This document shows positions 1 to 64,000 of a DNA stretch of 64,000 nt, one piece after another. Source of the DNA: an uncultured Gemmatimonadales bacterium. GTDB taxonomy: Bacteria; Gemmatimonadota; Gemmatimonadetes; Gemmatimonadales; GWC2-71-9. Where the stretch lies: the NCBI GenBank assembly GCA_963771275.1, contig CAVYSW010000003.1:416001-480000 (forward strand). The letters are read 5' to 3'. How positions within the stretch are numbered: position 1 is the stretch's first letter; every line of letters starts with the position of its first letter. Made by a program: the position numbers and the translations under genes. Below the pieces are notes generated by a model. It worked only from the letters and a program-made list of their open reading frames with translations. It did no database searches and was not told the DNA's origin.

Positions 1-163
1 CCGGCCCGGCTCCACCGGCGTCAATGATGGTGACCTCGGGCTCGGCTCGCTGGGACACAGCGCGCTGTGCCACGGCGAGTGAGAGCGGCAGGAGCGTGGC
101 CACCGCCCCCACCGCGGCCGCCCGGGTCAGCCTCGTGCCAAACATACCCTTGATCAAACGCAT
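1..163 (-). CDS. N-terminus of a secreted protein (truncated by window edge), downstream of the TonB receptor
   Basis: Read manually: ATG at 163 after GAGGA; MRLIKGMFGTRLTRAAAVGAVATLLPLSLAVAQ is a signal-peptide-like start; frame open to the window edge. Confidence 0.65.
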   Translation of the reverse strand, partial: MRLIKGMFGTRLTRAAAVGAVATLLPLSLAVAQRAVSQRAEPEVTIIDAGGAGP

Positions 164-257
164 GGCATCGTCCTCTTTCGCGGTCCGTCTGGGTGCGCGC
201 CGCGGACGCGGCGCGGCGGGCGTCCCCCCTCCAGGAGAACGCCCGCCCCGTGTCCCG

Positions 258-3200
258 TCAGAAGCTCATCCGAGCACCGAAGTTGATCGAGCGCCGCGGC
301 CCGAAGTAAGCCGCGCGATCGTAGAACGTGCTGGTTCCCGCCGTCACGCCGTTGCCGGTGCGGCGACGGTCCTGGTCCACCGTGCCACCGTCGCAGTTGC
401 CCGTGCTGGCGTACACCTGATTGCAGCTGTGCGTGTCGAGCAGGTTGCTCACCCGCAGGAAGACGCCCCACTGCAGGTTGGTCAGCCGGAAGGCCTTGTC
501 CGCCTGCAGATCGACGTTGAACACGCCCGGCTGCCGGCCGCTGTTCTGCTCGAGCTGCGTGTTGGTCCCGATGCCGAACGTGGTGAACTGCGGCGTGTAC
601 GGGAAGCCGCTCCGCGCGGTCACGGTCACCGTGGCGCTCGCGTTCCGGACGACCTCATCCAGCAGGCCGATCCCGAACGGCCGCTCGTTCCCCACCCGGA
701 AGAACACTGAGGCGTTGAGCGAGGCCGGGAGGTCCACTTCCGACCGGATCTCCTTGAGGTTCTGCGGATCGCCCTGCTGCTCACGCTCCGTCTCCAGCTC
801 CGGCGCCGCCGCGTTGGTCGTGGCCTGCGTCAGACCGAAGTTGAGCCGGAAGCCCCAGTAGTTGAACAGGCGGCGCTGCAGGCTCACCTCGAACCCGCGC
901 ACCGTCTGGAAGTCCTGGTTGATCATCACCCAGTAGTTGTAGATCGCGTTGCCGTAGGTCGAGCCGACGTCGAAATACCGCGTCCCGTCGGCCGCCTGGC
1001 CGCCCTGCCGGGTGCCGGTGAGCCCGAACTGGTCCTTCGAGAACGCCGCCACCTGCAGGCCGTACTGGCCGCCCAGCTCGGTCGCGAAGCCGACCTCGTA
1101 GGCCGTCGTCTTCTCGATCAGCAGGTTGGGGTTGCCGAGGAACTGGGGCGTCCCCCACACGTTCGTGATGATCGGGTAGCACTGGTCGGTACCCGGGATC
1201 ACCGCGGTCGAGCTGCACAGCCCCAGCGAGTCGCCGGCCACCGTGCCGTTCCCCGTGTTGGTGTACACGTTGTTGTACAGCGGGTTCTGGCTATAGCGGC
1301 CGAAATTGAAGTAGACCTGCGACCGCTCGGTCAGCGGGAAGCTCACCCCGATGCGCGGGCTGAACTGCGTCCGCGTGCTGGCATCCACGAAGTCGTCGGA
1401 CTGCGCCGCCGCCGTCGCCTCCGTCATGAAGGCCCCGTTCAGCGCGCAGGCGGCGAACCCGGTATAGGTCTGACCGTTCTCGACGATCGTATAGTGGCTC
1501 GGATCGGCATCGCAAATCTCGCGCGCCGTCGTCCCGTTGGTCGGATCGCGCGGGTTCGCGAACGCCTTGCCGGGCGCCGCGCCCCAGTCGTACCGCACCC
1601 CGACCTTCACGGTCAGGAAGTCGTACTCGATCTTGTCCTGGATGTAGGCCGCGGCCTCCCACGGCTTGGCGGCGTAGTACTTCGGCACCACGAACACGTC
1701 GTTCGTGCCGACGTTCTCCCACTCCGAGTAGACCAGGTTGTGCTTGGTGTAGGCGCCGCCGAACTGCAGCTGGTGGTGGTCGGTCGCCTGCCCCTGTATG
1801 TCCACGCCGCCCGTCGTGGTGATCAGATGCTCACCGCCGAAGATGACGTCCGTGCCGTCCGTGGCGCTCTTGGTGATGCCGCGCTCCTGGAACTGCTCGG
1901 TGAAGTTCATGTCGGCGAACTGGTTGCCCAGGCAGACGCCCTGCCAGACGTTGCAGGTCTCGCGCCGCTGGTCAAACCGGCCGACCCGGGCCTTGTAGGC
2001 CCAGCGACCCAGCGTGTGGTCCCACTTGGCCGAGAACAGCGTGCGCTGCGCGTAGAGCGAGCCCTGCACCGCGTCGTAGCTGCCGCCCGCGCTGGCCACC
2101 GGCTGCACGACGTTGCCGCCGTTCGTCTGGACGGCGAGCGAGTCTTCCAGGTTGTTCACCGCCGGCGCGTTCAGCGGGAAGAAGCCCATCAACATCCAGT
2201 CGAAGTCGAATGGCAGCCGCTGGCCCTCGTACCGGATGCCCGACACGCTGAGCTTCGCGGTCGGCGTGAAGTAGTAGGTCAGCTTGGCGGTGATGTCCCG
2301 CAGGTTGTTGTAGCCAAACGCCCGCCACCCCGGGAACAGGTCGAGGTTCTGCGGGTTGCCCAGGTTGGGATCCCGACCCGGGGCCGGGCCCGACCCGCGC
2401 GTCACGTCGTTGTCGAACAGCAGCACGCGGTCCGCCCCGGTCTGCACGCGCCCCGCGGCCATGAAGCGCAGCCGCTGCGCGGTGCCCGGGATCGGGCCGG
2501 ACAGATAGCCCTCGAGCTGGCTGTAGCCCATCAGCTCGTCGGGCCGGTTGCCCAGCGCCCCGCCGATGGCGGACGTCTGGTAGCGGAACGCGCCCGCCAG
2601 GTTCGTGCCGCCTTCACGGGTCGCGATGTTGATGATGCCCGACAACGCGTTGCCGTACTGCGGCTCGAAGCCGCCGCGCTGATAGTCGAGCTGCTCGATC
2701 GCCTCGGTCGTGATCCCGAACGACGGGCCGCCAAACACGAAGTTGTTGATCGGCACCCCGTCGATCAGCGTTAGCGACTCGCCACCGCGGCCGCCGCGGA
2801 TCCGGATCGGCGTGATCAGATTCCGCCGGCTCTCGGAGAACGAGATCATGTCCGTGTTCTGCGGCACTTCGATGAAGCCTTGCTGCAGCGCTAGCACGCC
2901 CTGGATGTTGGTCACCGGCAGGGCGGAGATCTCCTCGGCCCGGAGGTTGGTGCCCGTCCCCGTGACCCCGGGCTGCACCAGCGGCACCTCCTCCGCCGTG
3001 ATCGTGATCTGCTCCACGCCGATTGCGCCGGTGGCCGTCAGCTCCACGTCGACCGTGCGCGTCACGTCGATCTGCACCAGGACGTTGCGCACCTCGGCCG
3101 AGGTGTAACCAATCCGGCGTACCATGAGCGTGTACGTGTTCGGTGGCACGTTGACGACGAAGAACCGACCGTTGGCGCCGGTCAACGCGCTGATCCCCGT

Positions 3201-3362
3201 GTTCTGCAGGATCACTTGTGCCCCTTCGAGCGGTACGCCCGACTGGGCGTCCGTGACGATGCCGGTGAGCTTGCCGGTCTGTGCCTGAGCGGTGCCAGCG
3301 GCCACCGCGCAAAGCACGATAACCGCAAGTCCGGCCAAGAGGCGGGACATTGCGTGCTTCAC
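258..3362 (-). CDS. TonB-dependent outer-membrane receptor with N-terminal carboxypeptidase-regulatory-like domain
   Basis: Signal peptide ending AQAQ, GKLTGIVTD..PLEGAQV domain, plug motifs IRGGR..LIDGVPIN and GGFEPQYGNALSGIINI, C-terminal Phe; GTG at 3362 follows AAGGAG. Confidence 0.9.
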   Translation of the reverse strand: MKHAMSRLLAGLAVIVLCAVAAGTAQAQTGKLTGIVTDAQSGVPLEGAQVILQNTGISALTGANGRFFVVNVPPNTYTLMVRRIGYTSAEVRNVLVQIDVTRTVDVELTATGAIGVEQITITAEEVPLVQPGVTGTGTNLRAEEISALPVTNIQGVLALQQGFIEVPQNTDMISFSESRRNLITPIRIRGGRGGESLTLIDGVPINNFVFGGPSFGITTEAIEQLDYQRGGFEPQYGNALSGIINIATREGGTNLAGAFRYQTSAIGGALGNRPDELMGYSQLEGYLSGPIPGTAQRLRFMAAGRVQTGADRVLLFDNDVTRGSGPAPGRDPNLGNPQNLDLFPGWRAFGYNNLRDITAKLTYYFTPTAKLSVSGIRYEGQRLPFDFDWMLMGFFPLNAPAVNNLEDSLAVQTNGGNVVQPVASAGGSYDAVQGSLYAQRTLFSAKWDHTLGRWAYKARVGRFDQRRETCNVWQGVCLGNQFADMNFTEQFQERGITKSATDGTDVIFGGEHLITTTGGVDIQGQATDHHQLQFGGAYTKHNLVYSEWENVGTNDVFVVPKYYAAKPWEAAAYIQDKIEYDFLTVKVGVRYDWGAAPGKAFANPRDPTNGTTAREICDADPSHYTIVENGQTYTGFAACALNGAFMTEATAAAQSDDFVDASTRTQFSPRIGVSFPLTERSQVYFNFGRYSQNPLYNNVYTNTGNGTVAGDSLGLCSSTAVIPGTDQCYPIITNVWGTPQFLGNPNLLIEKTTAYEVGFATELGGQYGLQVAAFSKDQFGLTGTRQGGQAADGTRYFDVGSTYGNAIYNYWVMINQDFQTVRGFEVSLQRRLFNYWGFRLNFGLTQATTNAAAPELETEREQQGDPQNLKEIRSEVDLPASLNASVFFRVGNERPFGIGLLDEVVRNASATVTVTARSGFPYTPQFTTFGIGTNTQLEQNSGRQPGVFNVDLQADKAFRLTNLQWGVFLRVSNLLDTHSCNQVYASTGNCDGGTVDQDRRRTGNGVTAGTSTFYDRAAYFGPRRSINFGARMSF

Positions 3363-3912
3363 TGGGAGCTCTCCTTTTTCTGGGAACGAACGGAAGTTCG
3401 AACGAAACACCTGTATGGCACACCCTCCTTTCGCCCGGCCACGCCTCGGCGCGACCCTTCCACCACGTTGCCGCCGTCAGCGGCACGCCCACCCCAGATC
3501 CCGCCCGACGGCGGAATCCGGCATGTCATGCTCCTAGATCCCTATACCTGTCTGGCTGGCGCACCGTAACACATCACGCCCTGCCAGTGGAACGCGGAAA
3601 CCTCGTGAACCGGCCGAGCCTTCTATCGTGGGGCAGGCGCTCGACGGAATTCCGGAGCGCGCCGCTAGCGATCTGGTCACTGCAAGAGGAACTGCAATCC
3701 GGTGGCCCAAGAAACCAGCCAAGAACCGGACGACAACCTCAAGCTACGGGTCCCCCCAACGGTCCGCAAGAGGCCCGAACCGGGAAACCCAACCTAGCGC
3801 CGGGGACCAGGTCCGGCATATTCTCCCAAAGGACGGGGCACAAAAGACACCGCCGACGCGGGTTCCGCAAGGGGTACCCGTCGGACGGGCCCGAAGGGGG
3901 GAGCGTGGAGTA

Positions 3913-6168
3913 ATGAGGGGGGGGCACTCCGTTGCCGGGCCGGCCGCCACCGGCTCAATTGGTTGGGCCTCACGCGCCGGGTTGCTGGCGCTGCTGCTCG
4001 CGGTGCCGGTCGCAGCCCAAGGCCCGCAGGCCGGCGGCGTCGTCGACGCGCGCCGGCTGGTGGACGAGGCTCTCGTCCTGGCCGACCGCGGCGACACGGC
4101 CGCCGCCCTCGAGCGGCTGGAGCGGGCCACCAAGCTCGCCCCGACCATGGCCGCGGCCCATTACCGGCGCGGCATGCTGCTCGCCCACCAGGCCGGTACC
4201 GGTCTCGGCGACATGGCGAAGCGCCGGGCCGCCGACGCCGCCCTCGAGCGCGCGATCCGATACGAGCAGGGCAACCCCGCCTACTATCTCGAGCTGGGGC
4301 GGTTGCGGCTGAAGCAGGGGGTGATGCGACTCGACGCCCAGCGGCTGTTTGGGCGGGCGCTCTCGGCCGCCAAGGAGCGTGGCGACCCCACCCTGCTCGC
4401 GGACGTCGAGGCCGAGCTGGGCGACATCTACTATCGGCGGTACACGGCCGTGGGCCACCGCCGGCTGCTCACCGGCGACGCCTGGCGGTTCGATCCCGGC
4501 GAGGCGATGGCCAACCCCCATTACGCCAAGGACTTTCTCTCCCAGCGCACATCCGTGATCGAGGACGCCGGGGAGCTCGACCTGCGCCAGGCCGAAGGGC
4601 ACTACCGCGAGGGTGCAGCCGCGTATCCGGCGCACGACCTCTGCAACGCCGGGCTCCTCGGAATCATGTACGACGACGCCCGCTTCGAGGAGTTCCTCGA
4701 ACAGGCGCGGCGGTTCGTGCAGGCGGCGCCGACGAGCGCGCGCGCCCATCTGTTCCTCGGGCTCGGCCTGTGGCGCGTGGGCCGCGGCGCGGAGGCGGCC
4801 CGCGCGTTCGACCGCGGCTTCGCGCTGCTGCCGCCCGGCGAGCGGGATCACCTCACCGACCTGGCGGTCATCCTGCGGCGAACCGACGCGCAACAGTACG
4901 AGGCGCTCACCGCGGCCCAGCGCGCCGAGTTCAATCGCATCTACTGGTCGGCCAACGATCCGCTCAAGCTCACCGCCGAAAACGAGCATCGGCTCGAGCA
5001 TCTGGCGCGGGCGGCCTACACGGACCTGCGGTTCTCCGCGCCCGACCTGCGGATCCGGGGGTGGGACACCGATCGCGGCGTGATCTACCTGCGCTACGGA
5101 CCGCCCCCCGTGGTGGCCACGTTCCCGCCCGAGACCAGCCAGCTCGGCACGGAAATCGGCACCGCCGGCAAGATCACGACGGTGTGGTACTATCCCGACC
5201 GCAACCTGCGCTTCGTGTTCTACGGCCCGCCGGGTTACAACTTCGCCCGCTTCGCCGGGGAGTTCCAGACGTACGTCGAGGACGTGCGCTACGCGCAGCC
5301 CGTCAAGTACGACAACGTGCCGGTGAACGAGGCGATGGACTCGATCCCGGTGCAGGTGGCGGCGTTCCGCGCGCGGGGCGACAGCGCCCAGACCGACCTG
5401 ATGTTCTTCGCCGGGCTGCCGCTCACCCGCATGGCGAGCGGCGTGGATCTCGCCGAAGGCCCGATCCAGCACGGGCTCTTCGTCACGGACCCGCTGGAGC
5501 GGCCGGTCACGACGCAGCGTCGCGACGAAACCGTGCGGTTCACCGATTCGGCGCAGCTCGAGCAGCGCACGTTCACGACGGCGTTGCTGCCGGGTGAATA
5601 CCGCTTCCGGGTCGAGGCGCGGCAGCCCACCACCGGGCGCGCCGCCCGCGGCATGGGACCGCTCACCGTCGAGTCATTCAACCGGCCGACGCTCATGCTG
5701 AGCGACGTGATCCTCGCCGATCGCGTCGCGCCGCGCGTCGAGACCCCGGCGGGCCGCCAGGAATTCCTGCTCGACCCGAACCCCGCCATGCAGTTCGCGG
5801 CGGGCAGTGAGGTCCACCTCTATTGGGAGATGTACAATCTCCAGCCGGACAGCGCCGGCGAGGTCAGCTACGAGGCCGAGGTCATCTTCCGCGTCCAGTC
5901 GCTGGAGCGCCGCGGGCTCGTGGCCAGGATCGTGGGCGGCGTGCTGGACGCCGTGGGGACCACCGCCAAGGGCGACGATCAGGTCTCGGTGCGGTATGAC
6001 GTGTCCACCGCGCTCGCGGGACGTGACCGCCTGCCGGGCTGGGTGGCCGTCAATCTCGCCGACGCGCCGCGCGGCACGTACACCCTCGAGCTGGTCATCA
6101 CCGACCGGCAGACCGGACAGACGGCGATTCGCCGGCGCGCCTTCACCGTGACCGGCGGAACGCCGTGA
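3913..6168 (+). CDS. GWxTD domain-containing TPR protein (exported)
   Basis: GWDTDRGVIYLRYGPP signature, TPR-like helical repeats, signal peptide; start chosen at ATG 3913. Confidence 0.85.
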   Translation: MRGGHSVAGPAATGSIGWASRAGLLALLLAVPVAAQGPQAGGVVDARRLVDEALVLADRGDTAAALERLERATKLAPTMAAAHYRRGMLLAHQAGTGLGDMAKRRAADAALERAIRYEQGNPAYYLELGRLRLKQGVMRLDAQRLFGRALSAAKERGDPTLLADVEAELGDIYYRRYTAVGHRRLLTGDAWRFDPGEAMANPHYAKDFLSQRTSVIEDAGELDLRQAEGHYREGAAAYPAHDLCNAGLLGIMYDDARFEEFLEQARRFVQAAPTSARAHLFLGLGLWRVGRGAEAARAFDRGFALLPPGERDHLTDLAVILRRTDAQQYEALTAAQRAEFNRIYWSANDPLKLTAENEHRLEHLARAAYTDLRFSAPDLRIRGWDTDRGVIYLRYGPPPVVATFPPETSQLGTEIGTAGKITTVWYYPDRNLRFVFYGPPGYNFARFAGEFQTYVEDVRYAQPVKYDNVPVNEAMDSIPVQVAAFRARGDSAQTDLMFFAGLPLTRMASGVDLAEGPIQHGLFVTDPLERPVTTQRRDETVRFTDSAQLEQRTFTTALLPGEYRFRVEARQPTTGRAARGMGPLTVESFNRPTLMLSDVILADRVAPRVETPAGRQEFLLDPNPAMQFAAGSEVHLYWEMYNLQPDSAGEVSYEAEVIFRVQSLERRGLVARIVGGVLDAVGTTAKGDDQVSVRYDVSTALAGRDRLPGWVAVNLADAPRGTYTLELVITDRQTGQTAIRRRAFTVTGGTP

Positions 6169-7319
6169 GGCGGGCCGCCGCCGCAGGGCTGCTGGTTGCA
6201 GTGCTCGCCGCGCCGCTCCAGGCGCAGTCGGCGGGGCACCGCCTGCCCCGGAAGTGGCTGTTCGCCGCAATCGGGGCGTTGGCCTCCGGAACGGTCGGAC
6301 TCGTCTACGCCGTCAGCTTCGAGCGGGATATCGGCGGATGCTCGGCGGCCGGCTGCGTGCTGACGGTGAGCACCTTGGGCGGCGCCCTGCTCGGCTTCAT
6401 GATCGGGAGCGAAGTGGACCACCTGTACAACATCCGCTACAGCCATGCCCCGCCGATCACGCTGCGCGGCAGGGCGCTCTCCCTCGCGGTGGTTCCCACT
6501 GACCTCGCCGTGCGCGAGCACACCGCGTTCGTGACCGGGCAGGAGGGCATCGAGCTCGTGGGGACGGATCAGCGCCTGGAGCGGCTGGGGTTCAAGGCCC
6601 GCGGGCTGCGCGGGATCGGTCCGATCGCCAGCGACAGCGCCCGCAACGAGCTGCTCGTGGGCACGGCGGCGGGGCTCTACCGCTTTCCCCTCCGCGGCGA
6701 CGACCCCGGCGCACTCGCGTTCCAGGCCGACATCTCCGCGCTCGCGCGCCGCGACGGCGTGCTCGCGCTCGGCCTCGGAACGGATCTGCAGCTCGCCATG
6801 CCCGACGACTCGCTCCGGATGCTCGACTCCGCGCGGACCACCGACAGTCGCGTCGTGGATCTCTCCTGGCAGGGCGATTCCACCCTGTGGGCCCTCACCG
6901 AGGAGGCCCTGACCGCCTATGCGGCAGATTCCTCAGGGGCGCTCACGCACGTCGGCTCGTTCCCGCTCCCCGGCATCGGGCGCCGCCTCGTGATCGGTGA
7001 CTCGCTGGCGTTCGTGGCCGCGGGGTCGGGCGGGCTCTACGCAGTCGACATCCGGGACCCGGCGGCCCCCGTCACGGTGGGTAACTGGAGCGGTGCCCGG
7101 TTCGTCTACGATGTCGCGGTGTCCGGCAGCCTCGTCTACGCCGCGGCCGGCCCCGAAGGGCTGTACGTGCTCCAGCTTGCCGGCGGTACGTTCCATCCGA
7201 TCGGCCTGTCCCGCGGCTTGGGGTTTGTCGCCTCGGTGGAAGCCGGCGAAGGCGCCATCTTCGCGCTCGACCGCGCGGGCGGCACGCTCCGACGCATCGA
7301 CCCCGTGGCTCATCCATGA
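6165..7319 (+). CDS. Exported hypothetical protein with LVIVD-like beta-propeller C-terminus
   Basis: Signal peptide; repeats AFVAAGSGGLYAVDIRDPAAP and VYAAAGPEGLYVL; GTGA overlap with the upstream gene. Confidence 0.7.
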   Translation: MRRAAAAGLLVAVLAAPLQAQSAGHRLPRKWLFAAIGALASGTVGLVYAVSFERDIGGCSAAGCVLTVSTLGGALLGFMIGSEVDHLYNIRYSHAPPITLRGRALSLAVVPTDLAVREHTAFVTGQEGIELVGTDQRLERLGFKARGLRGIGPIASDSARNELLVGTAAGLYRFPLRGDDPGALAFQADISALARRDGVLALGLGTDLQLAMPDDSLRMLDSARTTDSRVVDLSWQGDSTLWALTEEALTAYAADSSGALTHVGSFPLPGIGRRLVIGDSLAFVAAGSGGLYAVDIRDPAAPVTVGNWSGARFVYDVAVSGSLVYAAAGPEGLYVLQLAGGTFHPIGLSRGLGFVASVEAGEGAIFALDRAGGTLRRIDPVAHP

Positions 7320-8008
7320 ACCACCGCGTGCTGCTCGCAGCCGCCGGCGTGCTGCTCGTGCTCGGCGGCGGCGCCGCCGCGTTCCGTGCGGCCCGGCCGC
7401 CCGCCGCCGCTCCCGCCACGCCCCGGCCCGAAGCCGCGACGAGCGCGCCTCAGGATTCGGCGTTGGGAGCGCGCACCAAGGGATCGCCCGACGCCCCGGT
7501 GACGGTCCTCGAGATCGCCGACTTCCAGTGCCCGGCCTGCCGGGTCTTCTGGGAACAGACCATGCCCCATCTCCAGCAGGAATACGTGGAGTCGGGCAAG
7601 GTGCGCTTCGTGTTCCTGAACCTCCCCCTGGTGGAAATCCACCACAACGCCGCCGCCGCAGCGCAGTTCGCCATGTGCGCCGCACGGCAGCATCGCTTCT
7701 GGCCGATCCACGATGCGCTGTTCGAGCATCAGTCGGCATGGGCCGCGCTGCCGGATCCGAGTGCCTACTTCTTCAGCCTCGCCGCCGCCGCGGGCCTCCG
7801 GACCGACGCGCTCGGCGCGTGCGTCGGCGACACCGCCCTCCGAACCGCGATCGCCGCCGAGGCCGAGGGTCTGGCACGGGCAGGCGTCCGCAGCACCCCG
7901 TCGTTCGTGATCGACGGCAGCTTGCTCGAAGGAGCCGCCCCGATCGAGAGCTGGCGGCCGATCCTGGATTCGATCTACGCGGCCAAGAAGAACGCCGTTA
8001 GCCGATAG
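7316..8008 (+). CDS. DsbA-family thioredoxin-fold oxidoreductase
   Basis: GSPDAPVTVLEIADFQCPAC (CxxC) and GVRSTPSF cis-Pro loop; stop TAG lies inside the heptamer array. Confidence 0.9.
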   Translation: MNHRVLLAAAGVLLVLGGGAAAFRAARPPAAAPATPRPEAATSAPQDSALGARTKGSPDAPVTVLEIADFQCPACRVFWEQTMPHLQQEYVESGKVRFVFLNLPLVEIHHNAAAAAQFAMCAARQHRFWPIHDALFEHQSAWAALPDPSAYFFSLAAAAGLRTDALGACVGDTALRTAIAAEAEGLARAGVRSTPSFVIDGSLLEGAAPIESWRPILDSIYAAKKNAVSR

Positions 8009-8054
8009 CCGATAGCCGATAGCCGATAGCCGATAGCCGATAGCCGATAGCCGA
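7999..8054 (+). repeat. Tandem heptamer array (TAGCCGA)x8
   Basis: Eight perfect copies counted directly. Confidence 0.97.
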
Positions 8055-8127
8055 CGAGTGCGATGGACTGCGCCCGCGCGCAACGAAGTGGTGCTCCCAC
8101 CCCCGACAATCTGGTTACCCTAGCCGC

Positions 8128-8511
8128 ATGGAGGGGTACAAGGCACTCCACAGCTGGCGGCTGGCGCGACAACTGTGCCTTGGGGTGCTCGAGGCGACGG
8201 ACGGATCGCTGCCCCGACGGGCGTGGACCGTGGTCGACCAGCTTCGGCGAGCAGCCGTTTCCGTGGATGTGAACCTCGTTGAGGGGTACGCGCTCGGGAC
8301 CGTACCGCTCTTTCGCCGTCACGCACGCATTGCCCTGGGTTCCGCGGCAGAGGCCCAGCGCTTGCTGACAATCGCTGCCGAACGGGGCTACCTGGCGCGA
8401 GACACAACGGTCGAGCTGCTCAGCCTGGCGGATAGGACCGTGGCATGTCTGGTGGGACTGCTGCGTAGCCGGAACCTCGTCGTTACCCAAAGGTCACCAC
8501 CCGATAGGTGA
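8128..8511 (+). CDS. Four helix bundle protein (23S rRNA-IVP / TIGR02436-like, bAvd-related fold)
   Basis: 127 aa with Y-x-x-L-x-x-W start, DQLRRAAVSVDVNLVEG and IALGSAAE..GYL family motifs. Confidence 0.88.
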   Translation: MEGYKALHSWRLARQLCLGVLEATDGSLPRRAWTVVDQLRRAAVSVDVNLVEGYALGTVPLFRRHARIALGSAAEAQRLLTIAAERGYLARDTTVELLSLADRTVACLVGLLRSRNLVVTQRSPPDR

Positions 8512-8670
8512 CGGCTATCGGCTATCGGCTATCGGCTATCGGCTATCGGCTATCGGCTATCGGCTATCGGCTATCGGCTATCGGCTATCGGCTATCGGCT
8601 ATCGGCTATCGGCTATCGGCTATCGGCTATCGGCCATCGGCCATCGGCTAACGGCCAACGGCTATCGGCC
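8512..8670 (-). repeat. Tandem heptamer array (CGGCTAT)x17 plus about 5 further mostly degenerate units; reverse complement of the 7999-8054 array
   Basis: Perfect units 8512-8630, then CGGCCAT, CGGCCAT, CGGCTAA, CGGCCAA, CGGCTAT. Confidence 0.97.
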
Positions 8671-9415
8671 CAACAGGGCAAGCCCCACATCGTACAGGGC
8701 GTGGGTCCAGGCGGTGATGCCGAAGCCGCGCGCGACGTACAGCCCGGACAGCAACAGTCCCGCGACGGCGCGAAACGTGCAGGACGCCAGCGTCAGCGTG
8801 TCGCCGTAGGGACCGACGTAGTGGAAGGCCGAGAAGATCAGCGCGCTCAACGACGAGCGCGGCACCGACGGCCACCGGCCGGCGCCAGCCAAGTGCGATC
8901 CCCAGGCTGGTGAGCCCCGACACGAGCAGCACCCGGAACAGCAGCTCCTCGTAGATGCCGGCGCCCAGCGAGATCACGAGCTGCCCACCCAGCGACAGGC
9001 TGGCGACCCCGCCGCCTGCCGCGGCGCCGCCCTGCGCGACCGCGAGCGTCGGATGGAGCAGCAGCGTCGTGAGCGCCGAGGCCACACTGCCGAACACGAT
9101 GGCGTACACGACGCTTTCGCCCAGCATGCCGAGGAAGTAGCGGCGTTCGAGCCGGCCGGGATGCCGCCGCCGGTCGCGCCACACGAACCACCCGCCGGCG
9201 CCGAGCACCACCAGCGTGAACAGCGCGACCCCGTGCCGCCCGCCCAGTGCCAGAAACGCGGTCTTCAACAGCACGTCCGCGCCGTTGCGCACCCCGGCGA
9301 ACGCCGACCGGGTCATGCCGAACGAGAGCCCCTCGTACAGCAACAGCAGGGGTAACGCGAACAGCAGGCTGTAGCGCGACTCGCGCGCGGCGGTCCAGTA
9401 CGCCCGTAGCCTCAT
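8662..9415 (-). CDS. CPBP-family (Abi/CAAX) intramembrane metalloprotease, frameshifted near 8850
   Basis: EELLFR motif in one frame, FSAFH and HALYD motifs in another; a single +1 shift joins them. Confidence 0.8.
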
Positions 9416-9444
9416 GCGCGCGAAGCTAGCACATTCGAAGTGCC

Positions 9445-10721
9445 ATGGAAACGGCGTATCGCACCGTCGCGTGGGTGTTGCATCGCCTGCCGCTTCGCGC
9501 GAGCAGACTGGCGGACAGTCTCGCGGGCCGGCGTGCGGCACCGGAGCGCTGGCGGGCATGGGCGGACCACCATCGGCGCGATGGGCGCCTCGTGTGGCTG
9601 CACGCGGCATCGGTGGGCGAAGCGCTCGCCGCCGACCCGGTCGTGCGGCGGCTGCGCGCGGCGCTGCCCGGCTTGCAGGTCGACGCTCACCCACACGTCG
9701 CCATCGGTCACCGACGAGGAGCGGCTGGCCGGGGCGGACCACGCCGACTACCTGCCGCTCGACGAGCCGCGGCCTATCGCGCGCACGCTCGACGCGCTCC
9801 GCCCCGACCTCCTGCTGTTGAGCCGCGGGGACCTTTGGCCCGAGCTTGTCCGCCAGGTGCAGGCCCGGGGCGTACCGGTGGCCGTCACGGGAGGGATCGT
9901 GCGCTCGCGCAGCGGCCGACTGCGCTGGCCGGCGCGCGCCGTGCTGCGCCCTGCCTGCCGACGGCTCGCCTACGTGGGCGCCGTGACCGACGGCGACGCC
10001 GAGCGGTGGCGCCGGCTCGGCGTCCTCGAGGACAGGGTCGAGGTCACGGGCGACCCGCGCCACGATCAGCTGATCGAGCGCCCGGTCAATTGGAGATGCT
10101 CGAGCCGCTGCGGTCCTGGACCCGCCCATGTGTGATCGTGGGCGGCAGCGTCGAGCACTCGGATGAGCGTGCGTGCTTGCCGCCGCGGCGGTACTGGCTT
10201 CGGACCCCACAATCCGCTGGCTCATCGTCCCGCACGATCCCGGCTCGGTCGCTGTGCGGCGGCTGCTTTCGGGGGCCCGATCCCGGGGGCTGGCGGCCGC
10301 CGCCTGGTCCGGCGAGGCCTCGCCGCCCGCCGACGCGGTGCTCCTCGTCGTCACAACACGCGGCCTGCTGGCCGACCTCTACGCTCTTGGATCCATCGCC
10401 TATGTGGGCGGCGGGTACCGGCGCGGGGGCCTCCACGCCGTCGCCGAGCCGGCGGTCCTTGGGCTGCCGGTCCTGTTCGGACCGTGTTGGCGGGAGCATC
10501 GCGACGCGGCGTCGCTGATCGCCTGCGGGGGCGGCGTCGGGATCGACGGGGCCGCCGACCTCCTCGCTCACCTCCGGGAGTGGCGGGCGGAGCCCGACCT
10601 CCGGAGCAAGGCAGGTCTGCAGGCTCGGAGCATGCTGGACCAGGGCGCCGCGGTGCGGACGGTGAGCGGGTTGCTCAGTCGCGCGCTTTTGGTTCAGCCG
10701 GCCCGAGCCGGGGCGATGTGA
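9445..10721 (+). CDS. waaA: 3-deoxy-D-manno-octulosonic acid (Kdo) transferase, three apparent frameshifts (~9682, ~10090, ~10172)
   Basis: WLHAASVGE, YLPLD, DLWP, VTGDPRHD and LADLY..AYVGG..EPAVLGLPVLFGP motifs spread over three frames. Confidence 0.8.
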
Positions 10722-10723
10722 AA

Positions 10724-10752
10724 GCGGGGCGTTCCAACGTGGAACGCCCCGC
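10724..10752. terminator. GC-rich hairpin between convergent genes, probable intrinsic terminator
   Basis: GCGGGGCGTTCC-AACGT-GGAACGCCCCGC, followed by TTT on the minus strand. Confidence 0.75.
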
Positions 10753-10783
10753 AGTTTCTACTGGGGTCAGCTGATTTCGCTAA

Positions 10784-11437
10784 TCAGCCACCCGTCTTGA
10801 ACGTGTAGTGCAGACCGCCGCCGAACAGGAACGGGCTGCCGCCGCTCACGTTCGTGTAATCGAGGGCGATGTCGAACCCGACGCCCATCGGGAGCCCGAA
10901 GCTAATGCCGCCCGAGCCACCGAACTTCGTGGTGCTCGCCCAGGTGCCGGTGCCCGGATCGACTCGCAGATAGCGGAGCCCCGGGGAGACCCACGGCACG
11001 ACGGAAATGCCCGACGCCGGGACCTTAAGGGCGAGAGTAACGCCCGCCGGGACGGTCATGGTCTTGAAGCCCGACTTGCTCATATAGCCCAGGCCGGCGA
11101 CGACTCCCACCTTCACCGGAAGGCTCTCACCCAACGGGAGGTTCACTCCCACATTGCCGCCGAACGACACGGCCTTCAGGCCGCCGCTCGACATGTCGAA
11201 GTACGACGCACCGGCGCCAACCCAGAACATATTGGCACCATAGGTCAGCATGCCGCCGACGCTGCTGGTCTTGCCGGATGCATCGTTCAGCCCCTTGCCG
11301 AACATGCCAGACACGGTGACGCCCGCCGCAGCCGGCGCGTAGTTGTACGCCGGCAGGCCCGCGAGCTGGGCAGCGGCCGGCGCCGCGAACAGGACCAGCG
11401 CCAAGGCGGCGATGGAGACACGAGACACGACTTTCAT
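10784..11437 (-). CDS. Putative outer-membrane beta-barrel protein
   Basis: Signal peptide ending AAAQ, Gly/aromatic-rich amphipathic strands, GLHYTF near C-terminus; GGAG RBS. Confidence 0.7.
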   Translation of the reverse strand: MKVVSRVSIAALALVLFAAPAAAQLAGLPAYNYAPAAAGVTVSGMFGKGLNDASGKTSSVGGMLTYGANMFWVGAGASYFDMSSGGLKAVSFGGNVGVNLPLGESLPVKVGVVAGLGYMSKSGFKTMTVPAGVTLALKVPASGISVVPWVSPGLRYLRVDPGTGTWASTTKFGGSGGISFGLPMGVGFDIALDYTNVSGGSPFLFGGGLHYTFKTGG

Positions 11438-11658
11438 CAGAACATCTCCAGAGAGAGTGGACACTTGGCTCAGATGCTCAACTCACGAGCCGGCCCCGTG
11501 CCGACCCGGAAACCCCCATCTCACAAGGCACTAATAGCTATAAACCCAACGGACTACAGTCAATACCCTGCACTCTGCAAGCCGACTTGACTACCCCCCC
11601 GGGGCCGCCCCACAGCCCGCCAGCCACGGCCGGATCTGGCCGCCGGGAGGGACCCACC

Positions 11659-12264
11659 TCACCGAATCCAGACTGCACTGATCGAGATTCCCTCGGGCGC
11701 CCACGTGCTCCCGAAGCCCCCGCTCACCCGCGCATCGAAGAACCGGCTGAGCCGCACGTCGGCGCCCAGACCGAAGCTGAAGCCGGCATGGCCACCCGGA
11801 TCGCCAAACACCATGTTGAGGGTGGGCTGCACGTAGGGAATGACGCTGATGTCGGAGTTCTCCAGGTTGAGACGCCGACCGAGCGACAGGCCGACCGGGA
11901 TGTTGCCGGTTGTGCCCCCATCGAAGGCGAACCCCAAGCCCAAGATGATGGCGCCGTCCAGCGGCATCTGCTCGGAGTGCGTCAGGACGCGGCCCCGCCC
12001 CTCGACGCCGAGGAGGACTGGGTCATCGCCCGGGGTGAACGCCATACCGCCGCGCAGCCCGATGTCGAACGCCCGGTAGCCGAAGCGGAACTGCCCTTCG
12101 AGCCCCGTGACATCGCCCGTATTGAAGCTCACCGTGCCGCCGAACTCGTATTTCGCGAACGCCCGATACGGCGCGTTGAACGACGCCGTCCCCGTGGCCT
12201 GCGCCGCCGCGCTGCCGCTCGCGATCATCAGGCCAAGACCCACCGCTGCCAGCCGACCCGTCAT
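11659..12264 (-). CDS. Putative outer-membrane beta-barrel protein
   Basis: GAGGAGG RBS, signal peptide, alternating beta-strand pattern; resembles the neighbouring gene. Confidence 0.7.
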   Translation of the reverse strand: MTGRLAAVGLGLMIASGSAAAQATGTASFNAPYRAFAKYEFGGTVSFNTGDVTGLEGQFRFGYRAFDIGLRGGMAFTPGDDPVLLGVEGRGRVLTHSEQMPLDGAIILGLGFAFDGGTTGNIPVGLSLGRRLNLENSDISVIPYVQPTLNMVFGDPGGHAGFSFGLGADVRLSRFFDARVSGGFGSTWAPEGISISAVWIR

Positions 12265-12275
12265 GCCCTGCCTCC

Positions 12276-12538
12276 TCAGTGAGATGTCTCGGGGGCGACG
12301 CCCGCGGATTCGGCGACCACGCGGACCGTGTCGTGTACGACCTGCAGGAACCCGCCCCGAACGCGAAAGTTCCATGCGGTGGTTCCGGCGTGCACTTGGA
12401 GCCGGCCCGCTCCCAGCAGCGTCATGAACGGCGCGTGCCGCGGCAGAATGCCCACCTCGCCGTCGTAGGCCGGCGCCACCACCGACGTGGCATCCCCATC
12501 AAAAACGACTCCCTCGGGAGAAATCACCGTGACGTGCA

Positions 12539-12539
<1 letters not shown>
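12276..12539 (-). CDS. atpC: ATP synthase F1 epsilon subunit (short, N-terminal domain only)
   Basis: HVTVISPE..GEVGILPRHAP..VRGGFLQV; TGATG overlap with atpD. Confidence 0.92.
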
Positions 12540-16483
<3,944 letters not shown>

Positions 16484-16601
16484 GTAGGCTGCCACACCCT
16501 GGTTGAGGGGTCGCAAACAACGCTGCGGAAGCTTGTGAAAAGCGTCACAAGATAACTAATCTGCCCGGCTCCTCAAAGCGGCGCCGGTCCTTGTTCCGCG
16601 C

Positions 16602-17369
16602 TCAAATCCTACTGCGGGTGCGGCCACGGAGGAAGTGCTGCAACACGCCGCGCGGACCGAGTTGCGCCAGTTCGGCGGGTGCGACGCCAGCAATGCGCCG
16701 CGCCGTCGCCGCGAAGTGGCCCGGTGAGGAGAACCGGAGGATGCGCGCGACGGCCTCGTCGTCGTAGCCCGGGCTCGCGAGCAGGTCCGCGGCGCAGGCG
16801 GTGCGCGCGAGGTCGATCACGCGCTTGAGATTCGGCGCTCCCCCGGCCGCGAACTCGCGCGAGAGGTGCTCGCGGCTCCGGCGCAGCGCACGAGCGATGT
16901 CCGCTGTCGTCGTGCGGACGCCGACCCGCGCGAGCGCCTCGTCCCACGCGGCGCGCTGGATCGGCTCCGTGAGCCGGAGCAGACGCGGTCCGTCCGCCAG
17001 CTGCCGCCCGCGCCGGCGGCCGGCGGAGCGCGCCGTGATCAGCTCACCCGCCACGGGCTCATCCACCCCTTCGACGAGCACGCCGCCGAGCCCGGCGTCC
17101 CCGCACGCCGCCAGCGTCTGCCCGTCGTCCGGGCGGAACGGGCCGAAGGCGAACACGGGAATCGCCGGGAAATCCGCAGCCAGGGACGCCGCTTCCATGA
17201 GCCAGCCGGGCGCGAGGCCGACGACGACCGCGTCCGCCAGGTCGCGGCGCAGCAGGGTACGCGCAGCGGCGAACGAGCGGCAGGCCCGGACGCGGACGTG
17301 GCGTGGGAGCCCCCGCCGCATCGCCGCGCGCTGGGGCGCATTCACCCCCACGGTCGGCACGACCGGCAT
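16602..17369 (-). CDS. AraC-type HTH transcriptional regulator
   Basis: C-terminal IARALRRSREHLSREF and VARILRFSSPGHF double HTH; start could be GTG 17360. Confidence 0.7.
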   Translation of the reverse strand: MPVVPTVGVNAPQRAAMRRGLPRHVRVRACRSFAAARTLLRRDLADAVVVGLAPGWLMEAASLAADFPAIPVFAFGPFRPDDGQTLAACGDAGLGGVLVEGVDEPVAGELITARSAGRRRGRQLADGPRLLRLTEPIQRAAWDEALARVGVRTTTADIARALRRSREHLSREFAAGGAPNLKRVIDLARTACAADLLASPGYDDEAVARILRFSSPGHFAATARRIAGVAPAELAQLGPRGVLQHFLRGRTRSRI

Positions 17370-17370
17370 G

Positions 17371-17829
17371 CTACCCCGCGGCCTCCCCGGGAAGCTCGGC
17401 GCCATCGACCAGATCGCGCGCCGAGGTGAGGACGCTCCGGGCGTTCGCATGGGTGAGCTTGTCGCGTGCCGCTTGGTAGGCGAGCCAGGTGCAGGCCGCG
17501 ATGCCTTCGTCCGCCTGCGGCGTCGGGTCGCCCGTGACGGAGGTGAACAGGAAGAAGTGGCAGAACTTGTGGATCAGCCGGCCGCGGTGGCGAAAATACC
17601 AGTCGATGCAGCCTAGCGGCTCGTGCAACGCCAGGTCCGTGAGCCCCGTTTCTTCCTCCACCTCGCGCCGCGCCGCCGCCTCGGGACTCTCTCCCTCATC
17701 GAGATGCCCCTTGGGGAACCCCCAGTTGCGGTGCCCGTCGTGGATCAGCAGATAGCGCACCTCGCCGTCTCTGCGGCGCACGACCACCCCGCCGGCGCTG
17801 GTCTCCCGTCGTGCGCGCTGTCGCCCCAC
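17371..17829 (-). CDS. NUDIX hydrolase (Ap4A hydrolase-like)
   Basis: SAGGVV, WGFPKGHLDEGESPEAAARREVEEETGL Nudix box. Confidence 0.92.
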   Translation of the reverse strand: MGRQRARRETSAGGVVVRRRDGEVRYLLIHDGHRNWGFPKGHLDEGESPEAAARREVEEETGLTDLALHEPLGCIDWYFRHRGRLIHKFCHFFLFTSVTGDPTPQADEGIAACTWLAYQAARDKLTHANARSVLTSARDLVDGAELPGEAAG

Positions 17830-17838
17830 GTCGATCCC

Positions 17839-18846
17839 TCAGAAGACGGAGAACTTGAAGTACTTGCGCGGGTTCGCCTGAATGTCGGCGAGGAGACTCC
17901 GCAGCTGCTGGACCGCAAGTGTCGTCTCGCGATACAGGGTCGAGTCCCCCACCAGCAGGCCGACCGTTCCCGAGCGGTTCGCGATGCGGCTCATGACGCT
18001 GTCCGCCGCCTGCAGGACCCGCACCATGCTCTGTTGGTTGGCCCGCGCGGCGGCCATCAGCTCCCCGAACGCTTCGGAGGCCTGGCGCATCTGCTGCGAG
18101 GTCGCCGCGGTGTTGTCGAGAATCCGCTTCAGCTCGCCCTGGTTGGTGGCGGAGTCCACCCGCGCCAGCGAGGACTGCAGGCTCGCAGCCGCGTGAACCA
18201 GCACGTCCGATCCCTGACCGAGCCGTTCGCCCACACCACGCAGCACAGTGGTCTGCTGCTCCGTGAACTGGGCGATCTGCTGAGCCACCTGGCCGAAGTC
18301 CCGGATCGACTGCTGCAACTGGCGCACCGCGGAGGAGTCGAACGCCTCCTGGACGCGGGACGAGACGGCCGAGATGTCGGTGGCGATCCGGCTGGCCTGC
18401 GCGGTGAGCTGGCCGATGTCGGGGAGCGTCGCCCCCGGCCAGAGGCCGCCGCCCTCCTGCCGGGCCTCCTCGAGCGCGCGCCGCACGTTGGGATCGTCCG
18501 GCGGCTGATCCAGGCTGATGATGCCCGCCTGCCATTCGCCGAAGAACGAGGCCGACGCGGCGACGATGGCCGGGTGAGGGGGAATCACGACGTCGCGGTA
18601 CACCTGAAGCTCCGCCTCGACCCAGTTGCGCTCCCCCAGGCGGATCTGCGCCACGCGCCCCACGCGAACGCCGCGCAGCACCACGGGATCTCCCACCCCG
18701 AGCCCGCCCACCGTGCGGAAGCGCGCCGTGTGGGTCTCCCCACCCTGGCCGAGGTCCGCGCGGGACAACCAGATGGCCCCCGCCACGACCAGAAACAGAG
18801 CCGCGAACACCGTCGCCCCGACGACGATCTCGTCCCGCCGTTTCAC
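17839..18846 (-). CDS. mlaD: MCE/MlaD family protein
   Basis: N-terminal TM, GLGVGDPVVLRGVRVGRV MCE motif, coiled-coil tail ending NPRKYFKFSVF. Confidence 0.88.
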   Translation of the reverse strand: MKRRDEIVVGATVFAALFLVVAGAIWLSRADLGQGGETHTARFRTVGGLGVGDPVVLRGVRVGRVAQIRLGERNWVEAELQVYRDVVIPPHPAIVAASASFFGEWQAGIISLDQPPDDPNVRRALEEARQEGGGLWPGATLPDIGQLTAQASRIATDISAVSSRVQEAFDSSAVRQLQQSIRDFGQVAQQIAQFTEQQTTVLRGVGERLGQGSDVLVHAAASLQSSLARVDSATNQGELKRILDNTAATSQQMRQASEAFGELMAAARANQQSMVRVLQAADSVMSRIANRSGTVGLLVGDSTLYRETTLAVQQLRSLLADIQANPRKYFKFSVF

Positions 18847-19607
18847 GGCAGAGCTCCCGCCGCCCGCTCCGCCTCGTCGGCGGCCTCCGGACGACCCTCG
18901 ATGAACTGGCGCACCACGGGGTCGTGGCTGCCACGGATCTGCGCCGCGCTCCCCACCTCCCGTACAGCCCCGCGATAGAGCATGGCAACGCGGTCGCCCA
19001 CGGCGAACGCGCTCCGCATGTCGTGCGTCACCACCACGCTGGTCACCCCGTACGTCTCCCGCGTGCGGATCATCAGCTGGTCCATCACGGCCGCGGTGAC
19101 GGGGTCGAGCCCCGTCGTGGGCTCATCATATAGGATATAGCGGGGGCGCAGCGCAATCGCCCGGGCAATCCCCACCCGCTTGCGCATGCCGCCCGACAGC
19201 TCCGCCGGAAACCGCCCCTCGCTGCCCGCCAGGCCGACGAGGCTCAACGCTTCCTGCGTCCGCTCGGTGATGTCTGCCGCGCCGAGGCCCTGGCGGCGCA
19301 GGCCCAGCGCGAGGTTCTCCGCCACCGTCATCGAGTCGAACAGGGCTGCGAACTGGAAGACGAATCCGATCCGCGCTCGGAGCGCCGTGAGCCCCTGGCG
19401 GTCGAGCTCGTGGACGACCACGTCGTCGACTTCGACGGCGCCGAAATCCGGCTCGAGCAGCCCGACGATCAGCTTGAGCGCGACGCTCTTGCCGCTCCCC
19501 GTGTAGCCGACGATGACGGTGGTCTCCCCGTCCGGGATCTCGAGGGCGAAGCCCTCCAGCACCCGCTTCTCGCCGAAGCTCTTGTGGACGTCGCGGAAGA
19601 CGATCAC
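18843..19607 (-). CDS. mlaF: ABC transporter ATP-binding protein (MlaF-like)
   Basis: GYTGSGKS, ELSGGMRKRVGIARA, YDEPTTGLDP. Confidence 0.92.
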   Translation of the reverse strand: MIVFRDVHKSFGEKRVLEGFALEIPDGETTVIVGYTGSGKSVALKLIVGLLEPDFGAVEVDDVVVHELDRQGLTALRARIGFVFQFAALFDSMTVAENLALGLRRQGLGAADITERTQEALSLVGLAGSEGRFPAELSGGMRKRVGIARAIALRPRYILYDEPTTGLDPVTAAVMDQLMIRTRETYGVTSVVVTHDMRSAFAVGDRVAMLYRGAVREVGSAAQIRGSHDPVVRQFIEGRPEAADEAERAAGALP

Positions 19608-20365
19608 AGGAGCACCACCGCCCAGAAGGCGTCGAGCACGAGAATCACTTGGGCGCCGAGTACCACCGCCTGCGTCGTGGCCCGGCCCACTTCTTCCGCG
19701 CCCTGGCGCACGGCCAGCCCTCGCGCACACCCAATCAGGGCGATCGCGAACCCGAACGATGTGCCCTTCAGCAGCCCGAACCAGATGTCCTTGGCGTGAT
19801 AGAAGAGTCGCAGGCCGCGGACGAACTCCACGGTGGTGAGGTCGAGCATGTTGACCGCCGCCACGAGGCCGGACAGCACGCCGGTCGCCATCGCGCAGGC
19901 GACGACCACCGGGAACATCAGCGTCGCGGCGGTGACGCGCGGAACCACGAGGTAGGAGATCGGGTCGTAGGCGAGCGTCTCGAGCGCGTCGACCTGTTCC
20001 GTGACACGCATCGTGCCGAGCTCGGCGGCGATGTTGGCGCCGACGCGTCCCGCCAGGGCAATCCCCGTGAGCACGGGACCGAGCTCGAGCATGATCGATT
20101 TCCCGACCGCCGTGCCCACGAAGTAGAGCGGCACGGCGCCGGTAAACGTGTAGGAGGCCTGCAGCGCGAGGACGATGCCGGTGAAGGTCGCGATGAACAG
20201 CGCGATCGGCAGCGAATCGACACCGATGCGCCGCATCTGGACCAGCGTGAGGCGGGGCCACACGTCCGTGTCCTGGAAGCCCCGGACCAGGTCGCCGAGC
20301 AACTGGCCGAGGCGGCCGAGCGCCGCCAGTGAGCGGCGCACCCGATCGAGCACGAAGCGGCGCAC
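19604..20365 (-). CDS. mlaE: ABC transporter permease (MlaE family)
   Basis: ELGPVLTG..AGRVGANIAAELGTMRVTEQVDAL. Confidence 0.93.
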   Translation of the reverse strand: MRRFVLDRVRRSLAALGRLGQLLGDLVRGFQDTDVWPRLTLVQMRRIGVDSLPIALFIATFTGIVLALQASYTFTGAVPLYFVGTAVGKSIMLELGPVLTGIALAGRVGANIAAELGTMRVTEQVDALETLAYDPISYLVVPRVTAATLMFPVVVACAMATGVLSGLVAAVNMLDLTTVEFVRGLRLFYHAKDIWFGLLKGTSFGFAIALIGCARGLAVRQGAEEVGRATTQAVVLGAQVILVLDAFWAVVLL

Positions 20366-20371
20366 GCGGCG

Positions 20372-20380
20372 AATGTAACA
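20372..20380 (-). promoter_or_regulatory. Extended -10 element (TGTTACATT) 6 nt upstream of the mlaE GTG, probably leaderless
   Basis: Minus strand reads TG-T-TACATT-CGCCGC-GTG with no SD. Confidence 0.5.
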
Positions 20381-20384
20381 GACG

Positions 20385-20481
20385 GGGGCAGAGACGAGGA
20401 GGGGCAGAGACGACGACGGGGGCAGAGACGAGAACGGGGCAGAGAGACGCGCGTCTCTCCTGCCCCTCTGCCCCCCTGCCG
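20385..20481. repeat. Four GGGGCAGAGA(C) direct repeats, a palindrome, then inverted CTGCCCC units
   Basis: Units at 20385, 20401, 20419, 20436; palindrome GAGAGACGCGCGTCTCTC at 20442-20459. Confidence 0.8.
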
Positions 20482-20493
20482 CGGGCCGCTACA

Positions 20494-21387
20494 TCAGGCC
20501 GCGAAGCTGGCCAGGGCTTTCCCGATGTCCCCTTCGCGCAGGCGCTTGAGGGCGCGGTCGCGTAGCTGACGCACGCGCTCGCGCGTGACGCCCAGCATGC
20601 CGCCGATCTCCTCCAGCGTGTGCTCGCGGCCACCGTCCAGACCGAAGTAGAGCCGCAGCACCTTGGCATCGCGGGCGGGCAGTGAGCGGAGGGCCGACTC
20701 GACCTCGTCGCTCAGGAACCGCTCCATCGTCTTCTCTTCGGTATCCGGCAGATCCTCCGCGATGAAGCGCTCGATCAGGGAGCGGTCGCCGTCGGGGTCG
20801 AGCGGCGCGTCGAGCCGGACTTCGCCCGTGTTGAGCGCCGCGAGGGACTGCACGACCTCGAGCGACAGGGCCGTCGCTTCCGCGATCTCCTCGGGGGTCG
20901 GCTCGCGGCGCAGCTCCTGGCGAAGCGCCTCAGCCGTCCGGACGATCTTGGACAGGTCGGCGGTGCGATTCAGCGGCACCCGCACGGTCCGGCCGTGACG
21001 CGCCAGGGACGCGAGAATCGCCTGCCGGATCCACCATACGGCATACGAGATGAACTTCACGCCCTGGTCCGGATCGAACTTGCGGGCCGCCGTGAGCAGG
21101 CCGACGTTGCCCTCGCCGATCAGATCGGTGAGTGGCAGCCCGCGGTTCTGGTACTTCTTGGCGACCGAAATGACGAATCGGAGGTTCCGCTTAGCCAGTT
21201 CCTGCATGGCCTCCTGGTCGCCGGCCTGGACCTTGCGGGCAAGCGCGATCTCCTCCGCCGGCTTGAGGAGCGGCGTCTTGCTCACCTCGTAGAGGTACTG
21301 GTCGAGGAGGTCCCGATCGTCTTCGTTCGCCGCGAGGATCGGCGCGGGGCGACGACGACGCTTCTTGCGATGTGGAGTGGCGGCCAT
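20494..21387 (-). CDS. RNA polymerase sigma-70 factor, RpoD/SigA family lacking region 1.1
   Basis: NLRFVISVAKKY, DLIGEGNVGL, KFISYAVWWIRQAI, TLEEIG..VTRERVRQ. Confidence 0.93.
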   Translation of the reverse strand: MAATPHRKKRRRRPAPILAANEDDRDLLDQYLYEVSKTPLLKPAEEIALARKVQAGDQEAMQELAKRNLRFVISVAKKYQNRGLPLTDLIGEGNVGLLTAARKFDPDQGVKFISYAVWWIRQAILASLARHGRTVRVPLNRTADLSKIVRTAEALRQELRREPTPEEIAEATALSLEVVQSLAALNTGEVRLDAPLDPDGDRSLIERFIAEDLPDTEEKTMERFLSDEVESALRSLPARDAKVLRLYFGLDGGREHTLEEIGGMLGVTRERVRQLRDRALKRLREGDIGKALASFAA

Positions 21388-21504
21388 GGTGCTTCCCATA
21401 TATCACGAATCAGCACACCCCGGAAGAGGCGCTCCGACTCGACGCTGTTCGATTATCCGGATACCCCGCACCGCTCCGGAGGTTGCAGCCCCGTCCACCC
21501 GTGC

Positions 21505-21533
21505 TTGACACTGCCGAAACGCGCGGCTAGGTT
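21505..21533 (+). promoter_or_regulatory. Sigma-70 promoter of the tRNA operon
   Basis: TTGACA-17 nt-TAGGTT. Confidence 0.75.
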
Positions 21534-21573
21534 GCCGTGTTCCCAGCGGGACTTCGGGGCCCGACAATATAAC

Positions 21574-21646
21574 GGGGGCGTAGCTCAGTTGGGAGAGCGC
21601 GTGAATGGCATTCACGAGGTCAGGGGTTCGATCCCCCTCGCCTCCA
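21574..21646 (+). tRNA. tRNA-Ala(GGC)
   Basis: Cloverleaf; anticodon arm CGTGA-ATGGCAT-TCACG; G3:U70; no encoded CCA. Confidence 0.96.
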
Positions 21647-21751
21647 CTCCCACCTCCCGCTGCACCCCTCAGGTCCTCGCCCGTGGGGGGTCGACGTTCG
21701 ACGCCTGGCGATCAGGGGGATGAGAGCAGTAGGTTGTCCCTGACGGTGCTC

Positions 21752-21824
21752 GCGGGAATAGCTCAGTTGGTAGAGCACAACCTTGCCAAGGTTGGGGTCG
21801 CGGGTTCGAGTCCCGTTTCCCGCT
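21752..21824 (+). tRNA. tRNA-Gly(GCC)
   Basis: GCGGGAA/TTCCCGC acceptor stem; loop TTGCCAA. Confidence 0.97.
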
Positions 21825-21885
21825 CTCGAGGCGGCGCCGCAGCTCCGGCGTATTGACCAACGGTGGCTCGAAGCCGCTCACACGG

Positions 21886-21959
21886 CGCGGGGTGGAGCAG
21901 TCTGGTAGCTCGCCGGGCTCATAACCCGGAGGTCGTGGGTTCAAATCCCACCCCCGCTA
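21886..21959 (+). tRNA. Initiator tRNA-fMet(CAT)
   Basis: C1:U72 mismatch, three G-C pairs at the base of the anticodon loop CTCATAA. Confidence 0.96.
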
Positions 21960-21962
21960 CTG

Positions 21963-22036
21963 ACGGCGGAACGACGGAACGACGGAACGTTTCCCCTTTG
22001 ACCTTCCGACGTTCCGTCGTTCCGTCGTTCCGCCGT
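21963..22036. repeat. Perfect 28-bp inverted repeat built from GACGGAAC octamers, 18-nt loop
   Basis: ACGGCGGAACGACGGAACGACGGAACGT (21963-21990) and its exact reverse complement (22009-22036). Confidence 0.95.
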
Positions 22037-22041
22037 TTCAC

Positions 22042-22115
22042 GGGCGGTTAGCTCAGTTGGTTAGAGCGCCACGTTGACATCGTGGAGGTCACAAGTTCGA
22101 GTCTTGTACCGCCCA
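22042..22115 (+). tRNA. tRNA-Val(GAC)
   Basis: Anticodon arm CCACG-TTGACAT-CGTGG. Confidence 0.96.
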
Positions 22116-22119
22116 CTTC

Positions 22120-22193
22120 GCGCCCTTAGCTCAACTGGATAGAGCGTCTGGCTACGGACCAGAAGGCTGGAGGTTCGAGTCCTTCAGGGCGCA
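22120..22193 (+). tRNA. tRNA-Arg(ACG)
   Basis: Anticodon arm TCTGG-CTACGGA-CCAGA. Confidence 0.96.
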
Positions 22194-22197
22194 TGTG

Positions 22198-22272
22198 CGG
22201 GGCGTAGCGCAGCCCGGTTAGCGCGCCTGCTTCGGGAGCAGGAGGTCCCCGGTTCGAATCCGGGCGCCCCGA
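22198..22272 (+). tRNA. tRNA-Pro(CGG)
   Basis: CGGGGCG start; anticodon arm CCTGC-TTCGGGA-GCAGG. Confidence 0.96.
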
Positions 22273-22281
22273 CCTAAACCG

Positions 22282-22390
22282 TTGCCGATCGCCGATGGCC
22301 GATAGCCGATGGGTTGAAGGAGCAGGACGGGCGGGACGCAGCCCGGCCGGCACCTGGGACAATCGGCTATCGGCAAACGGCCATCGGCAG
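22282..22390. repeat. Gene-less inverted heptamer pair (TNGCCGA x4 / TCGGCNA-like x4)
   Basis: TTGCCGA TCGCCGA TGGCCGA TAGCCGA, ~53 nt, TCGGCTA TCGGCAA ACGGCCA TCGGCAG. Confidence 0.85.
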
Positions 22391-22400
22391 CCGTGAAGAC

Positions 22401-22475
<75 letters not shown>

Positions 22476-22592
22476 TGGCGACACCTCCGGCCCGAACGGC
22501 CGGACGGTCGCATTCCGACTTGCCCCATCCCGATTTCCTGTTTACGGTTCGTCACGCCCCGCGCCCCGCGGCCACCGATCCACAGACGCCCC

Positions 22593-23297
22593 ATGACCGT
22601 GACGACCCGCCCGCGACTCGACCGCCGCTTCGTCTCGAACGAGGACGAAACGTGCCGCATGTTCCGCAGCGACCTGATCGAGCGGTTGAGCCACGTGCAT
22701 CCGCTGGTGCCGCACGTGCTCTATCTCCCGCTGATCGCGTTGATGGTGGCGCTCGCCGTCCAAGCTGGTCAGGGAATCGGCCGGATCGCGCTCCTGCTCG
22801 CGACCGGCGCGCTGACGTGGAGCCTGGTCGAGTACGTCATCCACCGCTTTCTGTTCCACCCGCCCCAGTGGATTGAGGACGAAACCCGCGCCGTGACCGC
22901 GGCGCTCGGGCGGGGGGAAGCCGTGCTCCCCGCGCTGCCGTCCTTCCGGCACAAGTTCTACTTTCTGGTGCACGGCGTGCACCACGACTACCCCAACGAC
23001 TCCGGACGGCTGGTGATGCCGCCGAGCGTGAGCATTCCGCTCGCGCTGCTGTTCTTCTTCCTGTTCCGCTGGCTGCTGGGCCCGGCCGCCCCCGCGGCGT
23101 TCGGGGGATTCGTGGCCGGCTACCTCGTGTACGACACGACGCACTACCTCACGCACCACTCGGCGGGCCGGACGGCGCTGGCGCGCTACCAGAGGAAGCG
23201 GCACTTCCGCCACCACTACTACGACTCGACGCGCAATTTTGGCGTGAGCTCCCCGCTGTGGGATCTCGTGCTCGGCACGATGGGGCGCGGGAAGTGA
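22593..23297 (+). CDS. Sterol desaturase / fatty acid hydroxylase family protein (FA2H-like)
   Basis: His boxes HRFLFH, HGVHH, HYLTHH, HFRHH; YPND..RLVMPP and NFGVSSPLWD motifs. Confidence 0.9.
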   Translation: MTVTTRPRLDRRFVSNEDETCRMFRSDLIERLSHVHPLVPHVLYLPLIALMVALAVQAGQGIGRIALLLATGALTWSLVEYVIHRFLFHPPQWIEDETRAVTAALGRGEAVLPALPSFRHKFYFLVHGVHHDYPNDSGRLVMPPSVSIPLALLFFFLFRWLLGPAAPAAFGGFVAGYLVYDTTHYLTHHSAGRTALARYQRKRHFRHHYYDSTRNFGVSSPLWDLVLGTMGRGK

Positions 23298-23321
23298 CGC
23301 CCGAGGAGTAGCCTCCCGCCG

Positions 23322-24320
23322 TCAGAGCTCGCGCAGCCCCGCCACGAACCGCGGGTGGTCGCGCAGCTCGGCCCAGTCCGGTTCATGCTCGATCCACTCC
23401 TTCTTGCGGAGCCCCACCGCGACCGCGGCCTTGAGCAGGGTCAGGGCCCGGTCGGTGAGCCCGAGCACCGCGCAGTCGCAGCCGACTCCGTAGAGCACCA
23501 CCGCGTCGTCCGGATCGATCGCGCGCGCGCGGATTCTCGGTCCGCCCGCGCCGCATTGCGCGGCGCTCCTCGCGGCTCAGCACCACGCGCAGTGAGCGCA
23601 CCACGCTTCCGGCGATCTCGTCCTGGATGACCAGCACGTCCTCGAGCTCCCGGTCGTAGCGCTCCGACCAGAGCTGAAACCCGTCCGTGACGTCCACCAG
23701 GCGCACCGTGACCCGCAGCCGTCGCCCCACGACCCGGGCGGTGCCCTCGAGCACCGCGGCCACGCTCAGCGTCCGCCCGACCTGCTGCGCATCCGGAGCG
23801 CGAACGCGGACGTCCGGGACGCGACGTGCAGGCCGTCCACCGTCATCAGCGCGGCGAGGATCTCCTCGCTGAGGCCCTCGCCGAGGTAGGCATCGTCGGG
23901 CTCCACCCCGACGCTCACGAACGGCAGCACGGCAATGGACCGCGGGGACGGACTCGTGGCGCCGGTCTCCGGAGCCGTGAGCGCCTCCGTGAAGGTGCAC
24001 ACCGTGGGGTACCGGTCGGCCGGCGCCTTAGCCAGCGCGCGCGTTGCGTCCGGCAAACGGCGGATGGCCGGCCAGCATCTCGTAGAGATCGGCAGCTGGC
24101 CTTCCCGCTCGAGCCGGTCGCGCAACGAGCCGCCCGGCACGTACGGCGTCACGTAGTAGAGCAGGCCCCCGGCTTCACCCGAGTCGTGCAACGGCAGGAT
24201 GTGCGGATGGGAGAGCTGGGCGAGGATCTCGATCTCGCGGAGGAAGCGCTCCGCACCCAGCGCCGCCGCGAGCTCGGGTCGGAACAGCTTGAGCGCCGCC
24301 TGGCGGCGGTGTCGACGACG
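23322..24320 (-). pseudogene. Collapsed Ser/Thr kinase-TolB-like-TPR gene
   Basis: Fragments ALKLFRPELAAALGAERFLREIE..HPHILPLHDSG, ALAKAPADRY, SIAVLPFV, QLWSERYDRELEDV and a TPR tail; catalytic loop and DFG absent; frameshifts. Confidence 0.8.
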
Positions 24321-24664
24321 CCCTGCAGGGCTTCCGCCGCGCCGACCGCGGGATGTGTCGCATCTGCGTGCTGCCGGGGATCGCGCAGGTGTACGAGCGC
24401 GAGGGGAATACGGACTCGGTCTTGGCGGTGCTCGAGCGGTACGTCACCACGACCGACGACGACCGTTGGCAGGTGGACCCGCTGGAGCTGCCCGGCATCC
24501 TGGTCCGTTTGGGGCAGCTCTCCGAGGCCCGCAGGGATACCGTGAAGGCCGTCGCATACGACAGCCGACTCCTCGACATCTGGCGGGACGCCGCCCCGGA
24601 GCTTCAGCCGGTCGTCGCACAGGTGCGGGACCGGCTCGGGCGCCTCGCGGGCGAGCGACGCTAG
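24317..24664 (+). pseudogene. C-terminal TPR fragment of another kinase/TPR-type protein
   Basis: RLGQLSEARRD..LLDIWRDAAPELQPVVAQVRDRLGRL resembles a TPR C-terminus; no N-terminal part. Confidence 0.55.
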
Positions 24665-25797
24665 GGCAGGAAGAAGAACGCCATCCCCAGCACGACGTAC
24701 ACCGCGACCATCAGCGCCCCTTCCAGCCAGTTCGACTCGCCGTCCTGCGCCACCATGTTGACGACGGCCACGGCGATCGCGACCGACAGAACCTCGAACA
24801 CGGTGAACCGCAGGTCCATCGGCCCGTGCGGCATCAGGTAGGACACGAATACGAGCAGCGGTGCCACGAACAACGCCACCTGGATGCTCGAGCCGATGGC
24901 GATGTTCATCGCCAGATCCACCTTGTTCTTGAGCGCCACCAGGATCGCCGTCGAGTGTTCGGCGGCGTTGCCGATGATCGCCACGACGATCACGCCCACG
25001 AACACCTCGGTGAGGCCCAGCGCGTGCGCGGTTTCCTCCACCCGGCCGACCAGGATCTCGCTCATCCACGCGACGAGCGCGGTGGCGGCGAGCAGCGTCA
25101 CCCCCGCGCGGACGGGTGAGCGGGCCGCCTCCCCGTCGTGCGCCGCGGGGTGGCTTTGGCCGGCGTACAGGCGGCGGTGGGTCCGGAGACTGAACACCAG
25201 GCTCAGGAGGTAGGCCAGGAAGAGCACCACCGCGATCTCGAGCGACAGGCTCCGCTCCAGGGCCACTTCGCGCGTCTGCGACAGCTCGGCGCGCGCGACG
25301 GCGGACCCCGCGATCGTGTGGAACATCGCCGGCACGACCAGCCCGATCGCGGCCAGCGCGAGCAGCGTGGAGCCCGCGGCCGCCGCGGCCCGGTCGAACG
25401 TCAGGCGCTCGCGCTTGAGTCCTCCGGCGAGCAGCGCCACCCCGAGCACGAGCAACACGTTGCCGATGATCGACCCCGTGAGACTCGCCTTCACCACGTC
25501 GTACAGCCCGCGGCGCAGCGCGGCCAAGGCGATGATCAGCTCGGCCGCGTTGCCGAACGACGCGTTGAGCAGTCCCCCGACGCCCGCTCCCAGTCGTGCC
25601 GCGAGGTGCTCGGTGGCACTGCCCATGATGCCGGCGAGCGGGACGATCGCGAGACACGCGAACACGAACACGGCGAGCGCAGACCAGCCCAGCCACTCCG
25701 CCAGCGCCGCGAGGGGGACGAACAGCAGCAGGACTCGGAGCAGGCGCCCGGGCGAGGACGCCGCGGGACGTGCGGCGGAGGCGGCGTTGCGGCTCAT
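24661..25797 (-). CDS. cax: Calcium/proton exchanger (CAX/ChaA family)
   Basis: [15 protein letters not shown] and IIGNAAEH alpha repeats. Confidence 0.93.
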
Positions 25798-25837
25798 CGT
25801 GTCACGCTCCCGGGAATGGGGGCACCCGAGGGGACCC

Positions 25838-26614
25838 TCACGTCAGCAGCAGCAGGCCAAGGGTCACTAAGTTACACGCGACGAGAGACCAGCCCACCCG
25901 TTTCAGCCTCCGGGGATGCACGCGCAGCGCCGCGACGGTGAGCGCGAGCACCGCTCCCGGAGCCAGCGCCAGCCCCACGAACACGGGCACCGGGCCCAGC
26001 ACCGTCGCCCCGATTCCGCCGAGCAGCGCCACAGCCGCCAGGGCGGGGGCCGCCCAGAGCGTCCATGGCGCCGTCAGCTCGGGCTTCGCGCGCGCCTTGA
26101 TGGCGTGCACCGCAAGGGTCGCGGCCCAGTAGGTGAGCAGCCACACCCCCGCAGCCTGGACGGCTGACCGCAGCGTCATTCCCCCCGCCAGCCCGACGGG
26201 CAGCAGCATCGCGGAGAGGGCCGTGGCCACCAGGAGCTCCGCGCCGAGGGTCTTCGGGCGCCCGCGGAGCACGGCGGGCAACACGAATACCGCAGCCGCG
26301 CCGGGCACGAGCGCGGCGAGCCGCGCTGCCGGAGGAGCGAGCGCCAAGCCGACAGCAGCCGCGAGCGCGCCGAGGCCGCCCAGCCACCAGGCGCGCCGCC
26401 AGGCCGGCGCGCCCACCTCGGTCTGCCGACGGCGGCCGCGCGCGCCCCGCAGGATCGCGAGCGGCTCGTACAGCAGAAACCAGCTGACCACGGCCAGCGT
26501 GAACGCCACACCAGCCGCAGAGGGACCGCCGGCCAGGAAGGCGGTAAGCAGCGGGAAGAACAGCTCCGCATAGGCGCCGTATTCGCGGGGCCAGAGCGGC
26601 GGCGCAGTGCCCAT
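25838..26614 (-). CDS. YwiC-like membrane protein
   Basis: N-terminal PREYGAY (PxEHGAW-like), multiple TM segments, KRVGW near C-terminus. Confidence 0.7.
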
Positions 26615-26770
26615 CGTGCGATGTCTCCCCTCTCCGATACGCCCGGCGAACCCGCGGCTTCGCTAAGGTAATACCGCCCTGCCGGGACGGCGCGAGCGCG
26701 CTGCCGTGGCGGGTCGCGCCCTGGCCGCCTATCCTTCCGCTCAGCCTTCTCGCCGACGCCAGGAGCCCCG

Positions 26771-27870
26771 ATGTCGCAGACGTCGCACGACCCTGCCCAG
26801 TTTCGTCGCATCGTGGTCGCCCTGCTCGCCATCGGCATCTCGATCGTGTTCTTCGCGATGCTCCGGCCGTACATCGTGACCGTGACGGTGGCCGCGATCC
26901 TGAGCGCCATGGCCCAGCCGCTCAACGCGGCCGTGCGGAACCTGCGCGTCTTCCGGGGGGGAAGAGCGGAGCCACCGTCGCCTCGTCACTGACGCTGTTG
27001 CTGGTCGTGGCACTGGTGCTGATCCCGGCCCTCCTGCTGATCGGCACCCTGGTCAATCAGGCGATCAACGTGAGCCAGCGTGTCGGCCCCTGGCTCGAGA
27101 CCCACGCGACGGGCGGAAGCCTGTTCGACCGCGCTGCGGCCTACGCCCCGTTTCTGGAGCGGTTCCGGCCAATCGAGGACATGATCACGGAGAAGCTCGG
27201 GGAGTTCGCGAGCCGGCTCGGCGAGTGGGTCGTGGGACAACTGGCCGCGGTGACGCGCGGGGCGGCCATCTTCCTGTTCCACTTCTTCATCATGCTCTAC
27301 GCGATGTACTTCTTCCTCAAGGAGGGCGGCAAGTTCCTCGAGCGCATGGTGCGCACGATCCCGCTGGCCGACGATCAGCGCGAGAAGATCGTGGCGAAGT
27401 TCCTCTCCGTGGCGCGCGCCACGATCAAGGGCACGATCGTGATCGGCATCCTCCAGGGGACGCTCGGCGGTATCGGACTCGCGATCGCCGGCATCCCGAA
27501 CGCGGTGTTCTGGGGCGCCGTCATGGCGGTCGCCACGCTGATTCCCGCGATCGGCACGGGGCTGGTCTGGCTGCCGAGCGTGGTGATCCTGTTCGCAACC
27601 GGCCATTCCGCGGCGGCGATCGGGCTCGCCGTGTGGAGCCTCGCCGTGGTCGGCACCGTCGACAACTTCCTCCGCCCGAAGCTCGTGGGGCGCGATACGG
27701 CAATGCCCGAGCTGCTCGTCCTGCTCTCGACCCTGGGAGGGCTCGGGCTGTTCGGCGCGCTCGGCTTCCTGATCGGCCCGCTCGTCGCGGCCATCTTCCT
27801 CACGGTGTGGGAGATCTTCGGCGCGACGTTCGCGGATGTGCTCGGGCGGGTCGGGGAGCCGGTGACGTAG
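26771..27870 (+). CDS. AI-2E family transporter, frameshifted near the G7 run at ~26954-26960
   Basis: N-terminal half in ORF 26771, remainder in ORF 26998; IPAIGTGLVW, DNFLRPKLVG, GFLIGP motifs. Confidence 0.82.
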
Positions 27871-27933
27871 GGCGCCGTTCGGGTGCGTCGCTGGCGCGGC
27901 GATCGGGACCGCCGCGCGCGGCGAGATGCGCAA

Positions 27934-27954
27934 AGGGGCCCGCACCGGGCCCCT
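27934..27954 (-). terminator. Hairpin terminator between convergent genes
   Basis: AGGGGCCCG-CAC-CGGGCCCCT with a short U tract on the minus strand. Confidence 0.55.
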
Positions 27955-27984
27955 CACTGTCGCGTCATCCCGGGTGATCGCGCC

Positions 27985-29166
27985 TCAGGGCGTGAAGTCC
28001 ACCAGCAACCCGGCGCGATAGCCGTTGAGGCCGATGTCCGTCGCCGCCTGCACGACGCTCCCCACGATCCCGCTGCCGGTGAGCACCACGGCGAATTGGC
28101 GCGTGAACTGCTGGCGCAGGTCGAGCCCGAACCGGAACGACGTACCGGCCTTGGCCAGAGGCCCCTCCACGTACGCGTCCAGGGTGCCGTCCGGCGGGAC
28201 GCTCGTATCCTGCCAGTCGCCGGGGGCTTGCCGCGAGTAGCGGTACTCCCCCCTGGGAGTGATCGTGAGCGTCCGGCTGACGGGCACCGCAAACTGGAGC
28301 CCGCCGACCATCAGGTTGCCCTTGGGCAGCGCAGCCGCCCCAAGCACCGAGCCTCCCAGTTGCGGCGAGCTGCGATACACGTCGAACGCGTAGGCCCTGA
28401 GCTGCAGGTTGCCGAATCCCTGGGCCACCTCGAAGTAGCCGATCACGCGCGCCCCGACCCCGGGGCGCGTGGTGTCGGCGAACACGTCCTTCTGGCGCAA
28501 CGCGAACACGCCGGCCAGCCGCAGGTACGTCGTCCGGCCCAGTGGTCCCTCCAGGCCGGCGCGGGCGCGCAGCTCGGCGCCGGGCTTGATCTTTGCCGTC
28601 TGACCGACCACGGGCTGATACGACAGCGGATGCTGGTAGGTCGCCCCGATCCCCAGAGCCATCCGCCCCACGGGGAGCGCCCCTACGAGTCCACCGCTCA
28701 TCGAGCCACCAGACCCGAGCGTCGGCACCGCGAACCCGATCACGTCGCTGGAGATCGCCCCCAGGACCGACAGCTCGGGATCGCTCACCGACTTCACCCC
28801 GGTCGGGATCGCGCCGCTTGCGACGGCGATCAGGCGGCCGGGGATGAGGTTCACGCTGAGCCGCACTTCGGTCTCGAGCGCCCCGGACAGCGACTGGTCC
28901 GCGAGCTGCGTCTGGTTCGCGCTCGTCACGTCGGCCTTCACGAACCCCGACGAAATGCTCGCGGAGGCGAGTCGGCCCAGGAAGAGGTCGATGCCGACCG
29001 GGATGGTCAGCTCCCTCACCTTGGTGAACGCCAGCCCCGGATCGAACGAGTAGCTCTCGAAGTAGGACGAGACGCGTACCTGCGAAACCACCTTCTGCTG
29101 CGCACGCAGCAGGGACGGCGCGGCCACGAGCGCCACGCCCGCGTAGACGACGAGTCGGCGCATCAT
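27985..29166 (-). CDS. Exported hypothetical protein, probable outer-membrane beta-barrel
   Basis: Signal peptide ending LRAQ, amphipathic beta-strands; overlaps the upstream gene by 4 nt. Confidence 0.65.
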   Translation of the reverse strand: MMRRLVVYAGVALVAAPSLLRAQQKVVSQVRVSSYFESYSFDPGLAFTKVRELTIPVGIDLFLGRLASASISSGFVKADVTSANQTQLADQSLSGALETEVRLSVNLIPGRLIAVASGAIPTGVKSVSDPELSVLGAISSDVIGFAVPTLGSGGSMSGGLVGALPVGRMALGIGATYQHPLSYQPVVGQTAKIKPGAELRARAGLEGPLGRTTYLRLAGVFALRQKDVFADTTRPGVGARVIGYFEVAQGFGNLQLRAYAFDVYRSSPQLGGSVLGAAALPKGNLMVGGLQFAVPVSRTLTITPRGEYRYSRQAPGDWQDTSVPPDGTLDAYVEGPLAKAGTSFRFGLDLRQQFTRQFAVVLTGSGIVGSVVQAATDIGLNGYRAGLLVDFTP

Positions 29167-30467
29167 GGCAGTCGGAACACGATACGGATCGTGCCAATCT
29201 GGGGCGCCGTCAGCAGGGGTGGCTGCGCCGTGGTGGTCCCCACTGCCGCCCGCGTGGGCTCCCCGCCGATGGCATTGATCTGCTCCACGCGCGTGGGCAT
29301 GAGGTCGCTCGTGGCCGACCCGACCGCGGCGTCGGTTCCCAGCCCTGCCGGGAGCGCGGTCTGCGGCGGCTCGGCGGCCAGGACCGTCACCTGCGACGGG
29401 TCCGCCGATGCGACGTCCGGCGCCGCGCTGGCCGCCGCGAACCCCTCGCGTGCGGCCGTGAAGCCGGGATCCAGCCGAGTCGCCTCGGCGTAGTGCGCGG
29501 CCGCGGCCTGGTAGTCACCGCGGTCTTCCGCCCCGAGCGCCCGGGAATACGCGAGGAACGCGGCGAGGTTCTGCGTGCCGTTCTCGAGGATGGCACGGCG
29601 CTCGGCTTCCGACAGGGTGTAGCCCATCCGGCCGGCGAGCCCCACGACCACCTCCTTCTCCATCCTCAGCAGGTCCTTGAGCCGTCCCGTCGCAGCGGCC
29701 GGGGTCGAGACTTCACCGCTCCCCAGCAGGACCGATGCTTCGAGTCGCGTGTCGCGATCGCCGGGGATCGACGCCAGGCCCTGTACCAGGCGGCCGGCCC
29801 GCATCAGCAGCCCCGCCCGCGCCGCGCTCGCCTGGTCGACCCGCCCCGTCTGCCCGAGGTGCATCTCGTCGAGCAGTGCCGTGAGCTGGATGCGCTCGAC
29901 CATGCGGAACCGTCGCAGCAGCGCGAGATCACTCGTGAGCATCTGGGCCAGCCCGCGCGACAGCGGCTGGTAGATCGAGTCGCCGTTCACCTGGATCGGC
30001 AGCACGGCCACGGTCTGCGCATCCGCCGGCTGTTGCGCCAACGCCGCCTCCTGCGCAAGCGCCGTCCGCGCCTCCCGGATGGCGGCGGCCCGGGACGCCA
30101 GCAGCTCGCGGGCGCGCACGGCCCCCGATCCCGGTCCAGCAGGGTTGCTCGTCAGGAACTGCCGGTAAGTGGCGAGGGCGTCGCGGTACTGCTCGGCCCG
30201 CTCCTGGCACTGTCCCAGCACGAGTGGGCCCACCGCGCTGCGCGGCGCCAGGGTCATACCGCGACGGGCGAACACGACCGCCGTGTCGCACCGGCCCGCC
30301 GCATGCAGCGCCGCCGCGTAGCGCAGCACCAGCACGCCGTCAGTCGGCTCCTGCGCGACGCGACCCGCCAACTGCGAGATTTCCGCCGGGGATACCGGCG
30401 CCGGGCGTGGTGTGCAGCTCCACGCCGCGCCGAGGAGGACCACGAGACTGCCACGGGTCACGCGCAT
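29163..30467 (-). CDS. TPR lipoprotein with CsgG/TolB-N-like domain
   Basis: Lipobox-like AAWSC, TPR repeats, TVAVLP..GLAQMLTSDL..MVERIQLTALLDE. Confidence 0.75.
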   Translation of the reverse strand: MRVTRGSLVVLLGAAWSCTPRPAPVSPAEISQLAGRVAQEPTDGVLVLRYAAALHAAGRCDTAVVFARRGMTLAPRSAVGPLVLGQCQERAEQYRDALATYRQFLTSNPAGPGSGAVRARELLASRAAAIREARTALAQEAALAQQPADAQTVAVLPIQVNGDSIYQPLSRGLAQMLTSDLALLRRFRMVERIQLTALLDEMHLGQTGRVDQASAARAGLLMRAGRLVQGLASIPGDRDTRLEASVLLGSGEVSTPAAATGRLKDLLRMEKEVVVGLAGRMGYTLSEAERRAILENGTQNLAAFLAYSRALGAEDRGDYQAAAAHYAEATRLDPGFTAAREGFAAASAAPDVASADPSQVTVLAAEPPQTALPAGLGTDAAVGSATSDLMPTRVEQINAIGGEPTRAAVGTTTAQPPLLTAPQIGTIRIVFRLP

Positions 30468-30662
30468 GCGTCTACTCCGGCAAAACGGTCTACAACGGGC
30501 CACGGGGCGCCGCGTCACTGGGGGCTCAACTTGCTGCCCAATATCGGGGGCCGTCAAGGAGGGTCCGCTCTCCACGGGGCCGAATGAGCCGTCGAGGGGC
30601 AGGAAGCGTGCCGGGTGGGAGGGATATGGGATTGTGGTAAGGACCGGTAGGCGGATAGGGCG

Positions 30663-30851
30663 TCAGCCGACTCCGTGCAGGATATCCCGCATCCGTTGCG
30701 CCAACCGCTCGATCTCGCGGAACGCGTTCTCGGCGTCGGGCGGCAGGCCCTCGGCCGCAAGGAGCTGGAGCTGCGTCTCCGCCAACAGCGCCGACAGCGG
30801 ATTGGAAAGGTCGTGGCGCAGCTTGCGAACGCGGTCGTCGGCCTCGGCCAT
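30663..30851 (-). CDS. Stand-alone histidine-kinase dimerization/phosphoacceptor (HisKA) mini-protein
   Basis: 62 aa with H-box LRHDLSNPLSALL followed by a second helix. Confidence 0.75.
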   Translation of the reverse strand: MAEADDRVRKLRHDLSNPLSALLAETQLQLLAAEGLPPDAENAFREIERLAQRMRDILHGVG

Positions 30852-30859
30852 CCGCGAAC

Positions 30860-31147
30860 CTACCCGGTGACCGACCGGTACAGGTCGCGGATGTGATGCT
30901 CGCGTAGATCCCGCACCGCCTGCCACAGGTCCGTTTCACTCGGGCCACAGAGAATCTCCGCCGTGGCGGGGGCGAGGCTCGTCTCAGCGGCGCCAAACAG
31001 CAGCTTGCCGCGCCACATGCCGTCCTCGGCTCGCCGCACGACGAGACGCACCGGGATCTCCTCCCCGGCGTAGCGAACAGAGGCAAGGTCGTGAACGACG
31101 GGTTCGAACGGGTCTGCTTGGCCGTACCGGACCGACTGCGCGGGCAT
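30860..31147 (-). CDS. Hypothetical protein (95 aa)
   Basis: GGAG RBS, upstream TATATT, globular-looking sequence, co-oriented with neighbours. Confidence 0.6.
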   Translation of the reverse strand: MPAQSVRYGQADPFEPVVHDLASVRYAGEEIPVRLVVRRAEDGMWRGKLLFGAAETSLAPATAEILCGPSETDLWQAVRDLREHHIRDLYRSVTG

Positions 31148-31248
31148 CCAGGTCTCCGCCGGTTTGCGTAAATATAGCGGCTCGATGGACTTACGCAATC
31201 CCGGAACGATGGCCGGGCGGCCGGAACGCCGCCGCCGGGCACCAGACG

Positions 31249-32382
31249 CTACGGCATGATCGGAACCGGCGTGAACGTCACGAGGAACAGCAGCACCGTG
31301 GCCCACCCGAACGGCACCCGGCTCCGAGGCAGGGGTCGGAGCGGCTCCAGGACTCTGGGGTGCGCCAGGCGCCCACCGCTCATCAGCACCGCCAGGACCG
31401 CGATGAGCCACCAGGGCATCAGCCACCACGGGCGGAACCACACGCCAAGGAGGGCAAGCGCCGCAAGCGTGAGCAGCGCGACGTAGCGCTGGCGGCTGCC
31501 GAGCAGCGCGTAGAGGACGTGGCTGCCGTCGAGCTGCCCGAGCGGCAGGAGGTTGAGGGCGGTCACGAGCATCCCGATCCACCCCGCGGCGGCGAGGGGG
31601 TTCAGCACGGCGGTCCCCCCGCCCAGCAGCAGGTGCCGCAGCCCCCAAGTCACGATCGAATCGCCGAGCATCCAGTCGTGTCCCCAGACGTTCTCGACGA
31701 CCATCGGCGCGGGGAACGTGCCGGGGGCAAGCAGCACGGACCGTTCCAAACCCACGACGAGCATGAGGAGGGCGACGCCGAAGCCGAGCCACGGGCCGGC
31801 GGCCCCCACGTCGAGCAATTGCCGGCGATCCACGATCGGGCTGCGCAGCCGGATGAACGCGCCGAACGTTCCGATGAAATTGACCTCGATCGGCGCCGGG
31901 ATGAAGAACGGCGGCGACGCGTTGATACCGTAGCGCTTGGCGGTGAGGTAGTGCCCCATCTCATGTGCCAGCAGGATCGCCATCAGGGCCATGGCGAACG
32001 GCATCCCGACGAGACTGCCGCGCAGCCAGGCCAGGATGTGCGCGCCGAGCGCGGCGATCCCGCCGCTCAGCAGCGGCAGGGTATGCGGCCGCGCGCCGAG
32101 CAGCAGGGCGCCGCCCAGCTGCACGGTCAGGAAGGTCAAGAGGAACAGCAGGATGTGGAGCCACCACCGCTCCCGCTGCGCCGGGGCGAGCGACCGAACC
32201 AGTACCAGGCGTCCGGCGTCGGCACCGGTGGCCCAGTAGTAGGTGCCCGGCCACTCGCTCAGCGCGCGGACGAGCGCGGGCGATGGGCGGCGGTGCTCCT
32301 CGCGCACGACGGCCTCCACGACTTCGCGGTCCCGGACGGTCGCCGTCCGCCAGTATGCCAGATACGGGGCGAGTGAATTCAC
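31249..32382 (-). CDS. Site-2 protease (M50) family
   Basis: HEMGH, AGPWLG, NLLPLGQLDG; start approximate. Confidence 0.9.
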   Translation of the reverse strand: MNSLAPYLAYWRTATVRDREVVEAVVREEHRRPSPALVRALSEWPGTYYWATGADAGRLVLVRSLAPAQRERWWLHILLFLLTFLTVQLGGALLLGARPHTLPLLSGGIAALGAHILAWLRGSLVGMPFAMALMAILLAHEMGHYLTAKRYGINASPPFFIPAPIEVNFIGTFGAFIRLRSPIVDRRQLLDVGAAGPWLGFGVALLMLVVGLERSVLLAPGTFPAPMVVENVWGHDWMLGDSIVTWGLRHLLLGGGTAVLNPLAAAGWIGMLVTALNLLPLGQLDGSHVLYALLGSRQRYVALLTLAALALLGVWFRPWWLMPWWLIAVLAVLMSGGRLAHPRVLEPLRPLPRSRVPFGWATVLLFLVTFTPVPIMP

Positions 32383-32390
32383 GCGGCCTC

Positions 32391-32419
32391 TTGACGGTGC
32401 CACGCAAACGCCCTAGAAT
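32391..32419 (+). promoter_or_regulatory. Sigma-70 promoter of the rho operon
   Basis: TTGACG-17 nt-TAGAAT, about 120 nt before the rho start. Confidence 0.75.
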
Positions 32420-32542
32420 ACGGCGCTTTCACGACTTAGATCCCCTACAGCCATTCCGCAGTTTCGAGCTCCCTTCGGGGACCGCCCGTTTCCCGTGGAC
32501 AAGACCTGGCACAACGGATCCGCAATCTCTATGGAGTCCCAC

Positions 32543-33793
32543 GTGGACATCGCTGAACTGAAGAGGAAGTCCATCGCCGAGCTGCACGCGATGGCGGAAG
32601 AACTCAACATCACCAACTACTCGGGCATGCGCAAGCAGGATCTCATCTTCCGGATCGAGCAGTCGCTGCTCGATTCGGACACCGTGCTGCGCGGCGAGGG
32701 GGTGCTCGAGATCCTGCCGGAAGGCTACGGGTTCCTGCGCAGCCCCGACTGGAACTACCTGTACGGGCCCGACGACATCTACGTCAGCCCGAGCCAGATC
32801 AAGCGGTTCGATCTGCGCACGGGCGACACGATCCTCGGCCAGGTGCGCCCGCCCAAGGAAGGCGAGCGCTATCTGGCGCTGCTCAAGGTCGAGAAGGTCA
32901 ACTTCGACGATCCCGACAAGGCCAAGCACCGGATCGGGTTCGACAACCTGCGCCCGCGCTACCCCGACGGCCGGATCCGCCTCGAGCGCAAGGATGCCGA
33001 CATCTCGATGCGCGTGATGGACATTCTCTGTCCGATCGGGAAGGGCCAGCGCGGGCTGATCGTCTCGCCGCCCAAGGCGGGCAAGACGATCCTGTTGCAG
33101 AAGCTCGCCAACTCCATCACCGAGAACCACCCCGAGTGCGCGCTCATCGTGCTGCTGATCGACGAGCGGCCCGAGGAGGTGACGGACATGGAGGAGAACG
33201 TCAACGCCGAGGTGATCTCCTCCACGTTCGACGAGCCGGCGGACCGCCACGTGCAGGTCGCCGACATGGTGATCGAGAAGGCCAAGCGGCTGGTGGAGCA
33301 CGGACGGGACGTGGTGATCCTGCTCGACTCGATCACCCGGCTCGCGCGGGCGCACAACACCGTGGTGCCGCATTCCGGCAAGATCCTCTCGGGCGGCGTG
33401 GACGCGAACGCCCTCCAGAAGCCCAAGCGGTTCTTCGGCGCGGCCCGCAATATCGAGGGGGGCGGCTCGCTCACGATCATCGCCACCGCCCTGATCGAGA
33501 CGGGCAGCCGAATGGACGAGGTGATCTTCGAGGAGTTCAAGGGCACGGGCAACATGGAGGTCGTGCTCGACCGCCGCATCGCGGACCGCCGCGTCTACCC
33601 CGCGATCGACGTGCAGCGCAGCTCGACGCGCAAGGAAGAGCTGCTGCTCGACAAGGACGAGCTCATGAAGGTGTACCTGCTGCGCAACTTCCTCGCCGAC
33701 ATGCCGACCGTCGAGGCGGTCGAGTTCCTGCTGGAGCGGATGAAGCGCACGAAGAACAACAAGGAGTTCTTCGCGACGATGCAGCAGGGATGA
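32543..33793 (+). CDS. rho: Transcription termination factor Rho
   Basis: [36 protein letters not shown] after GGAG. Confidence 0.99.
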
Positions 33794-34203
33794 ACCCGGG
33801 GCCAGGGCGGCTGCTGGCGATCGATTGGGGTACGAAGCGCATCGGTCTCGCCGTCTCGGACCCGACCGGCACGATCGCGCAGCCGCTCGCCACGCTCCGG
33901 CGCCGGGCGGGTCGCCGGTTTCCCATGCAGCAGCTCGGGACCTACCTGGCGGAGTACCACCCCGTGCGCATCGTCGTCGGCCTGCCGCTCGAGCCCGGCG
34001 GCGGGGAGGGCCCCAGTGCCCGCGCCGCCCGCGAGACCGCGGCGCTGATCGCCGCCAAGACCGGTCTCCCGGTCGTCCTCGTCGATGAGCGCATGACGAC
34101 GGCGCGGGCGCGCGAGGCCGACGCGGTGGGAGGGCGGGTGGATATCGACCAGCGGGCGGCGACGGTGCTGCTGCAGGCCTACCTCGACGGCGGAGCCCGG
34201 TGA
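33790..34203 (+). CDS. ruvX: Holliday junction resolvase-like RuvX/YqgF
   Basis: [38 protein letters not shown]. Confidence 0.93.
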
Positions 34204-35168
34204 GGCGCGCCGCGGCGCTCGTGCTGTGCGGGCTGTGCGCCTGCCGCGCGGCGCCGCCCACCGGCGAGCCCGTGCGGGTGACGATCCCGCGCGGGGCCAC
34301 GCTCGCCGCAGTGGCCGACACGCTCCACGCCCGTGGCGTCATCACGTCGCCGCGCTGGTTCCGCGTGTGGGCCACGGTGACCGGCCGCGAACGCGCGATT
34401 CAGGCGGGCGTCTACGACCTCTATCAGCACCGCCCCGCGCCCGAGGTGCTGCGCCTGCTGGTGTCCGGGGCGACCGCGTACCAACGGCTGGTGGTGCCGG
34501 AAGGTCTCATGCTCGGGGAGGTGGCGGACGAGGTCCACCGGCAGCTGGGCCTCCCGGCGGAGAGCGTGCGCGCGGCCGCGCGGGACCGCGCGCTCCTGGC
34601 GCTGGTGGATTCGGATGCGCCGAGCCTCGAGGGGTATCTCTACCCGAGCACGTACTTCGTGCCGGTCGCGGCCACGGCGCGTGATGTCGTGGCGCAGATG
34701 GTGGCGGAGTTCCTCGCGCGCTGGACGCCGGCATGGAGCGCCCGCCTCGACACGCTCGGGCTCACGCGGCGGCAGGTGGTCACGCTGGCGTCGATCATCG
34801 AGGGTGAGGTGCGGAACGGCGGCGACCGGCCGTTCGTCTCCTCGGTCTACCACAATCGCCTGCGCGCGGGGTGGCGGCTGCAGGCAGACCCGACCGTGAT
34901 CTTCGCGCTCGGGCGCCGGCGCCGGCTGTTCGAGAAGGACTACGAATACCGGTCGCCCTACAACACGTACCTGATCGACGGCCTCCCGCCCGGTCCGATC
35001 GGCCAGCCGTCCGCGGCGAGCCTCGCGGCGGCCCTGTATCCGGCGGCAACGGACTTCTTCTTCCTCGTGGCGCGGCCCGACGGCCAGCACGTGTTCTCGC
35101 GCACGCTGCGGGAGCATCTCGCGGCCGTCGCCGCGCTGCGCCGCGCGCGCGACGGCGGCGCCCGCTAG
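34200..35168 (+). CDS. mltG: Endolytic transglycosylase MltG
   Basis: LEGYLYPSTY, LASIIEGE, LQADPT, SPYNTY..GLPPGPI. Confidence 0.95.
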   Translation: MRRAAALVLCGLCACRAAPPTGEPVRVTIPRGATLAAVADTLHARGVITSPRWFRVWATVTGRERAIQAGVYDLYQHRPAPEVLRLLVSGATAYQRLVVPEGLMLGEVADEVHRQLGLPAESVRAAARDRALLALVDSDAPSLEGYLYPSTYFVPVAATARDVVAQMVAEFLARWTPAWSARLDTLGLTRRQVVTLASIIEGEVRNGGDRPFVSSVYHNRLRAGWRLQADPTVIFALGRRRRLFEKDYEYRSPYNTYLIDGLPPGPIGQPSAASLAAALYPAATDFFFLVARPDGQHVFSRTLREHLAAVAALRRARDGGAR

Positions 35169-35812
35169 CGCCCGGGCCGGCTCGCGTCCACGGCGTGGCG
35201 CAGCGCCCGCGCGGCCCGCTCGATGTCCGGCGCCCCGAAGATCGCCCCGATCACCGCCACGCCGGCTGCGCCGGCGGCACACAGCACCGCCACCCGTGCC
35301 GCCGTGATCCCACCGATCGCGACGCAGGCGACGCCCGCGGGCGCGCGGGCGGCCAAGGCCGCGAAGCCCGTCGGGCCGATCGGGGCACCGGCGTCGGCCT
35401 TGCTCGGCGTCGCGTAGATCGCGCCGATGCTCCAGTAGTCCGCGCCCGCCCGGCGCGCCTCATCCGCTTCCGCGATCGTGCCAACCGAGACGCCGATCCG
35501 GAGGGGACGGGGTGCGTGCCCGCGCACCAGATCGGCCGGGAGATCGTCCGCTCCGAGGTGCACGCCGGCCGCACCGGCCAGCCAGGCGATGTCCGCCCGG
35601 TCGTTGACGTACACCGGAATGCCGAGGGCCGCCATCAGCCGCCCGGTCCAGCGCAGCGTCTCGCCGGCGGGGCTATCCTTCATGCGCACTTGGAGGATCG
35701 TCGCGCCGCCGGCCTCCGCCGCCCGGGCGGCGTCGAGCGCCCGCGCTCCCACGGCGGCGGGATCGAAGATGGCGATCAGGCGAACGTCGGGCGGTGCGTT
35801 GCGCGATTCCAT
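35165..35812 (-). CDS. thiE: Thiamine phosphate synthase
   Basis: QVRMK, VNDRADIA, GVHLGADD, TPSK, AIGGI. Confidence 0.9.
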   Translation of the reverse strand: MESRNAPPDVRLIAIFDPAAVGARALDAARAAEAGGATILQVRMKDSPAGETLRWTGRLMAALGIPVYVNDRADIAWLAGAAGVHLGADDLPADLVRGHAPRPLRIGVSVGTIAEADEARRAGADYWSIGAIYATPSKADAGAPIGPTGFAALAARAPAGVACVAIGGITAARVAVLCAAGAAGVAVIGAIFGAPDIERAARALRHAVDASRPGR

Positions 35813-36986
35813 GAACGGGAAAGGTAGCCCGCCGACGGTGGTGGTCGAGCCGCGCGGCGCACGGCGCTGGCGACAGGGCCACCCCTGGATCTACCGGTCC
35901 GACGTCGTCGCCGGCGACGTCACGCCCGGGGTCGTCCACGTGACGAATCGGGCCGGCCGATTCCTCGGCCAGGCCCTGTGGAGCCCGGCATCGGAGATCC
36001 GGCTGCGCTTCCTCACGAGCGAGGCGGAGCCGGTCGGCCCCGACTGGTGGGCGCGCCGGCTCGGTGCCGCCCAGGCCCGCCGCGCAGCGCTGGATCCACC
36101 GGCTACCGCGTACCGCGTCGTCCACGCGGAGGGCGACGGTCTTCCCTCGCTCATCGTGGATCGCTACGGGCCCTACGTGGTGGCCCAGCTGCTGTCGGCC
36201 GGACTCGAAGCGGTACGCGCCGACGTCCTCGGGGCGATCGACGCGGTGCTCGCGCCCGACGCCGTGCTGTTGCGGAACGACGCGTCCGTGCGGCGCCACG
36301 AGGGCCTGCCACTCGCCGTCGAGCCGGTGCGGGGCACGGTCCCCGACCCGATCGAGGTCGAGGAGGGCGGCGTCCGCTACCTCGCGGCCCCCCGCACGGG
36401 GCAGAAGACCGGCGCATTCCTCGATCAACGCGAGCATCACGCGCTCATGGGGCGGCTGGCGCGCGGACGCGCGCTGGACCTGTTCTGCTACCACGGGCTG
36501 TTCGCGCTCCACATGGCCGGGCGCGCCGAGCGGGTGCTGGGCGTCGACTCCAGCACCGCCGCCCTCGCCGTTGCCGAGCGCAACCGCCAGCTCAACGGCC
36601 GGCGCAACGTGGCGTGGCAGGAGGGGAACGCGTTCGACGTGCTGCGGGAGCTGGAGCGCGCGGGCGAGCGCTTCGAAACGATCGTGCTCGACCCGCCGGC
36701 CTTCGCGAAGGATCGGGCGGCCGTGTCGGGGGCGCTGCGCGGCTACAAGGAGATCAACCTGCGTGCGATCCGGCTGCTCGCGCCGGGCGGCGTGCTGTTC
36801 ACGGCCTCGTGCTCGTTCCATGTGCACCGGGCGCAGTTCTTCGCGATGCTGGCCGACGCCGCGGCCGACAGCGGGCGCCGCGTGGTCCTGCGTCACACGC
36901 TCGGCCAGCCCGCCGACCACCCGGAGATCGTCACCGTTCCCGAGACCGGCTATCTGAAAGGCGCACTGCTGCACGTGACGGAGTGA
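35811..36986 (+). CDS. RlmI/RlmK-like class I SAM-dependent rRNA methyltransferase
   Basis: GHPWIY PUA start, GQKTGAFLDQRE, LDPPAFAK, ETGYLK. Confidence 0.92.
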   Translation: MNGKGSPPTVVVEPRGARRWRQGHPWIYRSDVVAGDVTPGVVHVTNRAGRFLGQALWSPASEIRLRFLTSEAEPVGPDWWARRLGAAQARRAALDPPATAYRVVHAEGDGLPSLIVDRYGPYVVAQLLSAGLEAVRADVLGAIDAVLAPDAVLLRNDASVRRHEGLPLAVEPVRGTVPDPIEVEEGGVRYLAAPRTGQKTGAFLDQREHHALMGRLARGRALDLFCYHGLFALHMAGRAERVLGVDSSTAALAVAERNRQLNGRRNVAWQEGNAFDVLRELERAGERFETIVLDPPAFAKDRAAVSGALRGYKEINLRAIRLLAPGGVLFTASCSFHVHRAQFFAMLADAAADSGRRVVLRHTLGQPADHPEIVTVPETGYLKGALLHVTE

Positions 36987-37052
36987 CCAGCCACACACCG
37001 GGCGTTTTCGTCGTTTGTTCGCGTGTTGACAGCGCCCTGAGCCCCCACGACC

Positions 37053-37883
37053 TTGCAGCATGGCTTCCGCCCGCCGGCCGTGCTGACCGAGCCCCTCCCC
37101 CAGCGACGCCGTCGGCGACCGCTTTCGCTGCGACAGGAGTACGAGGAGTTCATCCTCCAGCGCATCGAGGACTACAAGAACCAGCTGAGCCGCGAGCAGA
37201 TCCTCTCCCTGGGCGACGAGGCCGTACGCGAGCTCGAGGTCGGTCCCGCGGGACAGCTGCTGCTCACCGAGGTCCTCATGCTCGAGCATGTGGACCGGCT
37301 GATCACGCGCCGGCTGCGCCTGCCGACCTTCCGGCGCTGGCGTGACCGGCACACGCGGATGCGCAAGGCGCAACGCGAGCTGACGCACTGGGGGCTCGCC
37401 GCCGATCTACCCCTGGCCGCCCTGGCCCAGCGCCTCGAGGAGGACGAGCCGGTCGTGGTGATCGGGGCCGCGGCGGCCGGCACGGCGTTCTACCTCGCGG
37501 CGCACGACGTTGTGGCCCTGGTGATTGCCGAGTCGCTGCCGGCCGTGGAGGCGATCGAGACCCAGGCGGCCCAGGAAGCCCTGGCGGGGCGCGTGCAGGC
37601 GCTGGTGGTGGCGCTGGGCGACTGGTTCCCGGACGTCGAGCCCGCGCTCGCGGTCGTGGACCCCGCCGTGTTCGCGACGCTCGACGCCTCCGCGCGCGTA
37701 CGCGCCATGGACGTGCTGCGCGAGCGGACGGTGCACCGCGGCGTCCACCTGATTCTCCCCGTCGAGCAGCGCAGCGACGTGCGCTCGCTCGCGCCGGAGG
37801 CGCTGCTGGCGCATTACGCGGGCTGGCAGGTCGAGCGCAGTCCCCGTGCCCGCGGTCGCTGGTTTCTCGCGATCAAGCCCTGA
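37053..37883 (+). CDS. Hypothetical protein, possible degenerate Rossmann/methyltransferase-like C-terminus
   Basis: Coding-like codon pattern; co-oriented between the rlmI-like gene and fdhF; start uncertain. Confidence 0.65.
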   Translation: MQHGFRPPAVLTEPLPQRRRRRPLSLRQEYEEFILQRIEDYKNQLSREQILSLGDEAVRELEVGPAGQLLLTEVLMLEHVDRLITRRLRLPTFRRWRDRHTRMRKAQRELTHWGLAADLPLAALAQRLEEDEPVVVIGAAAAGTAFYLAAHDVVALVIAESLPAVEAIETQAAQEALAGRVQALVVALGDWFPDVEPALAVVDPAVFATLDASARVRAMDVLRERTVHRGVHLILPVEQRSDVRSLAPEALLAHYAGWQVERSPRARGRWFLAIKP

Positions 37884-37937
37884 GGGCCTCCGCGGCGGCA
37901 TTGCGCCGCCGGCCGGCGCGAAGCCACCTTTCGGTGC

Positions 37938-40886
37938 ATGCCCAGCCTGCAGATCGACGGGTCACGCATCGACGCCCCCGAAGGGGCGACCATTCTCGCG
38001 GCCGCGCGCGCCGCCGGCATGGCCATCCCGACCCTGTGCTGGTATCCCAAGCTCCCGGTCGTCGGCAACTGCCGCATTTGCGTGGTCGCGGTCGCCGGAG
38101 AGGCGAAGCTGCTTCCCGCCTGCGCCACGGTCGTGGCGGAGGGCATGCGGGTGCAGACGGAGACCCCGGAGGTCGTCGCGGCGCGCCGCGGCGTGCTGCG
38201 ATTCCTGCTGGAGCGCTACCCTGCCGACCACCTGCTGACCGGCGGCCGGACCACCCCGCGCAATGAGTTCGAGGAGTACGTGGTCCGCTACGGCGTGACG
38301 CCGCGGCCGGCGGCGCAGCATGCCCTGCCGCTGCGCGCCGGCGACGAGCGGCCCGGCGACCCGATGATCGCCCACGACATGAGCCTGTGCATCCTGTGCA
38401 CGCGCTGCGTGCGGGCGTGCGAGGACATCCAGGTGGTGGGCGTGCTCGACGTGGCGCATCGCGGCGACCGTGCCCAGATCATCGTGGGCGCCGACGGCGA
38501 CCCCGACAAGGCGCACTGCACGTGGTGCGGGGAGTGCGTCCGCGTCTGCCCGACGGGGGCGATCTTCGAGGTGATTCCCCGGGAGCGGTTCGGGACGGCG
38601 CGGGTGACGCCCGACCGGGTCGTCCGCTCGGTGTGCCCGTACTGCGGCGTCGGCTGTCAGGTGGACCTGCACGTCAAGGACAATGCAGTGGTGCGCGTCA
38701 CGTCGCCGTCCTTCGAGGAGGTGACCCCCAACGACGGCTCCACGTGCGTCAAGGGTCGGTTCGGCTACGACTTCACGCAGCACCGCGATCGCCTGACCAG
38801 GCCGCTGATCCGCAAGGGCTGGGAGCGGCGCGACGGCGGCTGGGCGTGGACCGGCCCGACCGACGCGCGGCGCCGCGCCGGCCCGTGGCACAGCATGACC
38901 GAGGAGGGGGCCCAGTCCAAGCCGCCTGCCCCACCCCGGGCGGTCGGCAAGCGGATCCGCGACCTGCCGCTGCTCGAGCGCGTGACCCAGGACATCCGCG
39001 ACCGGGCCACCACGCCGGCTGCGTGGTACGAGCCGTTCCGCGAGGCGACGTGGGACGAGGCGCTCTCGCTCGTGAGCCAGGAGCTGGTGCGGGTGCACCG
39101 CGCGCACGGCGCCGAGGCGATGGCGGTATTCCAGAGCGCCAAGTGCACGAACGAGGAGAACTACCTGCAGCAGCGGCTGTTCCGCGCCGCGTTCGGCACC
39201 AACAACATCGACCACTGCACGCGACTGTGTCACTCCACCAGCGTGTCGGCGATGCAGGACGCGCTCAGCACGGCCGCGGCGTCGGGATCGATGCGCGAGG
39301 TGGAGGAGGCCTGCGACGTGATCCTGATCGCCGGCGCCAACACGACCGAGACGCACCCCGTGTTCGGGGCGGCGATCAAGCGCGCGCAACGGCGGGGCGC
39401 GTTCCTGATCGTGGCGGACCCGCGGCGGATCGAGCTTGCCGCGCGGGCGGACCTCCACCTGCAGATGCAGCCCGGCACCGACGTCGCGCTGTTCAACGCG
39501 ATGCTGCACCACATCCTGGCGGCGGGTCTCGAGGACCGCGGGTTCATCGCGTCGCGCACCAACGGCTTCGACGCGGTGCGGGCCGCCGTGGCGCCCTACA
39601 CGCCCGAGCGGGCCGCGGCGATCACCGGCGTGCCGGCCGGGCTGATCCGTGCGGCCGCCGAGCGCTACGCGCGCGGGCCCAACACCACGACGATCTGGGC
39701 CATGGGCCTGACGCAGCACCTCACCGGCCACGACATGGTGACGGCGCTCCTCAACCTGATCCTCGCCACGGGGATGATCGGCCGGTGGGGCAGCGCCATG
39801 CTGCCGGTCCGCGGACAGAACAACGTGCAAGGCGCTTCCGACATGGGCGCCATCCCGTTCGTGTACCCGGACTACCAGCCGGTAGCCGATCCGGCCATTC
39901 GCGCCAAGTTCGCCGCGGCGTGGGGCGTGGACCCGGAAACGATGTCGCTCACGCCCGGGCTCAAGGTGACGGAAATGGCGCGGGAGGGCTCACCGATCCG
40001 CGCGCTGTACATCATGGGCGAGAACCCGATCATCTCCGACCCCGACATCGCGCATGCCGAGGCGTGGTTCCGCACGGTCGAGTTCCTCACGGTGCAGGAC
40101 CTGTTCCTCACCGAGACGGCGCGCTACGCGGACGTGGTGCTGCCGGGCGGCTCGTTTGCCGAAAAGACCGGCACGTTCGCCAACACGGAGCGGCGGATCC
40201 AAGTCGCCGACAAGGCGGTCGAGCCGCCTGGCGAAGCACGCGCGGATTGGGAGATCCTCGTGGATCTGTCGCGGCGCGTTGGCCTCGCCACGCCGTTCGC
40301 GTCGCCCGAGCAGGTGATGGAGGAAATCAGCCAGCTCGCGCCGGCGTGGGCCGGCATCACCTACCAGCGGCTGCGGGCCGGCGGGCTCCAGTATCCGGTC
40401 CCCACCGCCGACCACCCCGGCACGGCGTTCCTGTTCGGCGAGCGGTTCCCCACCACCGATGGCCGGGCGACGTTCCACGCCGTCGAGTACGCGGACCCCG
40501 GCGAGCTGCCCGACGCGGAGTATCCGTTCGTGATGTGCACCGGCCGGCAGCTGTATCACTGGCACACCGGGACCATGACGCGGCGCTCGCGTGGCCTCGA
40601 CGCCCGCGAGCCGATCGCCACGGTCGAGGTGAATCCCGCAGACGCCGCCGACCTGGGGGTGAGCGACGGCGATCCGGTGCGGATCACGAGCCGACGCAAC
40701 TCGATGCTGATCGCGGTGCGCGTGTCGGACCGGGTAGCGCGGTGGCAGGTGTTCGTCCCGTTCCACTTCCGCGAGGCGGCGGCCAACTTGCTCACCAACC
40801 CGGTGCTCGAGCCGCACGCGAAAATGGCCGCGCTCAAGGTCTGCGCCGTGCGGCTCGAGGCGGTGGGCGCGCCGTCGCCGGCTTGA
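37938..40886 (+). CDS. fdhF: Formate dehydrogenase alpha-subunit-like molybdopterin oxidoreductase with N-terminal Fe-S domains
   Basis: 2Fe-2S (IPTLC..CRIC..C), two 4Fe-4S motifs, CPYCGVGC, HCTRLCHS (Cys ligand), RGQNNVQG. Confidence 0.9.
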   Translation: MPSLQIDGSRIDAPEGATILAAARAAGMAIPTLCWYPKLPVVGNCRICVVAVAGEAKLLPACATVVAEGMRVQTETPEVVAARRGVLRFLLERYPADHLLTGGRTTPRNEFEEYVVRYGVTPRPAAQHALPLRAGDERPGDPMIAHDMSLCILCTRCVRACEDIQVVGVLDVAHRGDRAQIIVGADGDPDKAHCTWCGECVRVCPTGAIFEVIPRERFGTARVTPDRVVRSVCPYCGVGCQVDLHVKDNAVVRVTSPSFEEVTPNDGSTCVKGRFGYDFTQHRDRLTRPLIRKGWERRDGGWAWTGPTDARRRAGPWHSMTEEGAQSKPPAPPRAVGKRIRDLPLLERVTQDIRDRATTPAAWYEPFREATWDEALSLVSQELVRVHRAHGAEAMAVFQSAKCTNEENYLQQRLFRAAFGTNNIDHCTRLCHSTSVSAMQDALSTAAASGSMREVEEACDVILIAGANTTETHPVFGAAIKRAQRRGAFLIVADPRRIELAARADLHLQMQPGTDVALFNAMLHHILAAGLEDRGFIASRTNGFDAVRAAVAPYTPERAAAITGVPAGLIRAAAERYARGPNTTTIWAMGLTQHLTGHDMVTALLNLILATGMIGRWGSAMLPVRGQNNVQGASDMGAIPFVYPDYQPVADPAIRAKFAAAWGVDPETMSLTPGLKVTEMAREGSPIRALYIMGENPIISDPDIAHAEAWFRTVEFLTVQDLFLTETARYADVVLPGGSFAEKTGTFANTERRIQVADKAVEPPGEARADWEILVDLSRRVGLATPFASPEQVMEEISQLAPAWAGITYQRLRAGGLQYPVPTADHPGTAFLFGERFPTTDGRATFHAVEYADPGELPDAEYPFVMCTGRQLYHWHTGTMTRRSRGLDAREPIATVEVNPADAADLGVSDGDPVRITSRRNSMLIAVRVSDRVARWQVFVPFHFREAAANLLTNPVLEPHAKMAALKVCAVRLEAVGAPSPA

Positions 40887-40901
40887 GGAGGGGCGAGGCT
40901 C

Positions 40902-41693
40902 ATGGATCTCGGAATCGCGGGGCGTGTGGCGCTGGTGTGCGGCTCGTCGAGCGGGCTGGGCCGTGCCATCGCCGCAGCCTTCGTGGAAGCCGGCTGCCGG
41001 GTGGCAATCAATGCCCGCACCCCGGCCACGCTGGCGCAGGCGGCCGACGCGCTGCGCCGGCACGCCACCGCGGACGTCGCGGCGTTTCCGGCGGACGTGA
41101 GCGTGCCCGCGGAGGCCACCGGGCTCGTGGAGCGCGTGCAGCACGAGCTGGGAGGCGTCGACATCCTGATCTGCAACGCCGGCGGCCCGCCGGCGGCACC
41201 GTTCGCCGACGTTCCGGCCGAGCAGTGGCAGGCCGCCCTCGCGCTGAACCTCCTGTCCACCGTGCATCTCTGCCGGACGGCCGTGCCGATCATGCGACGG
41301 CGCGGCTGGGGGCGCGTGGTCTGTCTCACCAGCGTCGCCGCCAAGCAGCCGCTGCCCGGCCTGATCCTGTCGTCCACCGCGCGCGCGGGGGTGCTCGGGT
41401 TCGCCAAGAGCCTCGCCGACGAGGTGGCGACCGCGGGCATCACGGTCAACGTGGTCTGCCCCGGATACATGCGCACGGGACGCGTCGAGGATCTCGCGGC
41501 CGCGCGGGCGGCGCAGAGCGGCCGTCGCATCGAGGACGTGCTGGCGGGGACGATCGGCAACATCCCGCTCGGCAGGATGGGCGAGCCGGAGGAGCTCGCC
41601 GCCGCGGTCGCGTTTCTGGCGTCCGAGCCCGCGCGCTATATTACCGGCGCCGTCCTCCAGGTGGACGGGGGGTTCACGCGGAGCGTGGTGTAG
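40902..41693 (+). CDS. SDR family oxidoreductase
   Basis: CGSSSGLG, NAGGP, NVVCPG, YITG..VDGG; YxxxK replaced by SSTAR. Confidence 0.9.
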   Translation: MDLGIAGRVALVCGSSSGLGRAIAAAFVEAGCRVAINARTPATLAQAADALRRHATADVAAFPADVSVPAEATGLVERVQHELGGVDILICNAGGPPAAPFADVPAEQWQAALALNLLSTVHLCRTAVPIMRRRGWGRVVCLTSVAAKQPLPGLILSSTARAGVLGFAKSLADEVATAGITVNVVCPGYMRTGRVEDLAAARAAQSGRRIEDVLAGTIGNIPLGRMGEPEELAAAVAFLASEPARYITGAVLQVDGGFTRSVV

Positions 41694-41768
41694 GGCGGCA
41701 CGGCGGCATGGCGCCAGCCCGGCCCGCGACCCGCACCGCCGTTCGACCATCCGTTCTACTGAGGTTTC

Positions 41769-42803
41769 ATGCGCGCCATTCGCAAGTCCCGCCCGGGCGC
41801 CGGTCTCGAAGTCTGTGACGTTCCCAAACCCTCGTACGGGCCCGCCGACGTGCTGATCCAGGTTCACCATGCCGGCGTGTGCGGCACCGACCTGCACATC
41901 GCCCAATGGGACGAGTGGGCCCAGGGCCGGATCAAGCCGCCCGTCGTGCTGGGGCACGAGTTCGCGGGCGAAGTCGTCGCCGTCGGCAAGGACGTGGACG
42001 AGTTCGCGCCCGGCGAGCTGGTCACCGCGGAAGGGCACATCGTGTGCGGGCACTGCCGGCAGTGCCGCACCGGCAACGGCCACATCTGCCAGCGCACGTC
42101 GATCATCGGAGTGGACCGGGACGGCGCGTTCACCGAGCAGATCGCCATGCCCGCGACCAACGTCATGGCGTTGGGCGGGATCCCCACCACCATCGGCGCC
42201 ATCATGGACCCGATCGGCAACGCGTTCCACACCGTGCTCACCGGCACCGAGGTGCCGGGGTCGTCGGTCCTGGTGCTGGGGTGCGGCCCGATCGGCTGCT
42301 TTGCCGTCGGCATCGCCCGCGCCGCCGGCGCGGTTTCGGTGATCGCAACGGACGTGAACCCCACCCGGCTGGAGCTGGCGCGCCGGATGGGCGCGCAGGT
42401 GCTGATCAACGCGCAGACGGACGACGTGGTGAGCCGCGTGCGCGACGCGACGGGCGGCGAGGGCGCAGACATCGTGTGCGAGATGTCCGGCCACCCCGGG
42501 GCGCTCGCGCAGGCGTTCAAGTCCGTCCGCCTCGGAGGGCGCGTCAATCTGCTGGGCCTGCCCAAGGGCGAAGTGACCCTCAACCTCTCGACCGACATGA
42601 TCTTCAAGGGCGTAACGGCCTACGGCGTCATCGGCAGGCGGATGTACGAGACGTGGCACCAGATGCGCACGTTTCTCGGGTCGGGCCACCTGGATCCCAT
42701 GCCGGTGGTCACTCACCGCTTCCCGCTGGAGCGGATCGACGACGCGCTCGAGGCGATCGCGTCGGGCGCCGCGGGGAAGGTGATCCTCGAGATCGCCGGG
42801 TGA
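41769..42803 (+). CDS. tdh: L-threonine 3-dehydrogenase
   Basis: CGTDLHI..WDEWAQ, GHEFAG, CGHCRQC, GCGPIG, GRRMYETW. Confidence 0.95.
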   Translation: MRAIRKSRPGAGLEVCDVPKPSYGPADVLIQVHHAGVCGTDLHIAQWDEWAQGRIKPPVVLGHEFAGEVVAVGKDVDEFAPGELVTAEGHIVCGHCRQCRTGNGHICQRTSIIGVDRDGAFTEQIAMPATNVMALGGIPTTIGAIMDPIGNAFHTVLTGTEVPGSSVLVLGCGPIGCFAVGIARAAGAVSVIATDVNPTRLELARRMGAQVLINAQTDDVVSRVRDATGGEGADIVCEMSGHPGALAQAFKSVRLGGRVNLLGLPKGEVTLNLSTDMIFKGVTAYGVIGRRMYETWHQMRTFLGSGHLDPMPVVTHRFPLERIDDALEAIASGAAGKVILEIAG

Positions 42804-43174
42804 TCATCGGGATCGGCACGGACGTGGCGGACATCGGCCGCTTCACCGCGGAGACGGGCCGCCACGGCGCCGACCTCCTCGCCGCGTTCCTCACGCCGAC
42901 GGAGCTGGCGGCATGCCGCGTCCACCCGCGCGGCCCCGCGGCCTCGGCGGCGCGGTTCGCCGCCAAGGAAGCCTGCGCCAAGGCGCTCGGCACCGGGGTG
43001 CTCGGCCGGCTGTCCTGGCAGGACATGGAGCTCCGCGAGACCGGCGCGGGCGCGACGCTCCACCTGACCGGCCGCGCACAGCAGCTTGCCGCAGCGCGCG
43101 GCGTCCGCGCCATTCACGTGAGCCTCACCCGGACCGCGCACCTCGCGGCCGCCGTCGTGGTCCTGGAAGGCTGA
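42800..43174 (+). CDS. acpS: Holo-[acyl-carrier-protein] synthase
   Basis: IIGIGTDV, ARFAAKEACAKALGTG, IHVSLT; GTGA overlap with tdh. Confidence 0.9.
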   Translation: MIIGIGTDVADIGRFTAETGRHGADLLAAFLTPTELAACRVHPRGPAASAARFAAKEACAKALGTGVLGRLSWQDMELRETGAGATLHLTGRAQQLAAARGVRAIHVSLTRTAHLAAAVVVLEG

Positions 43175-43215
43175 CGCCCACTTTGCTGGAGGCCTCGAGC
43201 CAGAGGGCATCGATC

Positions 43216-43458
43216 ATGGAAGACGCGATTCTGGAGTACATCCGCGGCGAGTACCTCGAAGACGATGACGACGTGGAGCTGACCGCGAGCACGCCGCTGA
43301 TCTCGAGCGGCATCGTGGACAGCTTCAGCATGGTGAGCCTCAAGCGGTTCCTCGAGAAGAAATATCAGATCTCCATTCCCGACGACGACGCTTCCGCCGA
43401 GGCGTTCGACACCGTCGCGAGCATCGCGCGAGTCGTGCGAAAGCAACAGGGAGCGTGA
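43216..43458 (+). CDS. Acyl carrier protein (DltC-like type)
   Basis: 80 aa acidic protein with GIVDSF phosphopantetheine site and FDTVASI. Confidence 0.9.
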   Translation: MEDAILEYIRGEYLEDDDDVELTASTPLISSGIVDSFSMVSLKRFLEKKYQISIPDDDASAEAFDTVASIARVVRKQQGA

Positions 43459-43459
43459 T

Positions 43460-44707
<1,248 letters not shown>

Positions 44708-44727
44708 GGCGCGACCGGCTGGACGAC

Positions 44728-47013
44728 ATGGACGAGCATCGCGACCGCTGGTGGACGTCTCCCACCGCTGAGCTCGGGAAGGTCGTGCAGCTCGACCTTC
44801 CCGAGCCGTTTCCCACCGTCTACGGCGGAGCCCTGCCGGCCATCCAGGTGAGCTACGAGGCCTGGGGCGAGCTCAACTCCGCCCGCGACAATGCCGTGCT
44901 GGTGATCCACCCAATGACCGCGGATTGCCACGTGACCGGCGAGTACACCGGGCAACCGCCGGGATGGTGGGAGCCGCTCGTCGGCCCGGGGCGCGCGCTG
45001 GATACGGACCGGTTCTTCGTCGTCTGCCCCAACTTGCTGGGCGGGTGCTACGGCACCACCGGGCCGCGGTTTCCGGCGCCCGACGGAGAGCCCTATCTCG
45101 AGCGGTTCCCGTTGCTCACGCCGCGCGACATGATGCGGGTGCAGCGGCGGTTTCTCGCCGCACTGGGCATCGAGCGCGTCGCGCTGGTCATCGGCCCGAG
45201 CATGGGCGGCATGATCGCGTGGGAGTGGGCAATCGAGGCCCCGGAGGCCGCCGCCCGCATCGCGGTGGTCGCGGCGCCGCTGCGGACGTCGCCGCACCAG
45301 ATCGGCCTCAACTGGCTGCAGCGGCGCGGCATCGAGCTGGACATCACGGGCGACGAGGTCGTGGCCACCCTGGGCCAGATGGTGGCGCGCGGCGTCGGGA
45401 TGCTGAGCTACCGCTCGCCCGTGGGTCTCGAGGAGAAGTTCGGCCGCGAGTGGTTCACGCCGCCCGGCTCCATCCTCAAGGAGCGCGGGATGTTCAACGT
45501 CGAGTCGTGGCTGCGCCACCAGGGACGGCGCATCACGCAGCGCTTCGACCCCTATACGTACCTGCTGTTCAGCCGCGCGATGGACCTGCACGACGTGAGC
45601 CACGGGCGCGGCTACCTGGTGTCGGCGCTCTCCGGGGTGCGCGCCCGGGTCCTAGTGCTGGGCATCAGCTCCGACAACCTGTATCCACCGGCCGAGGTGA
45701 AGCATGGCGCGGACCTGCTCGATCACCTCGGCGCCGACGTGCGGTACGAGGAGATCCACTCCCCCAACGGCCACGACGCGTTCCTGCTCGATACCGACCA
45801 GCTCGACGAGATCCTGCGCGGCTTTCTGGCCGACCGGCGGGCCCGCGCGTCCCAGCCGAGCCTGCGGGAGGTCCGCCGCGTCCGCGTGGGCGTGCTCGGG
45901 GCCGGCCGGGTCGCGGCCTCGTTCATCCGGCTCGTCAGCGATCGCCAGGCGCACCTGGCACAGCACCACGGGCTGCAGATCGAGATCGGCGCCGTGGCGG
46001 AGATCGATCGAGAGAAGCCGCTCGATCCGGTGTTCGCGCAGCTCCCGCTCACGTACGAGCCCGAGACCCTGCCCGACCGCCAGGACCTGGACGTCCTGAT
46101 CGACCTCACCCGGGGCCTGCGCTCGTTGCCGCTCGTCGAGCGGACCCTGCGTCACCGCCGGTCGGTCGTGACGCCCAACAAGATCCTGGTGCGCACGCAC
46201 GGCGACGCGCTCGATCGTCTCGCGTTCGAGTACGGCGCGCGCCTAGCGTACCACGATTCCATCGCGGCGGGCTGGCCGCTGATTCTCACGCTCGAGCGCT
46301 CGCTGTCCCAGGCGCTGGTGGTCGGGCTCGAAGCGGTCCTCTCGAGCGCGTGCAACGTGATCCTCGAGCTGCTGGAACAGGGCATGCCGCTCGATCGCGC
46401 CGTCGCGGAGGCGGTAGGGCGTGACCTCACCGAGCCCGATCCCGAGCTCGATACGTCGGGCTGGGACAGCGCGCAGAAGCTCATGCTGCTCCTGAGCCGC
46501 GCCACGGGCCATCGCTACCTCGGCCACGAGGTCGCGCTCCACGGGCTCGAGACGGTGGATGCCGCGCTGGTGCGGCACGCGCCCGCGCACGACCTGCGCA
46601 TCAAGCTCGTGGCGATGGCGGCGGAGCAGCATGGCCAGCTGGCGGCGACGGTACGGCCGATGGCGGTCCGCCGGGAGAGCCACTTGGGACTGGTGCGCGG
46701 ACCGAACAACGTCGTCGTGACGTACGCGCCGGACGGCACGGAAATGGTCTACTCCGGCACGGGCGCCGGCCCCCTCCCGGTCGCGACCGCGGTGCTCAAC
46801 GACCTGATCGGGTTGTTCGATCCGCAGCATTCCTGGACCGGGAGGTTCCCGGCGGTCAGCGTGCGGATGCAGGCCCTGCAGTTCGCCGCATGGGTCCACA
46901 TCGAGAACGGCCGGCTCCGGACCGGCACGAGCGAGCGACCGGGCGCGGTGCCGCTCGTTCCGACGGTTCGCCGAGACGGCGCGCCAGCCCGAAGCACACT
47001 GTCACGGGCATGA
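44728..47013 (+). CDS. Homoserine O-acetyltransferase (MetX) fused to a homoserine dehydrogenase-like domain
   Basis: N-half: YEAWGELN, GPSMGG, DNLYP, GHDAFL. C-half: VGVLGAGRV, VVTPNK, EPDPELDTSGWDSAQKL, GTGAG. Confidence 0.88.
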   Translation: MDEHRDRWWTSPTAELGKVVQLDLPEPFPTVYGGALPAIQVSYEAWGELNSARDNAVLVIHPMTADCHVTGEYTGQPPGWWEPLVGPGRALDTDRFFVVCPNLLGGCYGTTGPRFPAPDGEPYLERFPLLTPRDMMRVQRRFLAALGIERVALVIGPSMGGMIAWEWAIEAPEAAARIAVVAAPLRTSPHQIGLNWLQRRGIELDITGDEVVATLGQMVARGVGMLSYRSPVGLEEKFGREWFTPPGSILKERGMFNVESWLRHQGRRITQRFDPYTYLLFSRAMDLHDVSHGRGYLVSALSGVRARVLVLGISSDNLYPPAEVKHGADLLDHLGADVRYEEIHSPNGHDAFLLDTDQLDEILRGFLADRRARASQPSLREVRRVRVGVLGAGRVAASFIRLVSDRQAHLAQHHGLQIEIGAVAEIDREKPLDPVFAQLPLTYEPETLPDRQDLDVLIDLTRGLRSLPLVERTLRHRRSVVTPNKILVRTHGDALDRLAFEYGARLAYHDSIAAGWPLILTLERSLSQALVVGLEAVLSSACNVILELLEQGMPLDRAVAEAVGRDLTEPDPELDTSGWDSAQKLMLLLSRATGHRYLGHEVALHGLETVDAALVRHAPAHDLRIKLVAMAAEQHGQLAATVRPMAVRRESHLGLVRGPNNVVVTYAPDGTEMVYSGTGAGPLPVATAVLNDLIGLFDPQHSWTGRFPAVSVRMQALQFAAWVHIENGRLRTGTSERPGAVPLVPTVRRDGAPARSTLSRA

Positions 47014-47054
47014 ATCGTGCGGCGGTCACGAATCCCCAGCATGGGAAGGTCGCG

Positions 47055-48800
47055 ATGAGCAACATCGGTTCCTACGACGCGCGTCGCCGAGGCTTCACCT
47101 GGGAGACGGCCAAGGCGGTGCTTGGCTGGCAGGAGGGCGAGATCCTCAACATCGGCGCCATGTGCGCCGACCGCCTCTGCGCGCGGGGCATGGGAGGCAC
47201 GACCGCGCTGATCTGGGAAGGGTTCGGCGACAAGAAGGCCACCTACACCTTCGACGATCTGCGCGTCTACTCCAACGCCTTCGCCCAGTTGCTCGCCGAT
47301 CGGGGGATCCGACCGGGCGAGCGCGTCTGCATCTTCATGGACCGCATTCCCAGCCTCTACATCTCCTTTCTCGGCATCCTCAAGCTCGGCGCCATTGCGC
47401 AGCCGCTGTTTTCGGCGTTCGGCGAGGACTCGCTCGAAGTGCGCCTGGCCAACGCGGAAACCACCGCCGTGCTCACGACGGCCAAGCACGTGAAGAAGGT
47501 CCGCAAGATCCGTGACAGGCTCCCCGCGCTACGCCACGTCATCGTGGTGGATGGGGATCCGGGCAAGACGCACGCCGACGAGGTGTTCTTCGACGTGCAG
47601 GCGGCACCGCGCGTCGAGCACTTCCCCGTCTTCCCCGCGACCCCCGAGACGCCCTCGGTGCTGCACTACACGTCGGGCACCACCGGCCAGCCCAAGGGCG
47701 CGTTGCACGTGCACAGCTCCGTCTGGGGCCAGGCGCTCACCACCCACTGGGTCCTCGACCTGCAGCCGAACGACGTCTACTGGTGCACGGCCGATCCCGG
47801 TTGGGTAACCGGGACCAGCTACGGGATCATCGGACCCTGGACCCTGGGCGTCACCCAATGCGTGTTCGACGCCGGATTCCTCGCCGCACGCTGGTACCAG
47901 TTCATTCAGGACCACCGCGTCACGGTCTGGTACTCGGCGCCGACGGCGATTCGCTCGCTGATGCGCGAGGGAGACGACGTACCGAAGCGCTACGACCTCT
48001 CGTCGTTGCGACACCTCGCGTCGGTCGGCGAGCCGCTCAACCCCGAAGCGGTCCTGTGGAGCGAGCAGGTGCTCGGGCTCCCGTTCCACGACAACTTCTG
48101 GCAGACGGAGACCGGGGCGATGATGATCGCCAACTACCCCGGGATGCCGATCAAGCCGGGCTCGATGGGCAAGCCGTTCCCCGGCATCGAGGCCGCCGTG
48201 CTCGACCTCAAGACGCACGAGCCGATCGCGCAGCCCGGCAAGATCGGCCTGATCGCGTTCCGGCCCGGCTGGCCCTCTATGTTCCGGACGTACTGGAAGA
48301 AGGAGGACGTCTACCGCAGCAAGTTCGTCGGCGCTCCCGAGGGCGCCACACCCGATGCCCTGCGGACCGCGCGCGACATCTGGTACGTCTCGGGTGATCG
48401 GGCAAGCATCGATCCGGATGGGTACTTCTGGTTCGTGGGGCGCGACGACGACGTGATCAACACCGGTGGACACCTGGTGGGGCCGTTCGAGGTGGAATCC
48501 GCCTTGATCGAGCACGAGGCCGTGGCCGAGGCCGCGGTGGTCGGCAAGCCGGACGAGATCAACATGGAGGTCGTCAAGGCGTTCGTGGCACTCAAGTCGG
48601 GCTACACGGCGTCGGCGGAGCTGGAGCTCGACATCATGAACTTCGTCCGCAAGAAACTCTCGCCCCTGGCGATGCCGCAGGAGATCGAGTTCCGCGACAA
48701 GCTCCCCAAGACGCGCTCGGGGAAGATCCTGCGGCGGTACCTGCGCGCCCTGGAGTGGGGTGACGAGCCGGGCGACTTGTCGACCCTGGAAGACGACTAG
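47055..48800 (+). CDS. acsA: Acetate--CoA ligase-like adenylating enzyme
   Basis: YTSGTTGQPKG, WCTADPGWVTG, FWQTETG, PKTRSGKILRR. Confidence 0.9.
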   Translation: MSNIGSYDARRRGFTWETAKAVLGWQEGEILNIGAMCADRLCARGMGGTTALIWEGFGDKKATYTFDDLRVYSNAFAQLLADRGIRPGERVCIFMDRIPSLYISFLGILKLGAIAQPLFSAFGEDSLEVRLANAETTAVLTTAKHVKKVRKIRDRLPALRHVIVVDGDPGKTHADEVFFDVQAAPRVEHFPVFPATPETPSVLHYTSGTTGQPKGALHVHSSVWGQALTTHWVLDLQPNDVYWCTADPGWVTGTSYGIIGPWTLGVTQCVFDAGFLAARWYQFIQDHRVTVWYSAPTAIRSLMREGDDVPKRYDLSSLRHLASVGEPLNPEAVLWSEQVLGLPFHDNFWQTETGAMMIANYPGMPIKPGSMGKPFPGIEAAVLDLKTHEPIAQPGKIGLIAFRPGWPSMFRTYWKKEDVYRSKFVGAPEGATPDALRTARDIWYVSGDRASIDPDGYFWFVGRDDDVINTGGHLVGPFEVESALIEHEAVAEAAVVGKPDEINMEVVKAFVALKSGYTASAELELDIMNFVRKKLSPLAMPQEIEFRDKLPKTRSGKILRRYLRALEWGDEPGDLSTLEDD

Positions 48801-48860
48801 GTGCCGGTCCAGCGCAGCAGACGTAAAGCAAAGCATAACATGGAGATAGCAAGCGTTGAC

Positions 48861-48890
48861 GGCCCCACCCGGGCGACCCCGGGTGGGGCC
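48861..48890. terminator. Hairpin after acsA
   Basis: GGCCCCACCCGG-GCGACC-CCGGGTGGGGCC; no U tract. Confidence 0.5.
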
Positions 48891-49244
48891 TCCGCATGAC
48901 GGGGCCGGCACGATGCCCCGCGGCAGGTCGGGAGGGAGGCGTGCGGCCTGTCACGGAATTCCTGGCCGCCGCACGTAGCTTTGTGGCGGTCGCGCGCTTC
49001 AAGTAGTTTCGCGACCTCGGCTCTTAACCTCCCTGTTCCCAATGTGGTAGAACGGGGTGTCCTTGGCCGCCGGGCTCGCGTTTTTCAGCGTCGGGCCCTA
49101 TTTTCGGGGGACTTGGCAGGCCGGGTCGCGGTTGGGGACCCGCTCACATCACGTTCTGGGGTTCAGGCGGTCCGCGGACCGCGCGGTGAGCCGGCGCCGC
49201 AGCCACGGTCGCTCGCGCCCACACTGGCTCGGAGGGAAGGACTG

Positions 49245-49928
49245 ATGCGCAGACTACCGGGAGTCGTGGTACTGGGCGCGCTGCTTGCGGCGGCGCCGCT
49301 GCACGCGCAGGGGACCGGCTGGCAGAACATGTGGTTCTGGGGCATTCACGGGGGCCTGAGCGCGTACAAGACGCCGACCACGGGAACCTCGACCCAGTTC
49401 GCCGTCGACGTTGGTGCGCACTGGCTGATCACCGGCAGGCGCATGGGCCTATATCTCGCCTACGACCAGCAGTTCTATCCCAATGGCCCATCGACCGCCC
49501 CGGGGAACCCCACGTCACAGATCACCGATCCCACCTCGGGGACCGGCGTGCGGGACGTGCAGTTCGATCGGGGCCGCTACATCCAGGGCGACCTGCTCGC
49601 CATCCCGCTGAACGGCCCGCTGCAGATCTATGTGGGCGCCGGGTTCACGATTCAGAACATCAGCGACGCCGTCCCCATGGGCAGCTTCGCGACGCCGGAC
49701 GACCAGGCCGCCTCACAGGCCCTCGTGAACGATGCCGCGAGCCGTGCGTTCCTGAACTTCATGGGCGGCTTCCAGCTGCTGCTACAGGGCAAGTTCGCCG
49801 TGTTCGGGCACTACGAGTTCATTCCGTCGGCGAAGAACTTCCTGCTCTCGTCCGAGCAGCATGTGCTCTCGGGCGGTGTGCGCATCGCCCTTTCGGGGCG
49901 GCGCGAGGACGTCGGCATCGAGCGGTAG
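49245..49928 (+). CDS. Exported hypothetical protein, probable outer-membrane beta-barrel
   Basis: GGAGG RBS, signal peptide ending LHAQ, aromatic beta-strands. Confidence 0.7.
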   Translation: MRRLPGVVVLGALLAAAPLHAQGTGWQNMWFWGIHGGLSAYKTPTTGTSTQFAVDVGAHWLITGRRMGLYLAYDQQFYPNGPSTAPGNPTSQITDPTSGTGVRDVQFDRGRYIQGDLLAIPLNGPLQIYVGAGFTIQNISDAVPMGSFATPDDQAASQALVNDAASRAFLNFMGGFQLLLQGKFAVFGHYEFIPSAKNFLLSSEQHVLSGGVRIALSGRREDVGIER

Positions 49929-49951
49929 CCGCGCTTCATCTGCGGTTCCCT

Positions 49952-49989
49952 GTCGCGCCCGGGATCAGCACGCTGGTCCCGGGCGCGAT
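49952..49989. terminator. Long GC hairpin at the convergent junction, overlapping the mpg 3' end
   Basis: GTCGCGCCCGGGATCAGC-AC-GCTGGTCCCGGGCGCGAT. Confidence 0.5.
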
Positions 49990-50561
49990 GTCCAGGGGGA
50001 CCCCGCCTCGAGCAACCGCAATGGCCAGCTCGCGGCGCGCGTGACGCCGATGCGGGTGGTCACCAGGACCGGGCTGCGGCGCGCCCGAGCGGGCCGGAGA
50101 ATCCGCAGGCGCGGCCCGTCGAGCGGCAGCCCGTTCATGGAGCCGGTGATCCCCAGCGCCTGACACAAGCGGGACGGTCCGGAGCAGAGCCGGCGATCGT
50201 CCCGCGTGCCGCGCCGGCGGCGCATCGCCTCGAGTCCGGCCAGCGGCTCCAGCGCACGAATCAGCACGGCCGCGGGGTAGCCCTCCCGCTCGGTCACCGC
50301 GTTGCAGCACCAGTGCATGCCGTAGATGAAGTAGACGTACGCGGTGCCCGGCGGCCCGAACAGCCGGTCGTTCCGCGCCGTGCGGCGCCCGCAGTAGCCG
50401 TGGGCCGCCGGGTCGTGCGGTCCGACGTACCCTTCCACCTCGACAATCCGTCCTGAGGCGGACACACCCCGCACGTGGGTCTCGAGAATGCACCCCAAAA
50501 GGGCGCGCGCGACACGGACCGTGTCGCGCGCGTAGAACGAAGGCCTGAGCGGGACCGCTAC
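49965..50561 (-). CDS. mpg: DNA-3-methyladenine glycosylase (AAG/MPG family)
   Basis: FYARDTVRVARALLG, GRIVEVEGY, YVYFIYGMH, AVLIRALEP, SGPSRLCQALGI; start codon unclear. Confidence 0.9.
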   Translation of the reverse strand, partial: VAVPLRPSFYARDTVRVARALLGCILETHVRGVSASGRIVEVEGYVGPHDPAAHGYCGRRTARNDRLFGPPGTAYVYFIYGMHWCCNAVTEREGYPAAVLIRALEPLAGLEAMRRRRGTRDDRRLCSGPSRLCQALGITGSMNGLPLDGPRLRILRPARARRSPVLVTTRIGVTRAASWPLRLLEAGSPWTSRPGPAC

Positions 50562-50562
50562 G

Positions 50563-52371
50563 TCAGCTCTCGTCGGCCCCGTCCTTCGGCTGCCCGAGCA
50601 TCGCCCGCTGCAGAGCGGCGCTCATGCGCTTGAACAGGCTGCCCGCCTCGGCCCCCGGCTGCTCGGGCTCCTCGACGGGAGGCGGTGGTGGGGGAGGAGC
50701 CGGTCGGGCCACCACCTCCTGGCTTCTCTCCGGCGCGCGCGACGGCTCCGGGCTGGTGCGGCTCTCTTCCGAACCCAACCCAGGGGCCGATCGGTCGGCC
50801 GGCTCAGCCGGACCGCCTGCGCCGCGCCGACCTCGCCGGCCGCGCACCCCGCGATTGTAGGTGACGGGACCCACGGCAGCCGGCTCCTCCTGGGGAGGCG
50901 GGGACGCCGTCGGCTCGAACCGGCGTTCGGTCGTCACCGCAGGGGCACCCCCACGGGACCCGTGACGGAACCGGGGATTGCGGGGCGATTCCTTGGCGGG
51001 TCGCCCTTCACTTGCCACCGGGGGAGCGGAGTCCCGCGACGGAGCTGGTTCCCGCGTCTCATGCTCCGCACCACCTTCCTCACGTCCTCGCCGCCGGCCC
51101 CGACCGCCGCGCGCACCACGGCCGCCCCGCTCACCGCGCTCACCGCGACGGCGACCCTGCTCTCCCTCGGGCTTCCCGGGCTCCTGCTCGGCCTGGCCCT
51201 CGTCGGCCGCCGTCTCCGGGACGGGTGCCGGCCGAAGTCGGAGCAGGTAGGCGCCACCATCCGCCTTGGCGAGATCCACCACACCCGCGTCATGGGCCTG
51301 GCGCAGGAACCGCTGGAAGCGGCGGCTTTCGAGTACGGGGTCTTCGGCCCGCCCGTGCAGCTCCGCCATGCGCTCGCGCGCCTGTTCGGCGTCGGTGGCT
51401 TCCTCGCCCGTGGCGCCAAGGTCCTCGAGCGCCTGGCGCAGCAGGCCCAGCGCTTCCGCCAGCGTCATCCCCTCGGGCGCCGTTCGGCCACGCGGCGTCC
51501 CACCGCGCGGACGCTCACCACGCTCACCACGCCGGGCGCGCGGCTCGACGGTCGCCGGGCGCGGCACTGGCGCGGCCGAGCCGGGCTCGAGCTCCATCGG
51601 GACGTTGGCGTTCGGCCCCAGGGCGATCTCGTACTGGCCGTTCTCCATCTTGTTGAGCCGGAGCAGGCCGCGCCGCGCCGATTCCTGGAGGAACTTGCTG
51701 TACTTGCTGAAGCCCGCGTCCTTCTCGTCGAAGTTGGGATCGAGGTCCTGCATCACCTGCTTCAGCCGGTCGGAACGCATCACGTCGTTGGCCTGCTGCA
51801 TCCGGGTGGCGGATTCGACCACCAGCTCCCACGGGTCGCGTCGCCGATGCTCGACTTCGCCCTCCTTGATCAGGCCGGTCAGCTCGTTGTAGCTGTAGTA
51901 CTCGTCGCAGTTCTGGATCAGCAGGTCGCTGGACGATTCGCGCATCCCGACGCCGATCACATACTTGCCATACTCCTTGAGCTTGAGGACCAGGCTCGAG
52001 AAGTCCGAGTCGCCGGACAGCAGGATGTAGGTGCCGATCTCGGGCCGGGTGAAGACCAGCTCGAGCGCGTCGATCGCGAGCCGGATGTCGGTCGCGTTCT
52101 TCTTGTTGGAGCCGAAGGCCGGGGCGAAGATCAGGTCGATCGACGCCTCCGCCAAGGGCACGATGTACTGCGGATAGCGCCGCCAGTCGGCGTAGGCCCG
52201 CTGCACCGAGATCTTGCCCTTGAAGACCTCGGAGCTCAGCAGCCGCTTCAGCTGGACCTGGAGATCCGAGCGGATCCCCATCGTCACGTTGTCGAAGTCG
52301 ATTAGGAGCGCGGCGTTGGGAGCATGCCGCAGGGGTTCGGGATACGCGGCGGCTGTTCCCCGCCGGGTCAT
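50563..52371 (-). CDS. NYN-domain (LabA/PIN-like) protein with OST-HTH/LOTUS-like domains and a disordered tail
   Basis: LIDFDN, KNATDIRLAIDA, LSGDSDF; LKQVMQDLDPNFDEKDAGFSKYSKFL. Confidence 0.9.
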   Translation of the reverse strand: MTRRGTAAAYPEPLRHAPNAALLIDFDNVTMGIRSDLQVQLKRLLSSEVFKGKISVQRAYADWRRYPQYIVPLAEASIDLIFAPAFGSNKKNATDIRLAIDALELVFTRPEIGTYILLSGDSDFSSLVLKLKEYGKYVIGVGMRESSSDLLIQNCDEYYSYNELTGLIKEGEVEHRRRDPWELVVESATRMQQANDVMRSDRLKQVMQDLDPNFDEKDAGFSKYSKFLQESARRGLLRLNKMENGQYEIALGPNANVPMELEPGSAAPVPRPATVEPRARRGERGERPRGGTPRGRTAPEGMTLAEALGLLRQALEDLGATGEEATDAEQARERMAELHGRAEDPVLESRRFQRFLRQAHDAGVVDLAKADGGAYLLRLRPAPVPETAADEGQAEQEPGKPEGEQGRRRGERGERGGRGARGGRGRRRGREEGGAEHETREPAPSRDSAPPVASEGRPAKESPRNPRFRHGSRGGAPAVTTERRFEPTASPPPQEEPAAVGPVTYNRGVRGRRGRRGAGGPAEPADRSAPGLGSEESRTSPEPSRAPERSQEVVARPAPPPPPPPVEEPEQPGAEAGSLFKRMSAALQRAMLGQPKDGADES

Positions 52372-52376
52372 TTCAA

Positions 52377-53966
52377 TCACGTTGCGCTCAATTCCAGGCC
52401 GACGACCTGCGCCAGCTCCCTTCGCTTCACCTTCCCGCTCCCGGTCAGGGGGAAGGCGTCGAAGAAGCGGACGAGGTCCGGCACCTTGTTGCCAGCCACA
52501 TGGTCGCGGGCGTACGCCTTGAGCTCGTCGCCCGTCACGATTGCACCCTCCACCGGCACGACGCAGGCGCAGACGAGCTCCCCGAGGATCTCGTGGGGCA
52601 CGCCCACCACGCACGCGTCGTCCACCGCCGGATGCGTCCGGAAGATGTCCTCCAGCTCCCGCGGGTAGATGCTGTACCCTCCGCGGATGATCGTCTCCTT
52701 GCGCCGGCCCACGATGGTCACGTAGCCGCGCTCGTCCACGATGGCGAGGTCGCCCGTGAGGAAGAACCCCTCCGCCGTGAACGAGCGGCGCGTCTCCGTG
52801 GGCATGCGATGATACCCGGCCATCACGTTCGGCCCCCTGACCGCCAATTCCCCGACGGCCTCCGGCCCGTGCAGCGCGCCATCCGTCACATCCACCACCC
52901 GCACTTCCACCCCCGGAAGCGGCCGCCCGACTGTCTGCGTCCGCGCTTCGGCGTCGTCGTCGAACCGCGTGATCGTGATCGTCGGGCCGGTCTCGGTGAG
53001 CCCGTAGGCGATCTGCACGTCATTCCACCGGCGGATCCGCTGCACCAGGTCGGCGGATACCGGGCTGCCGGCCACGATGCCGGTCCGCACGGTGGACAGG
53101 TCCCGGCTCCCGAACGACGCATCGCGCATCAAGAGCTGGAACATGGTGGGCACGCCATGGACGACGGTGGCGCGCTCCCGCTGGATCAGGTCCAGCGCGG
53201 TGGCGGGCTCGAACCGGTCCTGCAGCACCAGCGTGGCGCCCGAGAGCACCGTGGTGAGCACCACGTGGGTACCGAAGACCGTGAACAGCGGAACGGCGCT
53301 CCACACCCGATCATCGGGGCGCAGCGCCAGCCCGTCCGCCGTCAACAGCGCCGTCTGCACCAGATTGCGGTGCGTCAGCACGACGCCCTTGGGCTTGCCC
53401 ATCGTCCCCGACGTGTAGATCAGGGCAAGCGGCGTGGTCCCGGGATCGCGGACCACCAGCGGCGCCGGCGTCTGGCGCCGGCCCCGGGCCACGAGATCCG
53501 CGAACTGGAAGATCCGGTCGTCGTACCACATCTCGTCCGGACCGACCGTGACCAGGTAACGCAGGTCAGGCAGGTCGGCGAACAACTCCTCGAAGGTCTC
53601 GAGGTACTCGAACTCGCCCGCCGACTGCGCCGCCACGGTGATCACCGCCTCGGCATGCCGCAGCTCGTACTTGAGCTCGTGATATCCCACCGAGGGATTC
53701 ACCGGCACCACCACGGCGCCCAGCCGCGCGGCCGCGAGCAGCGTGACGACCCACTCGGGGCCCCCCGGGAGATCGATCGCGATGCGATGCCCCTCGCCGA
53801 TCCCCAGCTCGCTCAACGCCGCCGCCAGCGCCGTCGCCTCGGCATCCACCTGCGCGTAGGTCATGCGCCGCGTGGCCGAGACGAGGCACTCCCGGCCCCC
53901 CTCTCGGGCAACCTGTTGCGCAAACGACTCGGCGAGGTGGTACGTCGTCAAAAGCCCTCCCCCCAT
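52377..53966 (-). CDS. Class I adenylate-forming enzyme (long-chain acyl-CoA synthetase-like)
   Basis: [40 protein letters not shown]; start may be TTG 53951. Confidence 0.92.
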
Positions 53967-54039
53967 TCTACTGTGGGGAACCTTTGAAGCTACACGGACT
54001 TAGGGGTTTCCTCAATGGAGCGTCGGCGGGCTACCCCTG

Positions 54040-54459
54040 CTATTCACCCATCACCTTCACCACCAAGCGCTTGCGCCGCTTGCCGTCCCACTCCCCGTAG
54101 AACACCCGCTGCCAGGGACCGAGATCCAGCACCCCGTTGGTCACGGGGAGGATCACCTCGTGCCCGACGGTCAGGCTGCGCAGATGGGCCGCGGCATTGT
54201 CCTCCCCAGTCTCGTTGTGGCGATACCGGGTTGGGTCCCACGGCGCGATCGTCCCCTCGAGCCACGCGAGGATATCCTGCCACAGCCCGGACTCGTGGTC
54301 GTTCACGAAGACCGACGCGGTGATGTGCATGGCGGAGACGAGTACCATGCCCTCGCGTATTGCCGCGACCCGGACCTGCTCGGCGACCTCGTCCGTGATG
54401 TCGATGATCTCCTGGCGACGCCTGGTAGTGAACCAGAGATAGTGGGTGTGGGTCTTCAT
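54040..54459 (-). CDS. yjbQ: YjbQ family (secondary thiamine-phosphate synthase)
   Basis: HITASVFVN, YRHN..DNAAAHL, LGPWQ..EWDG. Confidence 0.92.
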   Translation of the reverse strand: MKTHTHYLWFTTRRRQEIIDITDEVAEQVRVAAIREGMVLVSAMHITASVFVNDHESGLWQDILAWLEGTIAPWDPTRYRHNETGEDNAAAHLRSLTVGHEVILPVTNGVLDLGPWQRVFYGEWDGKRRKRLVVKVMGE

Positions 54460-54467
54460 GGGGTGGA

Positions 54468-54589
54468 TGGCCGATAGCCGATGGCCGATAGCTGATGGCC
54501 GTTGAGGGTAGTCGCGGTCACGAGCCCCGGTCAACCAGCCACCCACGAACCACGTTCGGCAATCGGCAATCGGCTATCGGCTACCGCTA
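54468..54589. repeat. Gene-less inverted heptamer pair (TRGCCGA-like x5 / TCGGCWA x4)
   Basis: TGGCCGA TAGCCGA TGGCCGA TAGCTGA TGGCCGT, ~53 nt, TCGGCAA TCGGCAA TCGGCTA TCGGCTA. Confidence 0.88.
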
Positions 54590-55144
54590 CAGGGCCCGCA
54601 GGGTTGCGAGCGTCTCCTCGCCGTAGAACAGCCGAATGTACTTCGCCTGCACGGGCGTGAGCCGGCGCACGGCCCAGGTCAGGTGGACGAAGTGCGGCTC
54701 GGTGGGAGGCCGCACGGGGTACATGCCGCACTCGTCCGGCAGGTGATTGCCTTTGCGCGTGTTGCAGGTGGAGCAGGCCGTGACCACGTTGGTCCAGTCG
54801 TTGCTGCCGCCCCGCGAGATCGGCACGAGGTGATCGCGGGTGAGGCACTCGCGATGCCGGAAGTCCATCGCGTTCCGGCTGCAGAACTGGCAGCGGTACT
54901 CGTCACGCGCGAACAGGAAGGTGTTCGTGACCTGGCGGCGGAACCGGCGCGGGACGTGGACGAACCGGACCAGTCGGATCACGACCGGGCGCGGCACGGC
55001 CATCGTGGAGCTCCGCACCACGCGCCCCGGATCCGACTCGACGATCTCCGCCTTGCCGTCGATCACCAAGCGAAGCGCGCGCCGCACCGGAACCATGGTG
55101 AGCGGCTCGAACGACGCGTTGAGAGCAAGACAGCGCACGTGCAT
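54587..55144 (-). CDS. HNH endonuclease (McrA-like)
   Basis: LALNASFEPL, RDEYRCQFC, TRDHLVPISRGG..WTNVVTACSTCNTRKG. Confidence 0.92.
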   Translation of the reverse strand: MHVRCLALNASFEPLTMVPVRRALRLVIDGKAEIVESDPGRVVRSSTMAVPRPVVIRLVRFVHVPRRFRRQVTNTFLFARDEYRCQFCSRNAMDFRHRECLTRDHLVPISRGGSNDWTNVVTACSTCNTRKGNHLPDECGMYPVRPPTEPHFVHLTWAVRRLTPVQAKYIRLFYGEETLATLRAL

Positions 55145-55270
55145 AGCGAAAAGTCGCGATCGAAACCCGACGGGCTCCACTGCCAGACGGGACCTCCGTG
55201 AAGCATGCAGTTTAGCGGGCGGTACAACCGGGGTGCAAGCGGCGTGGGGTCGTCGGGCGGGAACCGCGGC

Positions 55271-56703
55271 TCATTCCGGGGCGTTCGGGGGCCGGCCGAA
55301 GAGCTGGTGGAGCTCACGGAGTTGGCGGCGCACGGCCTCCCGGGATGACCCGCCCGTGGTCGCGCGGCGCTCCACCGACGCCTCCCAGTCCCCCAGGGAG
55401 GCCAGCAGATCGGGGAACGCCGGGTGAATCGCCGCCGCTCGCGCCCCCGGCACGAGGCTCACGGGCGAACCGAGCGCCTCGGCCTCTTTCACCAGGCACC
55501 CCACCAGCCCGTGCGCTTCCCGGAACGGTACGCCGCGCAGCACCAGCCCGTCGGCCAGATCGGTGGCGAGCAGGCTGGGATCGAGGGCGGCACGCATCCG
55601 CTCGGGCACAGGCTGCAGCGTGTCCACCGCCCCTCGCACGGCGGGCAGCACGACCGCCATCGTGTCCACGGCATCGAACAGGTACGCCTTGTCTTCCTGG
55701 AGATCCTTGCTGTATCCGGCCGGCAGGCCCTTGAGAGTCCCCAGCAAGCCGACCAAGTCGGCGAGCGTGCGCGCGGCCTTGGCCCGCGCCAGCTCGAGCA
55801 CGTCGGGGTTCCGCTTCTGCGGCAGGAGGCTCGAGCCCGTGCAGAACTCGTCGGCCAGCCGGACGAACCCGAACTCGGCTGATGCGTAGGTCACGAGCTC
55901 GCCGGCGAGCCGCGAGACGTGGGTGGCGAGCAACGTCAGGCCGAACAGGCACTCCGCCACGAAGTCGCGGTCACCGGTCGCGTCGAGCGCGTTTGCGGCG
56001 ACGCGCGCGAACCCGAGCGTTCGCGCGAGGCGGTCCCGGTCCACCGGGATGCCGGATCCCGCCACGGCCCCGGACCCGAGCGGCAGCTCGGACAGCCGGT
56101 CGGCGGCCTGGGCCAGTCGCGCCCGGTCACGCGTGAGCGGCCAGGCGTGGGCGAGCAGCACGTATCCCCACCGCACCGGCTGGGCAGGCTGGCCGTGGGT
56201 GTACGCCGGCACCAGGAGGTCGACCCCCTCGGCGGCCCGCGCGCACAGGGCCTGCCCGAGCGCCGCGATCCCGGCGTCGACCTCCGCCAGGGTCTCGCGA
56301 GCCCACAGCCGAAGGTCGGTGGCGACCTGATCGTTGCGCGAGCGACCCGTATTGAGCTTGCCGGCGACGGGGCCCACCGCTTCGTACAGCAGGCGCTCCA
56401 CCAGGGTGTGGACGTCCTCGTCAGGGGCGTCCCGCGCGGCGCCCGCCGCGAGTCGCTCGGTGACGCGATCGAGCCCGTCGGCGAGCAGCTTGACCTCCGG
56501 CGCGTCGAGCACGCCCGCGAGGCCGAGGGCCCCGACCCACGCGCGGGCGGCTCTGACGTCCTGCGGCCAGAGCCGCTGATCCACCGGGAGGCTGCGGTTG
56601 AGCTGATCGAGCGCCGCTGCGGGGCCGGCGGCGAACCGGCCTCCCCACATCTGATGTGCCTGGCCGGGGGGGCCGGTCGTCGACGAGGCAGGCCGGTCCG
56701 GCA

Positions 56704-56704
<1 letters not shown>
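55271..56704 (-). CDS. argH: Argininosuccinate lyase
   Basis: MWGGRF, GRSRNDQVATD, GSSLLPQKRNPD, YSKDLQEDK. Confidence 0.96.
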
Positions 56705-57927
<1,223 letters not shown>

Positions 57928-57933
57928 CGCCGC

Positions 57934-57971
57934 TCCGTATGATTATGCAGTGAGGTGCATAAGCATACATT
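57934..57971. promoter_or_regulatory. Tandem ARG boxes (ArgR operator) immediately upstream of argG
   Basis: Cores CGTATGATTATGCA (57936-57949) and TGCATAAGCATACA (57956-57969), 20 bp apart, matching TGNAT-N4-ATNCA; AT-rich island in GC-rich DNA. Confidence 0.85.
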
Positions 57972-57986
57972 CGCGGAGGTGGCCGT

Positions 57987-58439
57987 TCAAGGGCCGGTGG
58001 CGAGCGCCGCGAGGCGGGCGGCGACCCGCCGGCGGGCGGCGGGGCTGCGTGTCACCAGCAGCAGGGTGTCGTCCCCGGCGATCGTGCCCACGACGCCGGG
58101 CCACGCCGCCCGATCGAGCGCGATGCCGAGCGCATTGGCGCTCCCCGCCGGCGTCCGCACGACGAGCAGCGGCCCCACCCCGTCGACCGACAGCGCGAGT
58201 GCCGCCACGAGCTGGTCGAGCGACGGGTGGACCGGATCGGCCGCCGGTGGCGCCGCATAGTGCGCCCCGCCGGCGGGATCGGCGACCTTCGCAAGCCCGA
58301 GGTCGCGGATGTCGCGGGACAGCGTGGCCTGCGTGACCTCGAACCCCTCGGCCCGCAGCAACTCCCGCAGGCGCTGCTGGCTTGCGATCCGGTGCCGCCG
58401 GACGAGGGCGAGGATGGCGGTGTGTCGCTGCGATTTCAT
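57987..58439 (-). CDS. argR: Arginine repressor
   Basis: VTQATLSRDIRDLG, VRTPAGSA, GTIAGDDT. Confidence 0.96.
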   Translation of the reverse strand: MKSQRHTAILALVRRHRIASQQRLRELLRAEGFEVTQATLSRDIRDLGLAKVADPAGGAHYAAPPAADPVHPSLDQLVAALALSVDGVGPLLVVRTPAGSANALGIALDRAAWPGVVGTIAGDDTLLLVTRSPAARRRVAARLAALATGP

Positions 58440-58480
58440 GATCGTTGACGGATGCGAGAATTGAGCGTAATTCTCTCCCC

Positions 58481-59443
58481 ATGACGTGCCGACGGGTGGT
58501 GGCGGCAGCCGGCCTCGTACCGATCCTGGCCTTCGGCGGGTGCCGCGACGGCACGGCCCCCCCACCGGAGGTGCCGGTCCGCACCATTCTGTTCCACCGT
58601 CAAGATACCGGCGAGAACCTGTTGCTCAACACCGACGGGTCCAGCGCGGGCGCCTTCACGCCGGCGGCCCCGGGGATGATCCCGATTGGCGCGAGCTCCG
58701 TGGGGCGCATTGCCGTGCTGCTCAACGGGGGTGCGGTCGTGCTGGCGACCCTCGACCATTCCGAGCGGCTCGACACGATCATCAACCCGGCCCCGGCCGT
58801 GCTCTCGCTGGCCTCGTTCTCCCGCGACGAGGCGCTCGTCGCGCTGGTCTCGTACCTGGATCGCGCGATCCTCGTGTACGATCGCGCGAACCACCGCGTG
58901 GATACCCTGCCGTACGGCGCAATCGAGCCCGCCCTCCCCCCGTTGCTCGGTCCGGACCGCGACCGCGTCGTCGTGTTCAGCGTCACTCCCCTTTCGCTGT
59001 TCATCACGCAGCTCTCCCGCTCCGACCCGAACCGGCTGCGGACCGCCGCAGTGGGTGTCGCCCGGGTGATTACCCGCCCGATCTTCGGGTGGCCGCTCTG
59101 GACCGACGACGGCATCGTGATGGCGTTCGTGCGCGTGGCGACGGTCGGCCCGGACACGCTGGTCGTCGGCCGGATCGACCCGGACGCGCCGGACGCGCCG
59201 CTGGTGGAGCTCTACCAGGCGCTGATGGCGCCGGGCAGCGACGGGCATGTGGAGCTGGGGATCGGCGAGTTCTCGACCTACGCGCTCGCCGCGGACGGCA
59301 ACACGCTCGTGCTCGGCGCCCAGACGTTGGCCGGGGCGAACCGTCAGGCGCTCTACCTCGTCTCCCCCATGGCGGCCCGGGTGCAGCCGCTGCTCGACGT
59401 CACGGGGCAGAACCCGATCTATCCGCTGTTCTTCCGCGAGTAG
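58481..59443 (+). CDS. Hypothetical lipoprotein, TolB-like beta-propeller
   Basis: Lipobox-like FGGC, repeated beta-blade patterns. Confidence 0.65.
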   Translation: MTCRRVVAAAGLVPILAFGGCRDGTAPPPEVPVRTILFHRQDTGENLLLNTDGSSAGAFTPAAPGMIPIGASSVGRIAVLLNGGAVVLATLDHSERLDTIINPAPAVLSLASFSRDEALVALVSYLDRAILVYDRANHRVDTLPYGAIEPALPPLLGPDRDRVVVFSVTPLSLFITQLSRSDPNRLRTAAVGVARVITRPIFGWPLWTDDGIVMAFVRVATVGPDTLVVGRIDPDAPDAPLVELYQALMAPGSDGHVELGIGEFSTYALAADGNTLVLGAQTLAGANRQALYLVSPMAARVQPLLDVTGQNPIYPLFFRE

Positions 59444-59463
59444 CGCTCCCGGGCGGCCCGCGC

Positions 59464-61635
59464 TCAGCGCCCGTCCGCCGAGCGGCCAGCGCCGATGCGG
59501 AGGCTGATCCCCGCCCGGAACGGCGAGTGGATCGGGCAGAACTCCGTCGGCTCGGTCCCGGGCAGGAACCACTCGAAGTCCCGCGCCTGCGGCGGGCAGA
59601 AATCGGTGAACCGGTAGCCGGTCGTGTTGTCGATCGCGCGGTTGATCAGGCCGTCGGGCCGCGGCCAGTCGGCCGGGGCGGGACGCCGCTCGTAGACGTC
59701 GGTCATGTAGGTCGTCCACGCGGGGGCGGCCAGCACGCCGCCCGCGGCCCGTGCCTTGATCTTCTGCGGCTGGTCGAGGCCGATCCAGACCCCGGTCACC
59801 AGCTCCGGCGTGAACCCGATGAACCACACATCGGTGCCGTCGTTGGTGGTGCCCGTCTTCCCTCCCGCCGGCAGCCGGAACCCGCCCTGCACCCGCACGG
59901 CCGAGTACGCGGTCCCGTGGTCCACGACGTCCTTCAGCACGCTGGTCAGCAGCCAGGCGGGCGGCGTGTCCATCACCCGGTCGCGCCGGACCTGGGGCTC
60001 CCACACGATGTCGCCCTTGCCGTCTTCCACGCGCAGGATGCCGAGCGGCGCCGCCCGCGTGCCCAGCGTCGCAAATGCCGTGAAGGCAGACACCATCTCG
60101 AGCGGGATCACGTCGGCCGAGCCGATGAACATCGAGGGGTAGGTGGGGACGGGTGTCGAGATTCCGAACCGCTGGGCTTCGCCGCGCACCGCCGGCACGC
60201 CGAGCTCCAGCCCGAGGCGGATCGCCACCAGGTTGCGCGACAGCATGAGCCCGCGCCTGAGGGTCATCGGGCCGCGGAAGTCGCCCTCGTAGTTCTGCGG
60301 CTCCCAGGGCATCGAATCGCCCGGCTCGAGGCGGCTGATGGGGGCGTCGTCGATGATGTGGGACAGCGGGATGCCGGCCCGGATCGCCGCCGCGTACACG
60401 AATGGCTTGAACGTAGACCCGGCCTGGCGCCGTGCCTGGGTCGCGCGGTTGAACTTCGAATCCTCGAAATCCCGGCCGCCCACCATCGCCCGGACGTACC
60501 CCGTGGTCGCATCGAGCGTGATCAGCGCGCCCTGCAGGTACGGCGTGTTGACGTGATCGCCCGGCGCCGCCCCGCGCTCGAGGTAGTCCGCGTATGGCAG
60601 GTGCCGGTACAAGCCGAACGCCCCACCCTCGATCGCCCGCAGCTGGTCCTCGAGCGCGCGCTCGGCGGCGAGCTGCATGTCGAGGTCGAGGGTGGTATAC
60701 ACGCGATAGCCGCGCTCGAACGTGGCGGTGCCGAGCCGGGCGTACACCTGCTGCCGCACCCACTCGACGAAGTACGGCGCCACCTCGCCGAAGTCCTGGC
60801 GCGAGCTCAGGGCGATGGGATAGGCCTTCCACCGCTCCGCCTCGGCGCGGGTCAGGTAGCCCTGGTCGCGCAGCAGATTGAGCACGAGGTTGCGGCGTTG
60901 CAGGGCGCGGTCGGGATGGCGCCGGGGCTCGTAGTAGTTCGGATATCTCGCGATCCCCGCCAGCAGCGCCGCCTCCGCCACATTCACCCTGGCCGCGGGC
61001 TTGCCGAAATACGTCTGTGCAGCGGCTTCCACGCCATAGGCGCTGCCGCCCAGGAGGATCTGGTTGAGATACAGCTCGAGGATCTTCCGTTTGGGAAACG
61101 TCCGCTCCAGCTCGAGCGCGACGCGGACCTCGCGCAGCTTCCGCGTCAGCGACTTGGTGCTCGGCAGCTTCTCGCTGAACACGTTGCGCGCGAGCTGCAT
61201 GGTCAGGGTGGAGAACCCCTCGGCGAAGCGCCGCTGGATGATGTTGGTCGCGAGGGCCCCGAAGAACCGCCGGTAGTCGATGCCGTGGTGCTCGAAGAAG
61301 CGCTTGTCCTCGATCGCGATGAACGCGGCGGGCAGGGCCGGCGGCAGCTCGTCGAGCCGCACGACGGTGCGTCGCTCCAGGCCGAGGCTGGTGATCAGGC
61401 GGCCGTCGGCCGCGTAGATCTTGAGCGCTTCGGTGGGGCGGTAGGCATCGAGCGCGCCGATCGACGGGCAGTTCCCGCCGGCGCACGCCCGCGTCCACGA
61501 GCCCCAGGCGACGCCGCCCACGAGCCCGCAGACGGCGAGCGCGCCCACCAGGGCACGCTGCTGGGCGTGCGGGGATTGCAGGAACCAGGTCCACCAGCGG
61601 CGGGCCACCCGCCCCAGCGACTGCACGAAGGTCAT
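59464..61635 (-). CDS. Class A penicillin-binding protein (PBP1A family)
   Basis: EDKRFFEHHG, STLTMQLARN, RKLRE, GSTFKP, SRN, KTGT. Confidence 0.96.
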   Translation of the reverse strand: MTFVQSLGRVARRWWTWFLQSPHAQQRALVGALAVCGLVGGVAWGSWTRACAGGNCPSIGALDAYRPTEALKIYAADGRLITSLGLERRTVVRLDELPPALPAAFIAIEDKRFFEHHGIDYRRFFGALATNIIQRRFAEGFSTLTMQLARNVFSEKLPSTKSLTRKLREVRVALELERTFPKRKILELYLNQILLGGSAYGVEAAAQTYFGKPAARVNVAEAALLAGIARYPNYYEPRRHPDRALQRRNLVLNLLRDQGYLTRAEAERWKAYPIALSSRQDFGEVAPYFVEWVRQQVYARLGTATFERGYRVYTTLDLDMQLAAERALEDQLRAIEGGAFGLYRHLPYADYLERGAAPGDHVNTPYLQGALITLDATTGYVRAMVGGRDFEDSKFNRATQARRQAGSTFKPFVYAAAIRAGIPLSHIIDDAPISRLEPGDSMPWEPQNYEGDFRGPMTLRRGLMLSRNLVAIRLGLELGVPAVRGEAQRFGISTPVPTYPSMFIGSADVIPLEMVSAFTAFATLGTRAAPLGILRVEDGKGDIVWEPQVRRDRVMDTPPAWLLTSVLKDVVDHGTAYSAVRVQGGFRLPAGGKTGTTNDGTDVWFIGFTPELVTGVWIGLDQPQKIKARAAGGVLAAPAWTTYMTDVYERRPAPADWPRPDGLINRAIDNTTGYRFTDFCPPQARDFEWFLPGTEPTEFCPIHSPFRAGISLRIGAGRSADGR

Positions 61636-61742
61636 TGCGCGAAACCTAGCGGCGGCCCGGACGCCGTGCCAGCGACGCGGGCCGCTGGACGCGCGCCCGC
61701 CGCGCGGCTAGGGTTCCTGTCACTCGACCCACGGCCTCCCAG

Positions 61743-62999
61743 ATGACGACGCTGCTCGACGAGCTCACGTGGCGCGGTCTCGTGCACGACCAGACCCCCG
61801 GCATCGCGGGGCGGCTGGCGCAGGGGCCGATCACCGGGTATGTCGGGTTCGACCCCACGGCCCCCAGCCTGCAGGTCGGCAACCTCGTGCCGCTGATGCT
61901 GCTCGCGCGGCTGCAGCGGGCCGGCGGCACGCCGGTCGTCGTGCTGGGTGGCGGAACAGGCTTGATCGGGGACCCGAGCGGCAAGCGCGCCGAGCGGCCC
62001 CTGCTCACCGCGGAGCAGGTCGCCGCGAACACCGCGCGGCAGCGGCGCCAGTTCGAGCGCTTCCTCGACTTCGACGGCGCGCGCGGGGCGCGCATGGTGG
62101 ACAACGCCGACTGGCTGACGGGCCTCCACCTGGTGGACTTCCTGCGGGACATCGGCAAGCACTTCACCCTTGGCTACATGCTGCAGAAGGAATCGGTCCG
62201 CGGCCGCCTCGAGGCCGGGATATCCTACACCGAATTCAGCTACATGCTCCTCCAGGCGTACGACTTCCTGGAGCTGTACCGCCGCCATGGCTGCGAGCTG
62301 CAGCTGGGCGGCAGCGACCAGTGGGGCAACATCACGGCGGGCATCGAGCTGATCCGACGGGTCGTGGGTGGCGAGGCGCACGGGCTGTCCGCACCGCTGA
62401 TCACGACGGTGGCGGGCACCAAGTTCGGCAAGAGCGAGGGCCAGAGCGTGTGGCTCGATCCCGCCCTGACGTCGCCCTACCAGTTCTACCAGTTCTGGAT
62501 CAACGTCGACGACCGCGACGTCGAGCGCTACCTCAAGACGTTCACCTACCGGGATCGCGCCGAGATCGCGCAGCTCATGGCGGAGCAGGTGCGTGAGCCC
62601 GGGGCACGCACCGCGCACCGCGCGTTGGCCGCCGACGTGACGGCCCTGGTGCACGGGGCGGCCGCGGCCGCGGGCGCCGCCGAAGCGAGCCGCGTGCTGT
62701 TCGGCGAGCTGGATCCCGACCGGGCGGCACCCCCAACGTGGGCCATGCTCGCGGCGGAGCTGCCGCATGCGGTCCTGCCGGGTGACGTCACGCCGGAGGC
62801 GCCCGCGCTGGATTTGGTGGCGCGCACCAGCCTGGTCACGTCGCGGAGCGACGCGCGCCGGCAGATCGCGCAGGGCGGGATCGCGCTGAACGGCAGGCGG
62901 GTGACCGACGGGGGGGTGACGGGCACGCCGCTGGCCGGCGGGTACTACTGGGTGCAGCGCGGCAAGAAGCACAGCTTCGTGTTCACGCCCGGTCCCTGA
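61743..62999 (+). CDS. tyrS: Tyrosine--tRNA ligase
   Basis: YVGFDPTA, LQAYDF, GGSDQWGNI, KFGKS, S4 domain. Confidence 0.97.
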   Translation: MTTLLDELTWRGLVHDQTPGIAGRLAQGPITGYVGFDPTAPSLQVGNLVPLMLLARLQRAGGTPVVVLGGGTGLIGDPSGKRAERPLLTAEQVAANTARQRRQFERFLDFDGARGARMVDNADWLTGLHLVDFLRDIGKHFTLGYMLQKESVRGRLEAGISYTEFSYMLLQAYDFLELYRRHGCELQLGGSDQWGNITAGIELIRRVVGGEAHGLSAPLITTVAGTKFGKSEGQSVWLDPALTSPYQFYQFWINVDDRDVERYLKTFTYRDRAEIAQLMAEQVREPGARTAHRALAADVTALVHGAAAAAGAAEASRVLFGELDPDRAAPPTWAMLAAELPHAVLPGDVTPEAPALDLVARTSLVTSRSDARRQIAQGGIALNGRRVTDGGVTGTPLAGGYYWVQRGKKHSFVFTPGP

Positions 63000-63405
63000 T
63001 CCGGGCCGCCATCGCTTCGAGCGCCGACCGGTCGGCTTCCCGCGGATAGTCCTTCGGGAACCGCAGGCCGAACGCATCCGCCCGGAAGCGGGGCAGGACA
63101 TGCAGGTGCAGATGGAACACCGTCTGCCCGGCCGCACGCCCGTTGGCCGTCCACACGTTGAACCCATCCGCCCCCGCCGCCGCCACGACGGCGGGCGCCA
63201 GCCGGCCGGACACCGCGAACAGCCGGCCCGCAAGGTCCCCCGGGCAGGCGACGAGATCCTCGATGTGCGTCTTCGGGACCACGATGGTGTGGCCGGCGTG
63301 CACGGGGTAGAGGTCGAGGAACGCGGCGATCTGGTCGTCTTCGTAGACGAAGGCGGCCGGCGCGTCACGCCGCAGAATCCGGCAGAACACGCAGGCGCCG
63401 CTCAT
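62983..63405 (-). CDS. HIT family protein
   Basis: CVFCRI, AGQTVFHLHLHVLPR. Confidence 0.93.
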   Translation of the reverse strand: MSGACVFCRILRRDAPAAFVYEDDQIAAFLDLYPVHAGHTIVVPKTHIEDLVACPGDLAGRLFAVSGRLAPAVVAAAGADGFNVWTANGRAAGQTVFHLHLHVLPRFRADAFGLRFPKDYPREADRSALEAMAARIRDRA

Positions 63406-64000
63406 CGCGCCGCGAGCAGGGTCGCGACCCGCTCGACCTCGTCGATCGTGTTGTAGAAGTGCGGCGAGAGCCGGATGTTGCCTTCGCGGAGCGAGCACTT
63501 CACCCCCGCCTCGCGCAGGCGAGCGAAGGCCGCCGTCACGTCCCGCGTGCGCACGCACCAGATGGCGGAGTCGTGCTCCGCGTCGAGCGGCGAGACGATG
63601 GCGAACGCGCCGCGCGCCGCCCGCTCGGCGAGCGGCGCGCGCAGGCTCCGCAGGTAGCCCGCGATGCGGTCGGCACCGGCCTCGCGCAGCAGCTCGAGGC
63701 TCGCCGTCATCCCCGCGATGTCCTGATAGGGGAGGCTGGCCAGCTCGAACCGCCGCGCGTCGGCATGGAACGTGACGTCGTAGTCCGTGAGTCGCGAGAA
63801 ATCGTCCGTCCCCCGGAACGACAGCCAGCCGGTGAACCGCGGCACGAGCTCGGCAATCAGCTCGCGGCGCACGTACAGGAACCCCGATCCCCAGGGCGCC
63901 AGCAGCCACTTCTGGCCGCCGCAGGCGAGCAGGTCCACTGGCGTTTCGCGCACGTCGAACGGCAGCTGCCCGAGCCCCTGAATCGCGTCGATCGCGAGGT
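63402..64000 (-). CDS. Aminotransferase class V PLP enzyme (C-terminal part, truncated by window edge)
   Basis: IDAIQGLG, GGQKWLLAPWGSGFLY, IRLSPHFYNT. Confidence 0.88.
   Translation of the reverse strand, partial: LAIDAIQGLGQLPFDVRETPVDLLACGGQKWLLAPWGSGFLYVRRELIAELVPRFTGWLSFRGTDDFSRLTDYDVTFHADARRFELASLPYQDIAGMTASLELLREAGADRIAGYLRSLRAPLAERAARGAFAIVSPLDAEHDSAIWCVRTRDVTAAFARLREAGVKCSLREGNIRLSPHFYNTIDEVERVATLLAAR

Follow-up and report, generated by a model that had tools for sequence, protein, structure and literature searches.

Gene arrangement and structure of the cassette

About 8 kb into the window, by which we mean the whole 64,000-nt stretch of DNA analysed, a small gene is enclosed by two inverted arrays of a heptamer. 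The left arm (7994..8054) is (GCCGATA)8.7, with period 7, 98% matches and a TRF score of 115; it contains eight perfect TAGCCGA units and, by TRF, perfect-run count and family census, represents the U form of a repeat family that we call F3. Its reverse complement forms the right arm (8512..8669), a (CGGCTAT)22.6 array with period 7, 96% matches and a TRF score of 281, in which 17 perfect units are followed by CGGCCAT, CGGCTAA and CGGCCAA variants. On the plus strand between the arms lie a 73-nt spacer (8055..8127) and an ORF coding for 127 amino acids (8128..8511). The spacer, of which GGTTA alone is conserved in the orthologous cassette of a related genome (G004), ends in a degenerate unit, TAGCCGC (8121-8127), that directly adjoins the ATG at 8128, and the right arm begins 1 base past the TGA stop (8509-8511). 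A lone U-type unit, CCGATAG (8501..8507), is found within the last codons of the ORF, 4 nt ahead of the right arm. Judging from the sequence, this unit is likely the remnant of an inner U array, which the orthologue, laid out as U13.4-gene-U5.7-loop18-U'7.4, still keeps.

The cassette is placed between two convergent genes. Upstream, on the plus strand, is a dsbA-like gene of the thioredoxin fold (7316..8008; Thioredoxin_4/DSBA, PF13462 E 2.8e-30, PF01323 E 7.2e-9), whose last codons and TAG stop come from the first units of the left arm; orthologues were present in 24/24 relatives searched. Downstream, on the minus strand, is a CPBP/Rce1-like protease gene, represented by its C-terminal piece (8662..8892), whose TAG stop falls in the last unit of the right arm. 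This 75-aa piece matched PF02517 at E 5e-4 and 20.7 bits, under the cut-off of 22.4. The ORFs of the CPBP region occupy two frames, and the gene looks frameshifted near 8890-8900. The enclosed ORF has a GC3 of 0.727, lower than that of dsbA (0.874), the CPBP piece (0.909) and two further neighbours (0.88-0.89).

In a predicted RNA fold both arms paired (MFE -375 kcal/mol, z = -10), none of 20 shuffles folded equally well, and the predicted stem was 56 bp long and perfect. An intrinsic terminator consisting of a short GC-rich stem and a U-run was rejected, since a simple scan of 7900-8760 found 0 terminator-like sites. A simple consensus scan, which is blind to non-sigma-70 promoters, found no sigma-70-like promoter in the cassette. 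A look for RNA reads of the source organism found none; two RNA runs, matched by species label only, gave 0 reads on the stretch. The array copy numbers, 8.7 and 22.6, are assembly values, and k-mer contigs from reads collapse both arrays. An assembly artefact at the gene-array joints is refuted by two independent public runs, whose contigs span the dsbA-to-array and array-gene-array stretches with 99%+ identity.

The ORF matched a single family, PF05635 (E 8.5e-18, 65 bits against a cut-off of 33.8; residues 6-108 on a model of 106 positions), and the corresponding TIGR02436 profile (66.2 bits, cut-off 24). PF05635 is a large orphan family present in many phyla, and structures of its members were reportedly solved in 2006-2007; to our knowledge, the sole known role among its fold relatives is that of Avd as a partner of DGR reverse transcriptases. 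The predicted model of the basic (pI 10.3) 127-aa protein (pLDDT 94.2) has helices at 2-23, 30-56, 59-85 and 91-113. It superimposed on 2GSC, the structure of XCC0516, to which the sequence also matched (E 9.4e-9), with TM 0.77/0.87 and rmsd 1.5, and on 2RLD with TM up to 0.81/0.89. Against Avd (8UB7/4DWL), TM was 0.67-0.69 on the query and 0.75-0.77 on the target, at a sequence identity of 9-10%. The modelled fold is thus the up-down four-helix bundle of XCC0516, BT_0352 and Avd. XCC0516 forms a homopentameric ring, according to a passage of PMC4990558 that cites Lin 2006. Seven residues (Q38, R41, N49, E52, G53, S72 and E75) were invariant in 14 sequences, with the patterns Q..R...S...N..EG and GS..E in helices 2 and 3. 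Between the source genome (G000) and the G004 orthologue, dN/dS was 0.10 at a dS of 1.4. By this sequence comparison the protein is under strong purifying selection and, given such a ratio, does something.

A preliminary description of this locus had been drawn up from the letters of the sequence alone. The inverted (TAGCCGA)8 and (CGGCTAT)17 arrays with their further units, the family of the 127-aa ORF, the 56-bp stem, the degenerate unit before the ATG, the excess of A/T-ending codons relative to the neighbours, the position between convergent genes and the fold shared with Avd were all confirmed by the results above; the assembly artefact that it had named as a danger was not borne out at the joints.

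A DNA insertion and its repeat families

The orthologous dsbA|CPBP junction was compared among relatives. In seven of them (G014, G007, G032, G010, G011, G008 and G026) it is empty and only 8-43 nt long, the empty site that the preliminary description had proposed to look for in relatives. Gene-less hairpins occupy it in three others, built of (GTGAAAC)n in G001 and G002 and of (AGACAGA)n in G013. In G004 it is occupied by the GCCGATA cassette of the source genome, coding for a protein of 81% amino acid identity, and in G003 by a CCAACTA hairpin with a four-helix-bundle gene on the opposite strand. One orthologous junction is therefore seen in five states of occupancy: empty, with either of two gene-less hairpins, or with either of two cassettes. 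Since the junction is empty in seven relatives, holds other hairpins in three and an orthologous cassette in one, the cassette at 7994-8669 is, on this sequence comparison, a DNA insertion.

The arrays are not confined to this junction. A census of the source genome gave 59 arrays of F3 (GCCGATA), 52 of F1 (AGTGAAA), 49 of F2 (GCGTGCA) and 30 of F4 (CAATGTC), mostly gene-less U...U' hairpins with loops of 7-63 nt. Each of these four families has exactly one long-loop copy (457, 441, 485 and 554 nt), and its loop is a PF05635 gene; the 8128-8511 cassette is the only gene-bearing member among the roughly 59 GCCGATA arrays. Conversely, four of the five PF05635 genes in the genome lie between inverted heptamer arrays, each of a different unit, and the fifth (contig C7, weak Pfam score) has none. 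The association of gene and arrays is far beyond chance, because all four inverted same-unit pairs in the genome with a loop of 300-700 nt enclose a PF05635 gene. That the four genes fall in four different families is not in itself improbable: random placement among 5-8 families would give this with an estimated probability of ~0.2-0.4. A further heptamer family, F5 (GGGAAAC, 19 arrays), flanks no four-helix-bundle gene, and the same holds for several 8- and 9-mer hairpin families of the genome.

Two gene-less F3 hairpins lie in the window. One (22284..22389), in the spacer between tRNA-Pro and tRNA-Arg, consists of GCCGATN x3.9, a 49-nt loop and NATCGGC x4.3. The other (54466..54581) consists of GATGGCC/GATAGCC x5.1, a 54-nt loop and TCGGCAA/TCGGCTA x3.7; its left arm is 7 nt from a CAT that is likely the start codon of a minus-strand gene. 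The loops of 40 gene-less hairpins (15-200 nt) matched the cassette interiors no better than shuffled loops did, and comparison of the 40 with each other gave only 1 similar pair; loops of 7-20 nt are too short for such comparison. Gene-less hairpins thus have the unit alone in common, and their unshared loops show that they were not copied from a single element. Derivation by deletion or in the manner of a MITE was rejected for this reason: the internal sequence that a MITE has in common with its autonomous copy was not found when loops were compared with cassette interiors, similarity being that of the shuffled controls. Some loops contain apparent ordinary terminator stem-loops. Median loop length, derived by hand from the lists, is ~49 nt for F3, ~21 for F1, ~18 for F2 and ~11 for F4. 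Hairpins of F1, F2 and F4 cluster round the gene copy of their family, whereas no such cluster surrounds that of F3.

Recurrence and the pairing of gene with unit

Inverted arrays round PF05635 genes recur in other bacteria. In the order Gemmatimonadales the layout was found at 43/56 loci, five of the 13 misses being at contig ends, and a cross-phylum scan, built on a 3-sequence alignment and sampling a single protein clade, found it at 64/80 loci in about eight phyla, including Gemmatimonadota, Cyanobacteria, Acidobacteriota, Chloroflexota, Alphaproteobacteria and Planctomycetota. Strong enrichment round family members, for which the preliminary description had asked a test, is thus seen in the genome (4/5), the order and several phyla. 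Most relatives are metagenome bins; relatives are also not mutually independent, and they were sampled on a small scale. The G-rich arm is the 5' arm at 33/43 loci of the order, with 2 contrary cases, and at 64/64 cross-phylum loci. Five cassettes (L011, L033, L069 and the source genome's own copies at C3:141987 and on C9) have the layout U-gene-U-loop-U'; the complete hairpin is 3' of the gene in all five, one extra 3' hairpin was found, and there is none 5'.

The pairing of gene and unit was followed through 41 related genomes. GCCGATR arrays are frequent in five of these (119, 81, 81, 44 and 33 matches), occur as 1-5 matches in three and are absent from 33. Three of the five rich genomes have a cassette with this unit; in the other two, G003 (81 matches) and G005 (44), no cognate cassette was found in assemblies that are fragmentary and 77% and 82% complete. 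AGGGTGT arrays occur in 7/41 genomes, with cassettes in G034 and G032. The 13 PF05635 paralogues of G013 have 13 different units, without a single collision. All five protein pairs of at least 78% identity share the unit, and all 20 pairs of at least 60% share the period; over all pairs, repeat period and protein identity were not significantly associated by permutation (839/2000). The GCCGATA unit is identical in G000 and G004 at dS 1.4, that is, where synonymous sites are saturated; identity of all seven sites, were they neutral, has a probability of ~0.001 (Jukes-Cantor, by hand). Exceptions to the pairing were also found. The AGTCGTG unit accompanies proteins that are just 38% identical (L005 and L025, the arms of L005 matching only at 2 mismatches), the GCCGATA cassette of G023 has a protein of a different clade and its arms in reversed order, and the protein clade of L015, L021 and L029 is without arrays. 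G031 has eight PF05635 genes and 0 inverted pairs in 100 kb.

Five genomes without PF05635 had 0 inverted array pairs in 388 kb, where ~6 would be expected at the 1.6 per 100 kb of G000; PF05635-positive relatives had 8 in 617 kb. Each genome contributed 54-100 kb, and 0 pairs were seen in each of G013, G032, G034 and G027, so that the pooled contrast alone is usable.

Possible origins of the cassette and comparison with known systems

The anatomy of the cassette, its insertion, the single gene-bearing copy in each of four families, the recurrence, the purifying selection and the conservation of the unit are directly established. The reading that we favour, at a probability of about 0.4, is that of an intergenic cassette of the type of a ribosomal intervening sequence (IVS), whose Avd-like protein would bind GCCGATA and, acting in trans, keep up or propagate the family, in the way that RAYT proteins do for REP sequences. 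By this account, a PF05635 gene bracketed by inverted GCCGATA arrays was inserted as DNA into a spacer of 8-43 nt in relatives, its product would recognise the repeat, and the gene-less GCCGATA hairpins would depend on that product. Several observations argue against so strict a coupling. F5, the 8/9-mer families and the fifth gene break the pairing of gene and unit in the source genome itself, AGTCGTG goes with distant proteins, and the G023 cassette has GCCGATA with another clade; G003 and G005 are rich in GCCGATR without a cognate cassette, one clade is array-less, and G031 has 0 pairs.

Several of these exceptions would be expected if the gene were a passenger, an alternative that we consider somewhat less likely. 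The hairpins would then be made by an unrelated process, and a selfish four-helix-bundle gene, whose protein has nothing to do with the repeats, would home into existing arrays; for instance, a circle with one U array might recombine into an array of the same unit and exit between direct U arrays. The U-gene-U-loop-U' layout of five cassettes is exactly what one would see after a hairpin had taken up the gene in its U arm, and the direct repeats would allow excision; the window cassette keeps one inner U unit (8501-8507). Hairpin families without a gene, a unit shared by proteins 38% identical, a four-helix-bundle clade without arrays and the different cassettes and orientations at one junction inside one genus point the same way. 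Such homing would, however, leave the source of same-unit arrays at dozens of sites unaccounted for. It also fits poorly with the 0 inverted pairs in 388 kb of genomes without PF05635, with 13 paralogues in G013 that have 13 units and zero collisions, with the strong constraint on the protein (dN/dS 0.10) and with the complete hairpin being always 3' of the gene (5/5 and one extra), which is not expected from random homing.

A further possibility, which we regard as improbable, is that the repeats are written in place. Staggered nicks in opposite strands, at a family-specific distance, would leave 3' ends to which G-rich units are added, copied from a short template. Target DNA enclosed by the two nicks would become the loop, and an Avd-like pentamer would serve as a specificity or scaffold subunit, as Avd does for the DGR reverse transcriptase. 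Any intergenic spacer could in this way become a hairpin with old target DNA as its loop, and the gene-bearing cassette would be the source copy. Repeat writing would explain why gene-less hairpins are alike in unit only (40 loops against shuffled controls), why loop length is apparently family-specific though loop sequences are unrelated, and why some loops resemble ordinary terminator stem-loops. A G-rich 5' arm on both strands (33/43 and 64/64 loci) is the polarity that extension of the 3' ends at both sides would leave, and the unit conserved at dS 1.4 and the clustering of F1, F2 and F4 hairpins near the gene copy are also in keeping with it. Against it, the F3 gene copy lies outside any cluster, loops of 7-20 nt are too short for comparison, catalysis is not known for the four-helix bundle, neither a polymerase nor a nuclease was identified as partner, and the model was fitted post hoc to the present data. 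Addition of repeats driven by a reverse transcriptase was rejected, because PF00078 had 0 matches in the whole source genome. It is likewise improbable, in our judgement, that an Avd-like protein generally steers a telomere-like addition of G-rich heptamers of which the heptamers of Cyanobacteria and Xanthomonas and the 23S rRNA IVSs would all be products.

The preliminary description had proposed a portable IVS-like unit that is processed out of mRNA. Insertion and an IVS-like architecture are supported by the empty sites and the heptamers; processing by RNase III is not. In every transcript that reads through from dsbA, both arms would be expected to form the 56-bp perfect stem, which RNase III might cut with release of the cassette RNA, and this design equals that of the Coxiella IVS, whose stem is cut by RNase III (passages of PMC4990558). 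The source genome (96.7% complete), however, gave 0 candidates for an RNase III gene with PF14622, PF00636 and TIGR02191, a best E of 0.7 in tblastn with a real RNase III and 0 matches in a scan for ERLEFLGD-type motifs. The gene was absent from 40/41 relatives, the sole case being a genome with 3% contamination, where it lies on a contig of 1.5 kb, and from all 66 sampled genomes of the source class, single-contig genomes included, versus its presence in 14/15 genomes from other classes of the phylum. Because RNase III is encoded neither in the genome nor in the sampled class, excision by this enzyme is very unlikely here, and the stem would instead persist as an insulating or stabilising hairpin. 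It may well occur in lineages that have RNase III, such as those of the Rhizobium and cyanobacterial loci; nevertheless, a design present in a class that has lost RNase III cannot have such excision as its general purpose. Finally, chance juxtaposition or an assembly artefact can practically be dismissed: although array copy numbers are unconfirmed by reads and the relatives are mostly metagenome bins, independent contigs of two runs have the same joints, G004 has an orthologous cassette, and the layout recurs at 43/56 and 64/80 loci.

The origins of intergenic tandem heptamers and of rRNA intervening sequences have been open for decades, and a rule of the kind considered here would tie together the orphan PF05635 family, bacterial heptamer repeats and rRNA intervening sequences. 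We found no description in the literature of a PF05635 gene within inverted heptamer arrays, in line with the statement of the preliminary description that no named system has this architecture. The closest formal parallel to the favoured reading is the REP/REPIN-RAYT system, in which inverted copies of an intergenically dispersed repeat lie on either side of a single-copy gene, with several lineage-restricted families per genome, each having its own gene. The cassettes are similar in having several lineage-restricted families per genome, one gene per family and inverted copies of a dispersed repeat on both sides of it. They differ in that the gene codes for a four-helix bundle and not for a transposase of the Y1 (HUH) type, Y1_Tnp genes being present at three other places in the source genome, that the heptamer arrays are tandem and variable in copy number, and that the gene-less copies have unrelated loops (1 similar pair among 40). 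With the DGR accessory protein Avd (4DWL, 8UB7) the cassette protein, itself basic with its pI of 10.3, shares the fold; in contrast to a DGR, the source genome has no reverse transcriptase, and there is no template or variable repeat. According to passages of PMC10053308, no Pfam family is found next to DGR reverse transcriptases more often than PF05635, which resembles Avd.

The helix 45 IVS of Coxiella burnetii, as described in passages of PMC4990558, contains an S23p ORF of the same protein family. As in other ORF-bearing IVSs, terminal inverted repeats form a long stem round the ORF; the arm ahead of the ATG consists of 2-3 tandem GACAGAT units, strain-variable in number, and a degenerate last unit, the RNase III cut has been placed at the first heptamer of the stem by in vitro work and RACE, and the size, at ~430-670 nt, is similar. 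Unlike 23S rRNA IVSs, the cassette lies between protein-coding genes (dsbA-like and CPBP) and not in a 23S rRNA helix, has far longer arms than that of Coxiella (56 bp perfect; 8.7 and 22.6 units), is part of a dispersed family of ~59 GCCGATA arrays, and is found in a genome and class in which the excising enzyme is not encoded.

The arrays themselves resemble the dispersed heptamers of other bacteria. Convergent pairs of GGGAATC in Xanthomonas and GGGGA(C/T)T in Nostoc (PMC4692102), and TAACTGA repeats in Beggiatoaceae, Cyanobacteria and Bacteroidetes (PMC4679880), are, in the passages concerned, intergenic tandem arrays in dozens to hundreds of copies, often convergent with the G-rich arm first and often beside start codons; their origin is unexplained. 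The four-helix-bundle family is mentioned neither in the searched passages and supplement of PMC4692102 nor in passages of PMC4679880. Nevertheless, row 27 of supplementary file 2 of PMC4692102 places one array of GGGAATC, the dominant heptamer family of Xanthomonas campestris, at a distance of 6 nt from bccP and in overlap with the start annotated for XCC0516.

A heptamer-bounded cassette inserted between dsbA and a CPBP gene

The inverted heptamer arrays that the preliminary description placed around a 127-aa ORF were recovered by TRF on both sides of it. The left array, (GCCGATA)8.7, spans 7994-8054 (score 115, 8 perfect units) and the right array, its reverse complement (CGGCTAT)22.6, spans 8512-8669 (score 281, 17 perfect units), both copy numbers being those of the assembly. 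The ORF (8128-8511, + strand) lies 73 nt from the left array and matches the PF05635 (65 bits, cut-off 33.8) and TIGR02436 (66 bits) profiles. Its ATG is directly preceded by a degenerate unit, TAGCCGC, and in the sequence the right array starts at the very next base after its TGA stop. When folded as RNA the two arms pair (z = -10). The same joints between gene and arrays are present in contigs from two independent public runs, so that these joints are not an assembly artefact. The preference for A/T-ending codons, first noticed by eye, is borne out by a GC3 of 0.727 versus 0.87-0.91 in the neighbours. The protein is confidently modeled as a four-helix bundle (pLDDT 94), and the closest folds to this model are XCC0516 (2GSC), BT_0352 (2RLD) and Avd, the accessory protein of diversity-generating retroelements, as had been anticipated for the last.

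The cassette is flanked by two convergent genes, a Thioredoxin_4/DSBA gene (dsbA) and a CPBP/Rce1-like gene, the stop codons of which both fall within terminal repeat units. The CPBP gene (8662-10354, - strand) has an apparent frameshift near 8890-8900, with the EELLFR motif in the frame of the ORF at 8648..10354 and FxxxH and HxxxD in that of the ORF at 8662..8892; either a pseudogene or a sequencing error could account for this.

The dsbA|CPBP junction is kept across the order, and a comparison of relatives, as had been proposed, revealed empty sites: in seven genomes the two stop codons are 8-43 nt apart. Two genomes of the same genus have a gene-less (GTGAAAC)n hairpin at this position, and a further relative (G013) an (AGACAGA)n hairpin. 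Another relative, G004, carries an orthologous cassette (81% aa identity) with the same unit as in G000, the genome of the window, arranged U13.4-gene-U5.7-loop-U'7.4 (U, repeat array; U', its reverse complement). In G003 the junction holds another hairpin and a 65%-identical four-helix-bundle gene on the opposite strand. The window cassette is an insertion, and these states indicate that elements with different units have occupied the junction on several occasions.

Gene-bearing and gene-less hairpins

In the G000 genome (3.86 Mb, 70% GC, 11 contigs), 709 arrays have a period of 7-9 and 2.8 copies or more. Five heptamer families are prominent: F3 (GCCGATA/G, 59 arrays), F1 (AGTGAAA, 52), F2 (GCGTGCA, 49), F4 (CAATGTC, 30) and F5 (GGGAAAC, 19). 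Most arrays form U...U' hairpins whose loops measure 7-63 nt; these hairpins occupy intergenic gaps, often from stop codon to next start codon and locally in every operon gap. Roughly classified, 17 of 61 pairs are convergent, 19 are tandem and 6 divergent, 14 were unresolved and 5 lie inside long open frames. On contigs C4 (5.5-18 kb), C3 (137-144 kb) and C9 (228-243 kb), the local operons have same-family hairpins in almost all of their intercistronic gaps; the gene-bearing copies of F1, F2 and F4 sit within such clusters. Arrays frequently stop 1-7 nt from the start codon, leaving no room for a Shine-Dalgarno sequence.

The other hairpins in the window are two of F3 and one of an octamer, two of the three being between tRNA genes. 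The six-tRNA cluster at 21752-22475 (Gly, Met, Val, Arg, Pro, Arg) has the inverted octamer hairpin in its Met-Val spacer (ACGACGGA x3.4 / TTCCGTCG x4.2, 21963-22037) and a GCCGATN hairpin in its Pro-Arg spacer (22284-22389). At 20381-20449, a period-16/34 tandem repeat (GACGGGGGCAGAGAC...) is followed by a CCTGCCCC x2.8 array (20459-20480); the two may form a further inverted pair with a G-rich unit.

In F1, F2, F3 and F4 a single member each has a long loop (441, 485, 457 and 554 nt, respectively), and these four members contain four of the five PF05635 genes in G000; conversely, all U...U' pairs with a 300-700-nt loop contain a PF05635 gene. The remaining gene, whose score is at the cut-off, lacks arrays. 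When 40 gene-less loops (15-200 nt) were compared with cassette interiors, the similarity was no better than for shuffled loops, and only one pair of these loops resembled each other. Thus, the gene-less hairpins are neither deletion derivatives with recognisable remnants of a cassette nor copies of one element, and the repeat unit is the sole thing that those of a family have in common. The similar pair (C10:830034-830173 and C4:11607-11753) is 92% identical over 37 nt, with 63-nt loops; by eye, the 63-nt loop at C6:13476 is a possible third relative. Loop length looks family-specific, with medians from the pair lists of ~49 (F3), ~21 (F1), ~18 (F2) and ~11 nt (F4).

PF05635 genes are present in 36 of 41 related genomes, and the inverted arrays that the preliminary description suggested seeking around them were common. 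In the order sample (56 loci, 5 of G000 and 51 from relatives), arrays of period 7-9 were found on both sides of 43, contig ends cutting 5 of the 13 misses. A cross-phylum scan, using a 3-sequence alignment against one species-representative genome collection, yielded 80 loci, 64 with this layout; the hosts include Gemmatimonadota, Cyanobacteria, Acidobacteriota, Chloroflexota, Alphaproteobacteria, Planctomycetota and Verrucomicrobia. The units differ nearly everywhere; in G013, none of the 13 paralogues shares its unit with another. Whichever strand is read, the G-rich arm is the 5' arm at 33 of the 43 loci (2 contrary) and at 64/64 in the cross-phylum set, where TAG occurs within the unit at 52 loci. 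The cross-phylum units take the form TAGNNNN nearly throughout, the remaining four positions varying; with one stop codon per heptamer, all three reading frames are closed within 21 nt.

Possible coupling of gene and repeats

Several observations favor coupling between the protein and its unit. Of the 41 genomes, 33 have no GCCGATR arrays, two members of the same genus being among them, and in 5 such arrays are frequent; 3 of these 5 contain a cassette of this unit. AGGGTGT arrays are distributed similarly. The unit was common to 5/5 protein pairs of at least 78% identity and the period to 20/20 pairs of at least 60%. Between G000 and G004 (dN/dS 0.10, dS 1.4) the spacer is unalignable and the unit identical; a hand calculation gives a probability of ~0.001 for this under neutrality, so that neutral sequence is unlikely. 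Five PF05635-free genomes had no inverted pair in 388 kb sampled, compared with 8 in 617 kb of PF05635-positive relatives and 61 in the 3.86 Mb of G000. In Xanthomonas campestris, an array of GGGAATC, the dominant heptamer family there, overlaps the annotated start of XCC0516, 6 nt from bccP (XCC0517) (PMC4692102, supplementary file 2, row 27). XCC0516 is the crystallised PF05635 protein of PDB 2GSC, and the portion of the PMC4692102 text available contained no comment on its array.

The best-supported functional reading, to which we give a probability of about 0.4, is by analogy a REP/RAYT-like pairing, in which a repeat family would have its own Avd-like, basic and probably nucleic-acid-binding protein. 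The main rival, a somewhat less probable one, is that a passenger gene moves in and out of existing arrays through recombination between arrays of the same unit. The U-gene-U-loop-U' layout fits this well. It is the order in 5 cases where the gene is accompanied by a complete short hairpin, one further case having an extra hairpin 3' of the gene; the mirror order never occurs. Against coupling, F5 and the 8/9-mer hairpin families of G000 are without a gene, an identical unit also lies beside proteins only 38% identical, in G023 the protein of the GCCGATA cassette is unrelated and the arms are swapped, and one four-helix-bundle clade is without arrays. G003 and G005 have many GCCGATR arrays, and no cognate cassette was found in these two fragmentary assemblies. 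The boldest reading, that G-rich repeats are written de novo at staggered nicks, the former spacer becoming the loop, we consider improbable.

RNase III and relation to known elements

In the Coxiella 23S rRNA intervening sequence (IVS), the S23p ATG is preceded by a stem arm of 2-3 GACAGAT units and a degenerate one, strains differ in copy number, and the stem is cleaved by RNase III, according to the part of PMC4990558 available. This likeness makes RNase III excision the natural hypothesis, and it had been proposed for the cassette; it is not available in G000, since no RNase III gene was detected there by PF14622, PF00636 or TIGR02191 (0 candidates each), by tblastn with a genuine RNase III or by the signature motif. 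In the G000 lineage the RNA stem would instead be a persistent hairpin. Among 41 relatives a single one yielded the gene, on a contig of 1.5 kb; none of 66 genomes sampled from the class did so, versus 14 of 15 from other classes of the phylum. Loss of rnc thus looks class-wide, which makes rRNA and dsRNA processing in this class a question of its own; among the papers listed by our literature search on absent RNase III/rnc, none mentions Gemmatimonadetes. No reverse transcriptase was found in the G000 genome.

The heptamers of Coxiella IVSs (PMC4990558), of Xanthomonas and Nostoc (PMC4692102) and of Beggiatoaceae (PMC4679880) and the Avd resemblance of PF05635 (PMC10053308) are each known separately, as far as the available parts of these papers go; a search of literature outside subscription-only titles found none linking IVS heptamers, dispersed heptamers and the Avd resemblance. 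New here are the five occupancy states at one orthologous junction, a unit common to hairpins without common loops and kept at saturated dS, the arm polarity, the XCC0516 table entry and the class-wide lack of RNase III. The ORF-bearing 23S rRNA IVS is the closest described relative of the window cassette, which we file as an intergenic variant of the IVS-type cassette.

Follow-up and report, generated by a model that had tools for sequence, protein, structure and literature searches.

A carrier-protein cassette in the place of kbl suggests an undescribed version of the 2-amino-3-ketobutyrate ligase reaction that uses protein-bound acetyl

Kbl and Acs are textbook coenzyme A enzymes, and annotation pipelines name the genes described here in those terms. 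At one locus of an uncultured Gemmatimonadales bacterium, genes for an AcpS-type phosphopantetheinyl transferase and an acyl carrier protein (ACP) lie between tdh and kbl, which raises the question of what a carrier protein is doing in the interconversion of threonine and glycine. The window that we analysed is a 64,000-nucleotide stretch of this genome, and the features at issue are as follows; Kbl* and Acs* denote the ACP-associated forms of the two enzymes.

37938–40886, + strand: molybdopterin oxidoreductase, formate-dehydrogenase-alpha-like, with 2Fe-2S and 4Fe-4S domains (Pfam matches); native context
40902–41693, + strand: SDR, a FabG-like short-chain dehydrogenase, 75 nt 5' of tdh; native context
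41769–42803, + strand: tdh, Zn-dependent L-threonine 3-dehydrogenase; native gene
42800–43174, + strand: acpS, AcpS-type phosphopantetheinyl transferase with a GTG start; first gene of the cassette
43216–43458, + strand: ACP, dedicated 80-aa carrier protein
43460–44707, + strand: kbl*, member of the ACP-linked clade of glycine C-acetyltransferases (2-amino-3-ketobutyrate ligases)
44728–47013, + strand: metX::hom, homoserine O-acetyltransferase and homoserine dehydrogenase in one frame (761 aa)
47055–48800, + strand: acs*, short acetate-activating ligase of the B. subtilis AcsA type
48861–48890, + strand: hairpin with a 13-bp perfect G+C stem, after acs*
48981–49928, + strand: dn1, open reading frame that follows native kbl in relatives; native context

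A sequence-only reading had described six co-oriented genes ending in a hairpin, with no fatty-acid or polyketide synthase genes among them, and the open reading frame coordinates and the 13-bp stem bear this out in full. The acpS start overlaps the tdh stop by 4 nt, and the spacings from tdh through acs* are -4, 41, 1, 20 and 41 nt. The co-oriented run begins further upstream, with the molybdopterin oxidoreductase and SDR genes preceding tdh. A 110-nt stretch containing the hairpin folds at -56.5 kcal/mol (z = -4.44 relative to shuffled sequences); the hairpin has no T run and was missed by a terminator scan. We found no Pfam or NCBIfam match for dn1.

The conserved core and the native tdh-kbl locus

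Two back-translated ACP patterns match at least 590 stretches, 578 of which encode a relative. The core [AcpS]-Acs*-ACP-Kbl* is present in at least 578 loci with about 20 phylum-level labels, nearly all of them uncultured. Of the best 80 of these loci, 75 have Kbl next to the ACP, 63 have Acs there and 31 have AcpS, and no other gene family is common to more than 12 of the 86 sources. A Tdh of either the Zn or the SDR type is beside the module in about nine loci. A survey of this kind had been proposed as a check on whether ACP, kbl, acsA and acpS travel together, and in most of the best loci the first three do; it is the core, not the six-gene operon, that is the conserved unit. Comparison of these loci shows a conserved and laterally spread module, and we found no paper on [AcpS]-Acs*-ACP-Kbl* in the literature.

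We searched the genomes of 50 other carriers of the module. Tdh was found in 29 and not found in 21 of these genomes, some of which may be incomplete; Kbl* is the sole Kbl-like gene in 17, and 15 of these 17 have a Tdh. The Zn-type Tdh is present in four of the five other module-bearing Gemmatimonadota.

The native state of the locus can be seen in relatives. Eight of ten loci taken from them have the order tdh-kbl-dn1, with FDH and SDR genes upstream and NYN and AMP-ligase genes downstream. Within these eight, the molybdopterin oxidoreductase is upstream of SDR-tdh in five (63–81% identity), the SDR is upstream of tdh in six (59–70% identity), and a dn1 homologue follows kbl in all eight; dn1 homologues are also beside the cassette in loci L100, L021 and L056. 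The window has a five-gene cassette, AcpS-ACP-Kbl*-MetX::Hom-Acs*, between the same tdh and dn1. Its Tdh is 65–75% identical to those of relatives with a native tdh-kbl pair, and exceeds the cut-off of NF003808 (433.2 bits, cut-off 380), while its score with TIGR00692 is under the cut-off (413.4 bits, cut-off 458). Kbl* is only 44–48% identical to the native Kbls of these relatives. In a phylogenetic tree, the Kbls native to Gemmatimonadales are placed in a clade of their own (support 99), and the window's Kbl* groups with those of two Gemmatimonadota metagenome-assembled genomes inside an otherwise Acidobacteriota clade (support 100). Taken at the level of gene order and sequence relationship, the comparison shows that a Gemmatimonadota variant of the module has replaced an orthodox kbl in situ, immediately downstream of the native tdh. 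The window offers the cleanest natural experiment so far, with the cassette occupying the very position at which the orthodox kbl would be expected.

The fused metX::hom gene is an addition to the cassette that was found only in Gemmatimonadota and lies outside the conserved core. Both domains are above their cut-offs in a single frame, the MetX part at residues 20–372 (NF001209, 360.4 bits, cut-off 331) and the Hom part at residues 517–694 (Homoserine_dh PF00742, 115.8 bits), and the gene is the sole Hom and the sole MetX of the genome. The same fusion is found in two other Gemmatimonadota, G111 (71% identity) and L100, and in all three the gene is placed within the cassette, preceded by Kbl* and followed by Acs*. 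MetX adjoins the module in just three of the best 80 loci, out of at least 578, all of them Gemmatimonadota. Further Gemmatimonadota without a close ACP match likewise have MetX and Hom fused or adjacent.

Features of the carrier protein, the synthase and the ligase

The ACP has the attachment serine, Ser36, in the motif GIVDSFSMVSL, and both D35 and S36 are invariant across 81 sequences; the protein is 61–80% identical across phyla. It scores 25.7 bits with PF00550 (cut-off 20.8), and its best NCBIfam match is to an OlsHI ACP at 61.6 bits, well short of that model's cut-off of 130. Its position with the phosphopantetheinyl transferase between tdh and kbl is as previously described, although the accompanying label of "DltC-like" was loose, as the D-alanyl carrier protein model NF003464 gives 26 bits against a cut-off of 68. 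The housekeeping AcpP is distinct from the cassette ACP and belongs to a fab cluster on a different contig. The AcpS is recognised by TIGR00516 (85.4 bits, cut-off 59.8), and a second AcpS-type gene is present elsewhere in the genome.

Kbl*, the sole Kbl of this genome, belongs by score to the Kbl family (TIGR01822, 586.3 bits, cut-off 493; NF005394, 575.7 bits, cut-off 460) and has the alpha-oxoamine synthase fold (PF00155, 207.8 bits), aligning end to end with 7BXP. A serine palmitoyltransferase (SPT) identity was considered and rejected, the SPT models giving 243–307 bits against cut-offs of 500–670. The PLP-lysine, K249, is invariant in 67 module Kbls. Kbl* has the signature residues V142, R140, D158, H167, H175 and C269, and of these V142, at a position adjoining the PLP-stacking His, is present in 97% of the 67; all 32 non-module Kbls have there the Asn of the family motif xLNHAS. 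Kbl* also has a 13-aa C-terminal tail, which is absent from 27–31 of the 32. A single branch, with an SH-aLRT value of 93, unites all 67 ACP-linked Kbls; as the module set was gathered via its ACP, being ACP-linked is true by construction, and the clade structure alone constitutes the test.

We also predicted the structure of a Kbl* dimer together with the ACP, which scored 0.52 compared to 0.00 for the best control, with at least 85% of contacts agreeing between runs and a partner pLDDT of at least 83. The verdict is "weak support": of 157 solved complexes 116 attain this mark, as do 2 of 215 mismatches, yet just 18 of those solved complexes, along with both mismatches, score 0.60 or less, and the likeness to alpha-oxoamine synthase–ACP complexes may be remembered from solved relatives.

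Acs* exceeds the cut-off of NF003313 (PRK04319; 751.5 bits, cut-off 729). The Trp of its FWQTE motif, which had been proposed to fit an acetate-sized pocket, is W349, and no variation is seen at W349, K557 or L474 among the 62 module ligases; Acs* has the acetate-pocket Trp and catalytic Lys of an acetate-CoA ligase. The available text of PMC10455477 names W414 of the S. enterica enzyme (AcsSe) as the acetate-pocket Trp, and R191, R526 and R584 as three highly conserved CoA-pocket arginines. Acs* departs from this arginine set in that Leu474 occupies the position of Arg526 in all 62 module ligases, whereas B. subtilis AcsA, chain 8rpk, and the canonical Acs of four relatives all have Arg there. 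Arg584 corresponds to R532, which all 62 retain; at the R191 position, where the alignment is ambiguous, they have G, A, P, K or S, with an invariant R150 three residues on. A basic stretch at positions 141–151, T-Q-[RK]-K-H-x-x-K-V-R-[KR], is also conserved in Acs* and missing from B. subtilis AcsA. We propose that Acs* is a putative acetate:holo-ACP ligase. It may still be, or also be, a housekeeping acetyl-CoA synthetase, because it is the sole AcsA-like gene in this genome and a canonical Acs is above the cut-off in just 20 of the 50 other module genomes; it is the sole Acs-like gene in 29 or 30 of them.

Carrier-bound acetyl and the alternatives

We consider it somewhat probable, on the strength of these sequence comparisons, that the private ACP is loaded with acetate and that Kbl* joins the acetyl group to glycine or frees it from threonine, in concert with Tdh. 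AcpS would prime the 80-aa ACP, and Acs* would convert acetate to acetyl-AMP and hand the acetyl on to the thiol of the ACP, either in place of CoA or in addition to it. Kbl* would then interconvert glycine plus acetyl-S-ACP and 2-amino-3-ketobutyrate plus HS-ACP, and Tdh, from what is known of its family, would link 2-amino-3-ketobutyrate with L-threonine. ATP-dependent loading of acetate on a carrier-protein thiol, which gives a central-metabolic enzyme acting on C-C bonds a protein-bound acetyl substrate, has a counterpart in citrate lyase ligase (CitC) and the citrate lyase acyl carrier subunit, although the prosthetic group and protein families differ and that system has no alpha-oxoamine synthase.

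A close likeness in gene content is to AasR-AcpR-SPT of Caulobacter crescentus, Sphingomonas wittichii and E. coli B, in which, according to the available text of PMC9386255, a ligase acylates a specialised ACP, the synthase prefers acyl-ACP, and the components are encoded together. The module similarly encodes, next to an alpha-oxoamine synthase, an adenylating ligase and a private ACP that has its attachment serine. The AasR-AcpR-SPT ligase takes long-chain fatty acids and its synthase condenses serine to a sphingolipid precursor, whereas the module ligase is of the AcsA type with a Trp pocket and the synthase is of the Kbl type, neither showing SPT or long-chain character; the hosts, as that text gives them, are Rhodobacteria, compared to some 20 mostly uncultured phyla for the module. 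With the orthodox Tdh-Kbl pair (E. coli Kbl 1FC4; Cupriavidus necator Kbl 7BXP, 476 bits), Kbl* shares the fold, the PLP lysine, the family and a gene directly behind tdh. It differs in its separate clade, V142, tail and further fixed changes, and in that its proposed thioester partner is a protein rather than CoA. Acs* is similarly close to acetyl-CoA synthetases (B. subtilis AcsA-type 9G79, 536 bits; S. enterica Acs 2P2F) in its PRK04319 membership, acetate pocket (V, T, V, W) and catalytic Lys, and is set apart by the invariant Leu, the basic stretch and a gene beside a private ACP, in loci that were gathered via that ACP.

An alternative explanation is that these are ordinary linked housekeeping genes, with Acs* making and Kbl* using acetyl-CoA while ACP and AcpS serve some other or regulatory purpose. 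That both enzymes score above curated cut-offs of CoA-dependent families, that each is the only gene of its kind here and in many module genomes, and that W349, R532 and the catalytic residues are retained, all fit this explanation. We nonetheless regard it as unlikely, as the ACP is flanked by Acs* and Kbl* in nearly every locus, over some 20 phylum labels, the Kbls linked to it make up a single clade that has residues and a tail of its own, Leu is invariant at the Arg526 position, a second, dedicated AcpS often accompanies the module, and the genome already has an AcpP. The family scores, the sole Acs-like gene, the retained Arg584 equivalent, the finding of Tdh in just 29 of 50 genomes, and the presence of thrB and thrC are also observations that count against a carrier reading.

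One form of the sequence-only reading would send the acetyl group of threonine (via Tdh and Kbl*) over the ACP to MetX, forming O-acetylhomoserine for methionine without acetyl-CoA. MetX::Hom within the cassette in three genomes, as the sole MetX and Hom of this one, would offer an outlet for acetyl-ACP. We think this improbable, since MetX adjoins the module in so few loci, all Gemmatimonadota, passes the ordinary MetX equivalog cut-off, and is found fused or adjacent to Hom where there is no close ACP match; no feature examined points to its use of acetyl-ACP, and no test run here ties it to the ACP. The idea of acetyl on a dedicated ACP is therefore retained for the ligase and Kbl, where strict synteny across phyla, monophyletic Kbls, module-specific residues and the in situ replacement of kbl argue for it, and is not supported for MetX. 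Just as improbable is another product, either aminoacetone and derived pyrazines or aminopropanol via 2-amino-3-ketobutyrate, or a short amino-ketone or amino-lipid head group from a non-acetyl acyl group. The 21 genomes in which Tdh was not found, the altered residue beside the PLP-stacking His, and a best ACP match to a lipid-pathway family (under its cut-off) could be read in this way, but the acetate-pocket Trp is invariant, the SPT scores are far under their cut-offs, no conserved reductase, acyltransferase or lipid gene was found beside the module, and the cassette here replaces kbl behind tdh.

Within the carrier-protein reading, whose probability its two directions share, we tentatively lean towards biosynthesis, in which acetate, glycine, ATP and NADH would yield threonine from an ACP-insulated acetyl pool, because an AMP-forming ligase belongs to the module, many hosts also keep an orthodox Kbl, and the cassette here travels with the biosynthetic Hom and MetX. 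Such a pool would be analogous to the use of ACP for fatty-acid synthesis and CoA for degradation. A catabolic direction of the same Tdh/Kbl route seems to us distinctly less likely. A check had been proposed on whether the genome lacks thrB and thrC; both are present, so threonine synthesis by the module route is not needed here. A broader scenario, possible but on balance doubtful, is a widespread CoA-free threonine route, with ACP-acetyl joined to glycine by Kbl* and the product reduced by Tdh, and CoA kept for degradation; here it would have taken over the tdh-kbl locus and would travel with Hom/MetX as one threonine/methionine supply operon, possibly feeding acetyl-ACP to MetX.

The cassette suggests an undescribed version of the textbook Kbl reaction that uses protein-bound acetyl rather than coenzyme A. 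If the module does work with an acetyl-ACP of its own, the threonine/glycine/acetate node is modelled wrongly in several hundred species-level genomes from little-known phyla. Kbl* would then be a second case, after the sphingolipid SPT, of an alpha-oxoamine synthase supplied by a dedicated acyl-ACP synthetase, and one that operates in central metabolism.

Gene content of the operon and its genome

The operon comprises six co-oriented genes with gaps of -4, 41, 1, 20 and 41 nt, an arrangement found by ORF listing and translation just as the sequence-only reading had described it, and the hairpin that follows is likewise as described; the identities proposed for the genes were upheld in every case by Pfam and NCBIfam.

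Features of the operon (window positions)
41769-42803, + strand: tdh (ORF listing, translation); passes the curated cut-off
42800-43174, + strand: acpS, its start overlapping the tdh stop; passes the curated cut-off
43216-43458, + strand: carrier protein (ACP), with a PP-binding domain
43460-44707, + strand: kbl (the ACP-linked or module Kbl); passes the curated cut-off
44728-47013, + strand: metX::hom fusion in a single frame; MetX passes the curated cut-off
47055-48800, + strand: Acs-type ligase (the module ligase); PRK04319, 751.5 bits vs 729
48861-48890: perfect 13-bp hairpin without a T run, 3' of the ligase gene

The ligase family is the short, Bacillus subtilis AcsA-type PRK04319. The carrier protein had been called DltC-like, which holds only loosely: its DltC score of 26 bits lies under the cut-off of 68 and it is not a member; its top family match is the ornithine-lipid ACP, at 61.6 bits under a cut-off of 130. 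In the ACP alignment (A2), the presumed recognition helix after the attachment serine is basic (SLKRFLEKKY), with K43 invariant and R44 at least 90% conserved, and the N-terminal part is strongly acidic (EEDDD); a typical AcpP is not known to look this way. An Rfam scan of positions 36000-51000 found no riboswitch or RNA leader, its sole match being a chance miRNA (E = 0.014), and a promoter and terminator scan found no promoter-like site and two terminator-like sites, which both lie on the minus strand and are outnumbered by those in shuffles.

Elsewhere, the genome has a further AcpS-type gene, and a normal AcpP is encoded in a fabH-fabG-acpP cluster, so the operon's ACP and AcpS are extra copies, dedicated to it. 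The module ligase is the sole AcsA-like gene in this genome, and canonical Acs is present in four relatives; the MetX::Hom fusion is the sole homoserine dehydrogenase and the sole MetX found. Both thrB and thrC, whose absence the sequence-only reading proposed to check, are present, and a bypass of threonine auxotrophy is therefore rejected for this genome. Fusions of MetX and Hom, or the two side by side in one frame, also occur in six genomes of the phylum sample (G102, G091, G066, G135, G036 and G047), with 29-43% identity to the window's fusion, and no close ACP match was found in these six. Two relatives with genomes 97-99% complete (G039, G133) gave no match to the homoserine dehydrogenase domain PF00742, and in G046 and G126 it lies within an open frame that is very long (866-909 aa).

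The conserved core across phyla

Of 151 sampled genomes of the phylum, 6, the window's own counted, have a close ACP orthologue (at least 61% identity), and the neighbourhoods of these within-phylum orthologues are AcpS-Acs-ACP-Kbl. A pattern search derived from the ACP alignment, with one genome per species, matched at least 590 stretches, at least 578 of which encode a relative. The best 80 of these at least 578 loci carry about 20 phylum-level labels and are nearly all from MAGs; they include Acidobacteriota, Gemmatimonadota, Myxococcota, Planctomycetota, Zixibacteria, Ignavibacteriota, KSB1, WOR-3, Calditrichota, Chloroflexota, Eisenbacteria, Delongbacteria and others. When the neighbours of the ACP in these best 80 loci were scored by tblastn, Kbl adjoined it in 75, Acs in 63, AcpS in 31, Zn-Tdh in 4, MetX in 3 and Hom in 1; several cases of missed neighbours sit at contig ends, and some Acidobacteriota have the order AcpS-ACP-Kbl with Acs some kb off. 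Identity to the window across phyla is unusually high (ACP 61-80%, Kbl 64-82%, Acs 57-78%). All-against-all ORF clustering found no further conserved family in more than 12 of 86 sources; one small cluster, from 5 loci, is an SDR-type (short-chain dehydrogenase) L-threonine dehydrogenase (432 bits to 7OL1).

What is widespread among the best 80 loci is thus the core AcpS-Acs-ACP-Kbl (the module) and not the six-gene operon as a unit. In one of its options, the sequence-only reading had the acetyl group travel on the ACP from threonine to O-acetylhomoserine; with MetX so rarely beside the ACP, this link to MetX may hold in the window's lineage at most.

A second Kbl paralogue, 53-59% identical, directly adjoins the module Kbl in nine loci (L042, L048, L065, L069, L083, L084, L090, L025 and L077), and these paralogues place outside the ACP-linked clade in the tree described below. 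In-frame stops are found in one module Kbl (L035:7255-8496, one TAG) and one module Acs (L089:3651-5348), each possibly reflecting a pseudogene, sequencing error or recoding.

We also screened 50 other module genomes of unestablished completeness.

Tallies in 50 other module genomes
Zn-Tdh above the cut-off: 13/50
Zn-Tdh slightly below the cut-off (337-356 bits): 4/50
SDR-type Tdh, strong match: 13/50
Any Tdh of these kinds (union): 29/50
Module Kbl as the sole Kbl-like gene: 17/50
Canonical Acs above the cut-off: 20/50

Tdh is present in 15 of the 17 genomes in which the module Kbl is the sole Kbl-like gene and in 14 of the 33 others, a split to which we attach no statistic because related genomes are not independent. 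The low number of genomes with canonical Acs counts against the module ligase being merely a specialised paralogue.

Replacement of the native kbl

Ten loci were fetched from relatives, and eight share the order FDH-SDR-tdh-kbl-dn1 ... NYN-AMP-ligase, where FDH is an FDH-alpha-like molybdopterin oxidoreductase and dn1 an ORF without a family match (48981-49928 in the window). Between relatives and window, identity is 65-75% for Tdh, 63-81% for FDH and 59-70% for SDR, and 44-48% for Kbl. The window has this tdh and dn1 too, with the five-gene cassette AcpS-ACP-Kbl-MetX::Hom-Acs between them, and no second Kbl was found in its genome, the only other alpha-oxoamine synthase scoring 309 bits; the native kbl has been replaced in situ. 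A Kbl-like gene (E <= 1e-100) is present in 68 of 71 sampled genomes of the family, mostly of the native type (415-490 bits), in a tally that counts one unpublished genome (G057) as one row, and one genome (G068) has a native tdh-kbl locus plus a separate AcpS-Acs-ACP-Kbl module. The G+C content of the cassette (0.685-0.702) is 2-4 points lower than that of its immediate flanks (0.72-0.73), which is weak evidence. Two Gemmatimonadota MAG loci (L100 and L021) carry the same cassette beside dn1, NYN and AMP-ligase in inverted orientation; both lack Zn-Tdh and have an SDR-type Tdh encoded elsewhere.

In Gemmatimonadales relatives, tdh-kbl is immediately preceded by the conserved FDH-alpha-like molybdoenzyme and a FabG-like SDR (window 37938-42803; L130-L139). 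Downstream, the minus strand at 50563-53966 encodes a conserved pair, a NYN-domain protein of 683 aa and a second AMP-dependent ligase of 529 aa; this pair also adjoins the cassette in L100 and L021. At L021:6142-8104, MetX is followed only by the C-terminal 242 residues of the module ligase, with Hom and the ligase N-terminal part absent, and this cassette appears decayed or misassembled.

A quick maximum-likelihood tree was computed from 67 ACP-linked Kbls and 32 non-linked ones; the second alpha-oxoamine synthase of the window's genome served as outgroup, and the L035 Kbl was left out because of its in-frame stop. One branch (SH-aLRT 93) has all 67 ACP-linked Kbls on the same side, and the clade of native Gemmatimonadales Kbls (99) is distant. 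The window's Kbl clusters with those of L100 and L021 (99) within a 16-member clade, the rest of which is Acidobacteriota (100). As the ACP-linked set was collected via its ACP, only the clade structure is informative; it fits lateral acquisition and later loss of the native kbl. The Kbl of another genome (G141; L101/L136) has a module-like C-terminal tail and a 5-aa insert, with no ACP found near it or matched anywhere in that genome, and may be an intermediate or remnant.

Signature residues and the proposed reaction

Ligase conservation was scored over 62 module sequences. K557, R532 (R584 of Salmonella enterica Acs) and the aligned V, T and V pocket residues are conserved in all 62. So is W349, corresponding to S. 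enterica W414; W414 sets the preference for acetate, according to PMC10455477. L474 is likewise invariant (62/62) and stands at the Arg526 position, where B. subtilis AcsA (9G79), 8RPK and the canonical Acs of four relatives have arginine; the same paper describes R191, R526 and R584 as highly conserved residues that belong to the CoA pocket and to the step forming the thioester. R584 was rejected as a discriminating position, being kept in the module ligase and not arginine in the relatives' canonical Acs in this alignment. B. subtilis AcsA has no counterpart of the conserved basic stretch at positions 141-151.

Eight positions of the module Kbl reach at least 90% fixation within the module and are shared by no more than 10% of non-module Kbls: V142, where 32 of 32 non-module Kbls have the Asn of xLNHAS, R140, D158, H167, H175, C269, and K406 and G414, which belong to a C-terminal tail of 13 aa, absent from 27-31 of the 32. 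A 5-aa insert (YPxGx) was discarded as a module marker, as it also occurs in non-module paralogues. The changes in both enzymes agree with an altered second half-reaction, without proving a change of thiol acceptor. The predicted complex of a Kbl dimer with the ACP scored about one half in three runs (slightly above in two, slightly below in one) and zero in three controls, lending weak support to such an assembly.

A sphingolipid or amino-lipid pathway was rejected on three grounds: SPT (serine palmitoyltransferase) models that score far under their cut-offs, the acetate pocket in the ligase, and the lack of lipid genes conserved near the module. The closest characterised system is AasR-AcpR-SPT (PMC9386255). 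We found no paper on the module in a literature search that excluded subscription journals and about 1.7 million PMC articles. New here are the kbl replacement behind tdh, the MetX::Hom cassette variant, Leu474 and V142 as signatures, and the tallies for Tdh, Kbl and Acs.

The reading best supported by these comparisons is that the module performs the Kbl reaction in a carrier-protein version, in which the ligase would load acetate onto the ACP as acetyl-ACP, the module Kbl would use this acetyl-ACP, and Tdh would work alongside. In vitro, the Tdh-Kbl pair is able to operate in the direction of threonine, and in a syntroph the AMP-forming Acs can work in reverse. We lean towards synthesis as the direction of flux because an AMP-forming ligase belongs to the module, because genomes often retain an orthodox Kbl besides the module Kbl, and because Hom and MetX, which are biosynthetic, accompany the cassette here.
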